Below are positions 1-64,000 of a stretch of DNA of 64,000 bases, one piece after another. The notes below the pieces were generated by a model. The model was not told where the DNA came from and made no database searches. It was given only the letters and a program-made list of their open reading frames with translations. Source of the stretch: Octopus vulgaris. Its lineage: Eukaryota. The stretch's first letter is position 1, and every line of letters begins with the position of its first letter. The position numbers and the translations under genes were made by a program. The stretch covers positions 123,256,001 through 123,320,000 of the forward strand of contig OX597815.1 of the NCBI GenBank assembly GCA_951406725.2. The letters run 5' to 3'.

Positions 1-1166
1 AGTATGATGAAGTGAATTTAACAAAGGATAAGCAATTTTACATAAGCAGAGACCATTGTAGTTATAATAGATGTGATGGTGGAATTGTATAGTTTAATGC
101 TATGTGATAGAATAAGGACAGTTTATTGTGGAAAGTGGAATTAGGTTCTACTTAGAGAGAATGTAGATACTTTTTTCTTTATTAATGAAACTGAAAAAAC
201 CTAGTTAGTGATTGCTAGATCTGTAAATAGATTTGGAATTTTTAAAAGAATAGAAAGAGAATTGAACTTTTAGCACATAACTTCAAGTGACTGAATGAAA
301 TAGGGAAGAGATTACTGCTGCAGAGAAAGAATAGGATCATCAGATCCTTGGAGAGTTCCTTTTTTTATCAAAAATATGCTCCTTTGATCTATGTCAAACT
401 GGAGTTGTTAGGAAAGAAGCAACTAGCCTATATAAATAGTGGAATTTTGTCGAAAAGAAGAAAATTAAGTAATGCAAAATTTATTTTGACATGACTTCTA
501 TGTAACATGAAAGCCAATGGGAAAATAAGTTTTATTTTTATGGAACTTTATGTTTATGTAAGATTTTCATAAACACAACACTTCAGTAATATAGAGGATA
601 CTTGTGCATATATTAATGAATTTCATATGACTTATATAAGCATGGAAAAGAGAACATTAAAATGATGATGATGATGATGATTGGTGTATGTATGTACTCA
701 GCACTCTCTGTAATGTGGTTGGTGTTAGGAAAGACATTCAGCTGTAGAAACCATACTAAGAAACTCTGGAGCATGACACAGTCTTCTGACCTGTTGGATC
801 CTGTCAAACTGTCCAACCCATTTCAAATGTTAAATGATGATGATGTATGTATGCATTTAAAGAATTTCTACTGTCAATTTTATTTTATTTCATTTAACTC
901 CTTTTCCCTAATTAATTGGTCATATAGGTCTGTTAGATCTTTATAACATATATGGTAATATGGAGTTATTAGAACTGATAGTTCATCTAACTGCTATAGC
1001 GCAGAAGCATTACACATCAAATTTTACTAACTGTATGCTCTGAGAAATAATCATGATTACCTACTTATTTGACTATGTCTTATATTTACTTTACAGTTGA
1101 TGTGCATTTTAATGGAATTTCCATTTAGTTAAATATTTAAAATATTTTTTCTGTTGCTTTTTTAAG

Positions 1167-2185
1167 GTCGGGAAAGTCCAGATGAAGAAAGAGAGTTAGA
1201 AGGTCTTGGTGCTGTTGGTGGTGTTTCAAGTCACCGACATCGAAGGTCCCATGGGGCCGACAGAGTTACATTCAAAGCAAGTAAAAGTGCAGACTTTTTA
1301 AAGAAATCACCAACAAGTAAAAGTCCAGTAACACCAGGCTTGGCTGATATTGGTCCTGATGGTAACCCAGATGGCTTTAAATTGTTGAACGTGCCAAGAC
1401 AACGTCTCTCAGCCACGTTTAAGCAAGCACAAGGAAAGGTTACTGCTATGCTTTCAGCATTGGATCATCATTCTAAATCAAGATTCATACATCCTTTCCA
1501 AGAGAATACTTTTAAGAATTTTCCTGCTTATGATCCGACACCATTAAAGCCAGTTTCTCAGTCCATCCTGACTTCTGATATATCTGATTTGGGTTTTAAC
1601 AGTCCTGGGGAAGAGGAACACAGTTGTAGAAACAGCAATAATATTTTAGAGAGTTTGTCTACTTCTAAAGATTCTGGTATCATGGATTCTCCACAAAGTG
1701 AACCCAGCAAAATAAATGAATACATGAGTCCTTCACCTGTTAGAGGAGCAACATCAGCTTCAATCCCAACATGTGAGGTTGATTTGAGGTTATCAGAACA
1801 ACAAAATTCCAGACTAGATGAACAAAGATTATCTGCTGCCTTGCGTGTGTTTGATCCCCTTGTTAGCAGCAACAGCAATCAAGAAGACAGTGGTGGTAGT
1901 AGTAGTAGCAGCACTGGGGCTATAGCCCCCAGCTTTAATGCTGAAGTAGCTGGAACCTCTTTACCAGAAAACTCAGTTGCTAATTGGAGTTCTCAGTTGA
2001 TTGATGAGGTGTTTACTCCAGTTGAGAGTATGCAACAGACATCAAGCCATGAAGGCAATACTGAGCCAGCTACTGTTCTTGCATCAAATCATACTCAATC
2101 AAGCAAGAGAGTAGATATTGCTACACCTTTTTCTTTAAGAGGTTCCCATAATTTCTCAACGAAAAATCCACTGGACATAGACCAG
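1167..2185 (+). CDS. GAPVD1: GAPVD1 internal exon (1019 nt, Ser/Pro-rich linker); gene begins upstream of the window
   Basis: Acceptor tttttaag|GT at 1166/1167. Open frame (G)RESPDEERELEG...KNPLDIDQ continuous with ORF 1340-2215. Donor CAG|gtaaac at 2185/2186. Phase-compatible with downstream GAPVD1 exons. Confidence 0.8.
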
Positions 2186-4329
2186 GTAAACTTTTCACTT
2201 TTACCTCTGTTTTAAGGGAACATATATTTATAATCCTAGTATTCAGACTTTTGTGCACTGCCTGCCATGAATACTGTTATTTTAACAGATGTGTTTTTAT
2301 CTATTTATCTATCTATATATATATATATATATATATGTGTATATATATATATATCCCTTAAGCATTTTCCCTAAAAACACTGAAATGAATTTTTGTTCAA
2401 TTTGCCTTGAAGCAAAGGTCAGTGTTAATTCATTTTATGAGTATTATTGGGTTCTTTGTCCCACATTACATGACTAGTTTACCATTTGATGGCTAGAATA
2501 TTATCAAAACGAATAGCTTGAAGTTAGAATATTTAATTTTTGATTATGTTTTTCTTTTTCTTATCTGTTGTAATTTTAATAATTGTTTCTTTGGCTTTGC
2601 AAATCTTTATTTTTTATGTCATGCTGTTAAATGGGCCAAAAGCTAGCTTTATTTGTTTTCTGAGGGAAAATGTAATCATACGTTATTTTACATTGCTACT
2701 GCTTGCTAGTATTGAGAAAATGATCTCTCTCTCTCTCTCTCTCTCTGTTTCATTGATATCAGTAGCTCATTACTTTCTGCATCGCTCAATGGTTTCTCTT
2801 GAAATTTTTGTTTTCTTCTATTCTCGTAACTCATCTGAACCCAGTCTACTTTTCACACTTGCATTGCCTGTCACTTGATTCATGGTCATCTCCTCTCTCT
2901 TTCAACTCCTTTAGATGTTTTGTTTTCTGTACCTTCATTTTCATTTTTAAAAAAATAAATAAAATCTACCTCAAGACTACAGACTTATCTGATTTTCCAA
3001 AGAATGTAGGCCACTGACAGTATAAAACTTCTTCTGAGCGATTTGCCAATCCATTGTAGAGTTTCCCCCCAGCTCCTGCTGGTACTCATTTTCAGCTGTG
3101 TGAAATGGAACATTGTAAAATTAAATAGTTGTGCACTGCCTAATCTGAGAAATGCACCCACTAGCTTAACCTCAAGGCAACATATCTTCATAAGCCAGGC
3201 AATAATTCATAGCTTTTATAACTTTCATATTTGTTTATTTATTTAAAACTAGTCTTTTTTTTTTACTTGGTATCCTCCAGAAGAAAATAATCTGTTTATG
3301 GTCATGTAATTTTTCATGACTTATATCCTCTTCTATTATTATACTAAGATTTATTTAGGTGTTTCATCACTCTTGTTTAATATCAAATCTGTACCTGCTC
3401 TGTTAGTTGCTGCGATGGTACTTATTTTAGTATTGATCTATAGGTCATGCCACGAAGTATCTTTCTTTATGCTGTTTTGATTATTATCAGGATTATGTTG
3501 TTAGCAGTGTGCCTTTTTATTAAATTTTTCATCACTCTTTCTAGTTAGGTTTTTTTCCCCCTTTTCTCTTGTTTCTGATTTATTTTTTAGCTTTCCTCTA
3601 TCTTCCTTTTAAGTTATTTTATAATTTATTTCTGTACAAATAGTTATGTCTTATCATTGTACATTGTTATCATTCTCTTTCAATACATCCGTCAACATTC
3701 TACATTGTTTTCATCAATTAAGGAACATATTTTAAGGGGTATATTTTTCTCTAATAAATTTTTTAAGCTATTGCTGGCCTTTTTTATTTCTGCTTTCAGG
3801 ATTTCTTACCTCTCTTTTTAATTTTTAAACATCTATTTCACATTTTAAAATTGTTATCTCTCATATCTCAAGCATGGTTATCATTATCTCTCCTTTTTCA
3901 CAAAATATCAATTTAAATTTCATGTTTAAGTAACTTCATTAAAATTTGGCACCAAACAACATGTGGCTAATGCAAAATGTTTCGCACTATTACACTATAT
4001 GTTTCACTGAATATTATTTTTTTTTTAAACTCTACTCTTTGCTTTGGTTTTTTTATTCTTTTGCATGCATTTCCACTTTTGAAAGCAAGGTTAACAAACA
4101 TTTGTAAAAGGAAGAGCACAGACTACAAATACATATATAGAAGAACATTGTAGATCTTTAGCTCAATAAATAAGCATTGAGTGAATATTTCCTTTGTAAT
4201 TTGAACTGAACGAGTCCCATTTGCTTAAATTCCTGGACCAGATCTAACTCTAAAGATATATCACTCATTCACTGAGCATTTGTTGTCTATTTGCAATAAA
4301 TATCCATATCAATGCACCTGTGTCTTCTG

Positions 4330-5330
4330 CTTACAGTGTCTTTAGTGCCCTACTGCTGTTGCAACTCAGTTGCACTCCGTGCCCTTCTTACATGTGTCTC
4401 ATACAATCTACTTTTTGATAGAAAAAACACATTCTTTTACCAACAAAGATAAACATTTCTTGAGCTTCTACCACTTTTTTCTTGTCTTTTCTCACTATAT
4501 CACAACAATTCCTAACATTAGTAAGGTGTCCTAGGGAACAGAAACTATCAACAACATTTTATGAGTTGACTGATATGGCCACATACTTCAAATATTCCAG
4601 TACATTTTGACACATTTGAAATTATCCCCAGTCAACTTACCAGAGAACACACAACATCTTTTGTGTAACCATTGTTTGCATTGAGTACTCTATATTGAGT
4701 ACCTGCCTTCTGGTTTCATACATATTGAGTAAGGTCACTTCCCAAAGGACACTGGTGTCTTTTACTTACTAGTACTTTGGTTTCTGACTAGTTGAAAATG
4801 AGATTTTTGTTCTCTGAATCATTCTTCCCAATTTGAAACTTTTTCTATGCTTCCTTAGGTCATTCAGCTCTGAACTCATGCTATATTCTCAATAACAGCA
4901 GCAGTAAACAGTTAAAGGCTGAAGAGAGTTTACTCATTGCCAATTTTAACTTGGTTCATATGACTCTCACAGGTCATTCACCTTCATTTGATTTTCATTG
5001 TAGTCACCAGACTACAAAATGTGGGATTCTGCCAAAGATTTTTTCCAAATTGAAGAATGTGAAGTAAACTGACTTTTTCTAAGCTAAGAACTTACTGTTG
5101 TCTCACATGAATTATGGTATGCATCCTCTTATATTCAAACACAAGCTACATCATATCCAAATCAACCCTATTCCATATTAATTTTGCTGAGTCTTTCTCA
5201 GCTTCTTTTAAGATTTGGTCTATCTGTTTGCAACTTCTGTAGTTGCTGCTCTTCAGTATAACTTCCACTTTCTCTTGTAACAACTTACAATAATACTTAT
5301 AATAATACTGCCTTGTCAATCATTGAAAAT
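4330..5330 (-). mobile_element. Highly decayed RTE-type LINE remnant
   Basis: Minus-strand VVDSFCSLG near 4525-4560 resembles the RTE RT motif VDSFCYLG; boundaries approximate. Confidence 0.45.
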
Positions 5331-7837
5331 AGCACCTCTCTGCACTAACTGATAACTAATTAAGGAATACGAATAACAAAAGAGGATCCTCTCTATTGTC
5401 TCTAGAACTGTGAGAAATAATGGCTAAATCTTCTTTAACCCTCTCATCTTGGAAAAAAAAGAAAGTATTTAATATAGTCCTAGAGTCTTTTAAAAAGAGT
5501 AACAGTCAAGGCTGAAATGCTTTCAATCATAAGCCTGCTTGATAGGATGACCTTGGGCTAAACAAAAACTTGTCTAAGTTGAGGACTATTATTTGATCAA
5601 TACAGCCTGATACTTTCTATCCCAGCATCTATCCCTGGGGTTGCTGTTGCTTTCCCCATTTTCATCTTTTTAATAGCCTTACTAACTATGCTGTAAGTAA
5701 TCTCAATAAATGTCTTCTCTGCAGGTTTCACTCGAGCTAATTCTCATTCAGCCATCTACTGTAGCAGCATTTCCTTTTCTTTCTAAAGTTACCTTAAGGC
5801 AAATACACCTGTCTCATTTCTGGCACATTTATTTACAAATAACATCTGGTTCATACAAATGAAATATTTTGCAATTCAGAAAACTTTATGACCATTACCT
5901 TTATAGTGCAAAACATTAATTAGAATCTCCTACATTCAACTTCTTGTTTGGTTATATAAACTTAATGCTCTATTATCATGTTTCTTGATATGGCTTTTTA
6001 CTTATGCAGTCTTAGTCATTCTTTCCAAACTTGTTTATTGGCTCATAAATCCCTAGCTACTGCCAGATGCAACCTGGTTCAGATCCTGTCTCAATCTGCA
6101 GAATTTCTCAGTAGTTTTCAATAGATTGTCTTTTAGGAATACTCAGTAAACTAGTATCAGTTTGTAATATTAGTTAGTCAGTAATACCTACAAGATCTGT
6201 CAACTTAATGAAATCATTAGATGATTAAGAAATATATATATATATATATAATGTAGACTTATATTCATGTGTGCACCAACTACTGTTACAAATTTTGTGC
6301 ATTTGGATGTATATGTATGCATGTGTATGCATATGTATGCATGCATGTGCTTACATATAAATGTTTTAATTGTGTTAATATATATTTTGTTTTGTTTTGT
6401 TTTGTTTTTTTTTCATTTAACTGCTTACATGCTTTTTGCTTTTCAAAGTTTTACGCAAAGTTTTTTTTAAAGTTATTTTTTTAATTTTATGTATGTTTTG
6501 ATATTTTTGCTTATGTGAAAATTGTGGAGTATGCTTTTGAAACCAGTTAAAATTTTGTATTATAAAAAAGTTGGGGAGGGTTATATTTTGTGTAGAAAAA
6601 GAAAAAAAACAAATAACATTTTCTTTCTCTCTAGATATACGATACTCACAAACATACTTAGTCACTGTATGATAAATGCTTTTATTGAAACATTTTCTGG
6701 AAAATATATCTTCATATAAAGCCAGTTTAATGTGGTTATCTTTGGATTTATTGAAGGTTATGTCTGAGCTGTGTAGTGCTATATTGGTAAGATTTGTGTT
6801 AAAACTTAATTCCTTCATCAATTAGAAATATTGTAGGCCAAAAGCATCTTTTTGTAGCTATCAGCTTTAATGTTTGTCTGCATGACAATACACTGATATC
6901 TTAGTTGCTTTGTTTGTTTAGGTTGTATTAAATAATTGTTTCTTACTGTAATGGATTATATTTAGAAAACATGCCTTAAGATGTCAGTGTTATGTTGCGT
7001 ACCAGATAAGTTTCTATAATATACAAAAATAATGAAGTTTCAAATTTTCCCCAGATACATTTTGACACTTAGAAGTTATAATCTGGTTGAAATTTGAAAT
7101 TGTATTTTATTGATCAAAATTATTGCTAATGTTTCTAAAATGTTGCCTGTATCATGATGTAGTTTACTTCAAAGCTGTTATACTGTTATATTGCTACCCT
7201 ACTGCTTCTATTTGAAGGCCTCCTCATAATAAGATAGATTTTTTACAACAATATTATATTTATTTAACAGTGATTGAGTTTGTCTAAGCTATTAAAATGG
7301 CTAAAGAATGAATGTTTCTTAATTGGTGATAGAGCTTTTGTAAGCTGGTTAGCTGTTATGTGTTTTCCCATTATTTACACCCACACACACCAAATTCATT
7401 ATAAAGTTGGATATATCCTACTATTTAATGAACAAATTGCATTGTTTACTTGATTAAATTTCTTGACTGAAAGAAAGCCTACTATCAATTTTCGAATGGG
7501 TTATTAATGTATGTTCTTGTGCTTTTATTTACTTTCTATAAATGGATGCATAAAAAGAGAGACCTTTGTCTCAGTAACTACTGTTTGCTTGTTTTGATTT
7601 TGATGAATAATTTAAAAATTTAAATTTTTGTTTTACAGTTAATTTTTACTCTGTGAAACTGTACCCTATTGCATGTCATCTGTTGTCTGATATTTCTAAA
7701 TGCACTGTTACATTGTGTATACTAAACACTTATTAGTCACCTTGTTTTGATATATATATATATATATATATATACATACATATACACAGCTGTGTGTTTG
7801 TGATACTTGAAGGTAGCTCTGTTGGATATACTTGCAG

Positions 7838-7910
7838 GACTTTGATGGTGATTTTAAAGGGGAGAAAAAGAAAGGTTTCTTCAAGTCTTTTAAAGAAAAA
7901 ATAAATAAAG
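7838..7910 (+). CDS. GAPVD1: GAPVD1 exon (73 nt) DFDGDFKGEKKKGFFKSFKEKINK
   Basis: ttgcag|GAC acceptor, AAAG|gtaggt donor; phase 0 to phase 1 matches neighbours. Confidence 0.8.
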
Positions 7911-8484
7911 GTAGGTTACTCTCCCTTCGCCCCTGGCATGTCTCTTTCATTTTCTCTCTTCCTACTTTATGCTACTTTATGCCAAGTTTAAAGATAATTA
8001 GGGGTAGTTTCATTTACAACTTTACTGAGCTGACATAAGGGAGATTTGAAAGGATCTTATTTCGATTTTATTTTGAGCAGAGCATTGGTGGATTTGGAGC
8101 AACACTAGAATATTCATTAAATTTTATCAGAATATATTTCCATCTCTTTTGGTATATACCAAAGCAGACATAAATCATTCTGTACTTTACTTTGACAATA
8201 TAATTTGCAACTAGATACAATAACTACAATTAGACACGAAGGAGAGAGGTAACATCTTATCTTCCTATAGGTAGCAGATGTACTGTATTATTGATATCTT
8301 ATATAGACATAAAACTTCAAAAATGAAAGATACATATAGCTGAGCAGATCACCTCCAGTATATACTTAACTGGTGGTGCTTATTGTCAACACTGGAAAAA
8401 TGAAGTTGAAATCAAATTCAGTAGGATTTGAACTCTGATCATAAAGGCATGCAGCTAAACATCACCATCCATTTCATCTGTCAC

Positions 8485-8746
8485 TGTTGTGCAAGAGCAC
8501 GATGCCCTCTGGTGAGAATGGACTGGACCATTGTATATAATTAGTAGCGATCTGTTTAAGTGAGATAGTTCATGCTAGTTCCACAGTTTGTGTGTTGATA
8601 GTTCAAAGTTTACAGTTTGAGTTAGCATGTTGGATTGTTGGTTCTTAAAGGATTGTTGTTACATTCCATGTGATTACTATTGTTTGTTTCGATTGTATTG
8701 TTATTACACTGTTGCAGTGTGTTCGTTTATCCATAATGATATAACA
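8485..8746 (+). repeat. 5' LTR (262 bp)
   Basis: Starts TGTTGTGC, ends ATAACA; direct repeat of 13283-13526. Confidence 0.93.
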
Positions 8747-9295
8747 TCTGGCGATGAGGATCATCTGAAACTCACATTGGTTATTTGACAATTTCTGCAT
8801 CATAGAAAACCTAATAGCTGCAGTAGTACAGCTTCAAGAGAATGAACAGGAACAACTACAGGAAATGGAAAAACAAATACTACTACTACAACAATAACAA
8901 TTAATTGAGTTACAGTCAGCAAAGTCCAAAAATCCAGTATCTTGTTTATGCCAGATGGCATGGTTAACTCAATTTCTGAATTTATGTATAATCTGGAGGA
9001 GGGTATTACATTTCCTGTGTATTATAGAAGATACCAGGAAATTTTTAATGAATGCAGGTCATGGTTAGAGGAGCAGAAAATAAAGCTTTTACTATGCAAG
9101 GTATCTCCTACCAAACATGAGCCTTACTATAACTTTATTCTACCCAAAAAGTCGAGTAAGATTAGTTTCCAAGAGTCCAAGGAACTGCTTTCAAAAGTTT
9201 TTTGTGATAGTTCATTATTTAATACCAGAATGGAATGTTGGAGCTTAACAAAAAATGAAGAGGATGATTTTATCACCTACACTGGAGTAGCCAAC

Positions 9296-9865
9296 CATCA
9301 TCACCATCATCATCGGTTAACGTCCGTTTTCCGCGCTAGCATGGGTTGGACGGTTCGACCGGGGTCTGGGAAGCCAGGGGCTGCACCAGGCTCCAGTCTG
9401 ATCTGGCAGTGTTTCTACAGCTGGATGCCCTTCCTAACGCCAACCACTCAGCGAGTGTAGTAGGTGCTTTTTACGTGCCACCGGCACAGGTGCCAGGGGA
9501 GTCTGGCATTGGCCACAATCGGTTGGTGCTTTTAACATGCCACCGGCACGGAAGCCAGCCAAGGCGGCACTGGCATCGGCCACGTTCAGATGGTGCTTTT
9601 TATGTGCCACCGGCACAGAAGCCAGTCGAGGCGGCGCTGGCATCGGCCACGTTCGGATGGTGCTTTTTATGTGCCACTGGCACAGGTATCACAACTACTA
9701 TTTCCATTGATATTTGTTTCGATGTTCATGTACATGTACTTGACTCAACAGGTCTCCTCAAGCACAGCGGGATGTTCTGGGATCCAAGGTACTTTGAATG
9801 GGCAGGGGCTATGCGGAACTGGTGCAGGAAGCAGCCCGGGTCTTTGCAGTCACAGCACATCTCCA
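9296..9865 (-). mobile_element. 5'-truncated RTE-type LINE 3' end inserted into gypsy gag
   Basis: (CAT)n tail at 9296, reverse-complement similarity to 36230-36956. Gag peptide ...ITYTGVAN resumes as QSENFKLQDLTQDMFKSLIFVQGL after the insert. Right boundary approximate. Confidence 0.8.
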
Positions 9866-12800
9866 GAGCGAAAATTTCAAACTCCAGGATCTCACTCAGG
9901 ATATGTTCAAATCACTTATCTTTGTGCAAGGACTTATAGCACCTGAAGACAGAGAAATTCAGGCAAGGATTCTCTCGAAAATGGAGCATGTGAACCAGGA
10001 TTTATCTCTACAGATCATCGCAGAAGAATGTCAGACTATGGTAAATCTTGAATATGATGTGAAAAAAGTACAAGATAAAGACTCTGCAAAAATTCAAATG
10101 CGTCGTCCTGGGAAGCACAAAAGTGTCAGGCCCCAGTCCATTTTATGGTTGCGGAGGCCTACACTACAAAAAGGATTGTCTGTTTAGAAACAAAAATTGC
10201 TATAGTTGTTAGAAGCTGGGACACAAGAGTTCTCATTGTAGAACAAGACTATGAGGCTCAAACATGAAATGTTCCAAGGTGTTTTCAGCAGTGTGTGATT
10301 GTGACAAAGAAAAAAACAAGAAAATTCGTGCACATAAAAATAAATTATGTGAATACCAAATTACAATTGACACAGGTAGTGACATCTTGGTTTAAATGCA
10401 GATACTTGGAAAAAAAATTGGTAAGCCAAGATTACATATAACATTGAAAATAGCACATGGTGTAACGGGTGATAAATTGCATTTCATGGGCAAAACGAAT
10501 ATCAACATCACATTTTGAGGAGAGACATGTGAAGCAAAATTATTCATTGTGGATAATACTATTAATCTGTTTAACACGGATTGGTTAGAACTATTCGATT
10601 TATGGCACCTCTCCATAAATATTTCTGCAATAACAAATAGTTGTCCAGTTAAAACAAGTCTTTGGAAGAAGTGAAGAAAAAATTGAAAAAAATGTTATGT
10701 TCCTGCAAATGTTATCAGAGAGTTTAGGTCTATGTAAAAAGGTGTAAGCCTATTTCCAAGTAGATGAAAACGCTGTACCTGTATTTAAAGCAAACAGCAA
10801 AGTACTGTTCGTGGCAATTGAAACTATAAATGAAGAGTTTGACAGACTCAAAGAGTAGAGTCATCAAAAACGGTGGATTACTCGAAGTGGGCGGCACCCA
10901 TGGTATCTATTAAAAAACATATATATATAATAAGATTAGGTTGTGTGCTGATTTCTCTACAGGATCGAATGACTGCTTAAAAACATACCACCATCCACTC
11001 CCAACTACAGAGGACATCTTTTCAAAGTTAAATGGTGGAGACAGTTTTTCCAAATTAGATCTGTCTGTAGCCTATTTACAGATAGAAGTAAATGAAAATG
11101 CTCAAAGTATTTGACAATAAATACACACAGAGACACATGATTACTTTTTGGATTAAAAGTGGCACCAACAATATTCCAGAAAATCATGGATACTATGTTA
11201 TCTGATTATGAATTTGCAATCCCATACTTGGATGATATTTTGATCAAGAGTAATTCTTTTGAACAGCATGTGGAACATATAAAAGCTGTGTTTAAGAAAA
11301 TTAAAGTTTTCGAGTTCACTTTGAGTGAAGAAAAATGTGAATTCTTTCTACCCTAAATTAAGTACTTAGGGCAAATAATTGATAAAAATGGTAGATGTCC
11401 CGACCTGTTAAGGGCAGACACAATAAGGAATATGCCTGCGCCAACAAATATTCGAACTTTACAAGCATTTCTTGGGTTGGCAAACTATTGTCAAAACTAC
11501 ATTCCTAATATGCACAAGTTAAAAGCTCCATTGAACAACTTGTTAAAAAAAGGAGCAAAGTGGAATTGGTCCACTAAATGCCCTCACTCTTTTGTAGAAA
11601 TAAAAAAAAAACTCTAATCTCAGATCTGTCATTAGCACATTACGATCCCAAAATCAGTGGTTTGTGTTTCGTGCTTGCTAATAGTGGCAGAGAAGAGATA
11701 TAATCAAATTGAAAAGGAGGCCCCTGAAATTACTTTTGTAGTTTAAAAATTTCACAGGTTTCTGCATGGCAGAAGTCTTTTTATTGCAAACAGACCATAG
11801 ACCTTTGCTGTCGATTTATGGGTTTAAAAAAGGGGTACTGACTCATACTGCGAACCACCTGCAATGTTGGGGTGTAATATTTCTAAGTTATAATTTCAAA
11901 ATGCAATACATTCCATCACAAAATGTTGACCATGTGGACTGCCTTTTGAGATTAATTCCAAAAAATATGGAACCACTAGAAGAGACTGTTGTAGCCGCAC
12001 TGCAGGTAGAAAGTGAAATTAAAAGTGCTATTTTTTTTTTTTTTATTTCATCTAGTTTCAGAGATAGCACAGGATATAAGAATGAAAGCTGTAGGTGATG
12101 AGTATATTACGAAAATAAAAGAAGCTTTCAAAAATAATTTTAAAAAATTCAGATGCCAGTAGTTTTTCAATTTGCGATGATATTCTGATGTTTACCCAAA
12201 GAGTGATGGTTCTAACTACATAACGAAAAGGTGTATTGCAAAAATTTCATAGCGGACATCCAGGAATGGCAAGGATGAAGGCTTTGATGAGGAGTTATGT
12301 CTATTGGCTGTCTATGGCCTGAGATATTGGAAACTTGGTGAGAACGTGCCAAGGTTGCATGCTTGTGGCCAAAGCCCCACCATTAAAACATCAGTTGTGG
12401 CCAGAGACAGAGGACCCATGGTCTAGATTACACATTGACTATGCAAGACTGGTAAACAGCGCTTACTACCTAATTGTAATAGACAGCTGTACTAAATGGC
12501 TGGAAGTTTGCAGGTGCTATAGACCAACCTCTGAGACAACTATAAAGTTCTCATACAAATTGTTTGCACAATATGTTGTCCCTGACCCGCTAGTTTCAGA
12601 CAATGGAGCACAGTTCTTTGGGTATGAATTCAAGAACTTCTGTAAAAGGCATGCGATAAAGCATATTTTCACTCCACCCTACCACCCAAAGTCAAACAGG
12701 CAGGTAGAAAGGTTTGTGGACACCTTTTAAGAGAGCATTAAGGAAAGCGAGGAACAAATTAAGTAATGATGAAGCACTGACAAATTTCTTAAGAATATAC

Positions 12801-13282
12801 AGAGTGACCCCCCAATCCAAGTACAAATTCAAGGAAGTCTCCCACCGAATTGATGTTTGCAAGAAGAATAAAAAAATCCATTTTTAATAATCTATTACCA
12901 AAGAAAAAAAACATAAAGGAAATATGAAAGAACCAACGAAATACATCAAGATAGGTGATAAAATGCATTTCAAAACTTATAGAAATAATAAAGAAGGCTG
13001 GGAAGATGGCCTTGTTACTAGAAAAATTTGAAGTACGATGTATCTAATTAAAGGGTCACATTGTGAACATAAGAGACATATAAACCAACTAAGGAAGAGG
13101 CATACCCAAGATCAGGAAGAAATTCCCATGGAAGTATTCTGTGAAATATTCGATGTACTGGTACCAAAAGAACCAACATGAGAAAAAGAAAACAGATTGA
13201 ACACCTTGAGATAATGTCCAAGCGAAAGATGTTAAAAAAAAATTCTTTATTCCTTTGGAACACGGAATCTCAAAAGGGGAGA

Positions 13283-13526
13283 TGTTGTGCGACAGTATGA
13301 TGCCCCCTGGCAAGAATGGACTGGACCGCTACAAATAGTAGCAGTCTGAGTAAGTGAGGTAGTTCATGCTAGTTCCACAGTTCATGTGTTGATAGTTCAA
13401 AGTTTACAGTTTGAGTTAGCATGTTGGATTGTTGGATCTTAGAAGATTGTTGTTACATTCTGTGTGGTTACTTATTTCGATTATATTGTTATTACACTGT
13501 TGCAGTCTATCCATATGGATATAACA
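13283..13526 (+). repeat. 3' LTR (244 bp)
   Basis: Preceded by the PPT and followed by the TSD; homologous to the 5' LTR with small indels. Confidence 0.93.
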
Positions 13527-13544
13527 GTCACTCTGCCAATATTG

Positions 13545-14390
13545 TTAGTAGAATTTTGACAATAGACTTTGGTGTTGGTGTGAATTACTGGTTTCAGTTT
13601 GTTGGTCAGCATTTCACTGTAGCCTTCCTGATAACTGGAGACCCCCTTTTCTAGGTAATGTTCCAGTATAGGTTCTTTTGCACCCCGAAAAACAGTTAGC
13701 ATCACTTTTTCTGTGGAAGATTGATTCTTGAATTTCTTTTTTGCTGGTGATTTTGGGTGTTTCCATTTCATACTCCGTTTTTTTGATTTTGACATACCCA
13801 TATTTCATCTTTGACTATTCTCTTCAAAAAAAAAAAAAAGCTTTGCCTTTATCATAGTGGTTGAATATGCATTGACATAATTGTATTTATGTATTCTGGT
13901 TAGCACTCTTAGCACCCATCTGGCACAGACTTTATGGAAGTGAAGTTTGTCATGAATGATTTCATATGCAGAAACGTGACTAATTTGTAGAGAACATGCC
14001 ACTCATTAGTTCACCATAACCATCTCTCAAGCTTGTTGAATCTTCATGTCACACTTGTCTGGCCATTTTTAAACTTCTCATTCCACACATACACACTTCT
14101 ATGCAGTAGAGCAGCTTTATCATATGGAACTGGAAGTCTTCAATGAATTTCAGCCCCTGACACACTTTCAGACCCATGAATTCAAATCACTGATCTCTGT
14201 TCTTTGGTGCACACTACCAGTGGAGTGGTCATGTTTACTCAGTAACATAAGGAAGAAAACTGGAGCGATCAAGGTTAAACCTTTGTTACTTAACCACAAT
14301 CACCTTTTAGCATGTGAGCACTGAAGGCAGTGTGGACAGTTTAAAGAAAATTTTGGCAAAAGTGCAGATTATTTTTGACATTAACGTTAC
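13545..14390 (-). mobile_element. mariner transposase remnant (5' half) with degenerate TIR-like end
   Basis: Fragments EIIHDKLHFHKVCARWV (WVPR motif) and WKHPKSPAKKKFKNQSSTEKVMLTVF...ILEHYLEKG, YSEMLTNKLKP are typical of mariner transposases; frameshifted. Confidence 0.85.
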
Positions 14391-14589
14391 TGTATTATTT
14401 TGAGATGCTCTGTATTTCTTTCAATTACTTTAAATATAACAAAGAATTTAGTACAATAACTTAGTTATCATTCAGCTAGTGTTATCTTATAAATCTTTCC
14501 AAATGTTATACTTTGTCCTGTGGCAAGATAACTAACTCTGTGTGCTTAAAGTTTCACGACTTATCGATGAATTATGTTTGATATTTCAG

Positions 14590-14634
14590 GTATGAAAAAG
14601 AGAGGAAAGAGTGACAGAGATGATTTGTTCTCGG
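14590..14634 (+). CDS. GAPVD1: GAPVD1 small exon (45 nt) GMKKRGKSDRDDLFS
   Basis: tttcag|GT acceptor, TCGG|gtaagt consensus donor; symmetric phase 1-1, open frame. Confidence 0.75.
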
Positions 14635-15352
14635 GTAAGTAACATTATATGGAAAATGCTGATCTCCTATGTATGTCTTATGTCATAATAGTTTAAAAGA
14701 CAAGTAGGGTCATGAGTCTTGTCTAAAGACAAGGCTTGTAACTCTGCTGCTTGCTTTTCAATAATTCTAATTGATGATAAGTGTCAATCCACTTCCATAA
14801 TTTAGTCTTAAGCAAGATAAACAGGTTTAAAGAAATATATATTTCAGTGGAATATCAGTGCAAAAATATATATAAAATATATAAGATGCAGACATGGTTG
14901 TGTCGATAAGATGTTCACTTTGCAACCATGTGGTTTCGGGTTCAGTCCCACTGTACAGCTCCTTGGGCAAGGGTCTTCTACTATAGCTGCATGCTATTTA
15001 TCTTTGCAATTTTCTATAGTTAGATTTTGATATGTAAGATTGTGTCACTAAGATACAATTTTAAATATAGATTAAAGAAAATTATCTGAAAATCATCACC
15101 ATTTTCATATTTGCCTTTCCCATGTATGCATAAGTTGAGTGTGACTTCATGTAACAAAGTTCTTTGGCTGTATACCCTACCTGATGTCAACCCCCTGCTT
15201 GTTTTTAAATAAGGCACTTCATTCCGCTGTCCTTTGCATGTAAAACTGCTGAGCTGCAGGACACAAGCTGATGACAAAAGTGGTGTTAGCAGACAAATTC
15301 ACATATATGCATACATATACTATCTCTCTCTCTCTCTCCTGCTCTCTCTCAC

Positions 15353-15387
<35 letters not shown>

Positions 15388-15605
15388 AAGATGCTGAAGG
15401 TGCTGTGCAGTAGGGCTGAACCTGAAACTATGTGATTGCAAAGCAAACTTGTTAACCACACAGCTCTGTCTGCACCTTATTGTATTGGGCTATTTGTTAA
15501 TTATCTGCAAGTTATAGGTAACTTTTATTGAGTTAGTTTTTATAGGAAATGTTTAATGATCTAACCTTTATTGCAAGGTGTCACTAGTGTCTTTGTCTCT
15601 TTCAG

Positions 15606-15713
15606 AGGAATTTGGTGCTTGTGGTGATGCTTTTGATGGTGGTGGTAATGGCAACTTTGCTGGTGCTTGTGTTGGTAACAATGTTATAGGTAGCAAGAAC
15701 TTTGTCTGTCCAG
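15606..15713 (+). CDS. GAPVD1: Candidate GAPVD1 cassette exon (108 nt) EEFGACGDAFDGGGNGNFAGACVGNNVIGSKNFVCP
   Basis: Polypyrimidine tract ctttgtctctttcag, open frame, CAG|gttagt donor; phase 1-1. A second in-phase donor exists at 15689/15690. Confidence 0.55.
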
Positions 15714-17076
15714 GTTAGTATTTTCTAAGAATGACCAGTGTATTTTGTTATATAGATATTTTAAAATTATCGTGGTGTGGAAAAAGTTGTAGGATATTAG
15801 ATTAAATGCCTTGTGGTGTTTATTTACATCCCATTATATTATGTGTTCAAAATCCCCATGATGTTAACTTTGTCTTTCATCATTTTTGGGTCACTGAAAT
15901 AAGTACCAGTTTTATATTGGAGTTGATTCATGCTATACCTTTCCACTATAAATTTGTGGATTTGTTTGAAATCAGAAACCATTACTATTAAGAATAACAT
16001 TATTATTTACATGGTAAGCTGGCCAACACTTTAGCATGTTGGATAAGATGCTTAATGGCATTTCTACTGTCTTTACATTCTGACCTTAAATATTTTACCT
16101 TTTAATCCTTTTGGTGGGGTCAATAAAATAAGTATCAGCTGAGCACAAGAGTCAATGATGTAATTGATTAACCTGCTCTCTCAAAGTTTCAGGACTTGTG
16201 CTTATAGTAGCTTATAGTAGAAACATTATTATTAAGATGGTGAGCTGGCAGAATTGATAGTGCATTGGAGAGAATGCTTAACATTTCCTCTGGCTTTATG
16301 TTCTTAGCACACCAGACAAAATGGTTAGCAGTGTTTCTTCCAGCATATTGCTCTAAGTTCAAATGTCACTGAGATCAACTTTACCTTTCACCCTTTCAGA
16401 GCCAATAATATAATTACTAGTTCAACACTGGGCTCAATATAATTGACTGGCTCCCACCCACTAAAATTTCAGGCTTTGTGCCTATAGTAGAAATGATTAT
16501 TATTATTTGGCTGTAGTGTCTGAATTGTTAATGTTATAAGATGTTTATTAAGTTATGTTCGTTAGAATTTTATGAAGTGTTCAATATGTTTTGAAGATTT
16601 TTTTTTTTTTGTTGAACTAAATGTGTTGTATTTAATTTCAACCTTCCATGATCAGAGTTGTCATCCTAATGGGATAAACTTGGCTTTTCATCCCTCTGGA
16701 GATCATTCTACCATTCCCTACAAATTTATGGCAATATGTCATTGTATGAAAACATAAGATATTAATACTGAATGAAGTCTTATTTTAATTTTAAATGCCC
16801 TTAGTCAGGCATTAACTCCTTCTGTTACCATACTTCTGAGGAAATGCCCAGCCTTTGTTTCAATTAATTTTGAAAATAATGAAGAATTTAGTAAAATAAC
16901 TTTGTCATTGGTGTTTCAAACCAAATTAACATGAAGTTTTGATGGAAGATATTTAGATCTCTTTAAAACATGAGTCTTGTATCACAGAACCATAGCAAGT
17001 CTTTGGTGGGTTGGTATATAAAGTGTTAAAATTGTACTTATTTTATTTATTTGTGCTTTTTAAATTTTTGTTTTAG

Positions 17077-17512
17077 AAACCGGAGATGAGATCTTAGCTA
17101 AGTATCGTAAAAAACCAAATTTACCATCTTCACAAAGTCTTGATATGACTGATGATAATCAAAAGGATAAACACCCTACAAAAGAAGAACAGATCAATGA
17201 AGTTCCCTACTATGATCCTAATAACCTAGAAAACTGCTTTGCATTTGCTGATGCTAAAAGGAAACTTCGACTTGTGCTCAGTGTTGGTGACTACCAGAAC
17301 TGTTCTATTCGCTATCAAACATGTGGTCGATGGATGCCGAGCAGTCCATGTGATAATGATGGTACACCTGGTAGTGGTGGTCATTGGAAAGAAACTGAAC
17401 TTGTTCATATTTTAAGTGTTCAGTTGGCTGAGGCTATAAATCTTCGTAACAAGGAAATGGTTGCACAACTACATGAAGTAATCCGCTGTATTAAGTTATT
17501 TGATAATGAAGG
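17077..17512 (+). CDS. GAPVD1: GAPVD1 exon (436 nt)
   Basis: ttttag|AA acceptor, GG|gtaagt donor. ETGDEILAKYRKK...FADAKRKLRLVLS...LAEAINLRNKEMVAQLHEVIRCI resembles the conserved GAPVD1/RME-6 pre-VPS9 region. Confidence 0.93.
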
Positions 17513-18834
17513 GTAAGTGTAAACAGTTATTCATTTACTTTATTCCATTTTTGTGTTGCTTTGGTGTTCATTTTTGTGTTCTTTCTCAAAATTTATTTTA
17601 GTTTATTAATTCATGAGTTCTGTTTCTACTCTAGACATAACCCTAACTTTAAATGAGTTTCATTAATTTCCTTCCTTCTGTAAGCACTATTCTTATTTTA
17701 TAGACATAAGGTTAACATTAGAAAGAGCACCCATTTGTATATATATTTGCAACAATGAATTTATTACCTACATATTGCTGGTTATTTTTGATCAGAGGTG
17801 ACCTGGATTCTCAATAATAACTAGACATTCCTTTTTATCTCTACAATATATTTTCAAATCCAACTAAGTTTTATGAAGAACTATATAGACACTTTTAAGT
17901 GAATTTTTTTATATAGTTGAAATATGTTCTTCCTCTTTAACAGATGTAGATATTAAAATAGTTATTAATTGTTGATTTGTTTTGCCTCGTATTAAATCCC
18001 TGACCTTTTGTATCAACACCATTCTTAGGCAATATTATTTTAATTGTAAATTAATTATTAATTTCTGTTAAATAGAGCAAGCTTTCAGAGTGTATATGAT
18101 ATGTTTTATTTGTTTGTTTTCAACTTCGATGTTTATATGTGCAAGTTAGAAAAAGTGGCCACTACAGAAGTAGACATACATATGGTGCCATGACCCATCA
18201 CTTCTCCAAACTATATCTATGGGAAGGATTGACCTTGGCACTGCAAATCATTGAAACATATGACAATTTTACATTGTTCTGCTTACAGCAGTGAACTAAA
18301 TTAGTCTGTGTTATTTAGTGTAGACAGACAGTGCTGGAGACGCAATATAAACTATTGCTGTATTGACACAGTCATTTGCAGCTCTATATGTGATGAGTTG
18401 TAGATGTTCCTTTTGTTACCTTTCTTTGCAATTCTATAGTGCTGATCAATGGAGAGTGATATTCCTGCATGTATGGTTGGACTTGTCAATTAATTTAATT
18501 CATTTGCCATAAATTCTTCTTTAAGTTGAACTTGGTAGTTTAAATTTTTCATTTCATCCATTTGTGTTACTGAAAATTGTAGACTATACTGAAAGTTAAG
18601 ATGGTACGATACTGCTCTCTCTCTCAGTTAAGCACTTCCTCAAGATATCTATTGTATAAGATAAATGAAGCTGTTTGGAATTGAGCATCCTTGTCAGTGG
18701 GGTCATAATAGTACCTAATTATTGGATATAAATTGGTCTAGGATGCATTTTGTTATTTTTGTAAATAATCAAGAACACTAGTATAATATAGTTACATATA
18801 TTACTTTAAATTTTACTTTTATTTATTTGTATAG

Positions 18835-18969
18835 CTGTAAAAAATTATTTAAATCACTTGAAGAAGATTACAAAGGAAGAGCACATTATGTGGCTTACTT
18901 AACACGCTGCAAGCAGGGCCTGTTAACAAGTTTGTATTTCCTCCAAGGACTTTTACAGCGAGCACAAAG
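18835..18969 (+). CDS. GAPVD1: GAPVD1 exon (135 nt)
   Basis: atag|C...AAG|gtgaag; CKKLFKSLEEDYKGRAHYVAYLTRCKQGLL matches the GAPVD1 motif YxAYLTRCxQGL. Confidence 0.93.
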
Positions 18970-20192
18970 GTGAAGTCTGATTTTATGCAACATTAGCTTA
19001 TATATTTTGTACATCATTATATTTACATATTTGTAATCCCAGTATTTGACTGGCACTTACCAGTTCAGTACTGAGATTGATGTAATTGCTTAACCTCTTC
19101 TCCAAATTGCTGGCCTTGTGCCTAAAGTTGGGCTAGCACAGAGTCAATAAAATATAATACTAGGTTAGTACTGGGGGTAATGTAATCAACCAACCACTCC
19201 CTTCAAAGTTGCTGGTCTTGTACCTCTATTTGAAGCAATTAGTAGATGCATACAAAACTGGTGTTTATTTGATTATTTGATGTGATGATTGTGAACAAAT
19301 CTGAATGGTGAGAACCATGAGAGGAACTTCAATCAATCTGAAGGTTCTTTTTATGTGTGATGTATAATAAGATTCACATTATGCACCTTCTTTGAAAGGC
19401 AGTTGGACACTGAGTGCGGAGAAGCATGTCTCATATACACACACACACACACACACACAAAAGGGCTGAAACCAAAAGATATCACAAGGTGGAAATGGGT
19501 TTCAGGTTCAGTTCCACTGCATAGCACTTTGAGCAAGAGCCTCTTTCTATAACTATCAGTCAACCAAGCATTGTTAGTGTACATGGGACGATAACTCTAA
19601 TAAACCCATATATATATATGTGTGTGTGTGTGTGCACTTGTGCAAGAATGCTGCTATTTTGTTTATTACCATTTGAGTGAAGCAGTGATGATGTTGATAT
19701 GACCAATTGCTGCTTTCAAATACATGTGGAGCATAGAAGAAACCCTTACCTGTAAAATATATGAGGTTTGCCTCAAAATCAATTCCTCTCCAAGCCATGT
19801 TAGCATGGAAAAGTATATGTTAAATGAGTGGATTTTATTGATGGAAATTACCATTGTATAACTATATGTTTGTATTTCCTTATCTTGATGTTAAGTAGTA
19901 GTTGTAAACAAGTGTCATCATCATATAAGCAGTGTTGTAAAAACATGTGAGGGTCATTGGAAACAGGCAAGGGCTGCTGACAAGAAGGGCTTCTAGCCAA
20001 AGAAAATCTGTTACTTCAATGAATTTCATCTGACACATGCAAACATGGAAAATAGATGTCACAAGAATTATGAAAAGCATATTGAAATAATTGTGTATGA
20101 AAATGTGTGGGTTAGATAGAGTAAAAAAATGTGAGAGTTCAGATGAAGTAAAGGTAAATGTTTTAATAATTGTTATATGAATTTTTTCACAG

Positions 20193-20316
20193 AGAAAAAG
20201 AAATTTGCAACAATCACCTGAATAATGTGTGTGTACAAAGGTTCATTGAAAGTAAAGACAAACTACTTTCAAATTTTATAGCAGATTTTCAAAAACTTAC
20301 TATGTCAGATGAAAAA
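20193..20316 (+). CDS. GAPVD1: GAPVD1 exon (124 nt)
   Basis: ttcacag|A...AAA|gtaagt; EKEICNNHLNNVCVQRFIESK...FIADFQKLTMSDEK. Confidence 0.93.
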
Positions 20317-22080
20317 GTAAGTAAACTTTTTTTAACTGTTCTTTTAAAGATTTTTTTATTTGTATTTTTCAAGTATTTTTTGTAATCATTATTATCAACA
20401 TTTAATGTCTCTTTGTCCATGCTGTGCAAAGAATTTAGAAACTAAATTCATTTTTATTTTATGTCTCAGTGAAGTTACCACTTAATTTTATTCAGTGCTT
20501 CCACAAATAGATGCTAGCAAAACACAGAACAGTTTGGAGAATGAAAGATCCCTTCCCAGTTATACATAGCTTTAACACAATACTAAGTATTGCACATAAT
20601 GAGGAAAAGGAGGTAAAAATATCTCAGTTGTCTTCTATGTTATATGTCTCTATAAGACATGCTCCTTACCACAGAATAGTTCTGTAGATTTGTATTAAGT
20701 TCTGAGCTGATGGAATGTAACATGATGGTGAGAGCCAGCTATAAGGGTACTAGAGATAAGTCTGTCTACACTAGTACAGACATTGGTTGTGTATGAAGGA
20801 CAACAGTTAAGTAAAGAAGTGCCAAGTGGTCCAAATGGAAGAAATTTACGGAAGAGGAAAACTTGAGAAGTGATGACAGTTGATTTCTGTATGATAAACT
20901 TCACAAAGGAGATGACAACTGCATCATGTGGTGAGACCTTGTTTTGTAGATCTGTCCAACTTATGCAAGCATAGAAAGGCAGGCATGATCATGATTTCTT
21001 GTTTTAGCATAAAAGTCTTTAGAATGATGGAGAGATTAAATCAGAAATATCTGACTTTCATGCCAATTTCACTTAGCACAGAAAGTTAAAACAACTTCCA
21101 CTCTAAATTTAAATTTAAAAGAATGAAAGTGTTAACATTATTTAATCATAAGTTACTTTTGATTAAGGGTGGTGACTTCAAAAGTTGCAGAATGAAAAAT
21201 TGCTAATTTTCTTTTTGTTAAAATACCAAGAAATGTGCCTGTCTGGATATGTATTTTAGAGAATGGGAGCATATATATTAGTTAATGTGTTAATGCAGAG
21301 GTAGGTTAAAGCACCTGAATTGAGAGTTCACTTGGGATGGTCCTTCAACACATCTAATGCACATAGCAAAAAAAAAAAAAAAAAAATTAGTAGTTGTGTA
21401 CATATTCTTTAGATATGGATGTCTTTCCTATTTGCTAACCACTTCATAGCTTGAACTGAGTACATTCTGTCATGCAATTAGCACTAAAGACTGTTCATAG
21501 GACTAAAGTGTCCTGTCTACCATGTATCAGTTTATTATTTCAGATTTACTGTTCCCCTAAATGAGTTGCATTCTCTACAACTTGTCAATTCCACATTTTC
21601 CTTTATTGCCTCTTTTGTTTCCTGTCAGCAACCATTTTATTTTAGGAACTTGGTGCTTTTTATTGAGCAAGTATTATAGTATCTACACTTTTAACAGGCT
21701 TTAAAGTATCAATGAGAAGAGTTAGTAACATGTAGGATTCGACTAAGGTGTCTAACTATATGTAAAAATATAACATTCAATAACATTTCAGGTTATCATC
21801 AAGATAAAAAAACAAAACAAAAAAAATATATAAATTCTATAGTAATTCTAATTCAACAATTGATTTTGTAGAAATGTACTTAGGTTAAAATGTTAAATTT
21901 TAGTGCTTGTTATTAAAAAAATGTGCATGAACACTACAAATTCCCACTTATTGTTTTCCAGAATTTCTGATCCAATTAGAAAATGGTTATTTCTTTAATG
22001 AATTTTGAAGCTTTTTGAATGATGAGATAGTCTGTTTATTTACTTTATTTCTTTAAATTATTTTCTTTTCTGTATTTCAG

Positions 22081-22147
22081 GAAGATTTAGTCGAACGTTT
22101 TTTGAATGGACTTTACCAAAGTATTCAAACAGATGCTCTCTGGCAAG
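22081..22147 (+). CDS. GAPVD1: GAPVD1 exon (67 nt)
   Basis: tttcag|GAA...CAAG|gtatga; EDLVERFLNGLYQSIQTDALWQ. Confidence 0.92.
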
Positions 22148-23853
22148 GTATGAAAGAAATTTGCTATATAACTGGGGAGACTAAGCTTTTAGTTAATGAC
22201 TCACTATTCCAGTATTTTCATCTGCAGACAAAAAGAATAGTGGTTAGTTGTGAACAGTGGTGGCTCATAGATAAAATTAGTTGGGGAGTTGCTTCAGAAA
22301 ATTTTTAGCTATTGTTTTAATATTGTATAAAAGGAAACAAACATATAAAAAGAATATTTATACTTAAACTTGATTGGTTTGCATTTTAGCCCCTCCCTGG
22401 TAGTGTGTTTAATTTGCTAACTGAACACAACTGTGAATTCCCCCATGTTTTTCAAAAATCCCCCCTAAATCACAAAATAAGGGAGGGGTGGGGAATCTGC
22501 CCTATTTTTCAAATCCTGGCAGCAACACTGAAACTGGAAGCAGGATAATAATCTAATTCTACACTTTATCACATTCAAGAATATAAACATGTTTTTGAGC
22601 ACAACATACGTGGAGTCAAAAAGAAACACTACCTTTCACTAGCATTGCATGAACAACAGTGCTCTCTCTTCCTAGCGTGAAGCTGCCTATCTTGGACATG
22701 TGAGCTTGCGCACAACAGCCAAACATTGCATCGCTGGAACTGTGAAGTGCACAGTTCTATACAAGGATTTTTGTATTTTTCGTAAACTAAGGGATGGATA
22801 CTGACATTAAGCTTAAAGATTATATAATATACAAGTATAAAGAAAGAATTAAAGGAAAAAGGACTCATTATATTGAATGTTATTGATAATATCAAGTGGA
22901 AATAGGGGGTGCTACAGTGCCTATACACGAGCCACCACTGGTTGTGAATATGAACCAGTTAAATGTTTTAAGGAATAGATCTAGCCTCATATGGTTTGTT
23001 ATAAATGATTTGCAAGTACACTTTAATTAGAATTCATTATGATGCAATCTTTTTAAATATGGACCTTCTAGTATGCAGTTTATAATTTCTCTAACTTTTG
23101 TAAGACAAGTGAGCTGATTGCTTCATCTGCTGAAAGTCTCAAAAGAAAAAGTGTATGTGGTGGTGGGGGCACATTGATTAATGTATTCATAGATATGCTA
23201 GATCTAAAAAATACAGGATGATCATGGTTGGAATGTCTTGGTCATTGGTCTGCTTGATCAGGATTAGGGCTAAACAAAAACAGATTGGTCTATTAGCCCA
23301 TCATATTTGTACTAGAATGAAAGCTGAACTCTTCAAGAAAACATATACATACATATGCACTGGCACACATATAAGCTTCATCTATTGAGATTCAGTTTAA
23401 TTTTCTTTTAATAGAACTTTTTGTAAATTTTATTCTTTTTTGTAAAATTAGTTCTAACTTTTTTTATCATGGAAACATTGGCAGGTTTCTTCTCTAAATG
23501 CTTAAAATGTGTTTTTAATCCTTAATTAAAAATGGCTCATTTTTATTTTACCTCACCTTCCTTTACAGTCACATAGAGTTTTTAATTCATCTCTATGATT
23601 AGAGATAAACATTGTTGAACAATGCTTAAAAAATATTGTCATCTCCATCATATTTCTGTTACTTTTTTTTTAATCCCTTCTCTCCTGATAGATGATAGGT
23701 CAGCTGTAGCAGAGTTTGAACTCTGAATGTAAAAGAATGTCACCAAATACTGCAAAATACTTTTGTCCGTTGTTCAACTGATTTTGCTAATTTATATTTG
23801 CAATATAAGGTTAAATTTTTGGAATTTTGTTTTAAACAAAATCTATTTTCTAG

Positions 23854-23968
23854 GTTGCAGTGAAAGTCAGTTACAAAGCAGTTGCATTGCTCTGGAGCGC
23901 TATGTTATGGGAAGAATTTATACACATGCCATGTTTCCCAATGGAGATGGAGATATTTTGAGGGATCA
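23854..23968 (+). CDS. GAPVD1: GAPVD1 exon (115 nt)
   Basis: ttctag|GT...CA|gtaagt; CSESQLQSSCIALERYVMGRIYTHAMFPNGDGDILRDQ. Confidence 0.95.
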
Positions 23969-24224
23969 GTAAGTACATATATTCTAATATAAGATACTTT
24001 CACTGTGATATATTTTTATAATGGTTGCATGAAATCACAACTACTACATCTGCATATCAAAAGCAGCAATGACTAAATTCATCTCCCACCATTTCACTTT
24101 TTACCAGCAACATCAAACATCACCAACCATCACACACAAAAAGGAGCTTCTGTTGACCATCCCATAGAACATTAGTGCACAAATAACATGTTGAATCAGA
24201 GATTATTCCTTTACAGGAACAGCA

Positions 24225-24500
24225 CTATGACAACCACCACCACCACTACCACAACTACTAACATCATCAGCAGCATTGTCATTGCTTTCACTTTCACTTC
24301 AACCACATACACCACCATCGTTATCATGACAGTCACTTTCATTACCACAACTAGTATAACCACCATCACACAACTAACACTATCATCAACACCATTATTA
24401 CCACTCCTGTCACCATTATAACCACCGATAATATTTTATCCTCCTCCCATATTTATCTCAACCATCGTCATAATCAACACTGTCTCTGGTTTCACCACAA
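24225..24500 (+). repeat. Degenerate (ACC/ATC/ACA)n trinucleotide low-complexity tract in a GAPVD1 intron
   Basis: Directly visible; produces the poly-Thr ORF 24188-24421. Confidence 0.8.
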
Positions 24501-26284
24501 TCAGTTTCTTTACACATTTGAAAGTCCATTATCCAATACTCATGGAACTGAGATTGTCACAGAGTGCTTTATTAAAAAAAAAAAAATTGCATCTCCAAAA
24601 CGGAACAGTTTGAGGTAGAAACCAGGTCTAAACAGAATAGCTTATAGACATACTCTGGATGTAGTTCTATATAAATCTTTAATAATTTTTTTTAATACTT
24701 ACGACCGTCAGATATCAGCCTCTACCCATGTTGTCATACTTTGATTAAAAGGTTACAGCATAGATTAGATTACTTAGATAATTTTCGGCTGAAGTTGACT
24801 CAGGCCATGTCTAATTTAATAGCACCACCTGAAAGAGATACACAGTCAGCTCTGGGGAACTGTAGCTCATTGAAGCAGAAGGTTATTGTTTTCAGAGACA
24901 CATCTGGGTGTGGGTGGTTTATCTGGTATCGTTTGAATGCCTTGAAGTCACTTTCCTCCTTTATGTGTGTCTGGCACGATGTTGAAGAGAGTAGGGCTAA
25001 TTGAGGTGAAATAGTTCTGTCAGTGTTGTGATACGACGTGAACATTTCTGTAATGGACAGATGGCATGGGGGTCAAGCCTCCGACGAATTTTAAAGATGG
25101 AATATTTTCCACATCATACAGATGATATAGAGCTCACTGTTTACAGATAACTAACAATTGTTGTAGACAAGTTCCATATACAGCATTTATATAAGGTTAA
25201 CATTTATGTGTTTGAAAACAAAACATGTGAATGGTCGTGTTTGTATAAGTTGATTGAATAATTCATGTTGTTTAAATGGTGTTATTAACATGTGTGACTT
25301 AACAGAAAGAGATAATGTCACTTGGTGGTCTGTTCAGTTAAGCATACCTCCTATTGAGACTAATTGAAACCGATTAGAAATACCATTGGAAATAGTAGTG
25401 GTAGGTCACCACATTCTATTATGGTGAGATGAGAGGAGCTAAGCTAGAGAAACAGATTTGACTTCTGTATATATATAACCAACATGGTTGAAATATTTCT
25501 GGTCTTTTGATTGGCTAAAACCAGTGAACTGCCAAAATGTCACCTTCTACATGATGTCCTGAATGAGATTGCTACAGGCTGAAAAAATAGGCAATTGTTG
25601 TTCTTGTTTAGCACTAGGTTGGTTTTGTTTCAGCAGACCTATGATTAAAGGCATTCCAGCTGAAACCACTCCATCTTGTCCTATGTACAGGAAACTTAAG
25701 ACCACTTTATACAAAGTCTTTTTTTTTAAAAGACAGCTGTATAATTTGAGGATGATTTGGTTGCTATTCTAGCAGGTCGATCAACTGTGTAGATGCCCCC
25801 TCCTTCACTGGTTCAGACCAGCTGCATGCTTGTACTGAGCCAAGCAAAGAGCCTCTACATAAATAAGTTGATCAACCTATTTATGTTCACTTCCCATGCT
25901 ATCTCATTCACTTTTGGCTTGGTTTCTACAGCTGTATACCTTTCCTAACACCACCCACTCTATACTACTCCAGCATGGTTCAAATCAGTAAAAGAGTTTA
26001 TTCAGTTAGTCTCCTAATGTCTAAGAAAGTCATTGTTTATAAATATCAATGTTTCTCGTAGCTGTGTATGTGTATACATTCTTGATTATTAAACTCAGTT
26101 TGAATCATATTTTGTAGAAAATTCAACTAAATCTTCACTGGTTCATTGTTAAAACTTAAATGAACTAGTATGCAATAGTCTGCTTATCTCTTTATTTTAG
26201 TTCAATTTTTTTTTCCTTTTTTTTCAATCCTTTTGTGCAAGTATAGTATATTGCATCTTATAATTTTTGTGAATTTTTTTGTAG

Positions 26285-26423
26285 ACTAATTCATGAACAC
26301 ATCAAAAACCTATCTCAAATAATATCTCCGACACATAAAGATTTATGTATCCCAAAGATATATCAGTTTGAGTGTCCTTGGCCAGCAGCTCAAAGAGAAA
26401 TCCATATGATAAATGCATACAAG
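26285..26423 (+). CDS. GAPVD1: GAPVD1 exon (139 nt), start of VPS9 domain
   Basis: ttgtag|A...AAG|gttggt; LIHEHIKNLSQIISPTHKDLCIPKIYQFECPWPAAQREIHMINAYK. Confidence 0.95.
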
Positions 26424-27025
26424 GTTGGTATGAGTATAAATACCTCCATTTATTTGATTTTTGTAGAGTATTATAGTATTTAATATTCATCCTTACTAGA
26501 AAACTAGTACAAGTTAAAAAAATAGCTTATTTCCTCACTGGTTAGTTTTTCATTTCTCTACTTTAATTCATTGTTTCATTCATTTATAAGCATTTTATAA
26601 TATTGTAGTTGTAGTGAATGTAAAATTTTAGTGAATCATTCTTTATGCTGATAGTTGCGAAGTCCAGTGATTCCATTTGAAGTTGAAATAGTCAACTATA
26701 GCAGTATTTTGTACACTCCATCGTGATAAATTTCTTATTTATTGTCTTAAGATTCTATTGAACTGCTATTTTACTTCTTGATTTTTTTAAAGAATTGGTG
26801 TTATAAAAGATGATTCTTGCTTTCAAACTATTTTCATCTATAGATAAGGAAAATTATTAAACACAAAGAAAGTTTATAAACCCATAAAAATTTATTCAAT
26901 TTCATATTTCATACCCACCTTATCTTATCAGTTAATATAACAAATGTTTCTGTGATTTCAATGTGCCTTTTTTTATTTCGCTTTGGTAAATGGTAAAAAA
27001 TATTTTCTGTTTCATTTTCTTTCAG

Positions 27026-27289
27026 ACACCAAAAGATAAAGTACAGTGTGTATATCGTTGTTCATTATGTATTATGAATTTATTGAGTATGGCCAATGAC
27101 CGAAAAGTGCCAGCTGCAGATGACTTTTTCCCTGTGCTCATTTATGTTATTATTAAGGCCAACCCCCCTTGTTTATTGTCAACCATCCAATATGTTAACA
27201 GTTTCTATGGTGAGCGTGTAACTGGAGAAGAACAATATTGGTGGATGCAGTTCTTCTCTGCAGTAAAATTCATTAAAACAATGGATTGA
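27026..27289 (+). CDS. GAPVD1: GAPVD1 terminal coding exon, VPS9 (Rab5 GEF) domain
   Basis: tttcag|ACA; TPKDKVQC...PAADDFFPVLIYVIIKANPPCLLSTIQY...GEEQYWWMQF, stop TGA 27287-27289. The 11 exons total 2525 nt and stay in frame. Confidence 0.97.
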   Translation, partial: TPKDKVQCVYRCSLCIMNLLSMANDRKVPAADDFFPVLIYVIIKANPPCLLSTIQYVNSFYGERVTGEEQYWWMQFFSAVKFIKTMD

Positions 27290-27711
27290 AGGAACCATCA
27301 AAATTTACAATGATAAAAAGTTGTAAATGACAAACTTACTAATCAATATTGTCAACATTTTTGGCTTAGTTGTTGACTAAGTGATGACATTTCTACACTG
27401 TACAACTGTGATTATATCACAGGAACTGCTACAATAATAGAACTTATTTCATCCAGTTTAGCTATTCAGATGCCATCCATCATCAGTATTGGTTTCTGTA
27501 ACAGACCTACAATACTGGCTGTATCAGTTAGTTGTAGTATTATGTCTCCTCTTCTAGCACCCGGGTTGTGTTATGCTAAATGGAAGGAGCAGACCATTAC
27601 AATAGGTATGTTGGCACCAGGAAGACATTTGGGCGAAACAGGTAGGTGTGCAATCTAAAGAAACGAAAGGGTTGTGTAAGCTATTTGCTCAATCATATAA
27701 TTGATGCATGT

Positions 27712-27717
27712 AATAAA
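27712..27717 (+). terminator. Candidate polyadenylation signal AATAAA for GAPVD1
   Basis: First canonical AATAAA seen after the GAPVD1 stop, about 420 nt downstream. Confidence 0.45.
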
Positions 27718-27783
27718 ATTTTTCAGCTAGATCATTGTCAGTTAATTTTCAGCTGTGACAGTACATTGACATTTCTTAAATTG

Positions 27784-27789
27784 TTTAAT
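27784..27789 (-). terminator. Candidate polyadenylation signal ATTAAA for DBR1
   Basis: tttaat on +. It is the only canonical-type hexamer I found on the minus strand between the two stop codons. Confidence 0.35.
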
Positions 27790-28577
27790 CATAAACAGAT
27801 TCTAGTTTCATAATAATACACTAAATATGAAGTTATTCAAATGTAGCTCTTTAAACTCTTGGAGCTATGGAGGGCATAAAATAAACATACACATAAAAAA
27901 AAACTGCTGGAATTCTTTGTAAAATAATATTTGTATAGACAGAATGTATATGATTTCCATGTGCAGTTTTGTGAATTTGCTTGTTTTTCCTGCCACCATT
28001 AAAGAACAAGTTTCTTTTTGACTTCCTTCTGGTGATCCTTCTACCTTCATGCCAAACTTGCCTCCTTCCTTTTTACATTACCCTAGTTCTACAGTTGGAT
28101 AACATATACTATATTCATTTACAGAAAAAATATTGTCAAAGGCTATTCTGTTATTAAAACTGTGAGTCATAAGAAAATAGTTGTTTTCTTTTGTTTTGTT
28201 TTTTTATATGTTGATGATGATGAGTAAATCTTCATTGCTGTTAGCCCTTCCAGATTATTGATGATGAAATGATGGTTTATCAGAAGATATTCAGTATGAG
28301 TATTTTTTTTCCCAATCAGGAATTTTCAGCAAAAACAAAATAATTTGCTAAGTTATTTACATTAAAACAATTGAGCTAATGAAGCAGACTCTACATGGCT
28401 GCTTGCCCTGTTAGAAATAACAGCCAAATTTCCCTCAAATCATACTCTACCAATTTAAGAGGACATATTGGAGAATGTAGTCTAAGGTAGATTATTGCTG
28501 AAATTAAAATGGGATGGTCACAGCTGTAATGCCTTTGATCAATGGCTGACTTGGAACTAAACAATACTAAATTGATA

Positions 28578-29109
28578 TTAAGATATACTGTCCTTTGAGT
28601 CATAATATATATTTAAATTCCTTCTTTTGAACTTTTTGTTTTCACCAGGTGAAACTAAAGATGTATTAGATCGTTTTGACGTATTTGAAGAACTTCCTGA
28701 TGAATTAATGGATTCCAATAACTCTGTTGTTTCTATAGTTGATTCATTGTTAACTTCTGCCTGTGGTATATGATCTTGTGGAGAGGTTGGGTCAGGGCTC
28801 TTTTCACTTACATTCTTTAAGTAACTGGTGTGAACATTATCTTCTTCAGAACTAGAACATTCTGAATGAACAGTATCTGTGATATTTTGCATACTAATAT
28901 TAGAGTTACTATTGAAACTACTGTCCATATTATTTAGAACTCTATTTGGGTCTGTTAAATCTAACATATCACAAAGTAAAGTTGTTTGTTCATTGATATG
29001 TATATCTGAGACATTTTCACTTTGCACAAAATTTTCTGGGATGGTAAGATCTCCACCAAAATCATCAATTATATTTTGTATATCTTCATCGGTTGCTGTG
29101 AAATCATAC
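28578..29109 (-). CDS. DBR1: DBR1 coding exon 8 (terminal, 532 nt)
   Basis: cctag|G acceptor; RYDFTATDED...DLTIPENF...NEQTTLLCDMLDL, acidic Ser-rich tail, basic KKFKRRNLNIY motif; stop TAA. Confidence 0.93.
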
Positions 29110-29257
29110 CTAGGAACCAATAGATAAAAAAGAAAAAATCTGATAAGAATATATGAAATGACCCAACATCAGCTAACAAATTTAAATGTAATTTTGCTGA
29201 ACAATGTCTATTAAATAATTCAACATTCCAATCAATGACAAGATCTAAAAGTTTTAC

Positions 29258-29394
29258 CGTTCATCAGTTCCAGGTCCAGGCATATAACAGTTGGACCTAT
29301 GCAAGTTTAGTAAATGGTTAGTTGATTTTAGAACAGCTAACCATTCAGGGTCTAGCTGTAGCTTTAAAGGTTTTCTGTGAGGAATATCTAAAAT
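29258..29394 (-). CDS. DBR1: DBR1 coding exon 7 (137 nt)
   Basis: cttcag|ATT...CG|gtaaaa; ILDIPHRKPLKLQLDPEWLAVLKSTNHLL...YMPGPG. Confidence 0.95.
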
Positions 29395-29581
29395 CTGAAG
29401 TTGAAAAGACAAAAAAAAAAAATTGATATTAATTTAATTGTAGAAAAATATTCCTGTCTTTGACACATAAATATCATAAGTTACAAGTATTTGATTTGCA
29501 GTGTTTGCTTTATGATCACAAATTCAACTAAGTAATGTCTAAAAAAAATTGTTTTTTAAAAATATTATCTAAAACAATTAC

Positions 29582-29659
29582 CTGTAAGAAATCTCTTCTC
29601 GGCAAACATTTATCAAGTGAAAGAAATTTGGTTTTTGATTTAAATTCACCACTTTCAGT
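29582..29659 (-). CDS. DBR1: DBR1 coding exon 6 (78 nt)
   Basis: ttctag|ACT...CAG|gtaatt; TKFLSLDKCLPRRDFLQ conserved DBR1 motif. Confidence 0.96.
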
Positions 29660-31224
29660 CTAGAAATTTATGAAAAAAAAAATAAGAAAACAAAACAGTA
29701 AGCAAATGTAAGTTTAGAAATAATGTGGATGAAGGGACTCTAGTGAAAGGAGACCTGGCTAAAACCTTGGACCTTACTTTGTCAGGAAAAGGCTATTTTG
29801 ATATCAGAAATGCGATCAAAGAGCTATCATCTTATGTCTGTTAAGAAATGTATGTGTTATTATAGACCAAGTTATAGTGAGCAGCATGTACACAGAAGGT
29901 TAGATTTAAGATGGTCATTTATTCTAAGTTGTAGAAAAATAGTACCAGAGATATTTGAAGAAACCCTGCACCTCCAGTGGCAGAACAGATAGAGGAATAT
30001 TCTTTTCTACTCTTGGCACAATGCCCAAAATTTTTGGGGAGGGGGCCAGTCAATTAGATCAACCCCAGATGCAACTGGTACTTAATTTATTGACCCAGAA
30101 AGGATGAAAGGCAAAGTCGACCTCAGCAGAGTGTGAACTCAGAACATAAAGACAGATGAAATACCTGGCATGCCAACAATTTTGCCAGCTCGTTGCCTTA
30201 GAGGAATATTATTGTGCAAGAGTGAGGCACTATACCATTCTTTGAGTCTATATTTACACATCAGCTGTGATGGACTGGTCATATTGTGCAAATGCTCATC
30301 ATCAGCTTCCAAAAACAATTGTCTATGCAGGAAAACATATGAAGAGGACAAAGGAAGTGGTATCTAGATGTACTGAAAAGAAATTCAAACAGGAATCAAT
30401 GTGTACAAGTTTGAGTCTTTTGGTAAATAACTGACACAAGTGGAAACAGGGAGATTAGTTTCAGCCTTTCAGGGTCATAAAAAAAAAGAAAAAAAATCTA
30501 GGGTAGTGGAATGGCAAAAATGTTAGAGTTTAAAAGGTTAGAACTGATAATCACTAAGCTTCCCTTCTGGCTATCAAACAGCAAAACCTGCAGCAACACT
30601 GGTGACAAGCTGTATTGGGCCTAAAGCGTCAGCCTTTGAGGATTTTTTTTTTCAATTATCTCACAGTAACATCATAGTATCTTAAACATCAAGAATTTGC
30701 CTTAAAATTTTCACTTTGTAAACAGAGTGTTCATATGTCTGATTTTACATCCATCTTTCCATGTTAACACAGGCTTACACAAAAATATATTACTGAGGGC
30801 CCTTCCTGCCATTAATTTTTAAAATCTTTTTAAGGAAGGGATGTCTTATTTTACATGTCTTTGGAGGTGTGAAGTGAGCAAACAATTTGTTGAAAGAAGT
30901 GACACCAGCAATACTGCTCGGAGTTTACCTAGAGCACAAATGTAAACAAACACAGGTTCATGTGTGTGTTATATGCATATGACTGGCTTCCTTCGGTTTC
31001 CATCTACTATAGCCCTAAATTAAGTAAAGTCCAAGGTGCCATGCACTGGGATTGAAACCAACCCACAGCTAAGCTTGCCTCTATTATGATTGAGAAATTA
31101 TTCATCTTTTGAATCTGTAAAAATATGATGATATAATGGAAAGTGTATCAGTGTAAGTTTCAATAAAAAAGAAAATGTTTGACTTCACCTTAATTCATAT
31201 GTATCTAATACTATTATAAGGTAC

Positions 31225-31375
31225 AGGCATGAACTATGCAGTTGAGAAGTTTACATATTTTCAGGTTCAGTCTTATTGTGGTACTTTGAGCAAGTGTTTT
31301 CTACTCTAGCCTTGGGTTGACTAAAGCCTGGTGAGTGGATCTAGCAGACAGAAACTGGAAGAAGCCTGTAGTATA
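31225..31375 (+). mobile_element. SINE family B representative
   Basis: GGTTCAGTCCCA..CCTTGGGCAAGTGTCTTCTACTATAGCC..GAAACTGAAAGAAGCCC type consensus. Copies at about 14887-14990(+), 15390-15475(-), 33690-33845(-), 35140-35290(-), 37298-37465(+) and 59300-59455(+). Confidence 0.75.
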
Positions 31376-31966
31376 TATATATATATGATGGACTCTCCTG
31401 CCAAAGATGACATATGAGCGTTCAACTTTTACTGAATGGCCTACACAAATGATTTGTTTATAGTGATCAAATGTATGTGCTTTACATTAGCTCATTCCTT
31501 CTGTCAAATCAACATTACCTGAACAGGTGCACAGTGTACCACATATCAAGTGTTGAAGTGATTGCAGAGCAAAACGAGATGAAGTGTTTTTCTCAAGAAT
31601 GCACCACCCAGTCTAGAAATTGAAACTAAGATTTCGTTGTCATGAGTGCAACACCCTAACAACTAGGCCATGTGTCCACACTATATTGACATGAGTATGT
31701 ATCTCCTTATCTTGATATGATGTGACAGTTGTGAGTATCAGTGTTGAGCAAGCAGTGCCCTTCATTTCCAATTCTCTGTAAAAACATCTGGCCATCGGAA
31801 AATATTACTTTACTTGGAAAAGGTGATTACTGACAGGAAGGGCATCCCGGCATGGAAAATTTTTCTCAACAAATTCCCTCTGGCCCATGCAAACATAAAA
31901 AAGGGGACGTTTAGATGTTGAGATCTATTGTTTGAAGAGTTTAATAATTATTTAAAACATATTTAC

Positions 31967-32191
31967 CCTATGAGGCACAATAGCAGAAAATTTTACATGT
32001 AGATGGGCAGAAAACCAGTATGTTGGTTGAAGGATGTGAAGAAGTTCCTCAGCAGGTGGACTACCTAATGTGTTAGTCTCAATGTCATTTTCCAGAAATT
32101 TCTTCTTTCGAAGGAGATCTCTGAGATCCCCATATTTATGAATTCCACGTGGCCAGTCATGTGATAACATTATATCAACATGCCGCTTGAT
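31967..32191 (-). CDS. DBR1: DBR1 coding exon 5 (225 nt)
   Basis: ttacag|ATC...AGG|gtaaat; metallophosphoesterase motifs LSHDWP and [10 protein letters not shown]. Confidence 0.97.
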
Positions 32192-32373
32192 CTGTAAATA
32201 GATACAATTACATAAATTGTTTAGTGACAGCTTTCTATAATGAAATGTTAAAAAGAAAATTTAAACAAAGCAGCAGTTTAAAACATTTTAGTCCTGGCAT
32301 TTTTTTTTCTTTTGAAAGATATAGGAATAAATTTAAAAGCTATCTTAATGATCATTCTCTATCTTACAATTAC

Positions 32374-32459
32374 CTGTTTCATTCGGAAAAATTCTAAGTT
32401 CCGAACATGGTAGACAGATCGTTTTGTCTCTTCTGTGTAAGGTGGATGTTCATAATGGC
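32374..32459 (-). CDS. DBR1: DBR1 coding exon 4 (86 nt)
   Basis: ttgtag|GC...CAG|gtaatt; GHYEHPPYTEETKRSVYHVRNLEFFRMKQ (lariat recognition loop region). Confidence 0.97.
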
Positions 32460-33443
32460 CTACAATATGAGAATGACAAAATTCATTTATTTTGATCACA
32501 AAATAATATATTTAAAACACAATTATTATGCAATCGTTATATGCATCGCTTTAATATTGAAAAATGTAAAGATCTGCTAGAAATAAAAATTGTGGATCTC
32601 AAATAAATTTAAAGTTTCGGATTCTAACTTTTTTGAGTCAAGATATTAAACTATTGCAATTCATACCATCCTGTTGCCTTCTTATTATGAATCTTTTCTG
32701 TTGTTATCTACTGACATCTTTCAATGTTTCTTAAAAATTCAGCCCTTGCATTAGATTCAAAATGTACAGTAAAGAGATTATGAAATATACTTAGCAACTC
32801 AATACACTCTTACATTATTTGATTCTACTAGCAGCAACCAAACTGCCACTGCTGTAGCATTTGCTAACTTAAATGTTTTATTAACTAATAACTTTTTGAA
32901 AAAAATCTGTGATGAAATTCCTCCAAAAGCAGAGTAATCAATTTTCACCATTGTAAGGCCAAATGGAAGTAACAAAATCTGAATATTTTTGTTTTTATAT
33001 CTAATGCTTCACCTTTCAAGGACAGAAATAGTTTAGTTTAGTTCAGCATTTGAAGAAGATTGGATTAGAACAATCCAAAATGGCAGAGATACAAGACATC
33101 TTGGAAAGATGAAAGTCTCCTCAACAGGGAAAACACAGTAAAGAAGATGACAATAGTTAGAAATGTTTGGGAGAGAACCCACAGATAATATCAGAAGGAT
33201 GAGAAACAGAGATTTTCAAAACAAACTGAAGTCTTAAAGATATAGTAGATTATAAATAGTCACAGAAACCATTTTGTGCAAAGAGTACAACATTAAATGA
33301 TGATGATGATGAGTATAATTAAGACACAGAATATGAGGTTTACTAGTTAACAGGTGAGGGATTAAGTCAGATAGGGAAGGAAAAAAATTCCTTGCATGTT
33401 TTCATATTAATGTTGGAAAATTATTATATCAATGTAGTTTTAC

Positions 33444-33524
33444 CTCTATAAAAATCTTGCCCTTTATAAATCCCTGATAATCCACCAATACGGACACCAC
33501 CAAACTGAACAATAGAAGCATAAC
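33444..33524 (-). CDS. DBR1: DBR1 coding exon 3 (81 nt)
   Basis: ttatag|GT...AGAG|gtaaaa; GYASIVQFGGVRIGGLSGIYKGQDFYR. Confidence 0.97.
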
Positions 33525-34227
33525 CTATAACAGAAAACAAAACCACTGCATGACAAATTAAGTTATCTTTACACTCTTCAGCCATTTTATCTAGTTCAGT
33601 ATTGTCAAACAGTTACTGAATATTTAAGTAAAAAAATTACCCTAAAATATAATCATATGAAGCCCAGACAAAGAGACATGAGAACTTTCACACACACGAT
33701 GGACTTAGTTCGCACTTACCAAATTCATTCACAAGGCTTTGGTTAGCTCAAGGCTGTTGTAGAAAACACTTACCGAAGGTGCTGCACAGTGGGACTGAAC
33801 CTGTGACCATGTGGTTGGGAGGTGAACTTCACCCACATGGCTATACTTTTTCATTTTAGTGAACAATTCCTAGCTATGACTTTCTGGTGGAAAGTATAGA
33901 GAGTAATTGCCAAGAGACTATGTGTAGTTAGAATCATGTAGAAGCTATTGTGGCTAAAGTGGTAATTTTTCATTCACAGAGCATATTAAGTTATAAATCT
34001 TTTTTGAATTTGTTACTCCATCTTGAATGTGCCCATGCATACACACAGAAGTATTATGTTATGTAGACTAACACTTCAACTTATATGATTCATTACTGCA
34101 TGTCCTGACCTGGCACTACACAACACCGTAAACAAATTGAGAGTTGAAAAAACAAATTTGATATCAAAATATAAACAACAACTGGTAATATTTCTTTAGT
34201 AATGACATGACTGAATCATTAACTTAC

Positions 34228-34352
34228 CAAGATAATAAATATTTGGAGCCAACCAGCCACCATAAGGTAATTCTTGCATGTAATTGGAGGCTTCATGATT
34301 CCCTCCAATGATAATTGTGAGAACTGGAGTAACTTTTTCCCCATTATAATAC
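34228..34352 (-). CDS. DBR1: DBR1 coding exon 2 (125 nt)
   Basis: ctctag|G...TTG|gtaagt; [41 protein letters not shown] with the GNHE catalytic motif. Confidence 0.98.
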
Positions 34353-34674
34353 CTAGAGAAAGAGTATTAACATCAATAACTCACAATCCAAAATGGCTAA
34401 CTGCTTTTAAATTGAAGACTAGGAAGTAAAACTTGATGCAAATTTAAAGAAATGTATTTCTAATGATGTACTCAATATAATAATTGTAGAAAGTAAGTAA
34501 AATTATTGGAAAATATTTCTCAACGTTTTTTTTAGTTGCAATTAAAAAAAAACCATACCTGTTCTTTAATATGATATACTTATTAACTTAAGAGTGCTTA
34601 TATTCAAAGTAAATTTTTATGTCCTCAGTAAAATCTAATGATTAGTATTTTAAAACAACAAAATAAATACATAC

Positions 34675-34871
34675 TTATAAAATGAATTCATTTTTTGAAA
34701 TTTCTTTGGTACAGCCATACATTTCATATCACTTTCATATCTGACAGCTTGAAAATCACCACAAATTAAGAGTAGATCAACCTTGGTGTTTTCTTTCTTT
34801 TCAATATACTGAATAGTTTCATAAATTTTGTCCAGCTCTCCATGAGCACAACCCTCAACAGCAATCTTCAT
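34675..34871 (-). CDS. DBR1: DBR1 (RNA lariat debranching enzyme) coding exon 1 (197 nt)
   Basis: [17 protein letters not shown]...LLICGDFQ (Cys8/His10/Asp39 metal ligands); AA|gtatgt donor. A tttcag acceptor 18 nt above the ATG implies an upstream non-coding exon. Eight exons total 1461 nt = 486 aa. Confidence 0.98.
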
Positions 34872-36229
34872 TTCTATGTTAGACCAAAACTGAAATAGAA
34901 AAAGAAAAGATCATGTTATATTCATAACAACTTTTATTTGTTTCAGTCATTAGACTGTGGCCATGCTGGAGCACTACCTTGAAGAATTTTAGTTGAGTGA
35001 ATTGACTTGGTTATTTTAATTTGCTGTACTGCTAAATTATAGGCACAAAAACACACCAAAAATGGTTGTCAAGCGATGGGGAGGGGGAACAAACACAGAC
35101 ATGAAAACATACATATATATATTTATATGTATGTACACAATAGGCTTCTTTCAGTTTCTGGCTATCATCAAATCCACTCACAAGGCTTTGGTCAACCCAA
35201 GGCTATAGTAGAAGACACTTGCCCAAGGTACCATGCATTGGGATTGAACCTGGAACCATGTAGTTGCGAAGCAAGTTTCTTACCACAGAAAATATTTAAC
35301 TCAGAAATTTTTGTTTCATTTCTTTGAGAGGATACATTCAAATAGTTTTGTTTTTGCTTGCACCAGTGACGTAGGCAGAAAGCTAACAGAGCACTCAGAC
35401 CTGAGTCTTTTGGATACAGATATAGTTTAAGATGGATGGCAGAAGAACTATCATCTAACTCCACAATAATTGTGTGAAAAATTCGTGTCATGTGTTGATA
35501 AGAAAGAGAGAAAACTAAGGTTGAATTTTCCTTGAGACTGATTTAATTTTGAATAAAATAATAAAAAGCTAAGAAACCAGAAGGTGCATGGTCTAGTGAT
35601 TAGGGTGTTGGCACTCATGATTGTGAGATCATAGTTTTGGCTGCCAGACCAGCTGTGTATTGTGTTCTTAAGCAAAACACTTCATTTCATCTTGCTTCAG
35701 TCCACTCAGCTGATAGAGTGGTGTACAAAGGTGAGATGGTGACTCAAGAAAATCACCTGAATGGCAGTCTTGTGAGCCGTGCTTTTATTAATCTCTGATT
35801 AAAAGGGTGAATAGTACAACCTGTACTATATATATTGATAAAAATGGTAAGACAACAAAAGAATGAAAGAGACCTCGATATTATGTAAATAGAGGAATTT
35901 ATCTGTAAATGTAATATGTGACAATTATTCGGTAGCCATGATAAATCTATGCCATCATCTCTTCAGTTATCTGGCCATTGGAAAAATGCTATGAAAAATG
36001 ACCATTATACAAAGGGAAATTACTGTGTGATTGACTGTTATTAAGACAAAAGAGCTATTTGAATGACTGCTGAGGGGAGGGAGTAAAAGTAACGGGGTAA
36101 AAAAGTTCATACTATTAGTTAAAATTATAATTGTAACTAATTATTACCTTTGAAGGTTTTTATTCCCATGCTGGCCACCTGAGAAGATTAGTATTTAAAT
36201 ATCGATTTTATCCTTATTTATATAAAGTG

Positions 36230-36956
36230 CCACACCCTAGCGGTTGAGGGAACCTGTGGAAGAGATAGACCCAGGAAGACCTGGGATGAGGTGGTGAAGC
36301 ATGACCTTTGAACATTGGGCCTCACTGAGGCAATGACTGGTGACCGGGACCTTTGAAAATATGCTGTGCTTGAGAAGACTCAGCAAACCAAGTGAGACCA
36401 TAACCTTGTGGCCTATGCCAGGGGTGTAACCAGCCCACTTATGAGTGCCTTTCCTTCATTGGACACTAAACTCTGCTTGCGAAGACCTGTTGAGGCAATC
36501 GAAATCAAATTCGATGACAGGCATCCATGCTTGTGAAACGCTAAGAGTACCATCCGAGTGTGATCGTTGCCAGAGCAACGAACTGGCTTCCGTGCCGGTG
36601 GCATGTAAAAAGCACCATTCGAGTGTGATCGTTACCTGCGTTGACTTACTGGCACGTGAAAAAACATTCAAGCGAGGTCATTGCCAGTGCCGCTGGACTG
36701 GCTCCTGTGCAGGTGGCACATAAAAAGCACCATTTGAGCATGGCTGTTGCTAGTACCGTCTTACTGGCCCTCGTGCCGGTGGCACATAAAAGCACCCACT
36801 ACACTCTTGGAGTGGTTGGCATTAAGAAGGGCATCCAGCTGCAGAAACTCTGCTAGATCAGATTGGAGCTTGGTGCAGCCATCTGGTTCGCCAAACCTAA
36901 GTCAAATCATCCAACCCATGCCAACATGGAAAGCGGACATTAAACGATGATGATGA
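36230..36956 (+). mobile_element. RTE-type LINE 3' end with structured 3' UTR and (GAT)n tail
   Basis: Translates to LAVEGTCGRxRPRKTWDEVVKHDL (RTE C-terminal GRPRKTW motif), then tandem subrepeats and an AAACGATGATGATGAT tail. Confidence 0.85.
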
Positions 36957-39249
36957 TATATATATACACACATTATACATATATATAAAAAATACAAAAT
37001 GGGACAAGAACGCAAAACATCCGGACAGCTAGGTGATACAAAGAGGGACAACAAAACACCCAGATGGACGATACAAAGAAAACAAGGACGGGTCATTTGA
37101 ACTTATCTTTCCTCAGTCAAGCAATAGATTATCCTGTGGTTGTTGCTCCTGTTGCCTTCCCTAAGATAAAAAAGTGTATACAGCTCATTGGAGCACTTCT
37201 ATTTCCAGTCCATTGTATATCTTGAGTGTTGTTGTCACTCAAGATATAACTTTATATTTTGTAATGAGTCTGTGTATATATATATATATATATATATAGG
37301 TGCAAGTATAGGTGTGTGGTTAAAAAGTCCACTTCACAATCATATGGTTTCAAGTTCAGTCCCATTACATAGCATCATGATTAAGTGTCTGATTGTCTAC
37401 CCCCAGGCCAACTAACATCTTGTAAGATAATTCAGTAGACAGAAACTGTACGAAGCCCATTGCATGTGTGTAAGTGCACACACAAATATGCATCAATAAA
37501 TGTTCTATGCTTTATACTGCTTTAATGAAACAATGTTGATGTTGGATTCTTTGTTGGCATCAAGAGTAGTCACTCTGCTTTCAAAGACCTATGCAATACA
37601 GATACTCTTTACTTGAAAAACAAGTATGGATTGCCAACAGGAAGACCATCCAACCATAAGATTCTGCATTAAATCTCCATCCAAAACCATGCTAGCATGA
37701 AAAAATGGATGCTAATCAAATGAATATGTGTGGATGTGTGTTCATGTCTATGTTTAAGGTCTTGTAAAAAACAAATTTAAGTTGAAATTTAATAACTTCT
37801 AGGAAGAACAAATGAAGCTAATTAAGAAAAATAAAGAGACTGCAAAACATCACTATCCCAGCTTAGTCAATGAAGAAAAGGTAGAACATAGGACCCTTTA
37901 TTTTTCAGAGCCCCTGAAACTGGTGGGAGAAAAGGAGGAAGATATTCTTAAATCAGGCCCAAATGTTTGCATCTGACTGAACTCTTAATAATGATACTGC
38001 ATGATCAGATGGTGGTGTTAAACTGGGCAATGGATCAAGTCTATAAACCAAAATCTCAGAACGCAAAGGGCTCAAACAAACACCACAAGACATCTTGTTC
38101 TATGATCTAACAATTCTGTTAATTCCCACAACTTCAGATTGGTTTTATTTTACCAATTCTGAAAGGATGAAATGTAAATTTGACTTTGGTGAGATTTGAA
38201 ATTTCCCTAAAAAGCTGAAGCAAATGATTCACATGGTGAAAGATGAAACATGTTACCTAAAAAATACCAACAACCTTCAACAGAACAAGCTACATTTATT
38301 CAAAATATATTTTGAATAAACTAGCCGCCTTACTTCAATACTGATTAACCCGTCATCAGCATATGACAATCAGTACAGACATAAGAGATATCTTCAGATG
38401 AATGCCACAGTTAATTTGGCCTATTGTCATATATTTGCATTCACTATGATGCACTGATGGCTATTTTATAGTGTACATGAAGGGGAATTTTAAAAAATCA
38501 TTGAATGTAATTTGGGAAGGAATAATCAGACTAATAAGTAGAATTAGCAAATAACTATACTAATTATATGAGAGAAGCTACACAAATAAGACTAATAACT
38601 TATGAGACAATGTATTACTTTTGTGTATATATATATATATATATATTTGTTTTGTAAAAATTACTACAAAATAAACACTGTGTGAACATGACAGTTTTCA
38701 GAAAAGCATTTCTAATTCACAAAACAAAATGAGATGGTAAAACAGGTGATGCAAGGGAAAATATGTGCTGATGTGTGGTTTATCAGGTTAATTAAATTCA
38801 TATATGGAGCTTATTTAAGACAGAATAAATAGGATTTAGGACACTAATTTCTGTTTTTTCTTACTTGTATTTTTGTATTGTAATTCCTAACGACAGAATT
38901 CAAGACAATTCTCATAGTAGTTTCTGTGAACAGTAAACTGGTTCTAACTGCAAAATGATAGCTAAGTGTATTAGTTCATTAGAATTTATGGCATAGTAAA
39001 TCAACAAATTTACTGAGGACTTTATTCTATCTTTTCTAGGCAGTATGAGGCAGATCAAACTTACTCGGGTTTATAACATGTTGGATCATATATTTAGAGG
39101 ACGTACATAACCTTTGTAGAGGGATTTTGCCACACTCCACATTATCTCAGGCTTGTAAAAAAATAAAAATAACAGTAAAAATTTGAAGCCAAGTAGAGCA
39201 AGGTCAATGACTGTATGACTAAACAGTTACCATTTCCACATCATGTAAG

Positions 39250-41350
39250 CACAGTGCTTACGTGTTGTAGGTTCCAGTTCAACTTGGTGCTTGCTAATTT
39301 TCTAGTTTGATCGTGCTAGTTGGTCGTTTAATTGAATTGCTGGATAAAATTCGTTAGAAGTTATTAAAAAGAATGATATAGACAATAGACTGAAAACAAA
39401 AAAAGCTTCGAAAAGGTTAGGTGGCCAAAAAATAATTTTGCCCATCTTAAGGAATAACAAATGTCACAAATAGCATTACGAATCATCTTCTAAAGATGTG
39501 TGTGTGACTGAGAGAGTATACATGGTCTTCCCCTTTTATAACAAATTTTTATGAAAAATGATCTAAAGTTGCATATGTTTGAGTATTACTTTAAAAAATA
39601 AATCGTTAATCAAAGTAAACAACGGAGACCAAAATTTGGTAACACGACCTTAGAATCGTTTACCACTTCAATTTACCTGAAATATTTCGTTGCCAAAAAT
39701 TACGAAATGAACAGTGCACTGAGTTACTTTAAGTATTTAGAACAACTTCAAAAATCGACGATGATAGTTCCATCCTCTTATTTATGATTCAAATAAGCGC
39801 GTTTGTCTTGACAATTTTTAAGCAAGCTTGCCGAGGTATCAAAAACTAAGTTCTCACTTGCAACTTTTCATAATGTTAACTTTGAATATTGAAATGCTAA
39901 GATTAAACACCTTAATATTTACGTTTCTTTTTAGATCAGAATATTACCTAAAACGTGTTAATGTCTCCCGATTCGGTAAATTTTTACCACCTCACCCCCA
40001 CGCTAAAGTTTACCGCTAAAGTTTATATTTTTCATATTAAGTAGGTGTTAATAGTTGGACATCATTGGATGTATGTCTTTAAATATTGATTATTAAACAA
40101 AACGGTAAAAATTTACCAACAAAACTAACCCAAAACGATTACATATACACGAGCCAACGTAAGAGCTTATACGTGTTCGCTCGACCCACAATATACAACA
40201 AAATCTATCAAATTATAGTTACCGTCTTCAAAGGGAAAAAGAAATGAATGCTTCTGGATACACTGTGCTTGAGAAAGGGGCAGGATGATCACAGCTGAAA
40301 CGCTTTCGCGCATAAGTTTGCATGATCAGAGCTTTTCTTAAGTTAATTAGAAACGAAGATTTAAGAGAACTTGTTATATCAACACATTCAAGAACAAAAT
40401 ATTACCAAATAGTCTATAAAGCAGTTCCCTACACACAGTATCTGATGTCTGTTTACTGTTTAAAATTACTAACGTAAATGAAGAAATTGAAATACTATAT
40501 AAGATGAGAAAATAAAAGTAGAAGAGATTGTTTGTAGATAGGCAACATCAGCAGTGGAATTATATATAGAAAACTATGATCATTCTATGGCAAAGGAGAA
40601 ACGTTTAGCACACGGATGAAACACAGTGATATTTCATATAATCGATTAATTTCATAATTAATAATAAAGTTTAAAATTAAAAATATTGATGCCACTTACA
40701 ATGTGAAACGTGATAAAACTATGCAAGCAGAGCTAGCATACTGGTTTACGAAACTAAGGTTTTGTTTTAGCTTTGTAAGAAACCAAACAAATTTACGAAA
40801 ATGCTTCGTCTTTGCGACGAACACGTAGAGAGGGGTCGAGCCAACGACAGAGCTTCTACAGCTACGTGGGCGATCAGCCTCGTAGAAATAACCGCCAATT
40901 TATACTAGTTTTAAAAAACGACACGTCAGGACAATCTTTCTTTTTAAGGATATATATAAATGCTGTATTAAAAAATTAAGTCAGGAATGTACAAAAATAA
41001 ACTTGGCTATCCTGGGTAAACGAAACGAATAATTTACTTTAACGTAAACAACTGGAATGCTTTTAATTATGGTATGACGGCAAGAATAATATCGCTGCTT
41101 CTACTTCATATTCACTTTTAGTCATGTCTGTTCGCTCAGCAATTACCTGAGGATTAATGATAATCTAGAGAATTGATCTGGGCGATCCTTCGTTATTAGT
41201 ATACAGAGTTGCGGTGTGAGAAGACGTCATTCACTCTCTTTTACAGCCTAGTCTCTTTATCTATGTCATGGGGGCAAGATGTTAGGGTGAATGATATTGT
41301 TATCCGCCGAGGTCGACTTTGCCTTCCATCCTTTCGGGGTCGATAAATTA
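39250..41350. promoter_or_regulatory. CpG-retaining region, probable DBR1 promoter / non-coding first exon
   Basis: CG dinucleotides are visibly far more frequent than in flanking gene bodies. A candidate minus-strand donor CAG|gtaaat at 39677/39676 could splice to the DBR1 acceptor at 34889. Confidence 0.55.
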
Positions 41351-41451
41351 AGTACCAGTTACGCACTGGTGTCGATGTAATCGACTTAATACCTATGTCT
41401 GTCCTTGTTTGTCCCCTCTGTGTTTAGCCCCTTGTGGGTAATAAAGAAATA
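41303..41451 (+). mobile_element. 5'-truncated SINE (family A), CpG-intact, 10-bp TSD
   Basis: GATATTGTTA at 41293-41302 and 41452-41461; same core and tail as the 59952 copy. Confidence 0.85.
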
Positions 41452-41559
41452 GATATTGTTAACCAATACTGAAAGATTGCCAGTTAGATCAGAAATTGAC
41501 AAGAAGCGCCAATTCTGAAGGTAAATTTTCAGAGTGTGTGTGCATGTGTGTATGTGCAT

Positions 41560-42100
41560 GCACATGTACAGCTGCAACACTGTCCCAGATGTAGGAGCAA
41601 TACTCTTTTATGCATCTAACCTGAGCTTTGTAGAATATCTGCAGTTGTTGGGGACTGAAGTCTTTCCTAGCTCTGAAGAGAAGAGCCAGTTGTTGAGATG
41701 TCCTAGCTTTATTAAAGATATGCTTTCACCAGTAGAGATCTTTGGAAATAGTGAGGCCTAGCATTTGGAATAAACATAAGGGCTCTATTTGTATTATGCT
41801 TGTGTTTAAAGTGGTTCAATGTTTGGAGGATGCTTTCAAGGTGTCTGTTTATGTAGTAAATGCATGTTTCGCATGTGGTATCAGGCTTGCATGTGGATGA
41901 CACATGGTTGGAAATATTAGGGAATAATAAAGGGTAGTATCATCTGCAGAAGAGTGAATAATGTTGCATGTGACAACAAGGCCATTCATAGATAGAAAAA
42001 GATAGCATGAGAGAAAACAAAACCCTGGTGAATATTTTAACTTACTCACTACAGAATAAGTTGGAAGTGCTATGAAGCATTGCAAACACATCGACAATTC
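41560..42100 (-). mobile_element. Decayed non-LTR retrotransposon RT fragment (CR1/L2/Jockey-like)
   Basis: ORF 41849-42097 LFLSMNGL...NIIHSSADDTTLY resembles LFINDL...IHSYADDxTL. Confidence 0.65.
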
Positions 42101-44200
42101 TAGGACATTTCAAGAATTGTGTTGGCATCATTTCAGTTTTCAAGTTCCAGTGATGTATCTTATCACATAACAACAACAAGTCCTATTATCATTTTTGTCT
42201 GACACCTATAAATAAGTTTATTGGTCCATAACATATCCTTGTATTTATTCTTGCTTATAAATTGATTGATCAACAAAAAGCATAAGTTTTTGTTGATGAT
42301 TTGTTCTCCTACTGTTGTATGGAACAAGCTGAATTAATATGATATCTATATGTCCATGCATGCATATTTCCACATCAACTGACACTGTGTGTTTGGGGTA
42401 TGCAAAATCCTTGCTTGGAAAACGTTTCAAGATTCAGTTAATATCTTCATCAGCAAAACAGTGTACCTTTTCCTTCCTTGTAAAATGCATAAGAAATAGT
42501 CTTTTACTCTTGCATCTGAAGGGTCTTCACATTTTTATTTGTTTGAAGTTTGTTAACATAGTGAATAACCTTTATACTGATATGACTCTCATATTCATCA
42601 AGTATTAATTGCTCCTTTTTTTCCCCAGTTAGTGTATGCCACAGAATGCTTCATGAAAATAGGAAATTTTTCTGCTGACCACCACCCAAAATAATGTGCT
42701 ACTCCAAGGTAACACAGATCATGTTCCCTACTGCACTAATTACACAGCAAATAGTCACTAATTATTCTTGCTCTGCCAATACTTTGGCTGAAGCTTTTTA
42801 TCCCTCTTTTCAGCAGCTACTTTTCCTGACATTTGCACATTTATACATCCAACTTTTATTAAAACTCTATAGGTGGACAACACATATCTGGAGAACCTGT
42901 GTTTACATGTTTATAGTTATTGAAAAAGATGGTCACCTTATGATGATTGAAGCTGGTTTTTATAATCCAGGAATGATACCTTAGGTGTCCCCCATGAAAT
43001 GTTATGTTTCTTAAGAGAATTATGCAACCACTCTTTGCTTGCATTTTCATTCTCCTTTCAAGACTAGGGAGAATTGACTCATATGCACAAACGTTTTGAA
43101 ATGAACTGTTACATAATAACCCTTACCAGCATAAGGGCTATTACATGTACTGGTGTACTTGTGATAGTGGTGTTAGTTGAAACATGTTCTCACTAACTCC
43201 ATGCAATAATGACCTCAACATATGCAGTGTGCACAACATAAACTGGAACAGGCAAATTATTTGCCACCTGCTTCCAGTTTTTTTATTTAAAAAAATCAAC
43301 ACAAACATGTTCATTCCTTTCTACTAAACAAACTGAATAATTTCAACAAGTGAAAATACAGAAACCTTTCTGTATGCTTGAAAATCTTCTGCATCAGCTT
43401 GATACCAATATGGTTGAAAAATAGTACAGGAGGCTCTCACATGATGGAATCATATTGTTCTTCAGATTCCTTGTTTCTATTCATAAAAGTTTCAATGCAT
43501 TCCATGTTCCAACCAAATTTTTTGTGTTGTATTTACTTTTATATGAACTGTTATTGAGAGTTGCTTACAATTACTGTTAAGTTTACAGAGCTTTTTTTTT
43601 TTTAATTAAGAGGAAAAGTTTAACTGGTTGTGAATTTTTAAATTGATAAATAATATATTAATGTTTGACAGAACATACCTTTCAGAAAAGGTATACATGA
43701 CATATGTATTGTTTTAGCACCCACAAAAAGAAATACAACTATTTTATTGAAGTTTAACACCAGAATGATGTTTAAACAGGACAACAATAAGCTGTGAATG
43801 TGTTACCACATTAAAAACGAAAAGGAATGTTGGATGAATGAGAAGATAAGGTGTTCATTTTTGTTTCATCATTTTCTTTGTTAAAAGCTTGTATTGGACA
43901 TGATGGCCCAATATGGAACAACTGAGTAACACTGGAAAATTCAGCTCATTATAGTAGTATGTTCATTTATATGAAAGCAAGAATATTTCTGTGTAAGTGG
44001 TGAGAATGTTAGTGTTAATGCACACAGCTTTCGACAGTTCATCATTTTGACAGCAGCAAATGTTGAGACTCTATTTTAAATACAAAACTTTTGCCTGATG
44101 TTACGCTTTGCTGCTCACATTGCTTAGATCCTGACTTTTACATTAGATGTAGTGAAGTTCATAAGTGTGCAGCTGGGAAGGCAAGCAGTGTGAAGTGCAT

Positions 44201-44402
44201 GTGTGTGGATGTAGGTATAGAATAAAGTTGATGAAGTTTGTGTGTGAATGTAGGTATAGAATAAAGTTGATGAAGTTTGTGTGTGGATGTAGGTATAGAA
44301 TAAAGTTGATGAAGTTTGTGTGTGGATGTAGGTATAGAATAAAGTTGATGAAGTTTGTGTGTGGATGTAGGTATAGAATAAAGTTGATGAAGTTTGTGTG
44401 TG
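44201..44402 (+). repeat. 39-bp minisatellite, 5 near-identical copies
   Basis: Unit GTGTGTGGATGTAGGTATAGAATAAAGTTGATGAAGTTT starting at 44201, 44240, 44279, 44318 and 44357; one substitution seen. Confidence 0.97.
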
Positions 44403-44699
44403 TATGTGTATGCATGGTGTGTTGGGTGTAAGGGATGTTTTAGAGGAAAGTAAGTCAGTTGTCCATATTGCAGGGAGACTTGGACTAATCCTGTACTATA
44501 CCAAGCTGCATGTTTTCTTTTACACCTAATAAACAGTATCTAACAACACCAATTGCTTCACCAATCTCAGCCAACTCTCACAGGATGCCCAGGGCAATTA
44601 AAAATTCTTGATATACTCATCAGCTTGTGTTGATACTCTGTGAATGACTGAGACTTTGATTTCAAGAATCATTTTAGGTATCTCTTGATCAGAAATTGC

Positions 44700-45600
44700 T
44701 TGCAGTTTGCCACCTTCAGCACCAACATAGCAACATCATCAAACTGACATGGACAGCACTATGGTAATATGACAGTGGAACCTCTACAAGACTCGAACAC
44801 TTTGGTATTCTTTGCTCCTCTTCACCTCATATTCTTCATTAAATCACACATCCCCTACAAATGATTCCTCCACCTTCACCATCTTTATAATTGAAATTTT
44901 GGTGTTGATCCACTTCTTTGTGTGACAAGGTCACTGCCAACCAACCATGAATGTTACTCATTCTCACTGATTGCACTCCCACCTATACTTTCATCAACCG
45001 TTTTCCATTCCTTCACATCTTAAATACTATCACTGACTTCTCCAGTGCACCCTACAATAGTTCTGAGTCCATATTTTTTTGAACACTCTCTACCTTTCAC
45101 TAGATACAACTATAATTCAGGTAACCCTCTGCCTCCCCACTTACCACACATAACATAGGTGTTTTATTTACTCTCATTGTAACACCTGTCCCTTCATCTA
45201 CAAAAACCCCACCTCATACAGACATAAGTCCTGTTCCCATATCATAGATTACTTCACCTGCACATTCAAAATGTTATCTACTGCAATAATGCGAACTCAG
45301 TGACTTACTGTAATACATAAGAGAAACTAGCATATTATATATTTCCTGCATGTCTGACATCAAATCTTTCTACATCCATACAAACTTATATTACTTCACA
45401 TTTAATTATGTTTCCCCCTTCTATGCTTGGCCCACTCATTTCCTTTACTAATTCTTATTCTTCTTTACTATAAAAACAACTTTACTAATTCTTGTCTACC
45501 AGTCAGTATGTTACTTGACTTATGATTGTTTTTAGTCCTATTTTTATTTCCCATTCTCCTGTCTTGACAAAGGAACACTGTCTGAAACATCAACCTAGCC
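44700..45600 (+). mobile_element. Decayed Penelope-like element remnant
   Basis: TTCACCTGCACA...AATGTTATCTACTGC near 45253-45285 reads FTCT..NVIYC, typical of the PLE GIY-YIG region; otherwise unalignable by eye. Confidence 0.45.
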
Positions 45601-46535
45601 TTCTTTCTTTACCTCCATAGCATTAAGTTCACTGATCTTGAATATTGCTTGCTGTTCTTTTGCAATATATCTGTTTATTTTTTTCTAGATATTAATTAAT
45701 TATTTGAATTTTAAGGTGTGTAGTAGGCAAATGTCTGTTACTTCTCATTTTCTTTTTCGTTTTATCTATTCTGCTCGTTTCACTCCTACTTCTTTCTTCT
45801 CTCTTTTATTCTATCCTTTTAATTTTTCACATTTTATTTTAATGTTTTATCCCTTTCTGTCTTTCTCTGTGTTCTTCTTTTCATTGTTACCTTATTATAA
45901 TTTACCTTGTCAATAGTTGAATTTAAATTGAGCTTTAAATCTTACACTCTGGGAGCACACACACACACACACAGCTATTTGTTCATCTTGTATTTTATTG
46001 AATTAATATTCCAATCAATGATTAGAATTATTTACATAGTTGAATCTAGATTTTAAAATTAAATGAAAGACCACTTCAAATATTTCACTTTATGTCACTG
46101 ACTTTCTTAAATTAAAGTTTTGTTTAATCAAAACTCTGTTTTCTCCTGAGCCATCAAGTCAACACTGTTACACTTTGACAGCACATATCAACCCTAAGCA
46201 TTTAAATAAATGATTCTAAGAATTTACTTTGTGATGATTCACATCAGTTTACCAGGTAAAGCCTGTTTCTCAGACATAATTGGTATTATTGATGATTTAT
46301 TCCAAGATTATTTGCATCCCTAAATAAAATTTGTGTTATTGGAAATTGGCTACACAGTTGATATATTAACACTTTTGTCTGACACATGAAGGACAATAAT
46401 TTAGAAAGATCTTGTTAACTTTTTTTTTATAGGAGAAATAATACCACTTGAAATATTAAATGACAAATCCCAAAGCTAATTCAAGCTGTCAATTCAATCA
46501 ACCATAATATATTGAGAATCACTGAATAAACTTGA

Positions 46536-47430
46536 ATCCTTTAGCATTTAAACCAGCCATGTCCAGCCCAAATATTCTACCTGTTTTATTTTCAAACTGA
46601 CCAGGTTTGGTCTCTCACACCTAACCTACAATGTCATTCTCAAAATATATAATCATATCATTGATGTCACAAAGCTACGCGATAATACATGATTAATTTA
46701 AATAATTGTGAATAAATAAGCATTGCATTTGACAGTAATCTGAATGTTGAGGGATTAATGAAGTCTGTAGATGTGGCACTTTTACGTGGGCTTTTATGTG
46801 GCACTGCCATGAGTGCTTTACACCACCAGCAGGATCAGTCTTAACACTTCTGCTGCAGAGTACAGGTCTTTTTGAATATGGCCAGATGCCAGGTATCTTG
46901 GTCCTTTGTCATTTTGCCTGAAAAGGTCAGCTTCCGGAGGTCATTCATCACTACTTCATCCCATGTCTTCCTGGATCTCCCACTTTGAGAGATCAGCACT
47001 TCTTTATGGAGCTGTCAGCATCCATCCATATAACTTGACCAGACCAGCACAGTCATTTCTCTTGCACACAGCAACCAAGTCCTCTTATGCCTAACTCCTC
47101 TCTCAAAACACTGGTACTCTGTCAAACATGTACACTTACATTACACATCCAGTGAAGCATACTAGCCTCATTCCTTTCTAACCTTCATATGTCCTCTGCA
47201 TTCGGGGGCCCATCTCTCACTACCATGTAGAATTATTGTCTGTATACATGCACATTGTTTTGAATTAATCATGCATTATCTCATAGCTTCATGATCTCAG
47301 TAATATGATTGTTTATTTTTAGAATGACACTGTATAATAGGTTTAAGAGGTTGAATCTGGCTGGTTTGAACATAAACAAGGTAGAATATTTATGGTTGAA
47401 TATAGCCAGTTTAAATTCCAAAATGTTAAA
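46536..47430. repeat. Two inverted copies of a ~200-bp non-coding repeat (46536-46757 and 47251-47430)
   Basis: AATATTCTACC / GGTAGAATATT, GTCATTCT / AGAATGAC and CATGATTAATT / AATTAATCATG are reverse-complement blocks in mirrored order. Confidence 0.75.
46770..47235 (-). mobile_element. RTE-type LINE 3' fragment
   Basis: Reverse complement resembles 36230-36400 (RKTWDEVV motif) and carries the GTGCC..TAAAAG motif. Confidence 0.65.
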
Positions 47431-48520
47431 GTTATCTAGCATAGAGCATCTGCCCTCAACAGGGCATCTTTCTCCATCATTTAGAAAACTTCTGAAGATT
47501 ATACATTTTCATGACTTCAGATATACGAAAGAAAAGCCATTCTACCAAATTTCCAACATGAAATACAATGTTACAAGTAGTAAATTCTAAATTTGCAAAA
47601 GAAACAGCAAAATGGAATATCAATGGGCATGTCAATCAATTTATAAATATTTTATCAAACATAAAAACAGGAGAATTCAATGCAGTCATATATTACATTT
47701 GTAAAGTGTTGACAAATTTATGAAAGACATAAAACCAAACACATTTTGAAAGATAAGGCTTTTAATATTGATATATGCAATATAAATTCCAATATTGTTT
47801 AATGGAGCATTATAAACATGTAATTTATAGCTATCTTTTAGTCTATAGGTACACACACAATCATAACATATATATATATATATATATTTATGCATGCACA
47901 TAAGTATATATATATATATACATACACACACATGCATATCTATATGTATTTATATGTCATACATATCTATATGTATTTACATGTTATATATATATGTTTT
48001 TATATGTCATAGATATACACACACACACACTTACACATACATATATGCATAGATCTACTTTCTTACTATTGGTACAAGGCGTGAAAGTTTGGTGGAGGGG
48101 TATATAATTGATTACATCAACCTCATTGCTCAACTGGTACTTGTTTAATTGTCCCTGAAAATATGCAAAGTAAATTTGACCTCAGTGCAATTTGAACTCA
48201 GAATATAAAGATAGATGAAATATCATTCGGCATTTTGTTCAGTGTGCTAACAAATCTGCCAGCTTGCTACCTTACATATATTATACATATCATCATCATT
48301 TTAATGTCTAATTTTCAATATATATGCATGTATGTATTTTTGTATGTATGTATGTATACATACATGCATGTGTGTGTGTGTGTGTGTGTGTGTGTCTGAA
48401 GTATATGTATATGAGTAGCATATTTATGGTGTCATCTGACTTCCAACTGACCACCCCACTTGACAGAATAAAATATACCCTATAATTTTATTTTTCTATT
48501 TTGACATACTTCCGTCATTC

Positions 48521-48559
<39 letters not shown>

Positions 48560-49636
48560 GAAATGAGTTGCAACGTCACTGGTGCCAAGCTGTATCAACC
48601 TTTGCCTTTTCTTTGGATAACATTGGTGGCACAGAGAGGGAAGGCTGGTATGCATGGGCAACTGCTGGTCTTCCATAAACAAACTTGTCTGGACTTGTTC
48701 CTCAGAGGGTAACTTTCTAGGTGCAACCCCACTGTCATTCATGACTGAAGGGGGTCCACTTATGTATGTATGTGTGTGTGTGTGTGTATATACACATGAA
48801 TATGTGTATGTGTTTGCAGTTTTATAATACTCCTAACATCCTTACCAACACACAAACATGAACTAAGTATTAAATGAACTTTGATACCAAATAAAGAATC
48901 TTTTGAAAGCTGCTTTTAAGCAAGAAACTCAAAATAGAGTCATGGTTTGTAAACCCCTAATGAAATTTTTTCCTCAAACATCTAATTATTAAAGTGGAAA
49001 AATTATCAGAAAAGCCATTCCCATTCATTTTTTCAAATATATAATACTGTGCCAAAGTCATTCTATTTCTAATTCTAATGTGGACAGTTGCATAAAGAAG
49101 TGCTGATCACTTAAAGTGGATGGAACTTGCGGAAGAGAATGACATGGAATGGGGTATTAAAGGTTGATCTCAAGATGCTGAGCCTTATGAAAGATATGAC
49201 AAAGGACCGAGATATCCCATAATCACCCCTCACATTCCATACCCTAACACCCATCACAGAATAGATACATACTACATATCCTAGTTTTCTGAGTTATCTC
49301 TCTTCCCTCTACCTAAGACTACTTCCATTTCTCCAATGTCTTCCCTCATCTACTATCTTCACCAATCACCTCCTTCCTGTGCCTTCTCTCATTAAGCGAG
49401 GTGTTAATGATGTCCTCCATCATCAATCTCTCGTTTACCTGCAATCACCCACAGTGCCCTCACGTATTTGCCACAACGTCTGCCCCTGAGCCTCTCCTAT
49501 ATTCCTCTTCATCATTTGTTTGGTTACCTCAATCTTGCCCACTCATCCAGTCCAAGCCTCTGTACCACTTCACCTATTCTCATCACCACCAAAGTCCCTC
49601 AAGGGCATGTCCCAACACATTTTCACCATTGACTCT

Positions 49637-49677
<41 letters not shown>

Positions 49678-49829
49678 ACTATTCTCTTTATCTTACTCTC
49701 TAACTCCTTTTTTTTCCAACTGGTGTACCCATGTATCTACTCTGCAGCAAGACACCTGTATCTGTCCTTCTATAACTTTAATCTTTCTAACTAGCACAAA
49801 GCTGCATACCTCAATACCACTCCCCACTT

Positions 49830-50130
49830 CCAGTTGAGGGGGTTTTGTACTTGATGACCCTGTCAGTGCTGGTGCTATGTGAAAAGCACTCTGATGGTGT
49901 TACGTAAAAAGCACTGGTGCTGGTGCCACTTAAAAATACTAGTGCAGCATAAAAATCAGCCACTGCACTCCATAAAGTGGTTGGCGTTAGGAAGGCATCC
50001 AGCCATAGAAACCATGCCAAAACAGACAATGAAACCTGGTGCAGCTCCTGGCCTTGCCAGCTCCTATCAAATGATGCAACCCATGCCAGCATGGAAAACA
50101 GATATTAAATGATGATGATGATGATGATGA
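49830..50130 (+). mobile_element. RTE 3' UTR / derived short repeat with (GAT)n tail
   Basis: Shares gtggttggcgttaggaagggcatccagc and aacccatgccagcatggaaa with 36810-36950. Related copies at about 660-845, 54745-54850 and 63460-63620. Confidence 0.75.
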
Positions 50131-50306
50131 CTTATATATATATATGTAAAAATAAGGATAGACACAAGTTGATATTAAAGTTCCTATGTGCATTTCACCA
50201 TTATAGTTATTTGTAGCCTGGTGATAGCTGTTCCAATTGCATATAGGTCAACCACAATGGATCCTCAAGGAACACTTTATTATACCAAGTTTCAGATGGT
50301 AGATGG

Positions 50307-50343
<37 letters not shown>

Positions 50344-50689
50344 AGTAAGCATATAAGTACAAAACCAGGTGGTAAATTTAGCACTTAAATACCAAAAGTA
50401 AAGTAAAATACTATTTTATTAAAGCTGAAAAACTTAGGTCATTGTAAAAGTATGCTTGCCATCTCATTCTCCTGATGAAATCTTCAGTTTTCTCTATAAG
50501 ATCTTTAAAGTACAGTTTATTTAATGGAACTGAAATGCTATTTTATTGAAAGATTCAGCAGGTATAGTTTCATTTCCAGCTGTTTTTTCCCCCTTTTGTG
50601 GAGAGTCACTCGAACTAACAAAAGCTGCAATATATACACAGATATATATATACACACATATATATACATACACACATATATTTACATAC

Positions 50690-50870
50690 ACAGGGCCTAC
50701 CTTGTTGAGATTTTTCCAAACAGGTGTATTGGACACCTGTTTCAGAAGAATACCCTTCACATTCACTGGACCTCTCATCACCTGACATTTTTTTATTGGG
50801 TGGGGGAATACTTGAAAGATAAAGTTTGTGGTACAAAAGTGGCATCAGTTGATGGACTGAAGGAAGTCCA
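50690..50870 (+). mobile_element. Tc1/mariner transposase C-terminal remnant
   Basis: LTFFYWVGEYLKDKVCGTK...LKE resembles SPDLTPxDFFLWGYLKDKVY. Confidence 0.55.
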
Positions 50871-52442
50871 CATATATATGACACACACACACACATATAT
50901 ATGTGTGTGTGTGTGTGTATGTATGTTTGTACGTATACATACACACATATAAAGTATATATTAATAATGGTTTCAAATGTTGGCACAAGGTCAGCAATTT
51001 TAGGAGAACATGTTAGTCAATTAAATCAACCCCAGTGATCAACTGGTATTAATTTTATCGACCCTGAAAGGATGAAAGGCAAAGTTGACCTGTGTGGAAT
51101 TTGAACTCAGGACATAAAGGTGAACAAAATGCTGCTAAGCATTTTGCCTAAGGGTCTTACATTTCTGCCAACTTGCCACCTAAATGAATATATTAATAAT
51201 AATTGGTAAATAAATCAGAAGATGGGGGTATATTCTCTCCAATGCAAGACAACAACCACTTCTAACATATTTTCTGTCATTACTAATATATCTAACTGTA
51301 GACTTAGAAAAACTTTATTCATATATATGATATATGTATACACACACACTCACACACACACACACAAACATTCACATACCTCCCTTTTACATGCACGCAC
51401 ATATACTCACACAGAGATGAAATGTTGATTTTTTTTCACCCCTTCCTTCCTTATTCATCTATCACGCCTTCCCTTTTCCATTGCTATTACTTTCTTTCAC
51501 TCACTCTCAGTCAGGGCTATTACTCTCACTACTTCTCCTTCACTGAATTACTCTCTCCTCTCCATTTATACTAGTCTTTCTCCTACTCCACCCTACTCCT
51601 ACTCTGTGATTTTGGACAAATATATATATATATATATATATATATGCATTCAAATATATCAAAACACTATGCTCATTATTATATTAGGAGATGACACAAG
51701 TATAAACAGGCAAACAACAGATATGAGGTTAGATTATGACATTTATATATCTAAACATGAGGGTTGAGTCATTACATGAGTACAGATCATATGAAGGAAG
51801 GAAGTAAGAAGTGTGCAGATAGTTTCTGAAAGCTGTTTCAAGAGTTGATCTGCAGATGGTGCTTTATTCTGCAAACAATCAACAGTCAACCTTATAGTAG
51901 CAATCTATTCCATCATCAGAGGGAGAATGAGCAGAATTCTATATTACTTGGGTGTGTGTTTGTGTGTGTGTGTGTGTGTGTATAATATACACACACAGAC
52001 ACATGCAACTGTACACACATATACATACACATATACATATATTGCTAAATGTCTTATTAGATATGTAGACAGATATGCTATAAATTTTAATAAACAGAAA
52101 TATTAAGGGAAAAGAGGACTTGCATATAGTAAAATATATGTTTGGAATATATATATTATTTATACAATACTATATTATAGACTTATTTCAGTTGCTTTTA
52201 CCATTCAGTTTCAAATATAAGAATTGGAGAACTATGTGTGTGTGTGTGTGTGCACATGTGCATGCATGTATGTGTGTGTGTATGTGAATATATATATGTA
52301 TATGTTTGCATGCATGTACGTATTATATATTGTGTATCAAAACACATCTAGCTTTGTGGTCAATGTACACGTTTGCCATGCAAGTATTAAAACAGATAAT
52401 ACATATTTAAGATGTCTTGGTTAATTGTTTGATAGTGAAACT

Positions 52443-52638
52443 TTAACTGCTATTATTAAATGGATTTGGTCTCAAATTTGACAGTTTATTGCTGTTGGTG
52501 CAATGATTGACACTATGTACGTGCCTCTTGGTGTATGTATGGAAGAAAATAATATTGATACATATTTGGATTTTGCATTCTGTTCTTTTCTGAAGTTCTT
52601 GAATATATAGTGTTGTCAGCATCAGATAACATTGGTTT
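52443..52638 (-). CDS. Orphan secreted glycoprotein, probable last exon (reading frame unresolved)
   Basis: Strong acceptor tttttattttttacag at 52639/52638. Stops at 52622, 52513 or 52443 depending on entry phase. AATAAA on minus strand at 52490-52485. Confidence 0.4.
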
Positions 52639-52680
52639 CTGTAAAAAATAAAAATAAAAACAGAATATTATAACCTTTAA

Positions 52681-52698
52681 ACACACACACACACACAC

Positions 52699-52733
<35 letters not shown>

Positions 52734-53020
52734 TGTATGTATGTATGTATGTATGTATGTATGTATGTATGTATGTATGTATGTAGGTATGTGTGTAGGT
52801 ATGGGTGTATGTATGGATGCATGTATGTATGGATGCATGTATGTATGGATGCATGTATGTATGTGTGGGTGTATGTATGTATGGGTGTATGTATGGGTGT
52901 ATGTATGTATGAGTGTATGTATGTATGTATGTATGTACGAGTATATGTATGTATGGGTGTATGTATGGATGTATGTGTAGACAGACAGACAGACAGATAG
53001 ATAGATTGATAGATCGATAA

Positions 53021-53107
<87 letters not shown>
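52681..53107 (+). repeat. Compound microsatellite (AC)n-(ATGT)n variants-(AGAC)n-(AGAT)n
   Basis: Directly visible; source of the spurious HTYI/YVCM/SIYL ORFs. Confidence 0.97.
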
Positions 53108-53269
53108 TGAATGACAAAAGAGAAGTTATGTCATCTTCATTGGATTACTGCTGTTTCAGCCACATGGAACTGTACACTCACAGTTGAATGCCACTATGAC
53201 ATCTTATAACCCTTAACATAAAATGTTAACACATTGCGATTGGGAAGAGAGTGTGTTAAAGAAAGCAAG

Positions 53270-54355
53270 GTATCACTAGGGAGAAGCATATTAAAAATTC
53301 TGAAGGTACACATGCTATTGTTTCTGATGATCAGAAAGAAGCAAAGATCTGCTATGATGAGATGCTGTTAAATCTAGAGAATGCATGGGATAAAGAGGGA
53401 ATGCCTCATGCTGACCCTCAGAACGACCAACAGTTCACATTGACTATAGTGTGTTAGACAATGAATAAGAACATGAAAGTAAAGAAAGCTACTTGCTTAT
53501 CATTGATAGTTGCTGAGATACTCAAAATAGGATTCATAATCAGCTGCATAGTTAATCAAGTAATACAGGAAGGCATCTTAGCCAATGACTGGTGTAGCAG
53601 TATCATTACAAACTGCTACAAGGGCAAAGGAGATGTCTTTTAGAAAAGAAATTATAGAGACATCAAATTGGAGGACCATGGAGAGTCATAGCACTAATGT
53701 TCTTCAATGAAGTTATCTATTGAACAACATAATAAATATGATGCTGTTTGGTTTTGTGCCCTGAAGAAGCTACTACAGATGTAATCATCTTCATGAGACG
53801 AGTGCAAGAGAAATACTTAGCTAAAAGTAAGTTGCTATAGTTGGTATTTGTAGATGTAGGTTCCATGTTTGGTAATCTGATAGCCCCTATGGAAACTGAT
53901 TGTTAACCATGAGTTCAGCTATAAACTTAGCTGGCAATGAAGATCATTTCCCTCAAATCTAAGGGTGTGATGCTTATGTTAGAATTGTTATGCTGGATAA
54001 TAGTGAAATATGGGCCTTGAATACAAAATGCTTGTAAAGATTAAGTTTGTGTGCATGAATACTAAAGCAGAAACGAGTTGAGAGGAAAACTAAGTAAGGG
54101 AGGAATTAGGTGTAATGTGCAAGAGAGAAAACAGCATTTGTATGAGAATATGATGCATATGGAAGATAGATAATGCATGAGGAAGTGCCAAGCACTCCAA
54201 ATTAGAGGAACTTGCTGAAGAGAGAAACCAAGGAAGACATGGGACAAGTTGGTGAAAGTTGCAACATCTCATGGAGGAGATGACAAATTACTGCTGATTG
54301 GTGATATATGATGCTGCAGAAGACCAGTCTGCCCATGGCAAAACCTGCCCTGACG
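53270..54355 (+). mobile_element. Decayed RTE-type LINE (RT region with internal deletions)
   Basis: IVAEILK...IVNQVIQEGILANDWCSSIITNCYKGKGD, NYRDIKL, FGFVP and C-terminal KPRKTWDKLV motifs. Confidence 0.85.
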
Positions 54356-55476
54356 CAAAAAATAGTATTTAGAAACTGATATATTTTTGTTATTCACTGA
54401 CCTTTCATTCTCACCCCATCTCATCTCATCTCTCTCTCTCTCTCTTTCTCTCTCTTTATATCGAAGTGTGTGTGTGTGTGTGTACATATACACACACATA
54501 AGCATACACACTGTTCTTCTGTCCCCAGGGCCCACCCTGACACCTCGTCTCCACCAACTTTATTTCTCCTTCCAACTCCATACTGATAATCCACTCTTGT
54601 ATAATATGAGCAGCCATTTACTTCTTATCCAGCAAGAATACTCTAACTTTTCATCACTGAGTGTAAAAGCTGCCTTTCTCTCTACCGTAGCTCTACTTAC
54701 CTGATAGAGATCTTAGTTTTGCAATTTACATGGCGTCTTCACTAGGGCTGGTACCACAAATAAAAAAAAAACCCAGTACACTCTTTAAAATGGTTGGTGT
54801 TAGGAAGGGCATCCAGCCATAGAAACCATGCCAAAGCAGGCCATGGAGTCAGGAACATTGAAGCAAACATAATGAGCCTGTAACATTGGCAGGGCAGTCG
54901 AATTACTTTGCTCCAGCATTGCAGCACATTGGTGCTGCGTTCCACCACTCTTGAAAGCTAACGGCAGAGGAATACACATGACAACTTCCACCCAGAGTAA
55001 TAGCATGCGCTTTTCAAAGGTGTTTTATCCAGTTACTGTCTAAATGTCAGAACATTAACATCTGGTTCCCTTTCGTAGCTGCTTTGCTTTATCCCATTCA
55101 TATGTAGGCACTAATCTATTAACAAGCTTGTGGCTTGTCTAGCTCGACACACTATGGGATTTCTACCTCACCTCACTACCACTTCAAAATTTATTGGATA
55201 TTTTAGATTTGCAGCCAAGTACTGGAGCTAACTACCTTGATGTGCATTAAGGAATTAACCCATGCCTCCTACACCCTAGTGTCTTGTACACTTATCTCTG
55301 TTGTGCTACCTACTTCATGTGTGAGCAAGGAATAAATTATGTTTGTTAACCAAAAGCATACCTCCTGATTTTTAGTGTTACCTTTATGTAAAACATGCAT
55401 TTATACATTCAAACCTTCTTATGTGCACACATCTAAATATACTTCCTAAACTGGTAAAGCCCAACTCTTAATTTAC

Positions 55477-55492
55477 CTCTTGTTACAAGCCA
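55477..55492 (-). CDS. Candidate 16-nt microexon TGGCTTGTAACAAGAG
   Basis: Preceded by a long pyrimidine tract ending in aag and followed by GAG|gtaaat. The AAG acceptor is weaker than YAG. Confidence 0.3.
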
Positions 55493-55777
55493 CTTATGGA
55501 TGGAAAAAGAAAAGGAAAAAAATACTATTAACAGGTTCATGACACTTAAAGTAATTCTATGGATTTTAAAGGCTCATAATTCTTATGAGTTTGGGGAGAA
55601 TTGCTTTAGTGCTTTCAAATTATTCACTTTGGGGATATTAGATCCAAGATTTTAATCAGTTGCCTAGTTAAAATATAATGATAATTCTGTTCCTATTGCC
55701 AATTAATATTCAATAACTCATTGAACAAATCTCAACACAAGAAAATTAATTTAAAACTATTTTTAGTAGCTACTTAC

Positions 55778-55864
55778 TCTCAGTTGAACAATTCACAGAT
55801 TTTGCTAGTTTTCCATTGAGATGGTCTTCCAAAACAGTTGGAGATGAATAAAAACAGCTCGATA
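55778..55864 (-). CDS. Orphan secreted glycoprotein, candidate exon (87 nt) VSSCFYSSPTVLEDHLNGKLAKSVNCSTE
   Basis: gttag|TA...AGA|gtaagt. Only the phase-1 frame is open, which matches the upstream donor. Confidence 0.55.
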
Positions 55865-57718
55865 CTAACAATATTTTGTGAAGTATTTAATTAAGAAAAA
55901 CATTAAGAAATTTCTGTTGCAATCTTAATGTATTCCTTTTACAAAGACCTACTTATAGCCAATGTAGGATTTAAACATGGGAAGACTCTAAGACATATTG
56001 TATAAAGCCTTATATACACAAGAAGGTCCTTTCCATTATTTTGAGACCTCTGTGAATTGTGAAACCTTATGCTGTCCAGATGTCTTGCATTCTTGTTCCA
56101 TTTTGTATTTTATATATATAGATATATATATAGAGAGAGATAGAGAGAGAATGAAAAATATGAATAGAGTTGTTTTTGTTCAAACTATGCTACATATATT
56201 TAGACAGCATGTCTATTTATTTGTTCACAATGTATTACATAATGATATTATATAATGTAAATTACATAACCAAACCATTTCTTGAGGCATCTTGAACAGT
56301 TGACAGTTAAAATTGGTTTGTATGTGTATCTATTCTTTTATTCTTTTACTTGTTTCAGTCATTTGACTGTGGCCATGCTGGAGCACTGCCTTTAGTTGAA
56401 CAAATCGACCCCAGGATTTAATGTCAGCTACTCTGCTGGCATGGGCTGGCTGGTTCGACAGGACCTGATGGGCTGGAGAACTATGTCATGCTCCAATGTT
56501 TACTTAGCATGATTTCTATAGCTGGAATCACTTCATAATGCCAACCATTTTACAGAGTGGACTGGGTGCTTTTTCTTTTGTGACATTAGCACTAGTGAAG
56601 ATTGTTTCAGGTTAAGGTGCCTGAAATGTTTTCTACAGCTGAGGGAGAATAAAGGAGAGAGCATGCAATGATTCTAAGTAGGGGAGGTAAGTGAGAGGAG
56701 AGGACCAGATTTATAGTTACAATTGGATGGCTGTGGAGGGAGTGACAGTAAGCATTAAGTAGTTAGTATGACAAAGAACAAGGGAGAGTGAAGGGATCAG
56801 TGTCAAGGGTTATTAAGAAAAATGGGAGGACAGAGTAGGAAAGTGATAGAGTGAATTGTTAGGTGGGGGAAAGAGGAAATGGAGGATGTAATAGATTAGG
56901 GTGGAGAGGAATTCTAAGAGAGTCATGCTCTCTAGGTTCATATTAATTTCTTTTATTTGTGGAAGGTCATAAATTTGTCAGGAAGGATTTTAATTGAGTA
57001 GACCTTGTATGGTAAATATCTATTAATCCTTTCAAAGAAAGGCAAATTCAACAGTTGTTATGTTTGTTAGATTAAATGATTTTGTATGTGAGTTTAATAT
57101 TTTTGTCATTATCATATCTATTTAACTTTAGCATAAGTTATTATTTTGGCTCAAAGACACAAATTTTGGAAGAAGATTGCAGTCAATCTGATTGATCCAA
57201 TATTTGACTGCTTTTGTTTTTTTTTTTTCAATATCAATCTTAGAAAGAAAATAAAGTTAACCATATTAAGGTTTGAATTTAGCAATAAAAAGCAACTAAA
57301 GGCCATTAGATATTCAGTTTAACTTTCTACAGTTTCTACAAACCACTGTTTTCTGCTTTAGTGATTGTATAAAATACCTTATAATGTTTTGCTATATTTC
57401 TTTATATTCTGAGTTCAGATTTGGGGGGGATTTTATAAGGATTATTTTTGCACTTCATCTTGGGATCAATTTAATGGATTATTATTACTTCTTCCATACA
57501 AATTTCTGATTCCATCTCAGAATTAGAAATAATGATTTTGAGAAAATAATAATTTTAATTTAGACTTCTTTAACAGAACAATAAAGAATAATTTACTGGC
57601 AATGTACACTGATATACTCCAATGTTGTTTTGGTTCAATGCAGCAATAACAAATCTAAAGACTAAAAGAAAAAATGCAGAATAAATTATGAATTTCTTTC
57701 AAAATCTTTCATACATAC

Positions 57719-58999
57719 CAAGGGAAACATTGCCTGTAGCTGCTTTGGAAATATTATTTTTCTTCATCAATGTTGGATTGTTTGCTTGGGTAGTTATTTC
57801 AAGAGACAATATTTCCCTTAAAGTCAGACTCACCAAATTCAAGTTACTCATGAGAGGAGAACTCATATTATGTTTGGCCACAGTGGTATTTGTTGAAAAA
57901 TTGGTCCCATTCTTTGTACCATTGTCTCTTTCTGCATTAGTCTTATTTGACACTGTTGCATTTGCCTTGTTGTTCTTATATTTAGTTTCATCAGCAGCAG
58001 AAGGGTTGGAAATTTCAGCTGTACTCCTGACTGCATACTGCGAACCATTTACGTTTTTGATCTTACTTTTTGTGTTTGGTGTGACAGCTTCAGCACTATC
58101 ATTTTGCACAGTAGTACCATTTATAGTTTGTTGATCATTGTTTATAGTTTCATTAGTAGCAGTCTTGTTTGGCATGTCACCCCTCTTGCTGATGTTTGTT
58201 AATTCTTCCTGGAAACTTTCTGCTTCAAGTGCTACAAAGTTTTTGACTGTGGATGATTCTGGAAGATTATCAAGGTTTTTGTCAGTGTCATTTGTATGTT
58301 GGGTCATTGAAATATTTTGCCCTTGGCCTGTACTGGTAGAGTTAGGACCCTTTTCTACATTTTCTCCATTGGCAATATTTGAATCATTCACTGTTCTTAT
58401 TTCCCTTGTTATTTTTCCATCTGAAGAACTGACATTTTTCATAGTTGTTTCTTCACTATTTCTTACTGCTGTGCCATTTTCTCTTGTTGTATTTCCCCTA
58501 GTTGACATATTCACCTGGTTATCTGATTTACTTTCAGTTTCCTTTTTACTAAAACTTGAAGTAACATTGCTAGATGCATTAACAAGTTGATGATCTCCAG
58601 TTTTTACACTACTATTTAAAATTTCTGTTGTGTTATTGTTTATGTGTTGGATTGAGTTACTTGATGTATTTACAGCTGTATCATTTGTAACTTCTAAATT
58701 ATTTCCAGTAGAAACATTGCTTTCTGGAGCTTTGTCTTCAGTCTCAAAATTGAAATGTTGGGTATCTGTCACAGGACTCACATTTGTATCATTAGAAACA
58801 GTGGAGTTTTTACAGTAATTGACAGTTTTGTTTGAGTTTGAAACAGAGCTATTGCTTGAGCCATCAGCTTGCACCACAGAGTTATTAGATTGCTGGATAT
58901 TTTTTTCTTGTAATGTAATCTTTGAAGAGTCATTCTGAGCTGCCTTGGATGATGGTTGATTTTGAATAATTATCATATTTAAAGTAGCATTTTCTGAGG
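57719..58999 (-). CDS. Orphan secreted glycoprotein, 1281-nt Asn/Ser/Thr-rich exon
   Basis: ttttcag|CC acceptor; contains the 425-aa ORF 57699-58976; TTG|gtatgt donor; phase 1-1. Confidence 0.8.
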
Positions 59000-59951
59000 C
59001 TGAAAATAAAAATTATAGAATTTAAAACTGTAAGCAGCAATCATAATGAAATGTTAATTAATGGAATAGTCAAGAACTCTGGTGAATTTAGAAAGCTAAG
59101 TGGCAACAGTAATAATATTTGTTTTATGTGAAATCATTTGTTTCTACTGTTCTATTTATAAAATATTTTGAAGCATTAAATTTCGTGTTTCTGAGGCAAG
59201 GGATTCCTGTCACTGTACCAGCAATATCTATAAGTTTAATGTAAGGAAATAGTTGAAATCATTTATATGTTCAATGTAATGAAATATATAAATGAAACAA
59301 ACATGGTCATGGGGTTAAGAAGTTTGCTTCTCAATCATGCAGCTTTAGGTTCAGTCCTAGTGTGCCACACCTTTTGCAAGTGTCTTCTACTATATCCTCA
59401 GACTGACCAATGCCTTGCAAGGGAATTTGATAGACAGAAACTGAAAAAAGCCCATTATGTGTGTGCGTGTGTGTGTGTATACATGTGCATGTGTATGTGT
59501 GCACATGCATGTATCAATGTTTACAAAACTACACGGAGCCATGGCTATGAATAATAACATTACCATTTGTGTTTGGATTGCAAATGGTGATGTTTGTTGG
59601 CATTTCCAATCAACAAATTGTCTGCTAGCTCTGCTTCCAAAAAGAAATACTTCAATTGCTATAAGGATTGGGATTGAAAGTGCATTTGGTCATAAAAATC
59701 CTGCCTCTATTTCCTCTGTCTAAGCCATGCCAGTATGGTCATTAAATGAAACAAACAAATAAGTAAATGAATGAAATCCTTTAACACTAAATTTTCTGTT
59801 CTGATTTTGTTAAAAGGGGGGAAAAAAAGAGCAACAAAAAAACTTTGATTTTTGTCATAAGATTCAGTTCACAATATCAGAGTGTGTGAAGCCTGTACAA
59901 GAAGTAAGAAGTTTGTTGTTGCATAGTTGTAATATTGAAAGAAGACTTTTA

Positions 59952-60190
59952 AGGTGGTGAGCTGGTAGAAACGTTAGCACACCAGGCAAAATGCTTAGAG
60001 GTATTTCATCTGCCAGTATTTTGTTCTGAGCTCAAATTCCACCGAGGTCGACTTTGCCTTTCATCCTTTCAGAGTTGATTAAATAAGTCCCAGTCATGCA
60101 CTGGGGTCGATGTAATCAACTTAATCCCTTTGTCTGATCTTATTTGTCCCCTCTATGTTTATCCCCTGCGGGCAATAAAGAAATAAATAA
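59952..60190 (+). mobile_element. Near full-length SINE (family A) with TSD
   Basis: tRNA-like head (GGTGAGCTGG...TCAAATTCC), core GTCGACTTTGCCTTTCATCCTTT, A-rich tail; TGAAAGAAGA direct repeat at 59936-59945 and 60191-60200. Other copies at about 8340-8484, 16010-16500, 19030-19240, 30000-30200, 48060-48275 and 50970-51180. Confidence 0.85.
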
Positions 60191-60689
60191 TGAAAGAAGA
60201 TCATCTACAGAGAATTGAAAGAAAGAAATCATGTATGAGGCATCAAATATACAAATTTGAGCTAGAAGTTAAATACAAGTTCTCAGGAGATAGACTGAGA
60301 AGGAAAGTTTTTAAGTAATGTGAACAGAATTTGTTGCTGTACTTGTCTGGATATATAATGAAAATATACTACACCTTAGTGAAAAAGAATTAGGCTAAAC
60401 CTAGGACATGGAAAGGAGTGAAAAACTTGGGTGTCTGACTTTGTCACAGAATTACTTCTGGCCTTCAATCTCAGGCTTAAAAATATCTAAATGTTCACCT
60501 ACAGTGCATTGATAACTTTTAAGAAACAACTATGTATAATTACTTGCATTAACTGGTGATTAAAATTCTTAGATTTAGTTAAAATTTTATGGAAAGCCAA
60601 ATTGCTGGTCCTTGACTGAAAAAAATAAATAAATTCACCAACTGAAAACTCTTCTACTATAAATGGAAATTGCTCTGATGAATACTTAC

Positions 60690-60821
60690 AGTCCTTGGTG
60701 CACATAAGATAAGGGACATTTCCATCATTGTCATCAACACATTTACAGTTGTAGGGAGAGCCATTAAATGACAATGTTTTGTTTTGTTGGGTTAGTATAG
60801 AAACATTCTTGTAGTAACAAT
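60690..60821 (-). CDS. Orphan secreted glycoprotein, 4-Cys module exon (132 nt)
   Basis: ttgcag|AT...ACT|gtaagt; NCYYKNVSILTQQNKTLSFNGSPYNCKCVDDNDGNVPYLMCTKD; phase 1-1, in frame with both neighbours. Confidence 0.8.
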
Positions 60822-61929
60822 CTGCAATGGAAATTAATTTCTATTAACATATATATCTGCATAACTACTAATATAAATACCTGTATACCTACAAACCTAC
60901 CTTCCTATCACTATATTGATCTACCCAGCCAGTTATATAGCATATCCTTTATCTCTCTCTTCCTACCTTTGTATATCCTTACCTACTAAATTATGCTTCT
61001 AAATTTTTATTTACAAGCAAATAAGAATCAGAGTGCAGGGACACTAATAATGATTTGTGTTGATAAAAATCATTTAACAAAGTTCACAATATAGTTTAGT
61101 TTTAATGCCAAGGAAGGCATGAGTTCTAACATTTTGAGCAAAGCAATTTCTTCAGGAAGAGAAACATTTAAATGTTTAAGATATCACTGAGCTAATAGGT
61201 TTTACACAGTATTATCTAAAGAATGGCTTTCTTTGAAATGTAAGTACTAATATTTCCTTATGGCATATAAATTTACATATTTCTTTAACAATTTATCCAG
61301 ATTTTGATACTATTTACCAATTTATCTAGCTTCTTCTTTAACTACTTATTTGCCAACCTGTTATCTACATAAATTCATATGTATGTATCTCCATCCTTCT
61401 CTGTTTACCATCTTAACAGATGTACAATCTTATCTGGTTATGCGTCCAGGGCAAAACATTAAATGCATCTGGTGGTAAAGTCCCAGCAAGAGAGTTCAGG
61501 AGTTTCACGAAAAGTATGGAGGTGGAAAATGCGTGAGAAAAAGAGAGGTAGGCAACACCAACAATACAAGAGAGGAAGAAGGGGGGTCAGAAATGAGTAG
61601 CTAGTGCAGAACAGTAGAATAGTAATGAGGATACAGCAGACAGGAGAAGGACGAGAGTGATGATAAGTTGTTGGGCAGGTCACAGGAATGAGTGGGTAAG
61701 AGTAAGTAGTCAATACAGTATTGGAGCAAAAATTGTTTTTAGTTCTTCACACTCTAAAAGCCTTGATACTTGTAAAAAGTTCAGTTTGATATATTCATTA
61801 TACCAGGGGAAAAAATGGTAACAAAGAAAGAAAATTATATCTCAAATCAATTTATAAACAGACTGAAAAACTTAGTTGTAAATTTTTGCTGATAGCATAG
61901 AAATGTTATAAATTTAGAATCTTACTTAC

Positions 61930-61990
61930 TTTTTTCAGCAGAGCAAATTGACAGCAATAAGATGAAAATAATTTGAAAAGTAGTTTCCAT
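61930..61990 (-). CDS. Orphan secreted glycoprotein, signal-peptide exon METTFQIIFILLLSICSA-EK
   Basis: ATG in AGGATGG context just below a ttattag acceptor. Hydrophobic core followed by a C-S-A cleavage-type site. AAA|gtaagt donor, phase 1. Confidence 0.8.
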
Positions 61991-63709
61991 CCTGTTCTAA
62001 TAAATAAAATGAAATGTCAATTGATGATATCTGTTAAAGAAAAACAAAATACATTGAAATACAATTTAAATGGCTTTTGCCTGTGATGTATCTAGAAAGT
62101 AGATGAGATGAAGGAGTGACAGTCTACAGATGATGGACTGTATTTAGTGGTTACTACACAATACAGCTGACAAGAAGAGGAGAAGAAACAAGTTAGAGGA
62201 GGTCTAAGTAGAAGTGACACGAGACCAGCTAGTCCCAAAGAACAGAAACCACTATAGTAGTAGTACTAGAAAAATCACAGAGAAGACACAGAACATATGT
62301 AAACCCAAGTTTGGAATGTGTTGGTGACAAGCATTCTAATAGCAATCAGTCAGTTGATATTTTTTTTCTTTTAATGCAGTCTAGAATGTGTGTGTGTGTG
62401 TGTGTGTGCGCGCACGTGTGCATGTGTGTGTGTGTGTGTGCAGCAGCAGCAATGCTCCTAATAAAGAAGTAGTATTCCATTGAGCTTTTGAATAGGATTA
62501 GTAACTGTCAGAGAACTGAAATGGTGATGGAGGTAGTACAGTAATGGCAGTGGTGTGGTATTAGTGATGGTATGGTATGGTATAAGTATGGTGTAAGAAT
62601 GGTGGAGATGTGGTACCATCAATAGAGTGCCAAACAAAATACCATACAACACATCAGTATATTGATATAAACTACCTTTAGTTTCTTTCAGATGTTTTGC
62701 AGCTTACTACTTGGGAAGAGGTTATTAACCACTTTCTCAACCTTCCTTTATCTGTCCTTTTACTTGTTTCAGTCATTAAACTGTGGCCATGCTGGGACAT
62801 CACTTTGAATAATCTTTAGTTGAATGAATTCACCTCAGAACATTTTTAAAAAATTAAGTCTGGCACTTATTCCATTGATGTCAATAGCTGAACTGCTAGA
62901 TTATGGATTCTGTGTTTGTGGGGTACAAACACGGAACATGCACATGCATGCACAAGCATACACACACACCCACACACACATTTATATATACATTTATGTA
63001 GATAAACAGATTAAAATATAACTGCTTGGGTTTGATATACAAAATATACATATATGTATACATGCAAGCAGAAAGAAAGCAAAGACTGAAGGCTTTCAGA
63101 TGATGACTATTTCAATATAAATATATAGATATATATATATTAATAGATCACACTTCCACAAAGTATAAGTGACAGAGAAAATTAAAGGGGAAGAGCTAAG
63201 GTGTTATAAGTCGAACAACTGTTTCTGGGGACTTGGATATCCATCATAATATTGGTAGATGTAATTCACCATAATATGCAGACCACAATGGAAGCAAATA
63301 AACATTGGATAAATCGAGCCTCCATGATCTGGGAAGAAAAATAATCTTACATTTCAGATCATGGTGCAGAAAAGTTTGAAGGTGGAATGTTTAAATGTAG
63401 AGAGCAAGCAGTATTCAATTTTGTTATGTAGAGATCTGAGGCCCAGTGAGGACTGATCGTCTTCATCATCATCATCATTGCTTTAACATTCACTTTTCCA
63501 TGTTTGCATGGGTCAGACAGAATTGTTAAGGCAGAATTTTTGTGGCAAGATGCCCTTCCTTTTGCCAACCTCCACTTGTTTCCAAGCAAGATAATATTTT
63601 TTCTATGGTTAGGCATGTCATTGTGGAAGACTAGAAATGAGAGGCACCATGTGTATGATAGTGATGTTCATTTATAACTACCACATGATGTCAGGACAAG
63701 AACACTCAC

Positions 63710-64000
63710 AGTTATTGTCTAAGGCAAGCTCAGCTTTCAGTAGATTCCGTCAAAGACTGTTAAGAGAACATGGCATTTGCCTGACCACAAAGATAAAAAT
63801 GTACTGCGCAGTAGTGCTTACCTCTCTCCTATATGGCTGTGAAACATGAACACTCAACAAGCATTTATTAAATGGCAAGACTCATTCCATCTTTGCTGTC
63901 TTCATTGAATTTGCAACATCAAATGACAGGACAAAGTTCCCAACACAAATGTTCTTACAAGATGTGACATTCTAGAGAGCTTCCAGATCAAAGTGTAGCT
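63710..64000 (+). mobile_element. RTE-BovB-like LINE fragment
   Basis: LSKASSAFSR...TTKIKMYCAVVLTSLLYGCET(W) is a conserved post-RT motif of RTE LINEs. Confidence 0.8.

What the first reader, a model, noticed from the sequence alone, without database searches (positions are those of the whole stretch)
52443..61990. Unrecognised secreted protein with extreme N-glycosylation density
Seen: signal-peptide, 4-Cys and 1281-nt exons splice in frame (all phase 1). By manual count the large exon has about 39 N-X-S/T sequons in 427 codons, roughly one per 11 residues, plus 3 more in small exons. It has no tandem repeat and little Pro, unlike PTS mucins, and no TM or GPI tail is visible. Inference: a soluble, largely disordered N-glycan brush protein of about 525-590 aa with small disulfide caps. 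It could be a lineage-specific mucus, egg-coat, sucker/skin matrix or salivary component. I recognise no family.
Basis: partly seen in the sequence, partly recalled or inferred. Interest (0 to 1): 0.7.

Follow-up and report, generated by a model that had tools for sequence, protein, structure and literature searches.

The report
Octopus N-glycan brush with fibronectin-like cap
This is a real but unstudied octopus gene for a secreted, mostly unfolded protein packed with N-glycosylation sites (about one per 12 residues), topped by a small module predicted to fold like a fibronectin type I domain, so it may work like a mucin built on N-linked rather than O-linked sugars.

Summary
The window is Octopus vulgaris. 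The 1281-nt exon has 39 N-X-S/T sequons in 426 codons against 18.2±3.4 in shuffles (0 of 20,000 reach it). Three orthologues keep the excess (z 5.5-6.4), and controls do not show it. Annotated Octopus proteins confirm exons 1-3 but join exon 3 straight to a 5-codon last exon: 496 aa, 42 sequons. New here: the 4-Cys exon folds alone at pLDDT 81, and its top 8 structural matches among 48,161 chains are all fibronectin type I modules (Z 4.2-5.1), a domain described as chordate-specific. There is no sequence-level family match, so it is FnI-like in fold, probably a trimmed VWC/E-type module, and not a Pfam member. Named homologues are all Octopus. Isoforms lack the cap exon or a 69-nt GT-AG segment. 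Best reading: a secreted mucin-like hydrated brush with a binding cap. Glycan occupancy, tissue and function are inferred, not shown.

The parts
61930..61990 (-). Coding exon 1: start codon and signal peptide (hydrophobic core, likely cleavage after Ala18), phase-1 donor. An acceptor just upstream at 61996 implies a further 5' exon, not found in the window.
   Evidence: identical N-terminus in O. sinensis P0002 and near-identical in O. bimaculoides P0003; hydropathy peak 1.46 at residue 1; cleavage site judged by eye, SignalP not available; 5' extension of P0001 not found in the window.
60690..60821 (-). Coding exon 2 (132 nt, phase 1-1): 4-Cys module C-X23-C-X-C-X12-C with 3 sequons; predicted beta-hairpin plus three-stranded sheet, fibronectin type I-like fold. 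Absent from O. bimaculoides isoform X2.
   Evidence: (pLDDT 81.2); no Pfam hit.
57719..58999 (-). Coding exon 3 (1281 nt, phase 1-1): disordered Asn/Ser/Thr-rich region with 39 sequons, no tandem repeat.
   Evidence: (pLDDT 23-31, no secondary structure over most of it).
58515..58583 (-). 69-nt in-frame GT..AG segment inside exon 3 (23 aa, 2 sequons) missing from O. sinensis X1 and O. bimaculoides X2; possible exitron.
   Evidence: only 3 of 401 codon positions allow such a GT..AG removal; weak acceptor, 5 of 15 pyrimidines against 9-12 at the four supported acceptors.
57801..57857 (-). Sequon-free, moderately hydrophobic segment near the C-terminus, the only helix the full-length model places in exon 3; below transmembrane hydropathy.
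   Evidence: helix 499-523 of P0001, low confidence; hydropathy 0.92; 80% of columns invariant in that 25-column block.
55778..55864 (-).
   Evidence: Open, GTAAGT donor, 8 of 15 pyrimidine acceptor; used by 0 of 3 annotated proteins; similarity to exon 2 not significant (P 0.08).
52622..52638 (-). Coding part of the last exon: five residues and TGA stop; AATAAA at 52490.
   Evidence: same end in P0001, P0002, P0003.

Best explanation
An octopod-restricted secreted glycoprotein that works like a small soluble mucin but carries N-glycans. The signal peptide sends it into the ER (inferred from sequence), where oligosaccharyltransferase loads most of about 42 sequons along a disordered chain (sequon excess shown; occupancy inferred). 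That gives an extended, hydrated brush of roughly 50-64% carbohydrate by mass (estimate). The N-terminal four cysteines close a small FnI/half-VWC-type beta module (predicted fold) that probably tethers the brush to a matrix or surface partner by beta-strand addition (inferred by analogy). The likeliest role is a lubricating, space-filling or protease-resistant barrier component of a secretion or apical matrix. Splicing may remove the cap or trim glycan number (inferred from annotated isoforms).
For: Sequon excess z 6.2 with clean offset, frame, reversal and neighbour-gene controls. Excess kept in 4 of 4 sequences (39, 37, 34, 32 sequons; z 5.5-6.4) while 45 different columns are used, and sites are often kept when X changes, i.e. 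turnover at steady density. 55% of Asn lie in sequons and only 2 of 42 sequons have Pro at +3. Full-length model has no confident structure (pLDDT 28). Cap: pLDDT 81.2; top 8 rows of 48,161 chains are FnI modules, rmsd 1.2-2.1 A over 37-40 of 43 residues; top 13 rows in the second look are FnI-containing; strands fall at the same places in the full-length model. Three independent annotations give the same junctions and stop. Density is about 11 times the mean of human secreted sequon-bearing proteins, 3.9 per 500 aa (PMC10987669, passages and section 13).
Against: No glycan, expression or tissue data. Site-level conservation is weak: sequon Asn are better kept than other Asn in only 2 of 6 comparisons (p 0.04 and 0.036, uncorrected, both against P0004), and S/T at +2 in 0 of 6. 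The nuclear DBR1 tail control shows a mild non-significant excess (8 against 5.0, P 0.09). Fold Z-scores are only 4-5.6, under the tool's stated caution level of 8; Foldseek found nothing at E<=0.001 and ranked unrelated chains first; the model rests on 2 near-identical sequences and two of five models were below pLDDT 70. Not found by name or peptide in held parts of skin-mucus, ink or salivary proteome supplements. One annotated isoform lacks the cap (P0003), so the cap is not always needed.
Confidence: 0.6

Rival explanations
1. Reproductive secretion or cortical-granule glycoprotein (egg-stalk cement, spermatophore, hyosophorin-like carrier) that is cleaved or deglycosylated to release glycopeptides, rather than a general mucus or matrix brush.
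For: Hyosophorin is the nearest known N-glycan-dominated unstructured polyprotein (PMC12753239, passages). Absence from the held skin, ink and salivary lists and lineage restriction fit a gonad or accessory-gland product. A Lys-Arg site lies mid-chain in P0001-P0003.
Against: No repeat units; the Lys-Arg site is lost in P0004; unlike cuttlefish egg-case proteins, which have 50-55 Cys, 1-5 sites and are cationic (PMC4500399, passages). The proteome negatives are weak for a heavily glycosylated protein.
Confidence: 0.2
2. Structural or mineral-associated matrix protein (sucker cuticle, beak, statolith), working like dentin sialoprotein.
For: UniRef label begins 'Dentin sialophosp' for P0003; DSPP is the human secreted protein with most sequons; RGD in 3 of 4 sequences; Con A stains sucker acetabulum cuticle and arm m3 cells in paralarvae (PMC5607860, passages).
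Against: Only mildly acidic (45 D+E against 38 K+R; pI 5.4); no Asp-Ser-Ser repeats; no chitin-binding or other Pfam domain; the label is compositional, with no DSPP among homologues; RGD not kept in P0004.
Confidence: 0.12
3. The ectodomain of a cell-surface glycocalyx protein whose membrane-anchor exon is used in isoforms not seen here.
For: Signal peptide, small Cys module and long glycosylated stalk is the usual layout of such proteins (recalled); P0002 and P0003 clusters hold 3 and 2 members that could not be listed.
Against: 3 of 3 annotated proteins stop five residues into the last exon, with AATAAA 130 nt later; no transmembrane or GPI-grade segment.
Confidence: 0.07
4. An ordinary Asn/Ser/Thr-rich low-complexity or O-glycosylated protein whose sequons are incidental.
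For: S+T is 26%, so O-glycans are possible as well; site-level conservation is weak.
Against: Sequons are twice the composition expectation in 4 of 4 sequences and only at offset +2.
Confidence: 0.03

Closest known systems
Fibronectin type I (FnI, finger) module of fibronectin, factor XII, tPA
   Same: Four Cys in C..C-X-C..C order, about 43 residues, predicted hairpin plus three-stranded sheet superposing at 1.2-2.1 A; one phase 1-1 exon (that FnI exons are class 1-1 is recalled).
   Different: 10-19% identity, no Pfam match, no Trp, 12 residues in the last loop against about 6-9 (recalled), three sequons on the module, found in a mollusc whereas FN1 is called chordate-specific (PMC3308698, passages).
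VWC N-terminal subdomain and E modules of VWF, gel-forming mucins, FCGBP; beta-microseminoprotein
   Same: Next-ranked fold matches: VWF C4 Z 3.8, MSMB3 Z 3.7, FCGBP Z 3.6, MUC5B Z 2.6, CCN3 VWC Z 2.6; within about 1 Z of several FnI rows. Ancient and present in invertebrates (recalled), so the likeliest source of the exon.
   Different: Only 4 Cys and no second subdomain; stands alone, with no VWD, C8 or TIL.
Mucins with PTS domains and lubricin-type brushes
   Same: Signal peptide, small Cys-rich cap, long disordered glycosylated region in one large exon.
   Different: Pro 2.3%, Asn 16.7%, no tandem repeats, selected N-sequons in place of PTS O-sites; none of the VWD/C8/TIL/E assemblies listed for gel-forming mucins (PMC11207715, passages); about 500 aa.
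Hyosophorin (fish cortical alveolus glycopolyprotein)
   Same: Unstructured core dominated by N-glycans (over 90% glycan, PMC12753239, passages).
   Different: Hyosophorin is a repeat polyprotein cut at fertilisation (repeat structure recalled); this protein is non-repetitive, has a folded cap and no sequence relation.
Dentin sialophosphoprotein (DSPP)
   Same: Secreted, disordered, sequon-rich (67 sequons, rank 2 by density among human secreted proteins; PMC10987669 section 13); RGD present.
   Different: No homology found; density here about 1 per 12 against about 1 per 19 (DSPP length of about 1300 aa recalled); no phosphophoryn repeats; not strongly acidic.

Membership tests
Fibronectin type I module | Four cysteines in C..C-X-C..C order in about 40-45 residues (recalled) | tested here: met
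   C-X23-C-X-C-X12-C; last spacing longer than the recalled 6-9.
Fibronectin type I module | Double-stranded plus triple-stranded antiparallel beta fold | tested here: met
   Predicted model only: pLDDT 81.2; top 8 rows FnI, Z 4.2-5.1, rmsd 1.2-2.1, 37-40 aligned; best Z 5.6, rmsd 1.4, 40 aligned. Foldseek not significant.
Fibronectin type I module | Disulfides paired 1-3 and 2-4 (recalled) | not testable with these tools
   Model coordinates are not returned.
Fibronectin type I module | Match to the family's sequence profile, with conserved aromatic/Trp core | tested here: not met
   0 Pfam families at E<=10 for the module and for P0002, P0005; no FnI chain in PDB sequence searches; no Trp in the module.
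Fibronectin type I module | Encoded by a single phase 1-1 exon (recalled) | tested here: met
   132-nt exon, phase 1 at both ends; shared with many extracellular modules, so weak.
VWC domain / E module | Ten (VWC) or six (E) cysteines (recalled) | tested here: not met
   Four Cys in the module.
VWC domain / E module | FnI-like N-terminal subdomain fold | tested here: inconclusive
   VWF C4 Z 3.8 (rmsd 1.8, 40 aligned), FCGBP Z 3.6 (2.1, 37), collagen IIA VWC Z 2.5 (1.7, 34); cannot be ranked firmly against FnI.
Gel-forming mucins | VWD-C8-TIL-E assemblies at the N-terminus | tested here: not met
   No Pfam domain in P0002-P0004; feature list from PMC11207715.
Gel-forming mucins | Pro/Thr/Ser-rich, usually repeated, O-glycosylated domain | tested here: not met
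   S+T 26%, Pro 2.3%; no tandem repeat. O-glycosylation itself not testable.
Hyosophorin | Tandem short repeats each with one sequon (recalled) | tested here: not met
   sequon spacing 1-38, not significantly more even than random (P 0.08).
Hyosophorin | Storage in egg cortical alveoli, cleavage at fertilisation | not testable with these tools
   No expression data.
DSPP / SIBLING | Sequence homology, acidic Asp-Ser-Ser repeats (recalled) | tested here: not met
   No such hit; pI 5.4.
Sepia egg case proteins | 50-55 Cys in three domains, cationic | tested here: not met
   5 Cys in the mature chain, pI 5.4 against PMC4500399.

The most novel reading that the evidence does not exclude
Octopods independently invented an N-linked mucin: a non-repetitive disordered chain selected for near-saturating N-glycosylation (denser than the densest human secreted proteins), tethered by a free-standing four-cysteine FnI-fold module that arose outside chordates, in parallel with the vertebrate finger domain, from a VWC/E-type exon; cassette and exitron splicing switch the tether and tune glycan number.
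Probability: 0.3. Interest if true: 0.72.

Novelty: new variant of a known kind. Interest (0 to 1): 0.5.

Why it matters
Glycan brushes in animals are nearly always O-linked PTS mucins; PTS-based searches would miss this protein. If occupancy is high it is a natural, non-repetitive N-glycan bottlebrush: a model for how densely oligosaccharyltransferase can load a chain, and a candidate component of octopus secretions. A stand-alone FnI-like fold in a mollusc bears on where the supposedly chordate-specific FnI module came from and suggests that such modules hide below sequence detection in invertebrate orphans. The limits: one orphan gene of unknown tissue, a predicted fold with modest scores, and known analogues for each part.

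Tried and rejected
Homology: exon 3 query, 4 of 6,026 candidates, three named Octopus and one unnamed; Cys exon against longer proteins, 3 of 3 candidates (that query and those ended in one residue read into the intron donor); profile against shorter proteins, 0 of 503; phmmer over 1.84 billion representatives, 3 hits. One of these, P0006, is a 16-fold filamin-repeat protein matched by a short motif summed over repeats: rejected as chance. No squid, cuttlefish or other mollusc hit, but cephalopod genomes could not be searched by tBLASTn, so restriction to octopods is not proven. Prokaryote genomes: 0 of 123 pattern matches confirmed. ESM Atlas: no usable hit twice. PDB sequence searches: only chance hits. 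Foldseek's top rows by E-value (0.7 or worse) were unrelated beta proteins. Full-length fold unusable. Internal repeats rejected. Exon 4 as a decayed copy of exon 2 rejected (P 0.08). Literature: 0 papers hold LOC106875936; no listed paper held the DDB_G0286901 label; other searches (listings only unless cited) showed no study of this gene. Supplements searched without a hit: PMC9699675 (3 files, one not searched), PMC9712504 (3 files, one unreadable), PMC10138644 (file cut when stored), PMC12961712 (736 characters only), PMC7693380, PMC10142993. The supplement of PMC11431876 could not be read and bioRxiv supplements were closed; these could hold expression evidence. PMC5562741 and PMC6337849 (passages) added only background. 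Other isoforms in the clusters could not be listed. Viral and metagenome contig collections stayed unchecked. No complex prediction was run, since no specific partner is claimed.
Full report
Setting. The window is Octopus vulgaris: the large exon matches a protein of that species at 100%. Upstream in window coordinates lie a plus-strand gene ending in a VPS9 domain (GAPVD1 by recall) and a minus-strand lariat debranching enzyme gene. Neither is related to the finding, and no paralogue of the target lies in the window.

Gene model. Exons 61990-61930, 60821-60690 and 58999-57719 splice in frame through phase-1 introns. The same junctions are used by the O. vulgaris protein P0001 and O. sinensis isoform X1 (P0002); O. 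bimaculoides LOC106875936 isoform X2 (P0003) joins exon 1 to exon 3. All three then go to a last exon at 52638, read five residues and stop at 52622, with AATAAA at 52490. P0001 carries 52 extra N-terminal residues that are not encoded in the window and are absent from the two RefSeq proteins, so they are probably misread 5' UTR. The supported protein has 496 aa, 42 sequons, a mature mass near 52 kDa and pI 5.4. Support for splicing is indirect: agreement of three annotations, not reads that I saw.

Sequon excess. Exon 3 holds 39 sequons in 426 codons against 18.2±3.4 by shuffling (0 of 20,000). The signal sits only at offset +2 (41 of 71 Asn against 13-20 elsewhere), holds in each third, and is missing in the reversed chain and the other five frames. 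Two non-secreted neighbours serve as controls: z -0.6 for the plus-strand exon and z 1.6 (P 0.09) for the Asn/Ser-rich DBR1 tail. The three orthologues have 37, 34 and 32 sequons in the same region, z 5.5-6.4. P0001 shares 30 of 39 sites with P0003 and 28 of 39 with P0004, and 45 columns are used in all, so sites turn over while density stays. Per-site tests are weak: 2 of 6 Asn comparisons reach p<0.05 uncorrected and 0 of 6 Ser/Thr comparisons. That fits selection on density more than on position, but four close sequences give little power. For scale, human secreted proteins with sequons average 3.9 per 500 aa, and DSPP with 67 ranks second by density (PMC10987669, passages and section 13); this protein has about 42 per 500. 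With 1.2-2.2 kDa per glycan (assumed) and full occupancy it would be 49-64% carbohydrate.

Disorder and anchoring. The full-length model has mean pLDDT 28 and no secondary structure over most of exon 3; with four near-identical sequences this is consistent with disorder but not proof. Aromatic residues are 2%. After the signal peptide no 19-residue window exceeds hydropathy 0.92, so there is no transmembrane or GPI signal in the seen isoforms. Two sequon-free stretches, one acidic and amphipathic in mid-chain and one leucine-rich near the C-terminus, are well conserved and may be contact sites (inference).

The cap. Exon 2 encodes C-X23-C-X-C-X12-C. No Pfam or PDB sequence match was found. Folded alone it reached pLDDT 81.2, with models at 81, 77, 76, 62 and 58. 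Against 48,161 representative chains, 227 scored Z>=2 and 2 scored Z>=5; the top 8 rows are all FnI modules of fibronectin or factor XII (Z 4.2-5.1, rmsd 1.2-2.1 A, 37-40 of 43 residues), followed by VWF C4, microseminoprotein, another FnI, the tPA finger and FCGBP; the first unrelated fold scores 3.4. The second look gave 11 of 737 chains at Z>=5 and FnI-containing entries in the top 13 rows. The model's first Cys aligns at chain positions 21, 66, 308, 470 and 561 of fibronectin, which I recall as the first Cys of those modules. Against this, the Z-values are under the tool's caution level of 8, Foldseek gave nothing at E<=0.001 (its best TM-scores, 0.76 and 0.68, were FnI), and the predictor may favour a familiar fold for this Cys pattern. 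FN1 is described as chordate-specific (PMC3308698, passages). I therefore call the module FnI-like in fold but not a family member; descent from the older VWC/E type by loss of the second subdomain is the most economical origin (inference).

Isoform variation. P0003 lacks the cap exon. P0002 and P0003 both lack the same 23 residues, which in the window are a 69-nt in-frame GT..AG stretch (58583-58515). It is present in O. vulgaris and in the most distant sequence P0004, although O. sinensis is otherwise nearly identical to O. vulgaris. Only 3 of 401 codon positions allow such a removal, which favours an exitron, but the acceptor is poor and a genomic deletion is not excluded.

Distribution. 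All named homologues are Octopus; two unnamed records at 76% and 93% identity are probably other octopods. A full search of 1.84 billion representatives added only a filamin-repeat chance hit. Fast-evolving low-complexity genes are easily missed, so absence from squid and cuttlefish is not shown.

Mechanism. Shown: gene structure, signal-peptide-like N-terminus, sequon excess kept across species, lack of anchor, lack of repeats. Predicted: disorder of the body and FnI-like fold of the cap. Inferred: high glycan occupancy, an extended hydrated brush, tethering through the cap, and a lubricating or barrier role in a secretion or apical matrix. The tissue is unknown. Con A-positive mucous cells and sucker cuticle exist in O. 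vulgaris arms (PMC5607860, passages), but the protein was not found in the held parts of skin-mucus, ink or salivary supplements; those negatives are weak because files may be cut and glycopeptides are missed without deglycosylation. A reproductive role like hyosophorin is the main rival.

Verdict. A real, selected feature in a gene annotated only as uncharacterised; no paper on it was found in ten library searches. It works like a mucin-type brush but fails membership of mucins, hyosophorin, DSPP, Sepia egg-case proteins and the FnI sequence family. New variant of a known kind; interest 0.5.

Noticed in passing
window 58176-58184 (-): RGD tripeptide directly after a Lys in exon 3, in 3 of 4 sequences (RDD in P0004); with an FnI-like cap it recalls fibronectin, but it may be chance.
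   Followed up: partly
window exon 3, residue 127 of the 496-aa protein: One unpaired Cys in O. vulgaris and O. sinensis; O. bimaculoides has one at a different place and P0004 none. Could allow disulfide dimers, but not conserved.
   Followed up: partly
window 57833 (-): A GTGAGT donor-like site inside exon 3, phase 0; joined to the last exon it would give a different 41-residue C-terminus (frame seen). No annotated protein uses it.
   Followed up: no
window about 28580-34900 (-): DBR1 lariat debranching enzyme gene; its last exon is Asn/Ser-rich with 8 sequons in 177 aa though the protein is nuclear (not significant).
   Followed up: partly
window about 1170-27290 (+): Multi-exon gene ending in a VPS9 domain, GAPVD1-like by recall, tail to tail with DBR1.
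   Followed up: partly
window 8909-12730 (+): Broken ORFs that look like remains of an LTR retrotransposon pol (RNase H and integrase-like text, recalled) inside an intron of the VPS9 gene.
   Followed up: no
window 13481-14186 (-): Broken ORFs resembling a mariner-type transposase (recalled).
   Followed up: no
window 44200-44407 and 9463-9685: Minisatellites of 39 nt (5.3 copies, 98% match) and 67 nt (3.4 copies).
   Followed up: no
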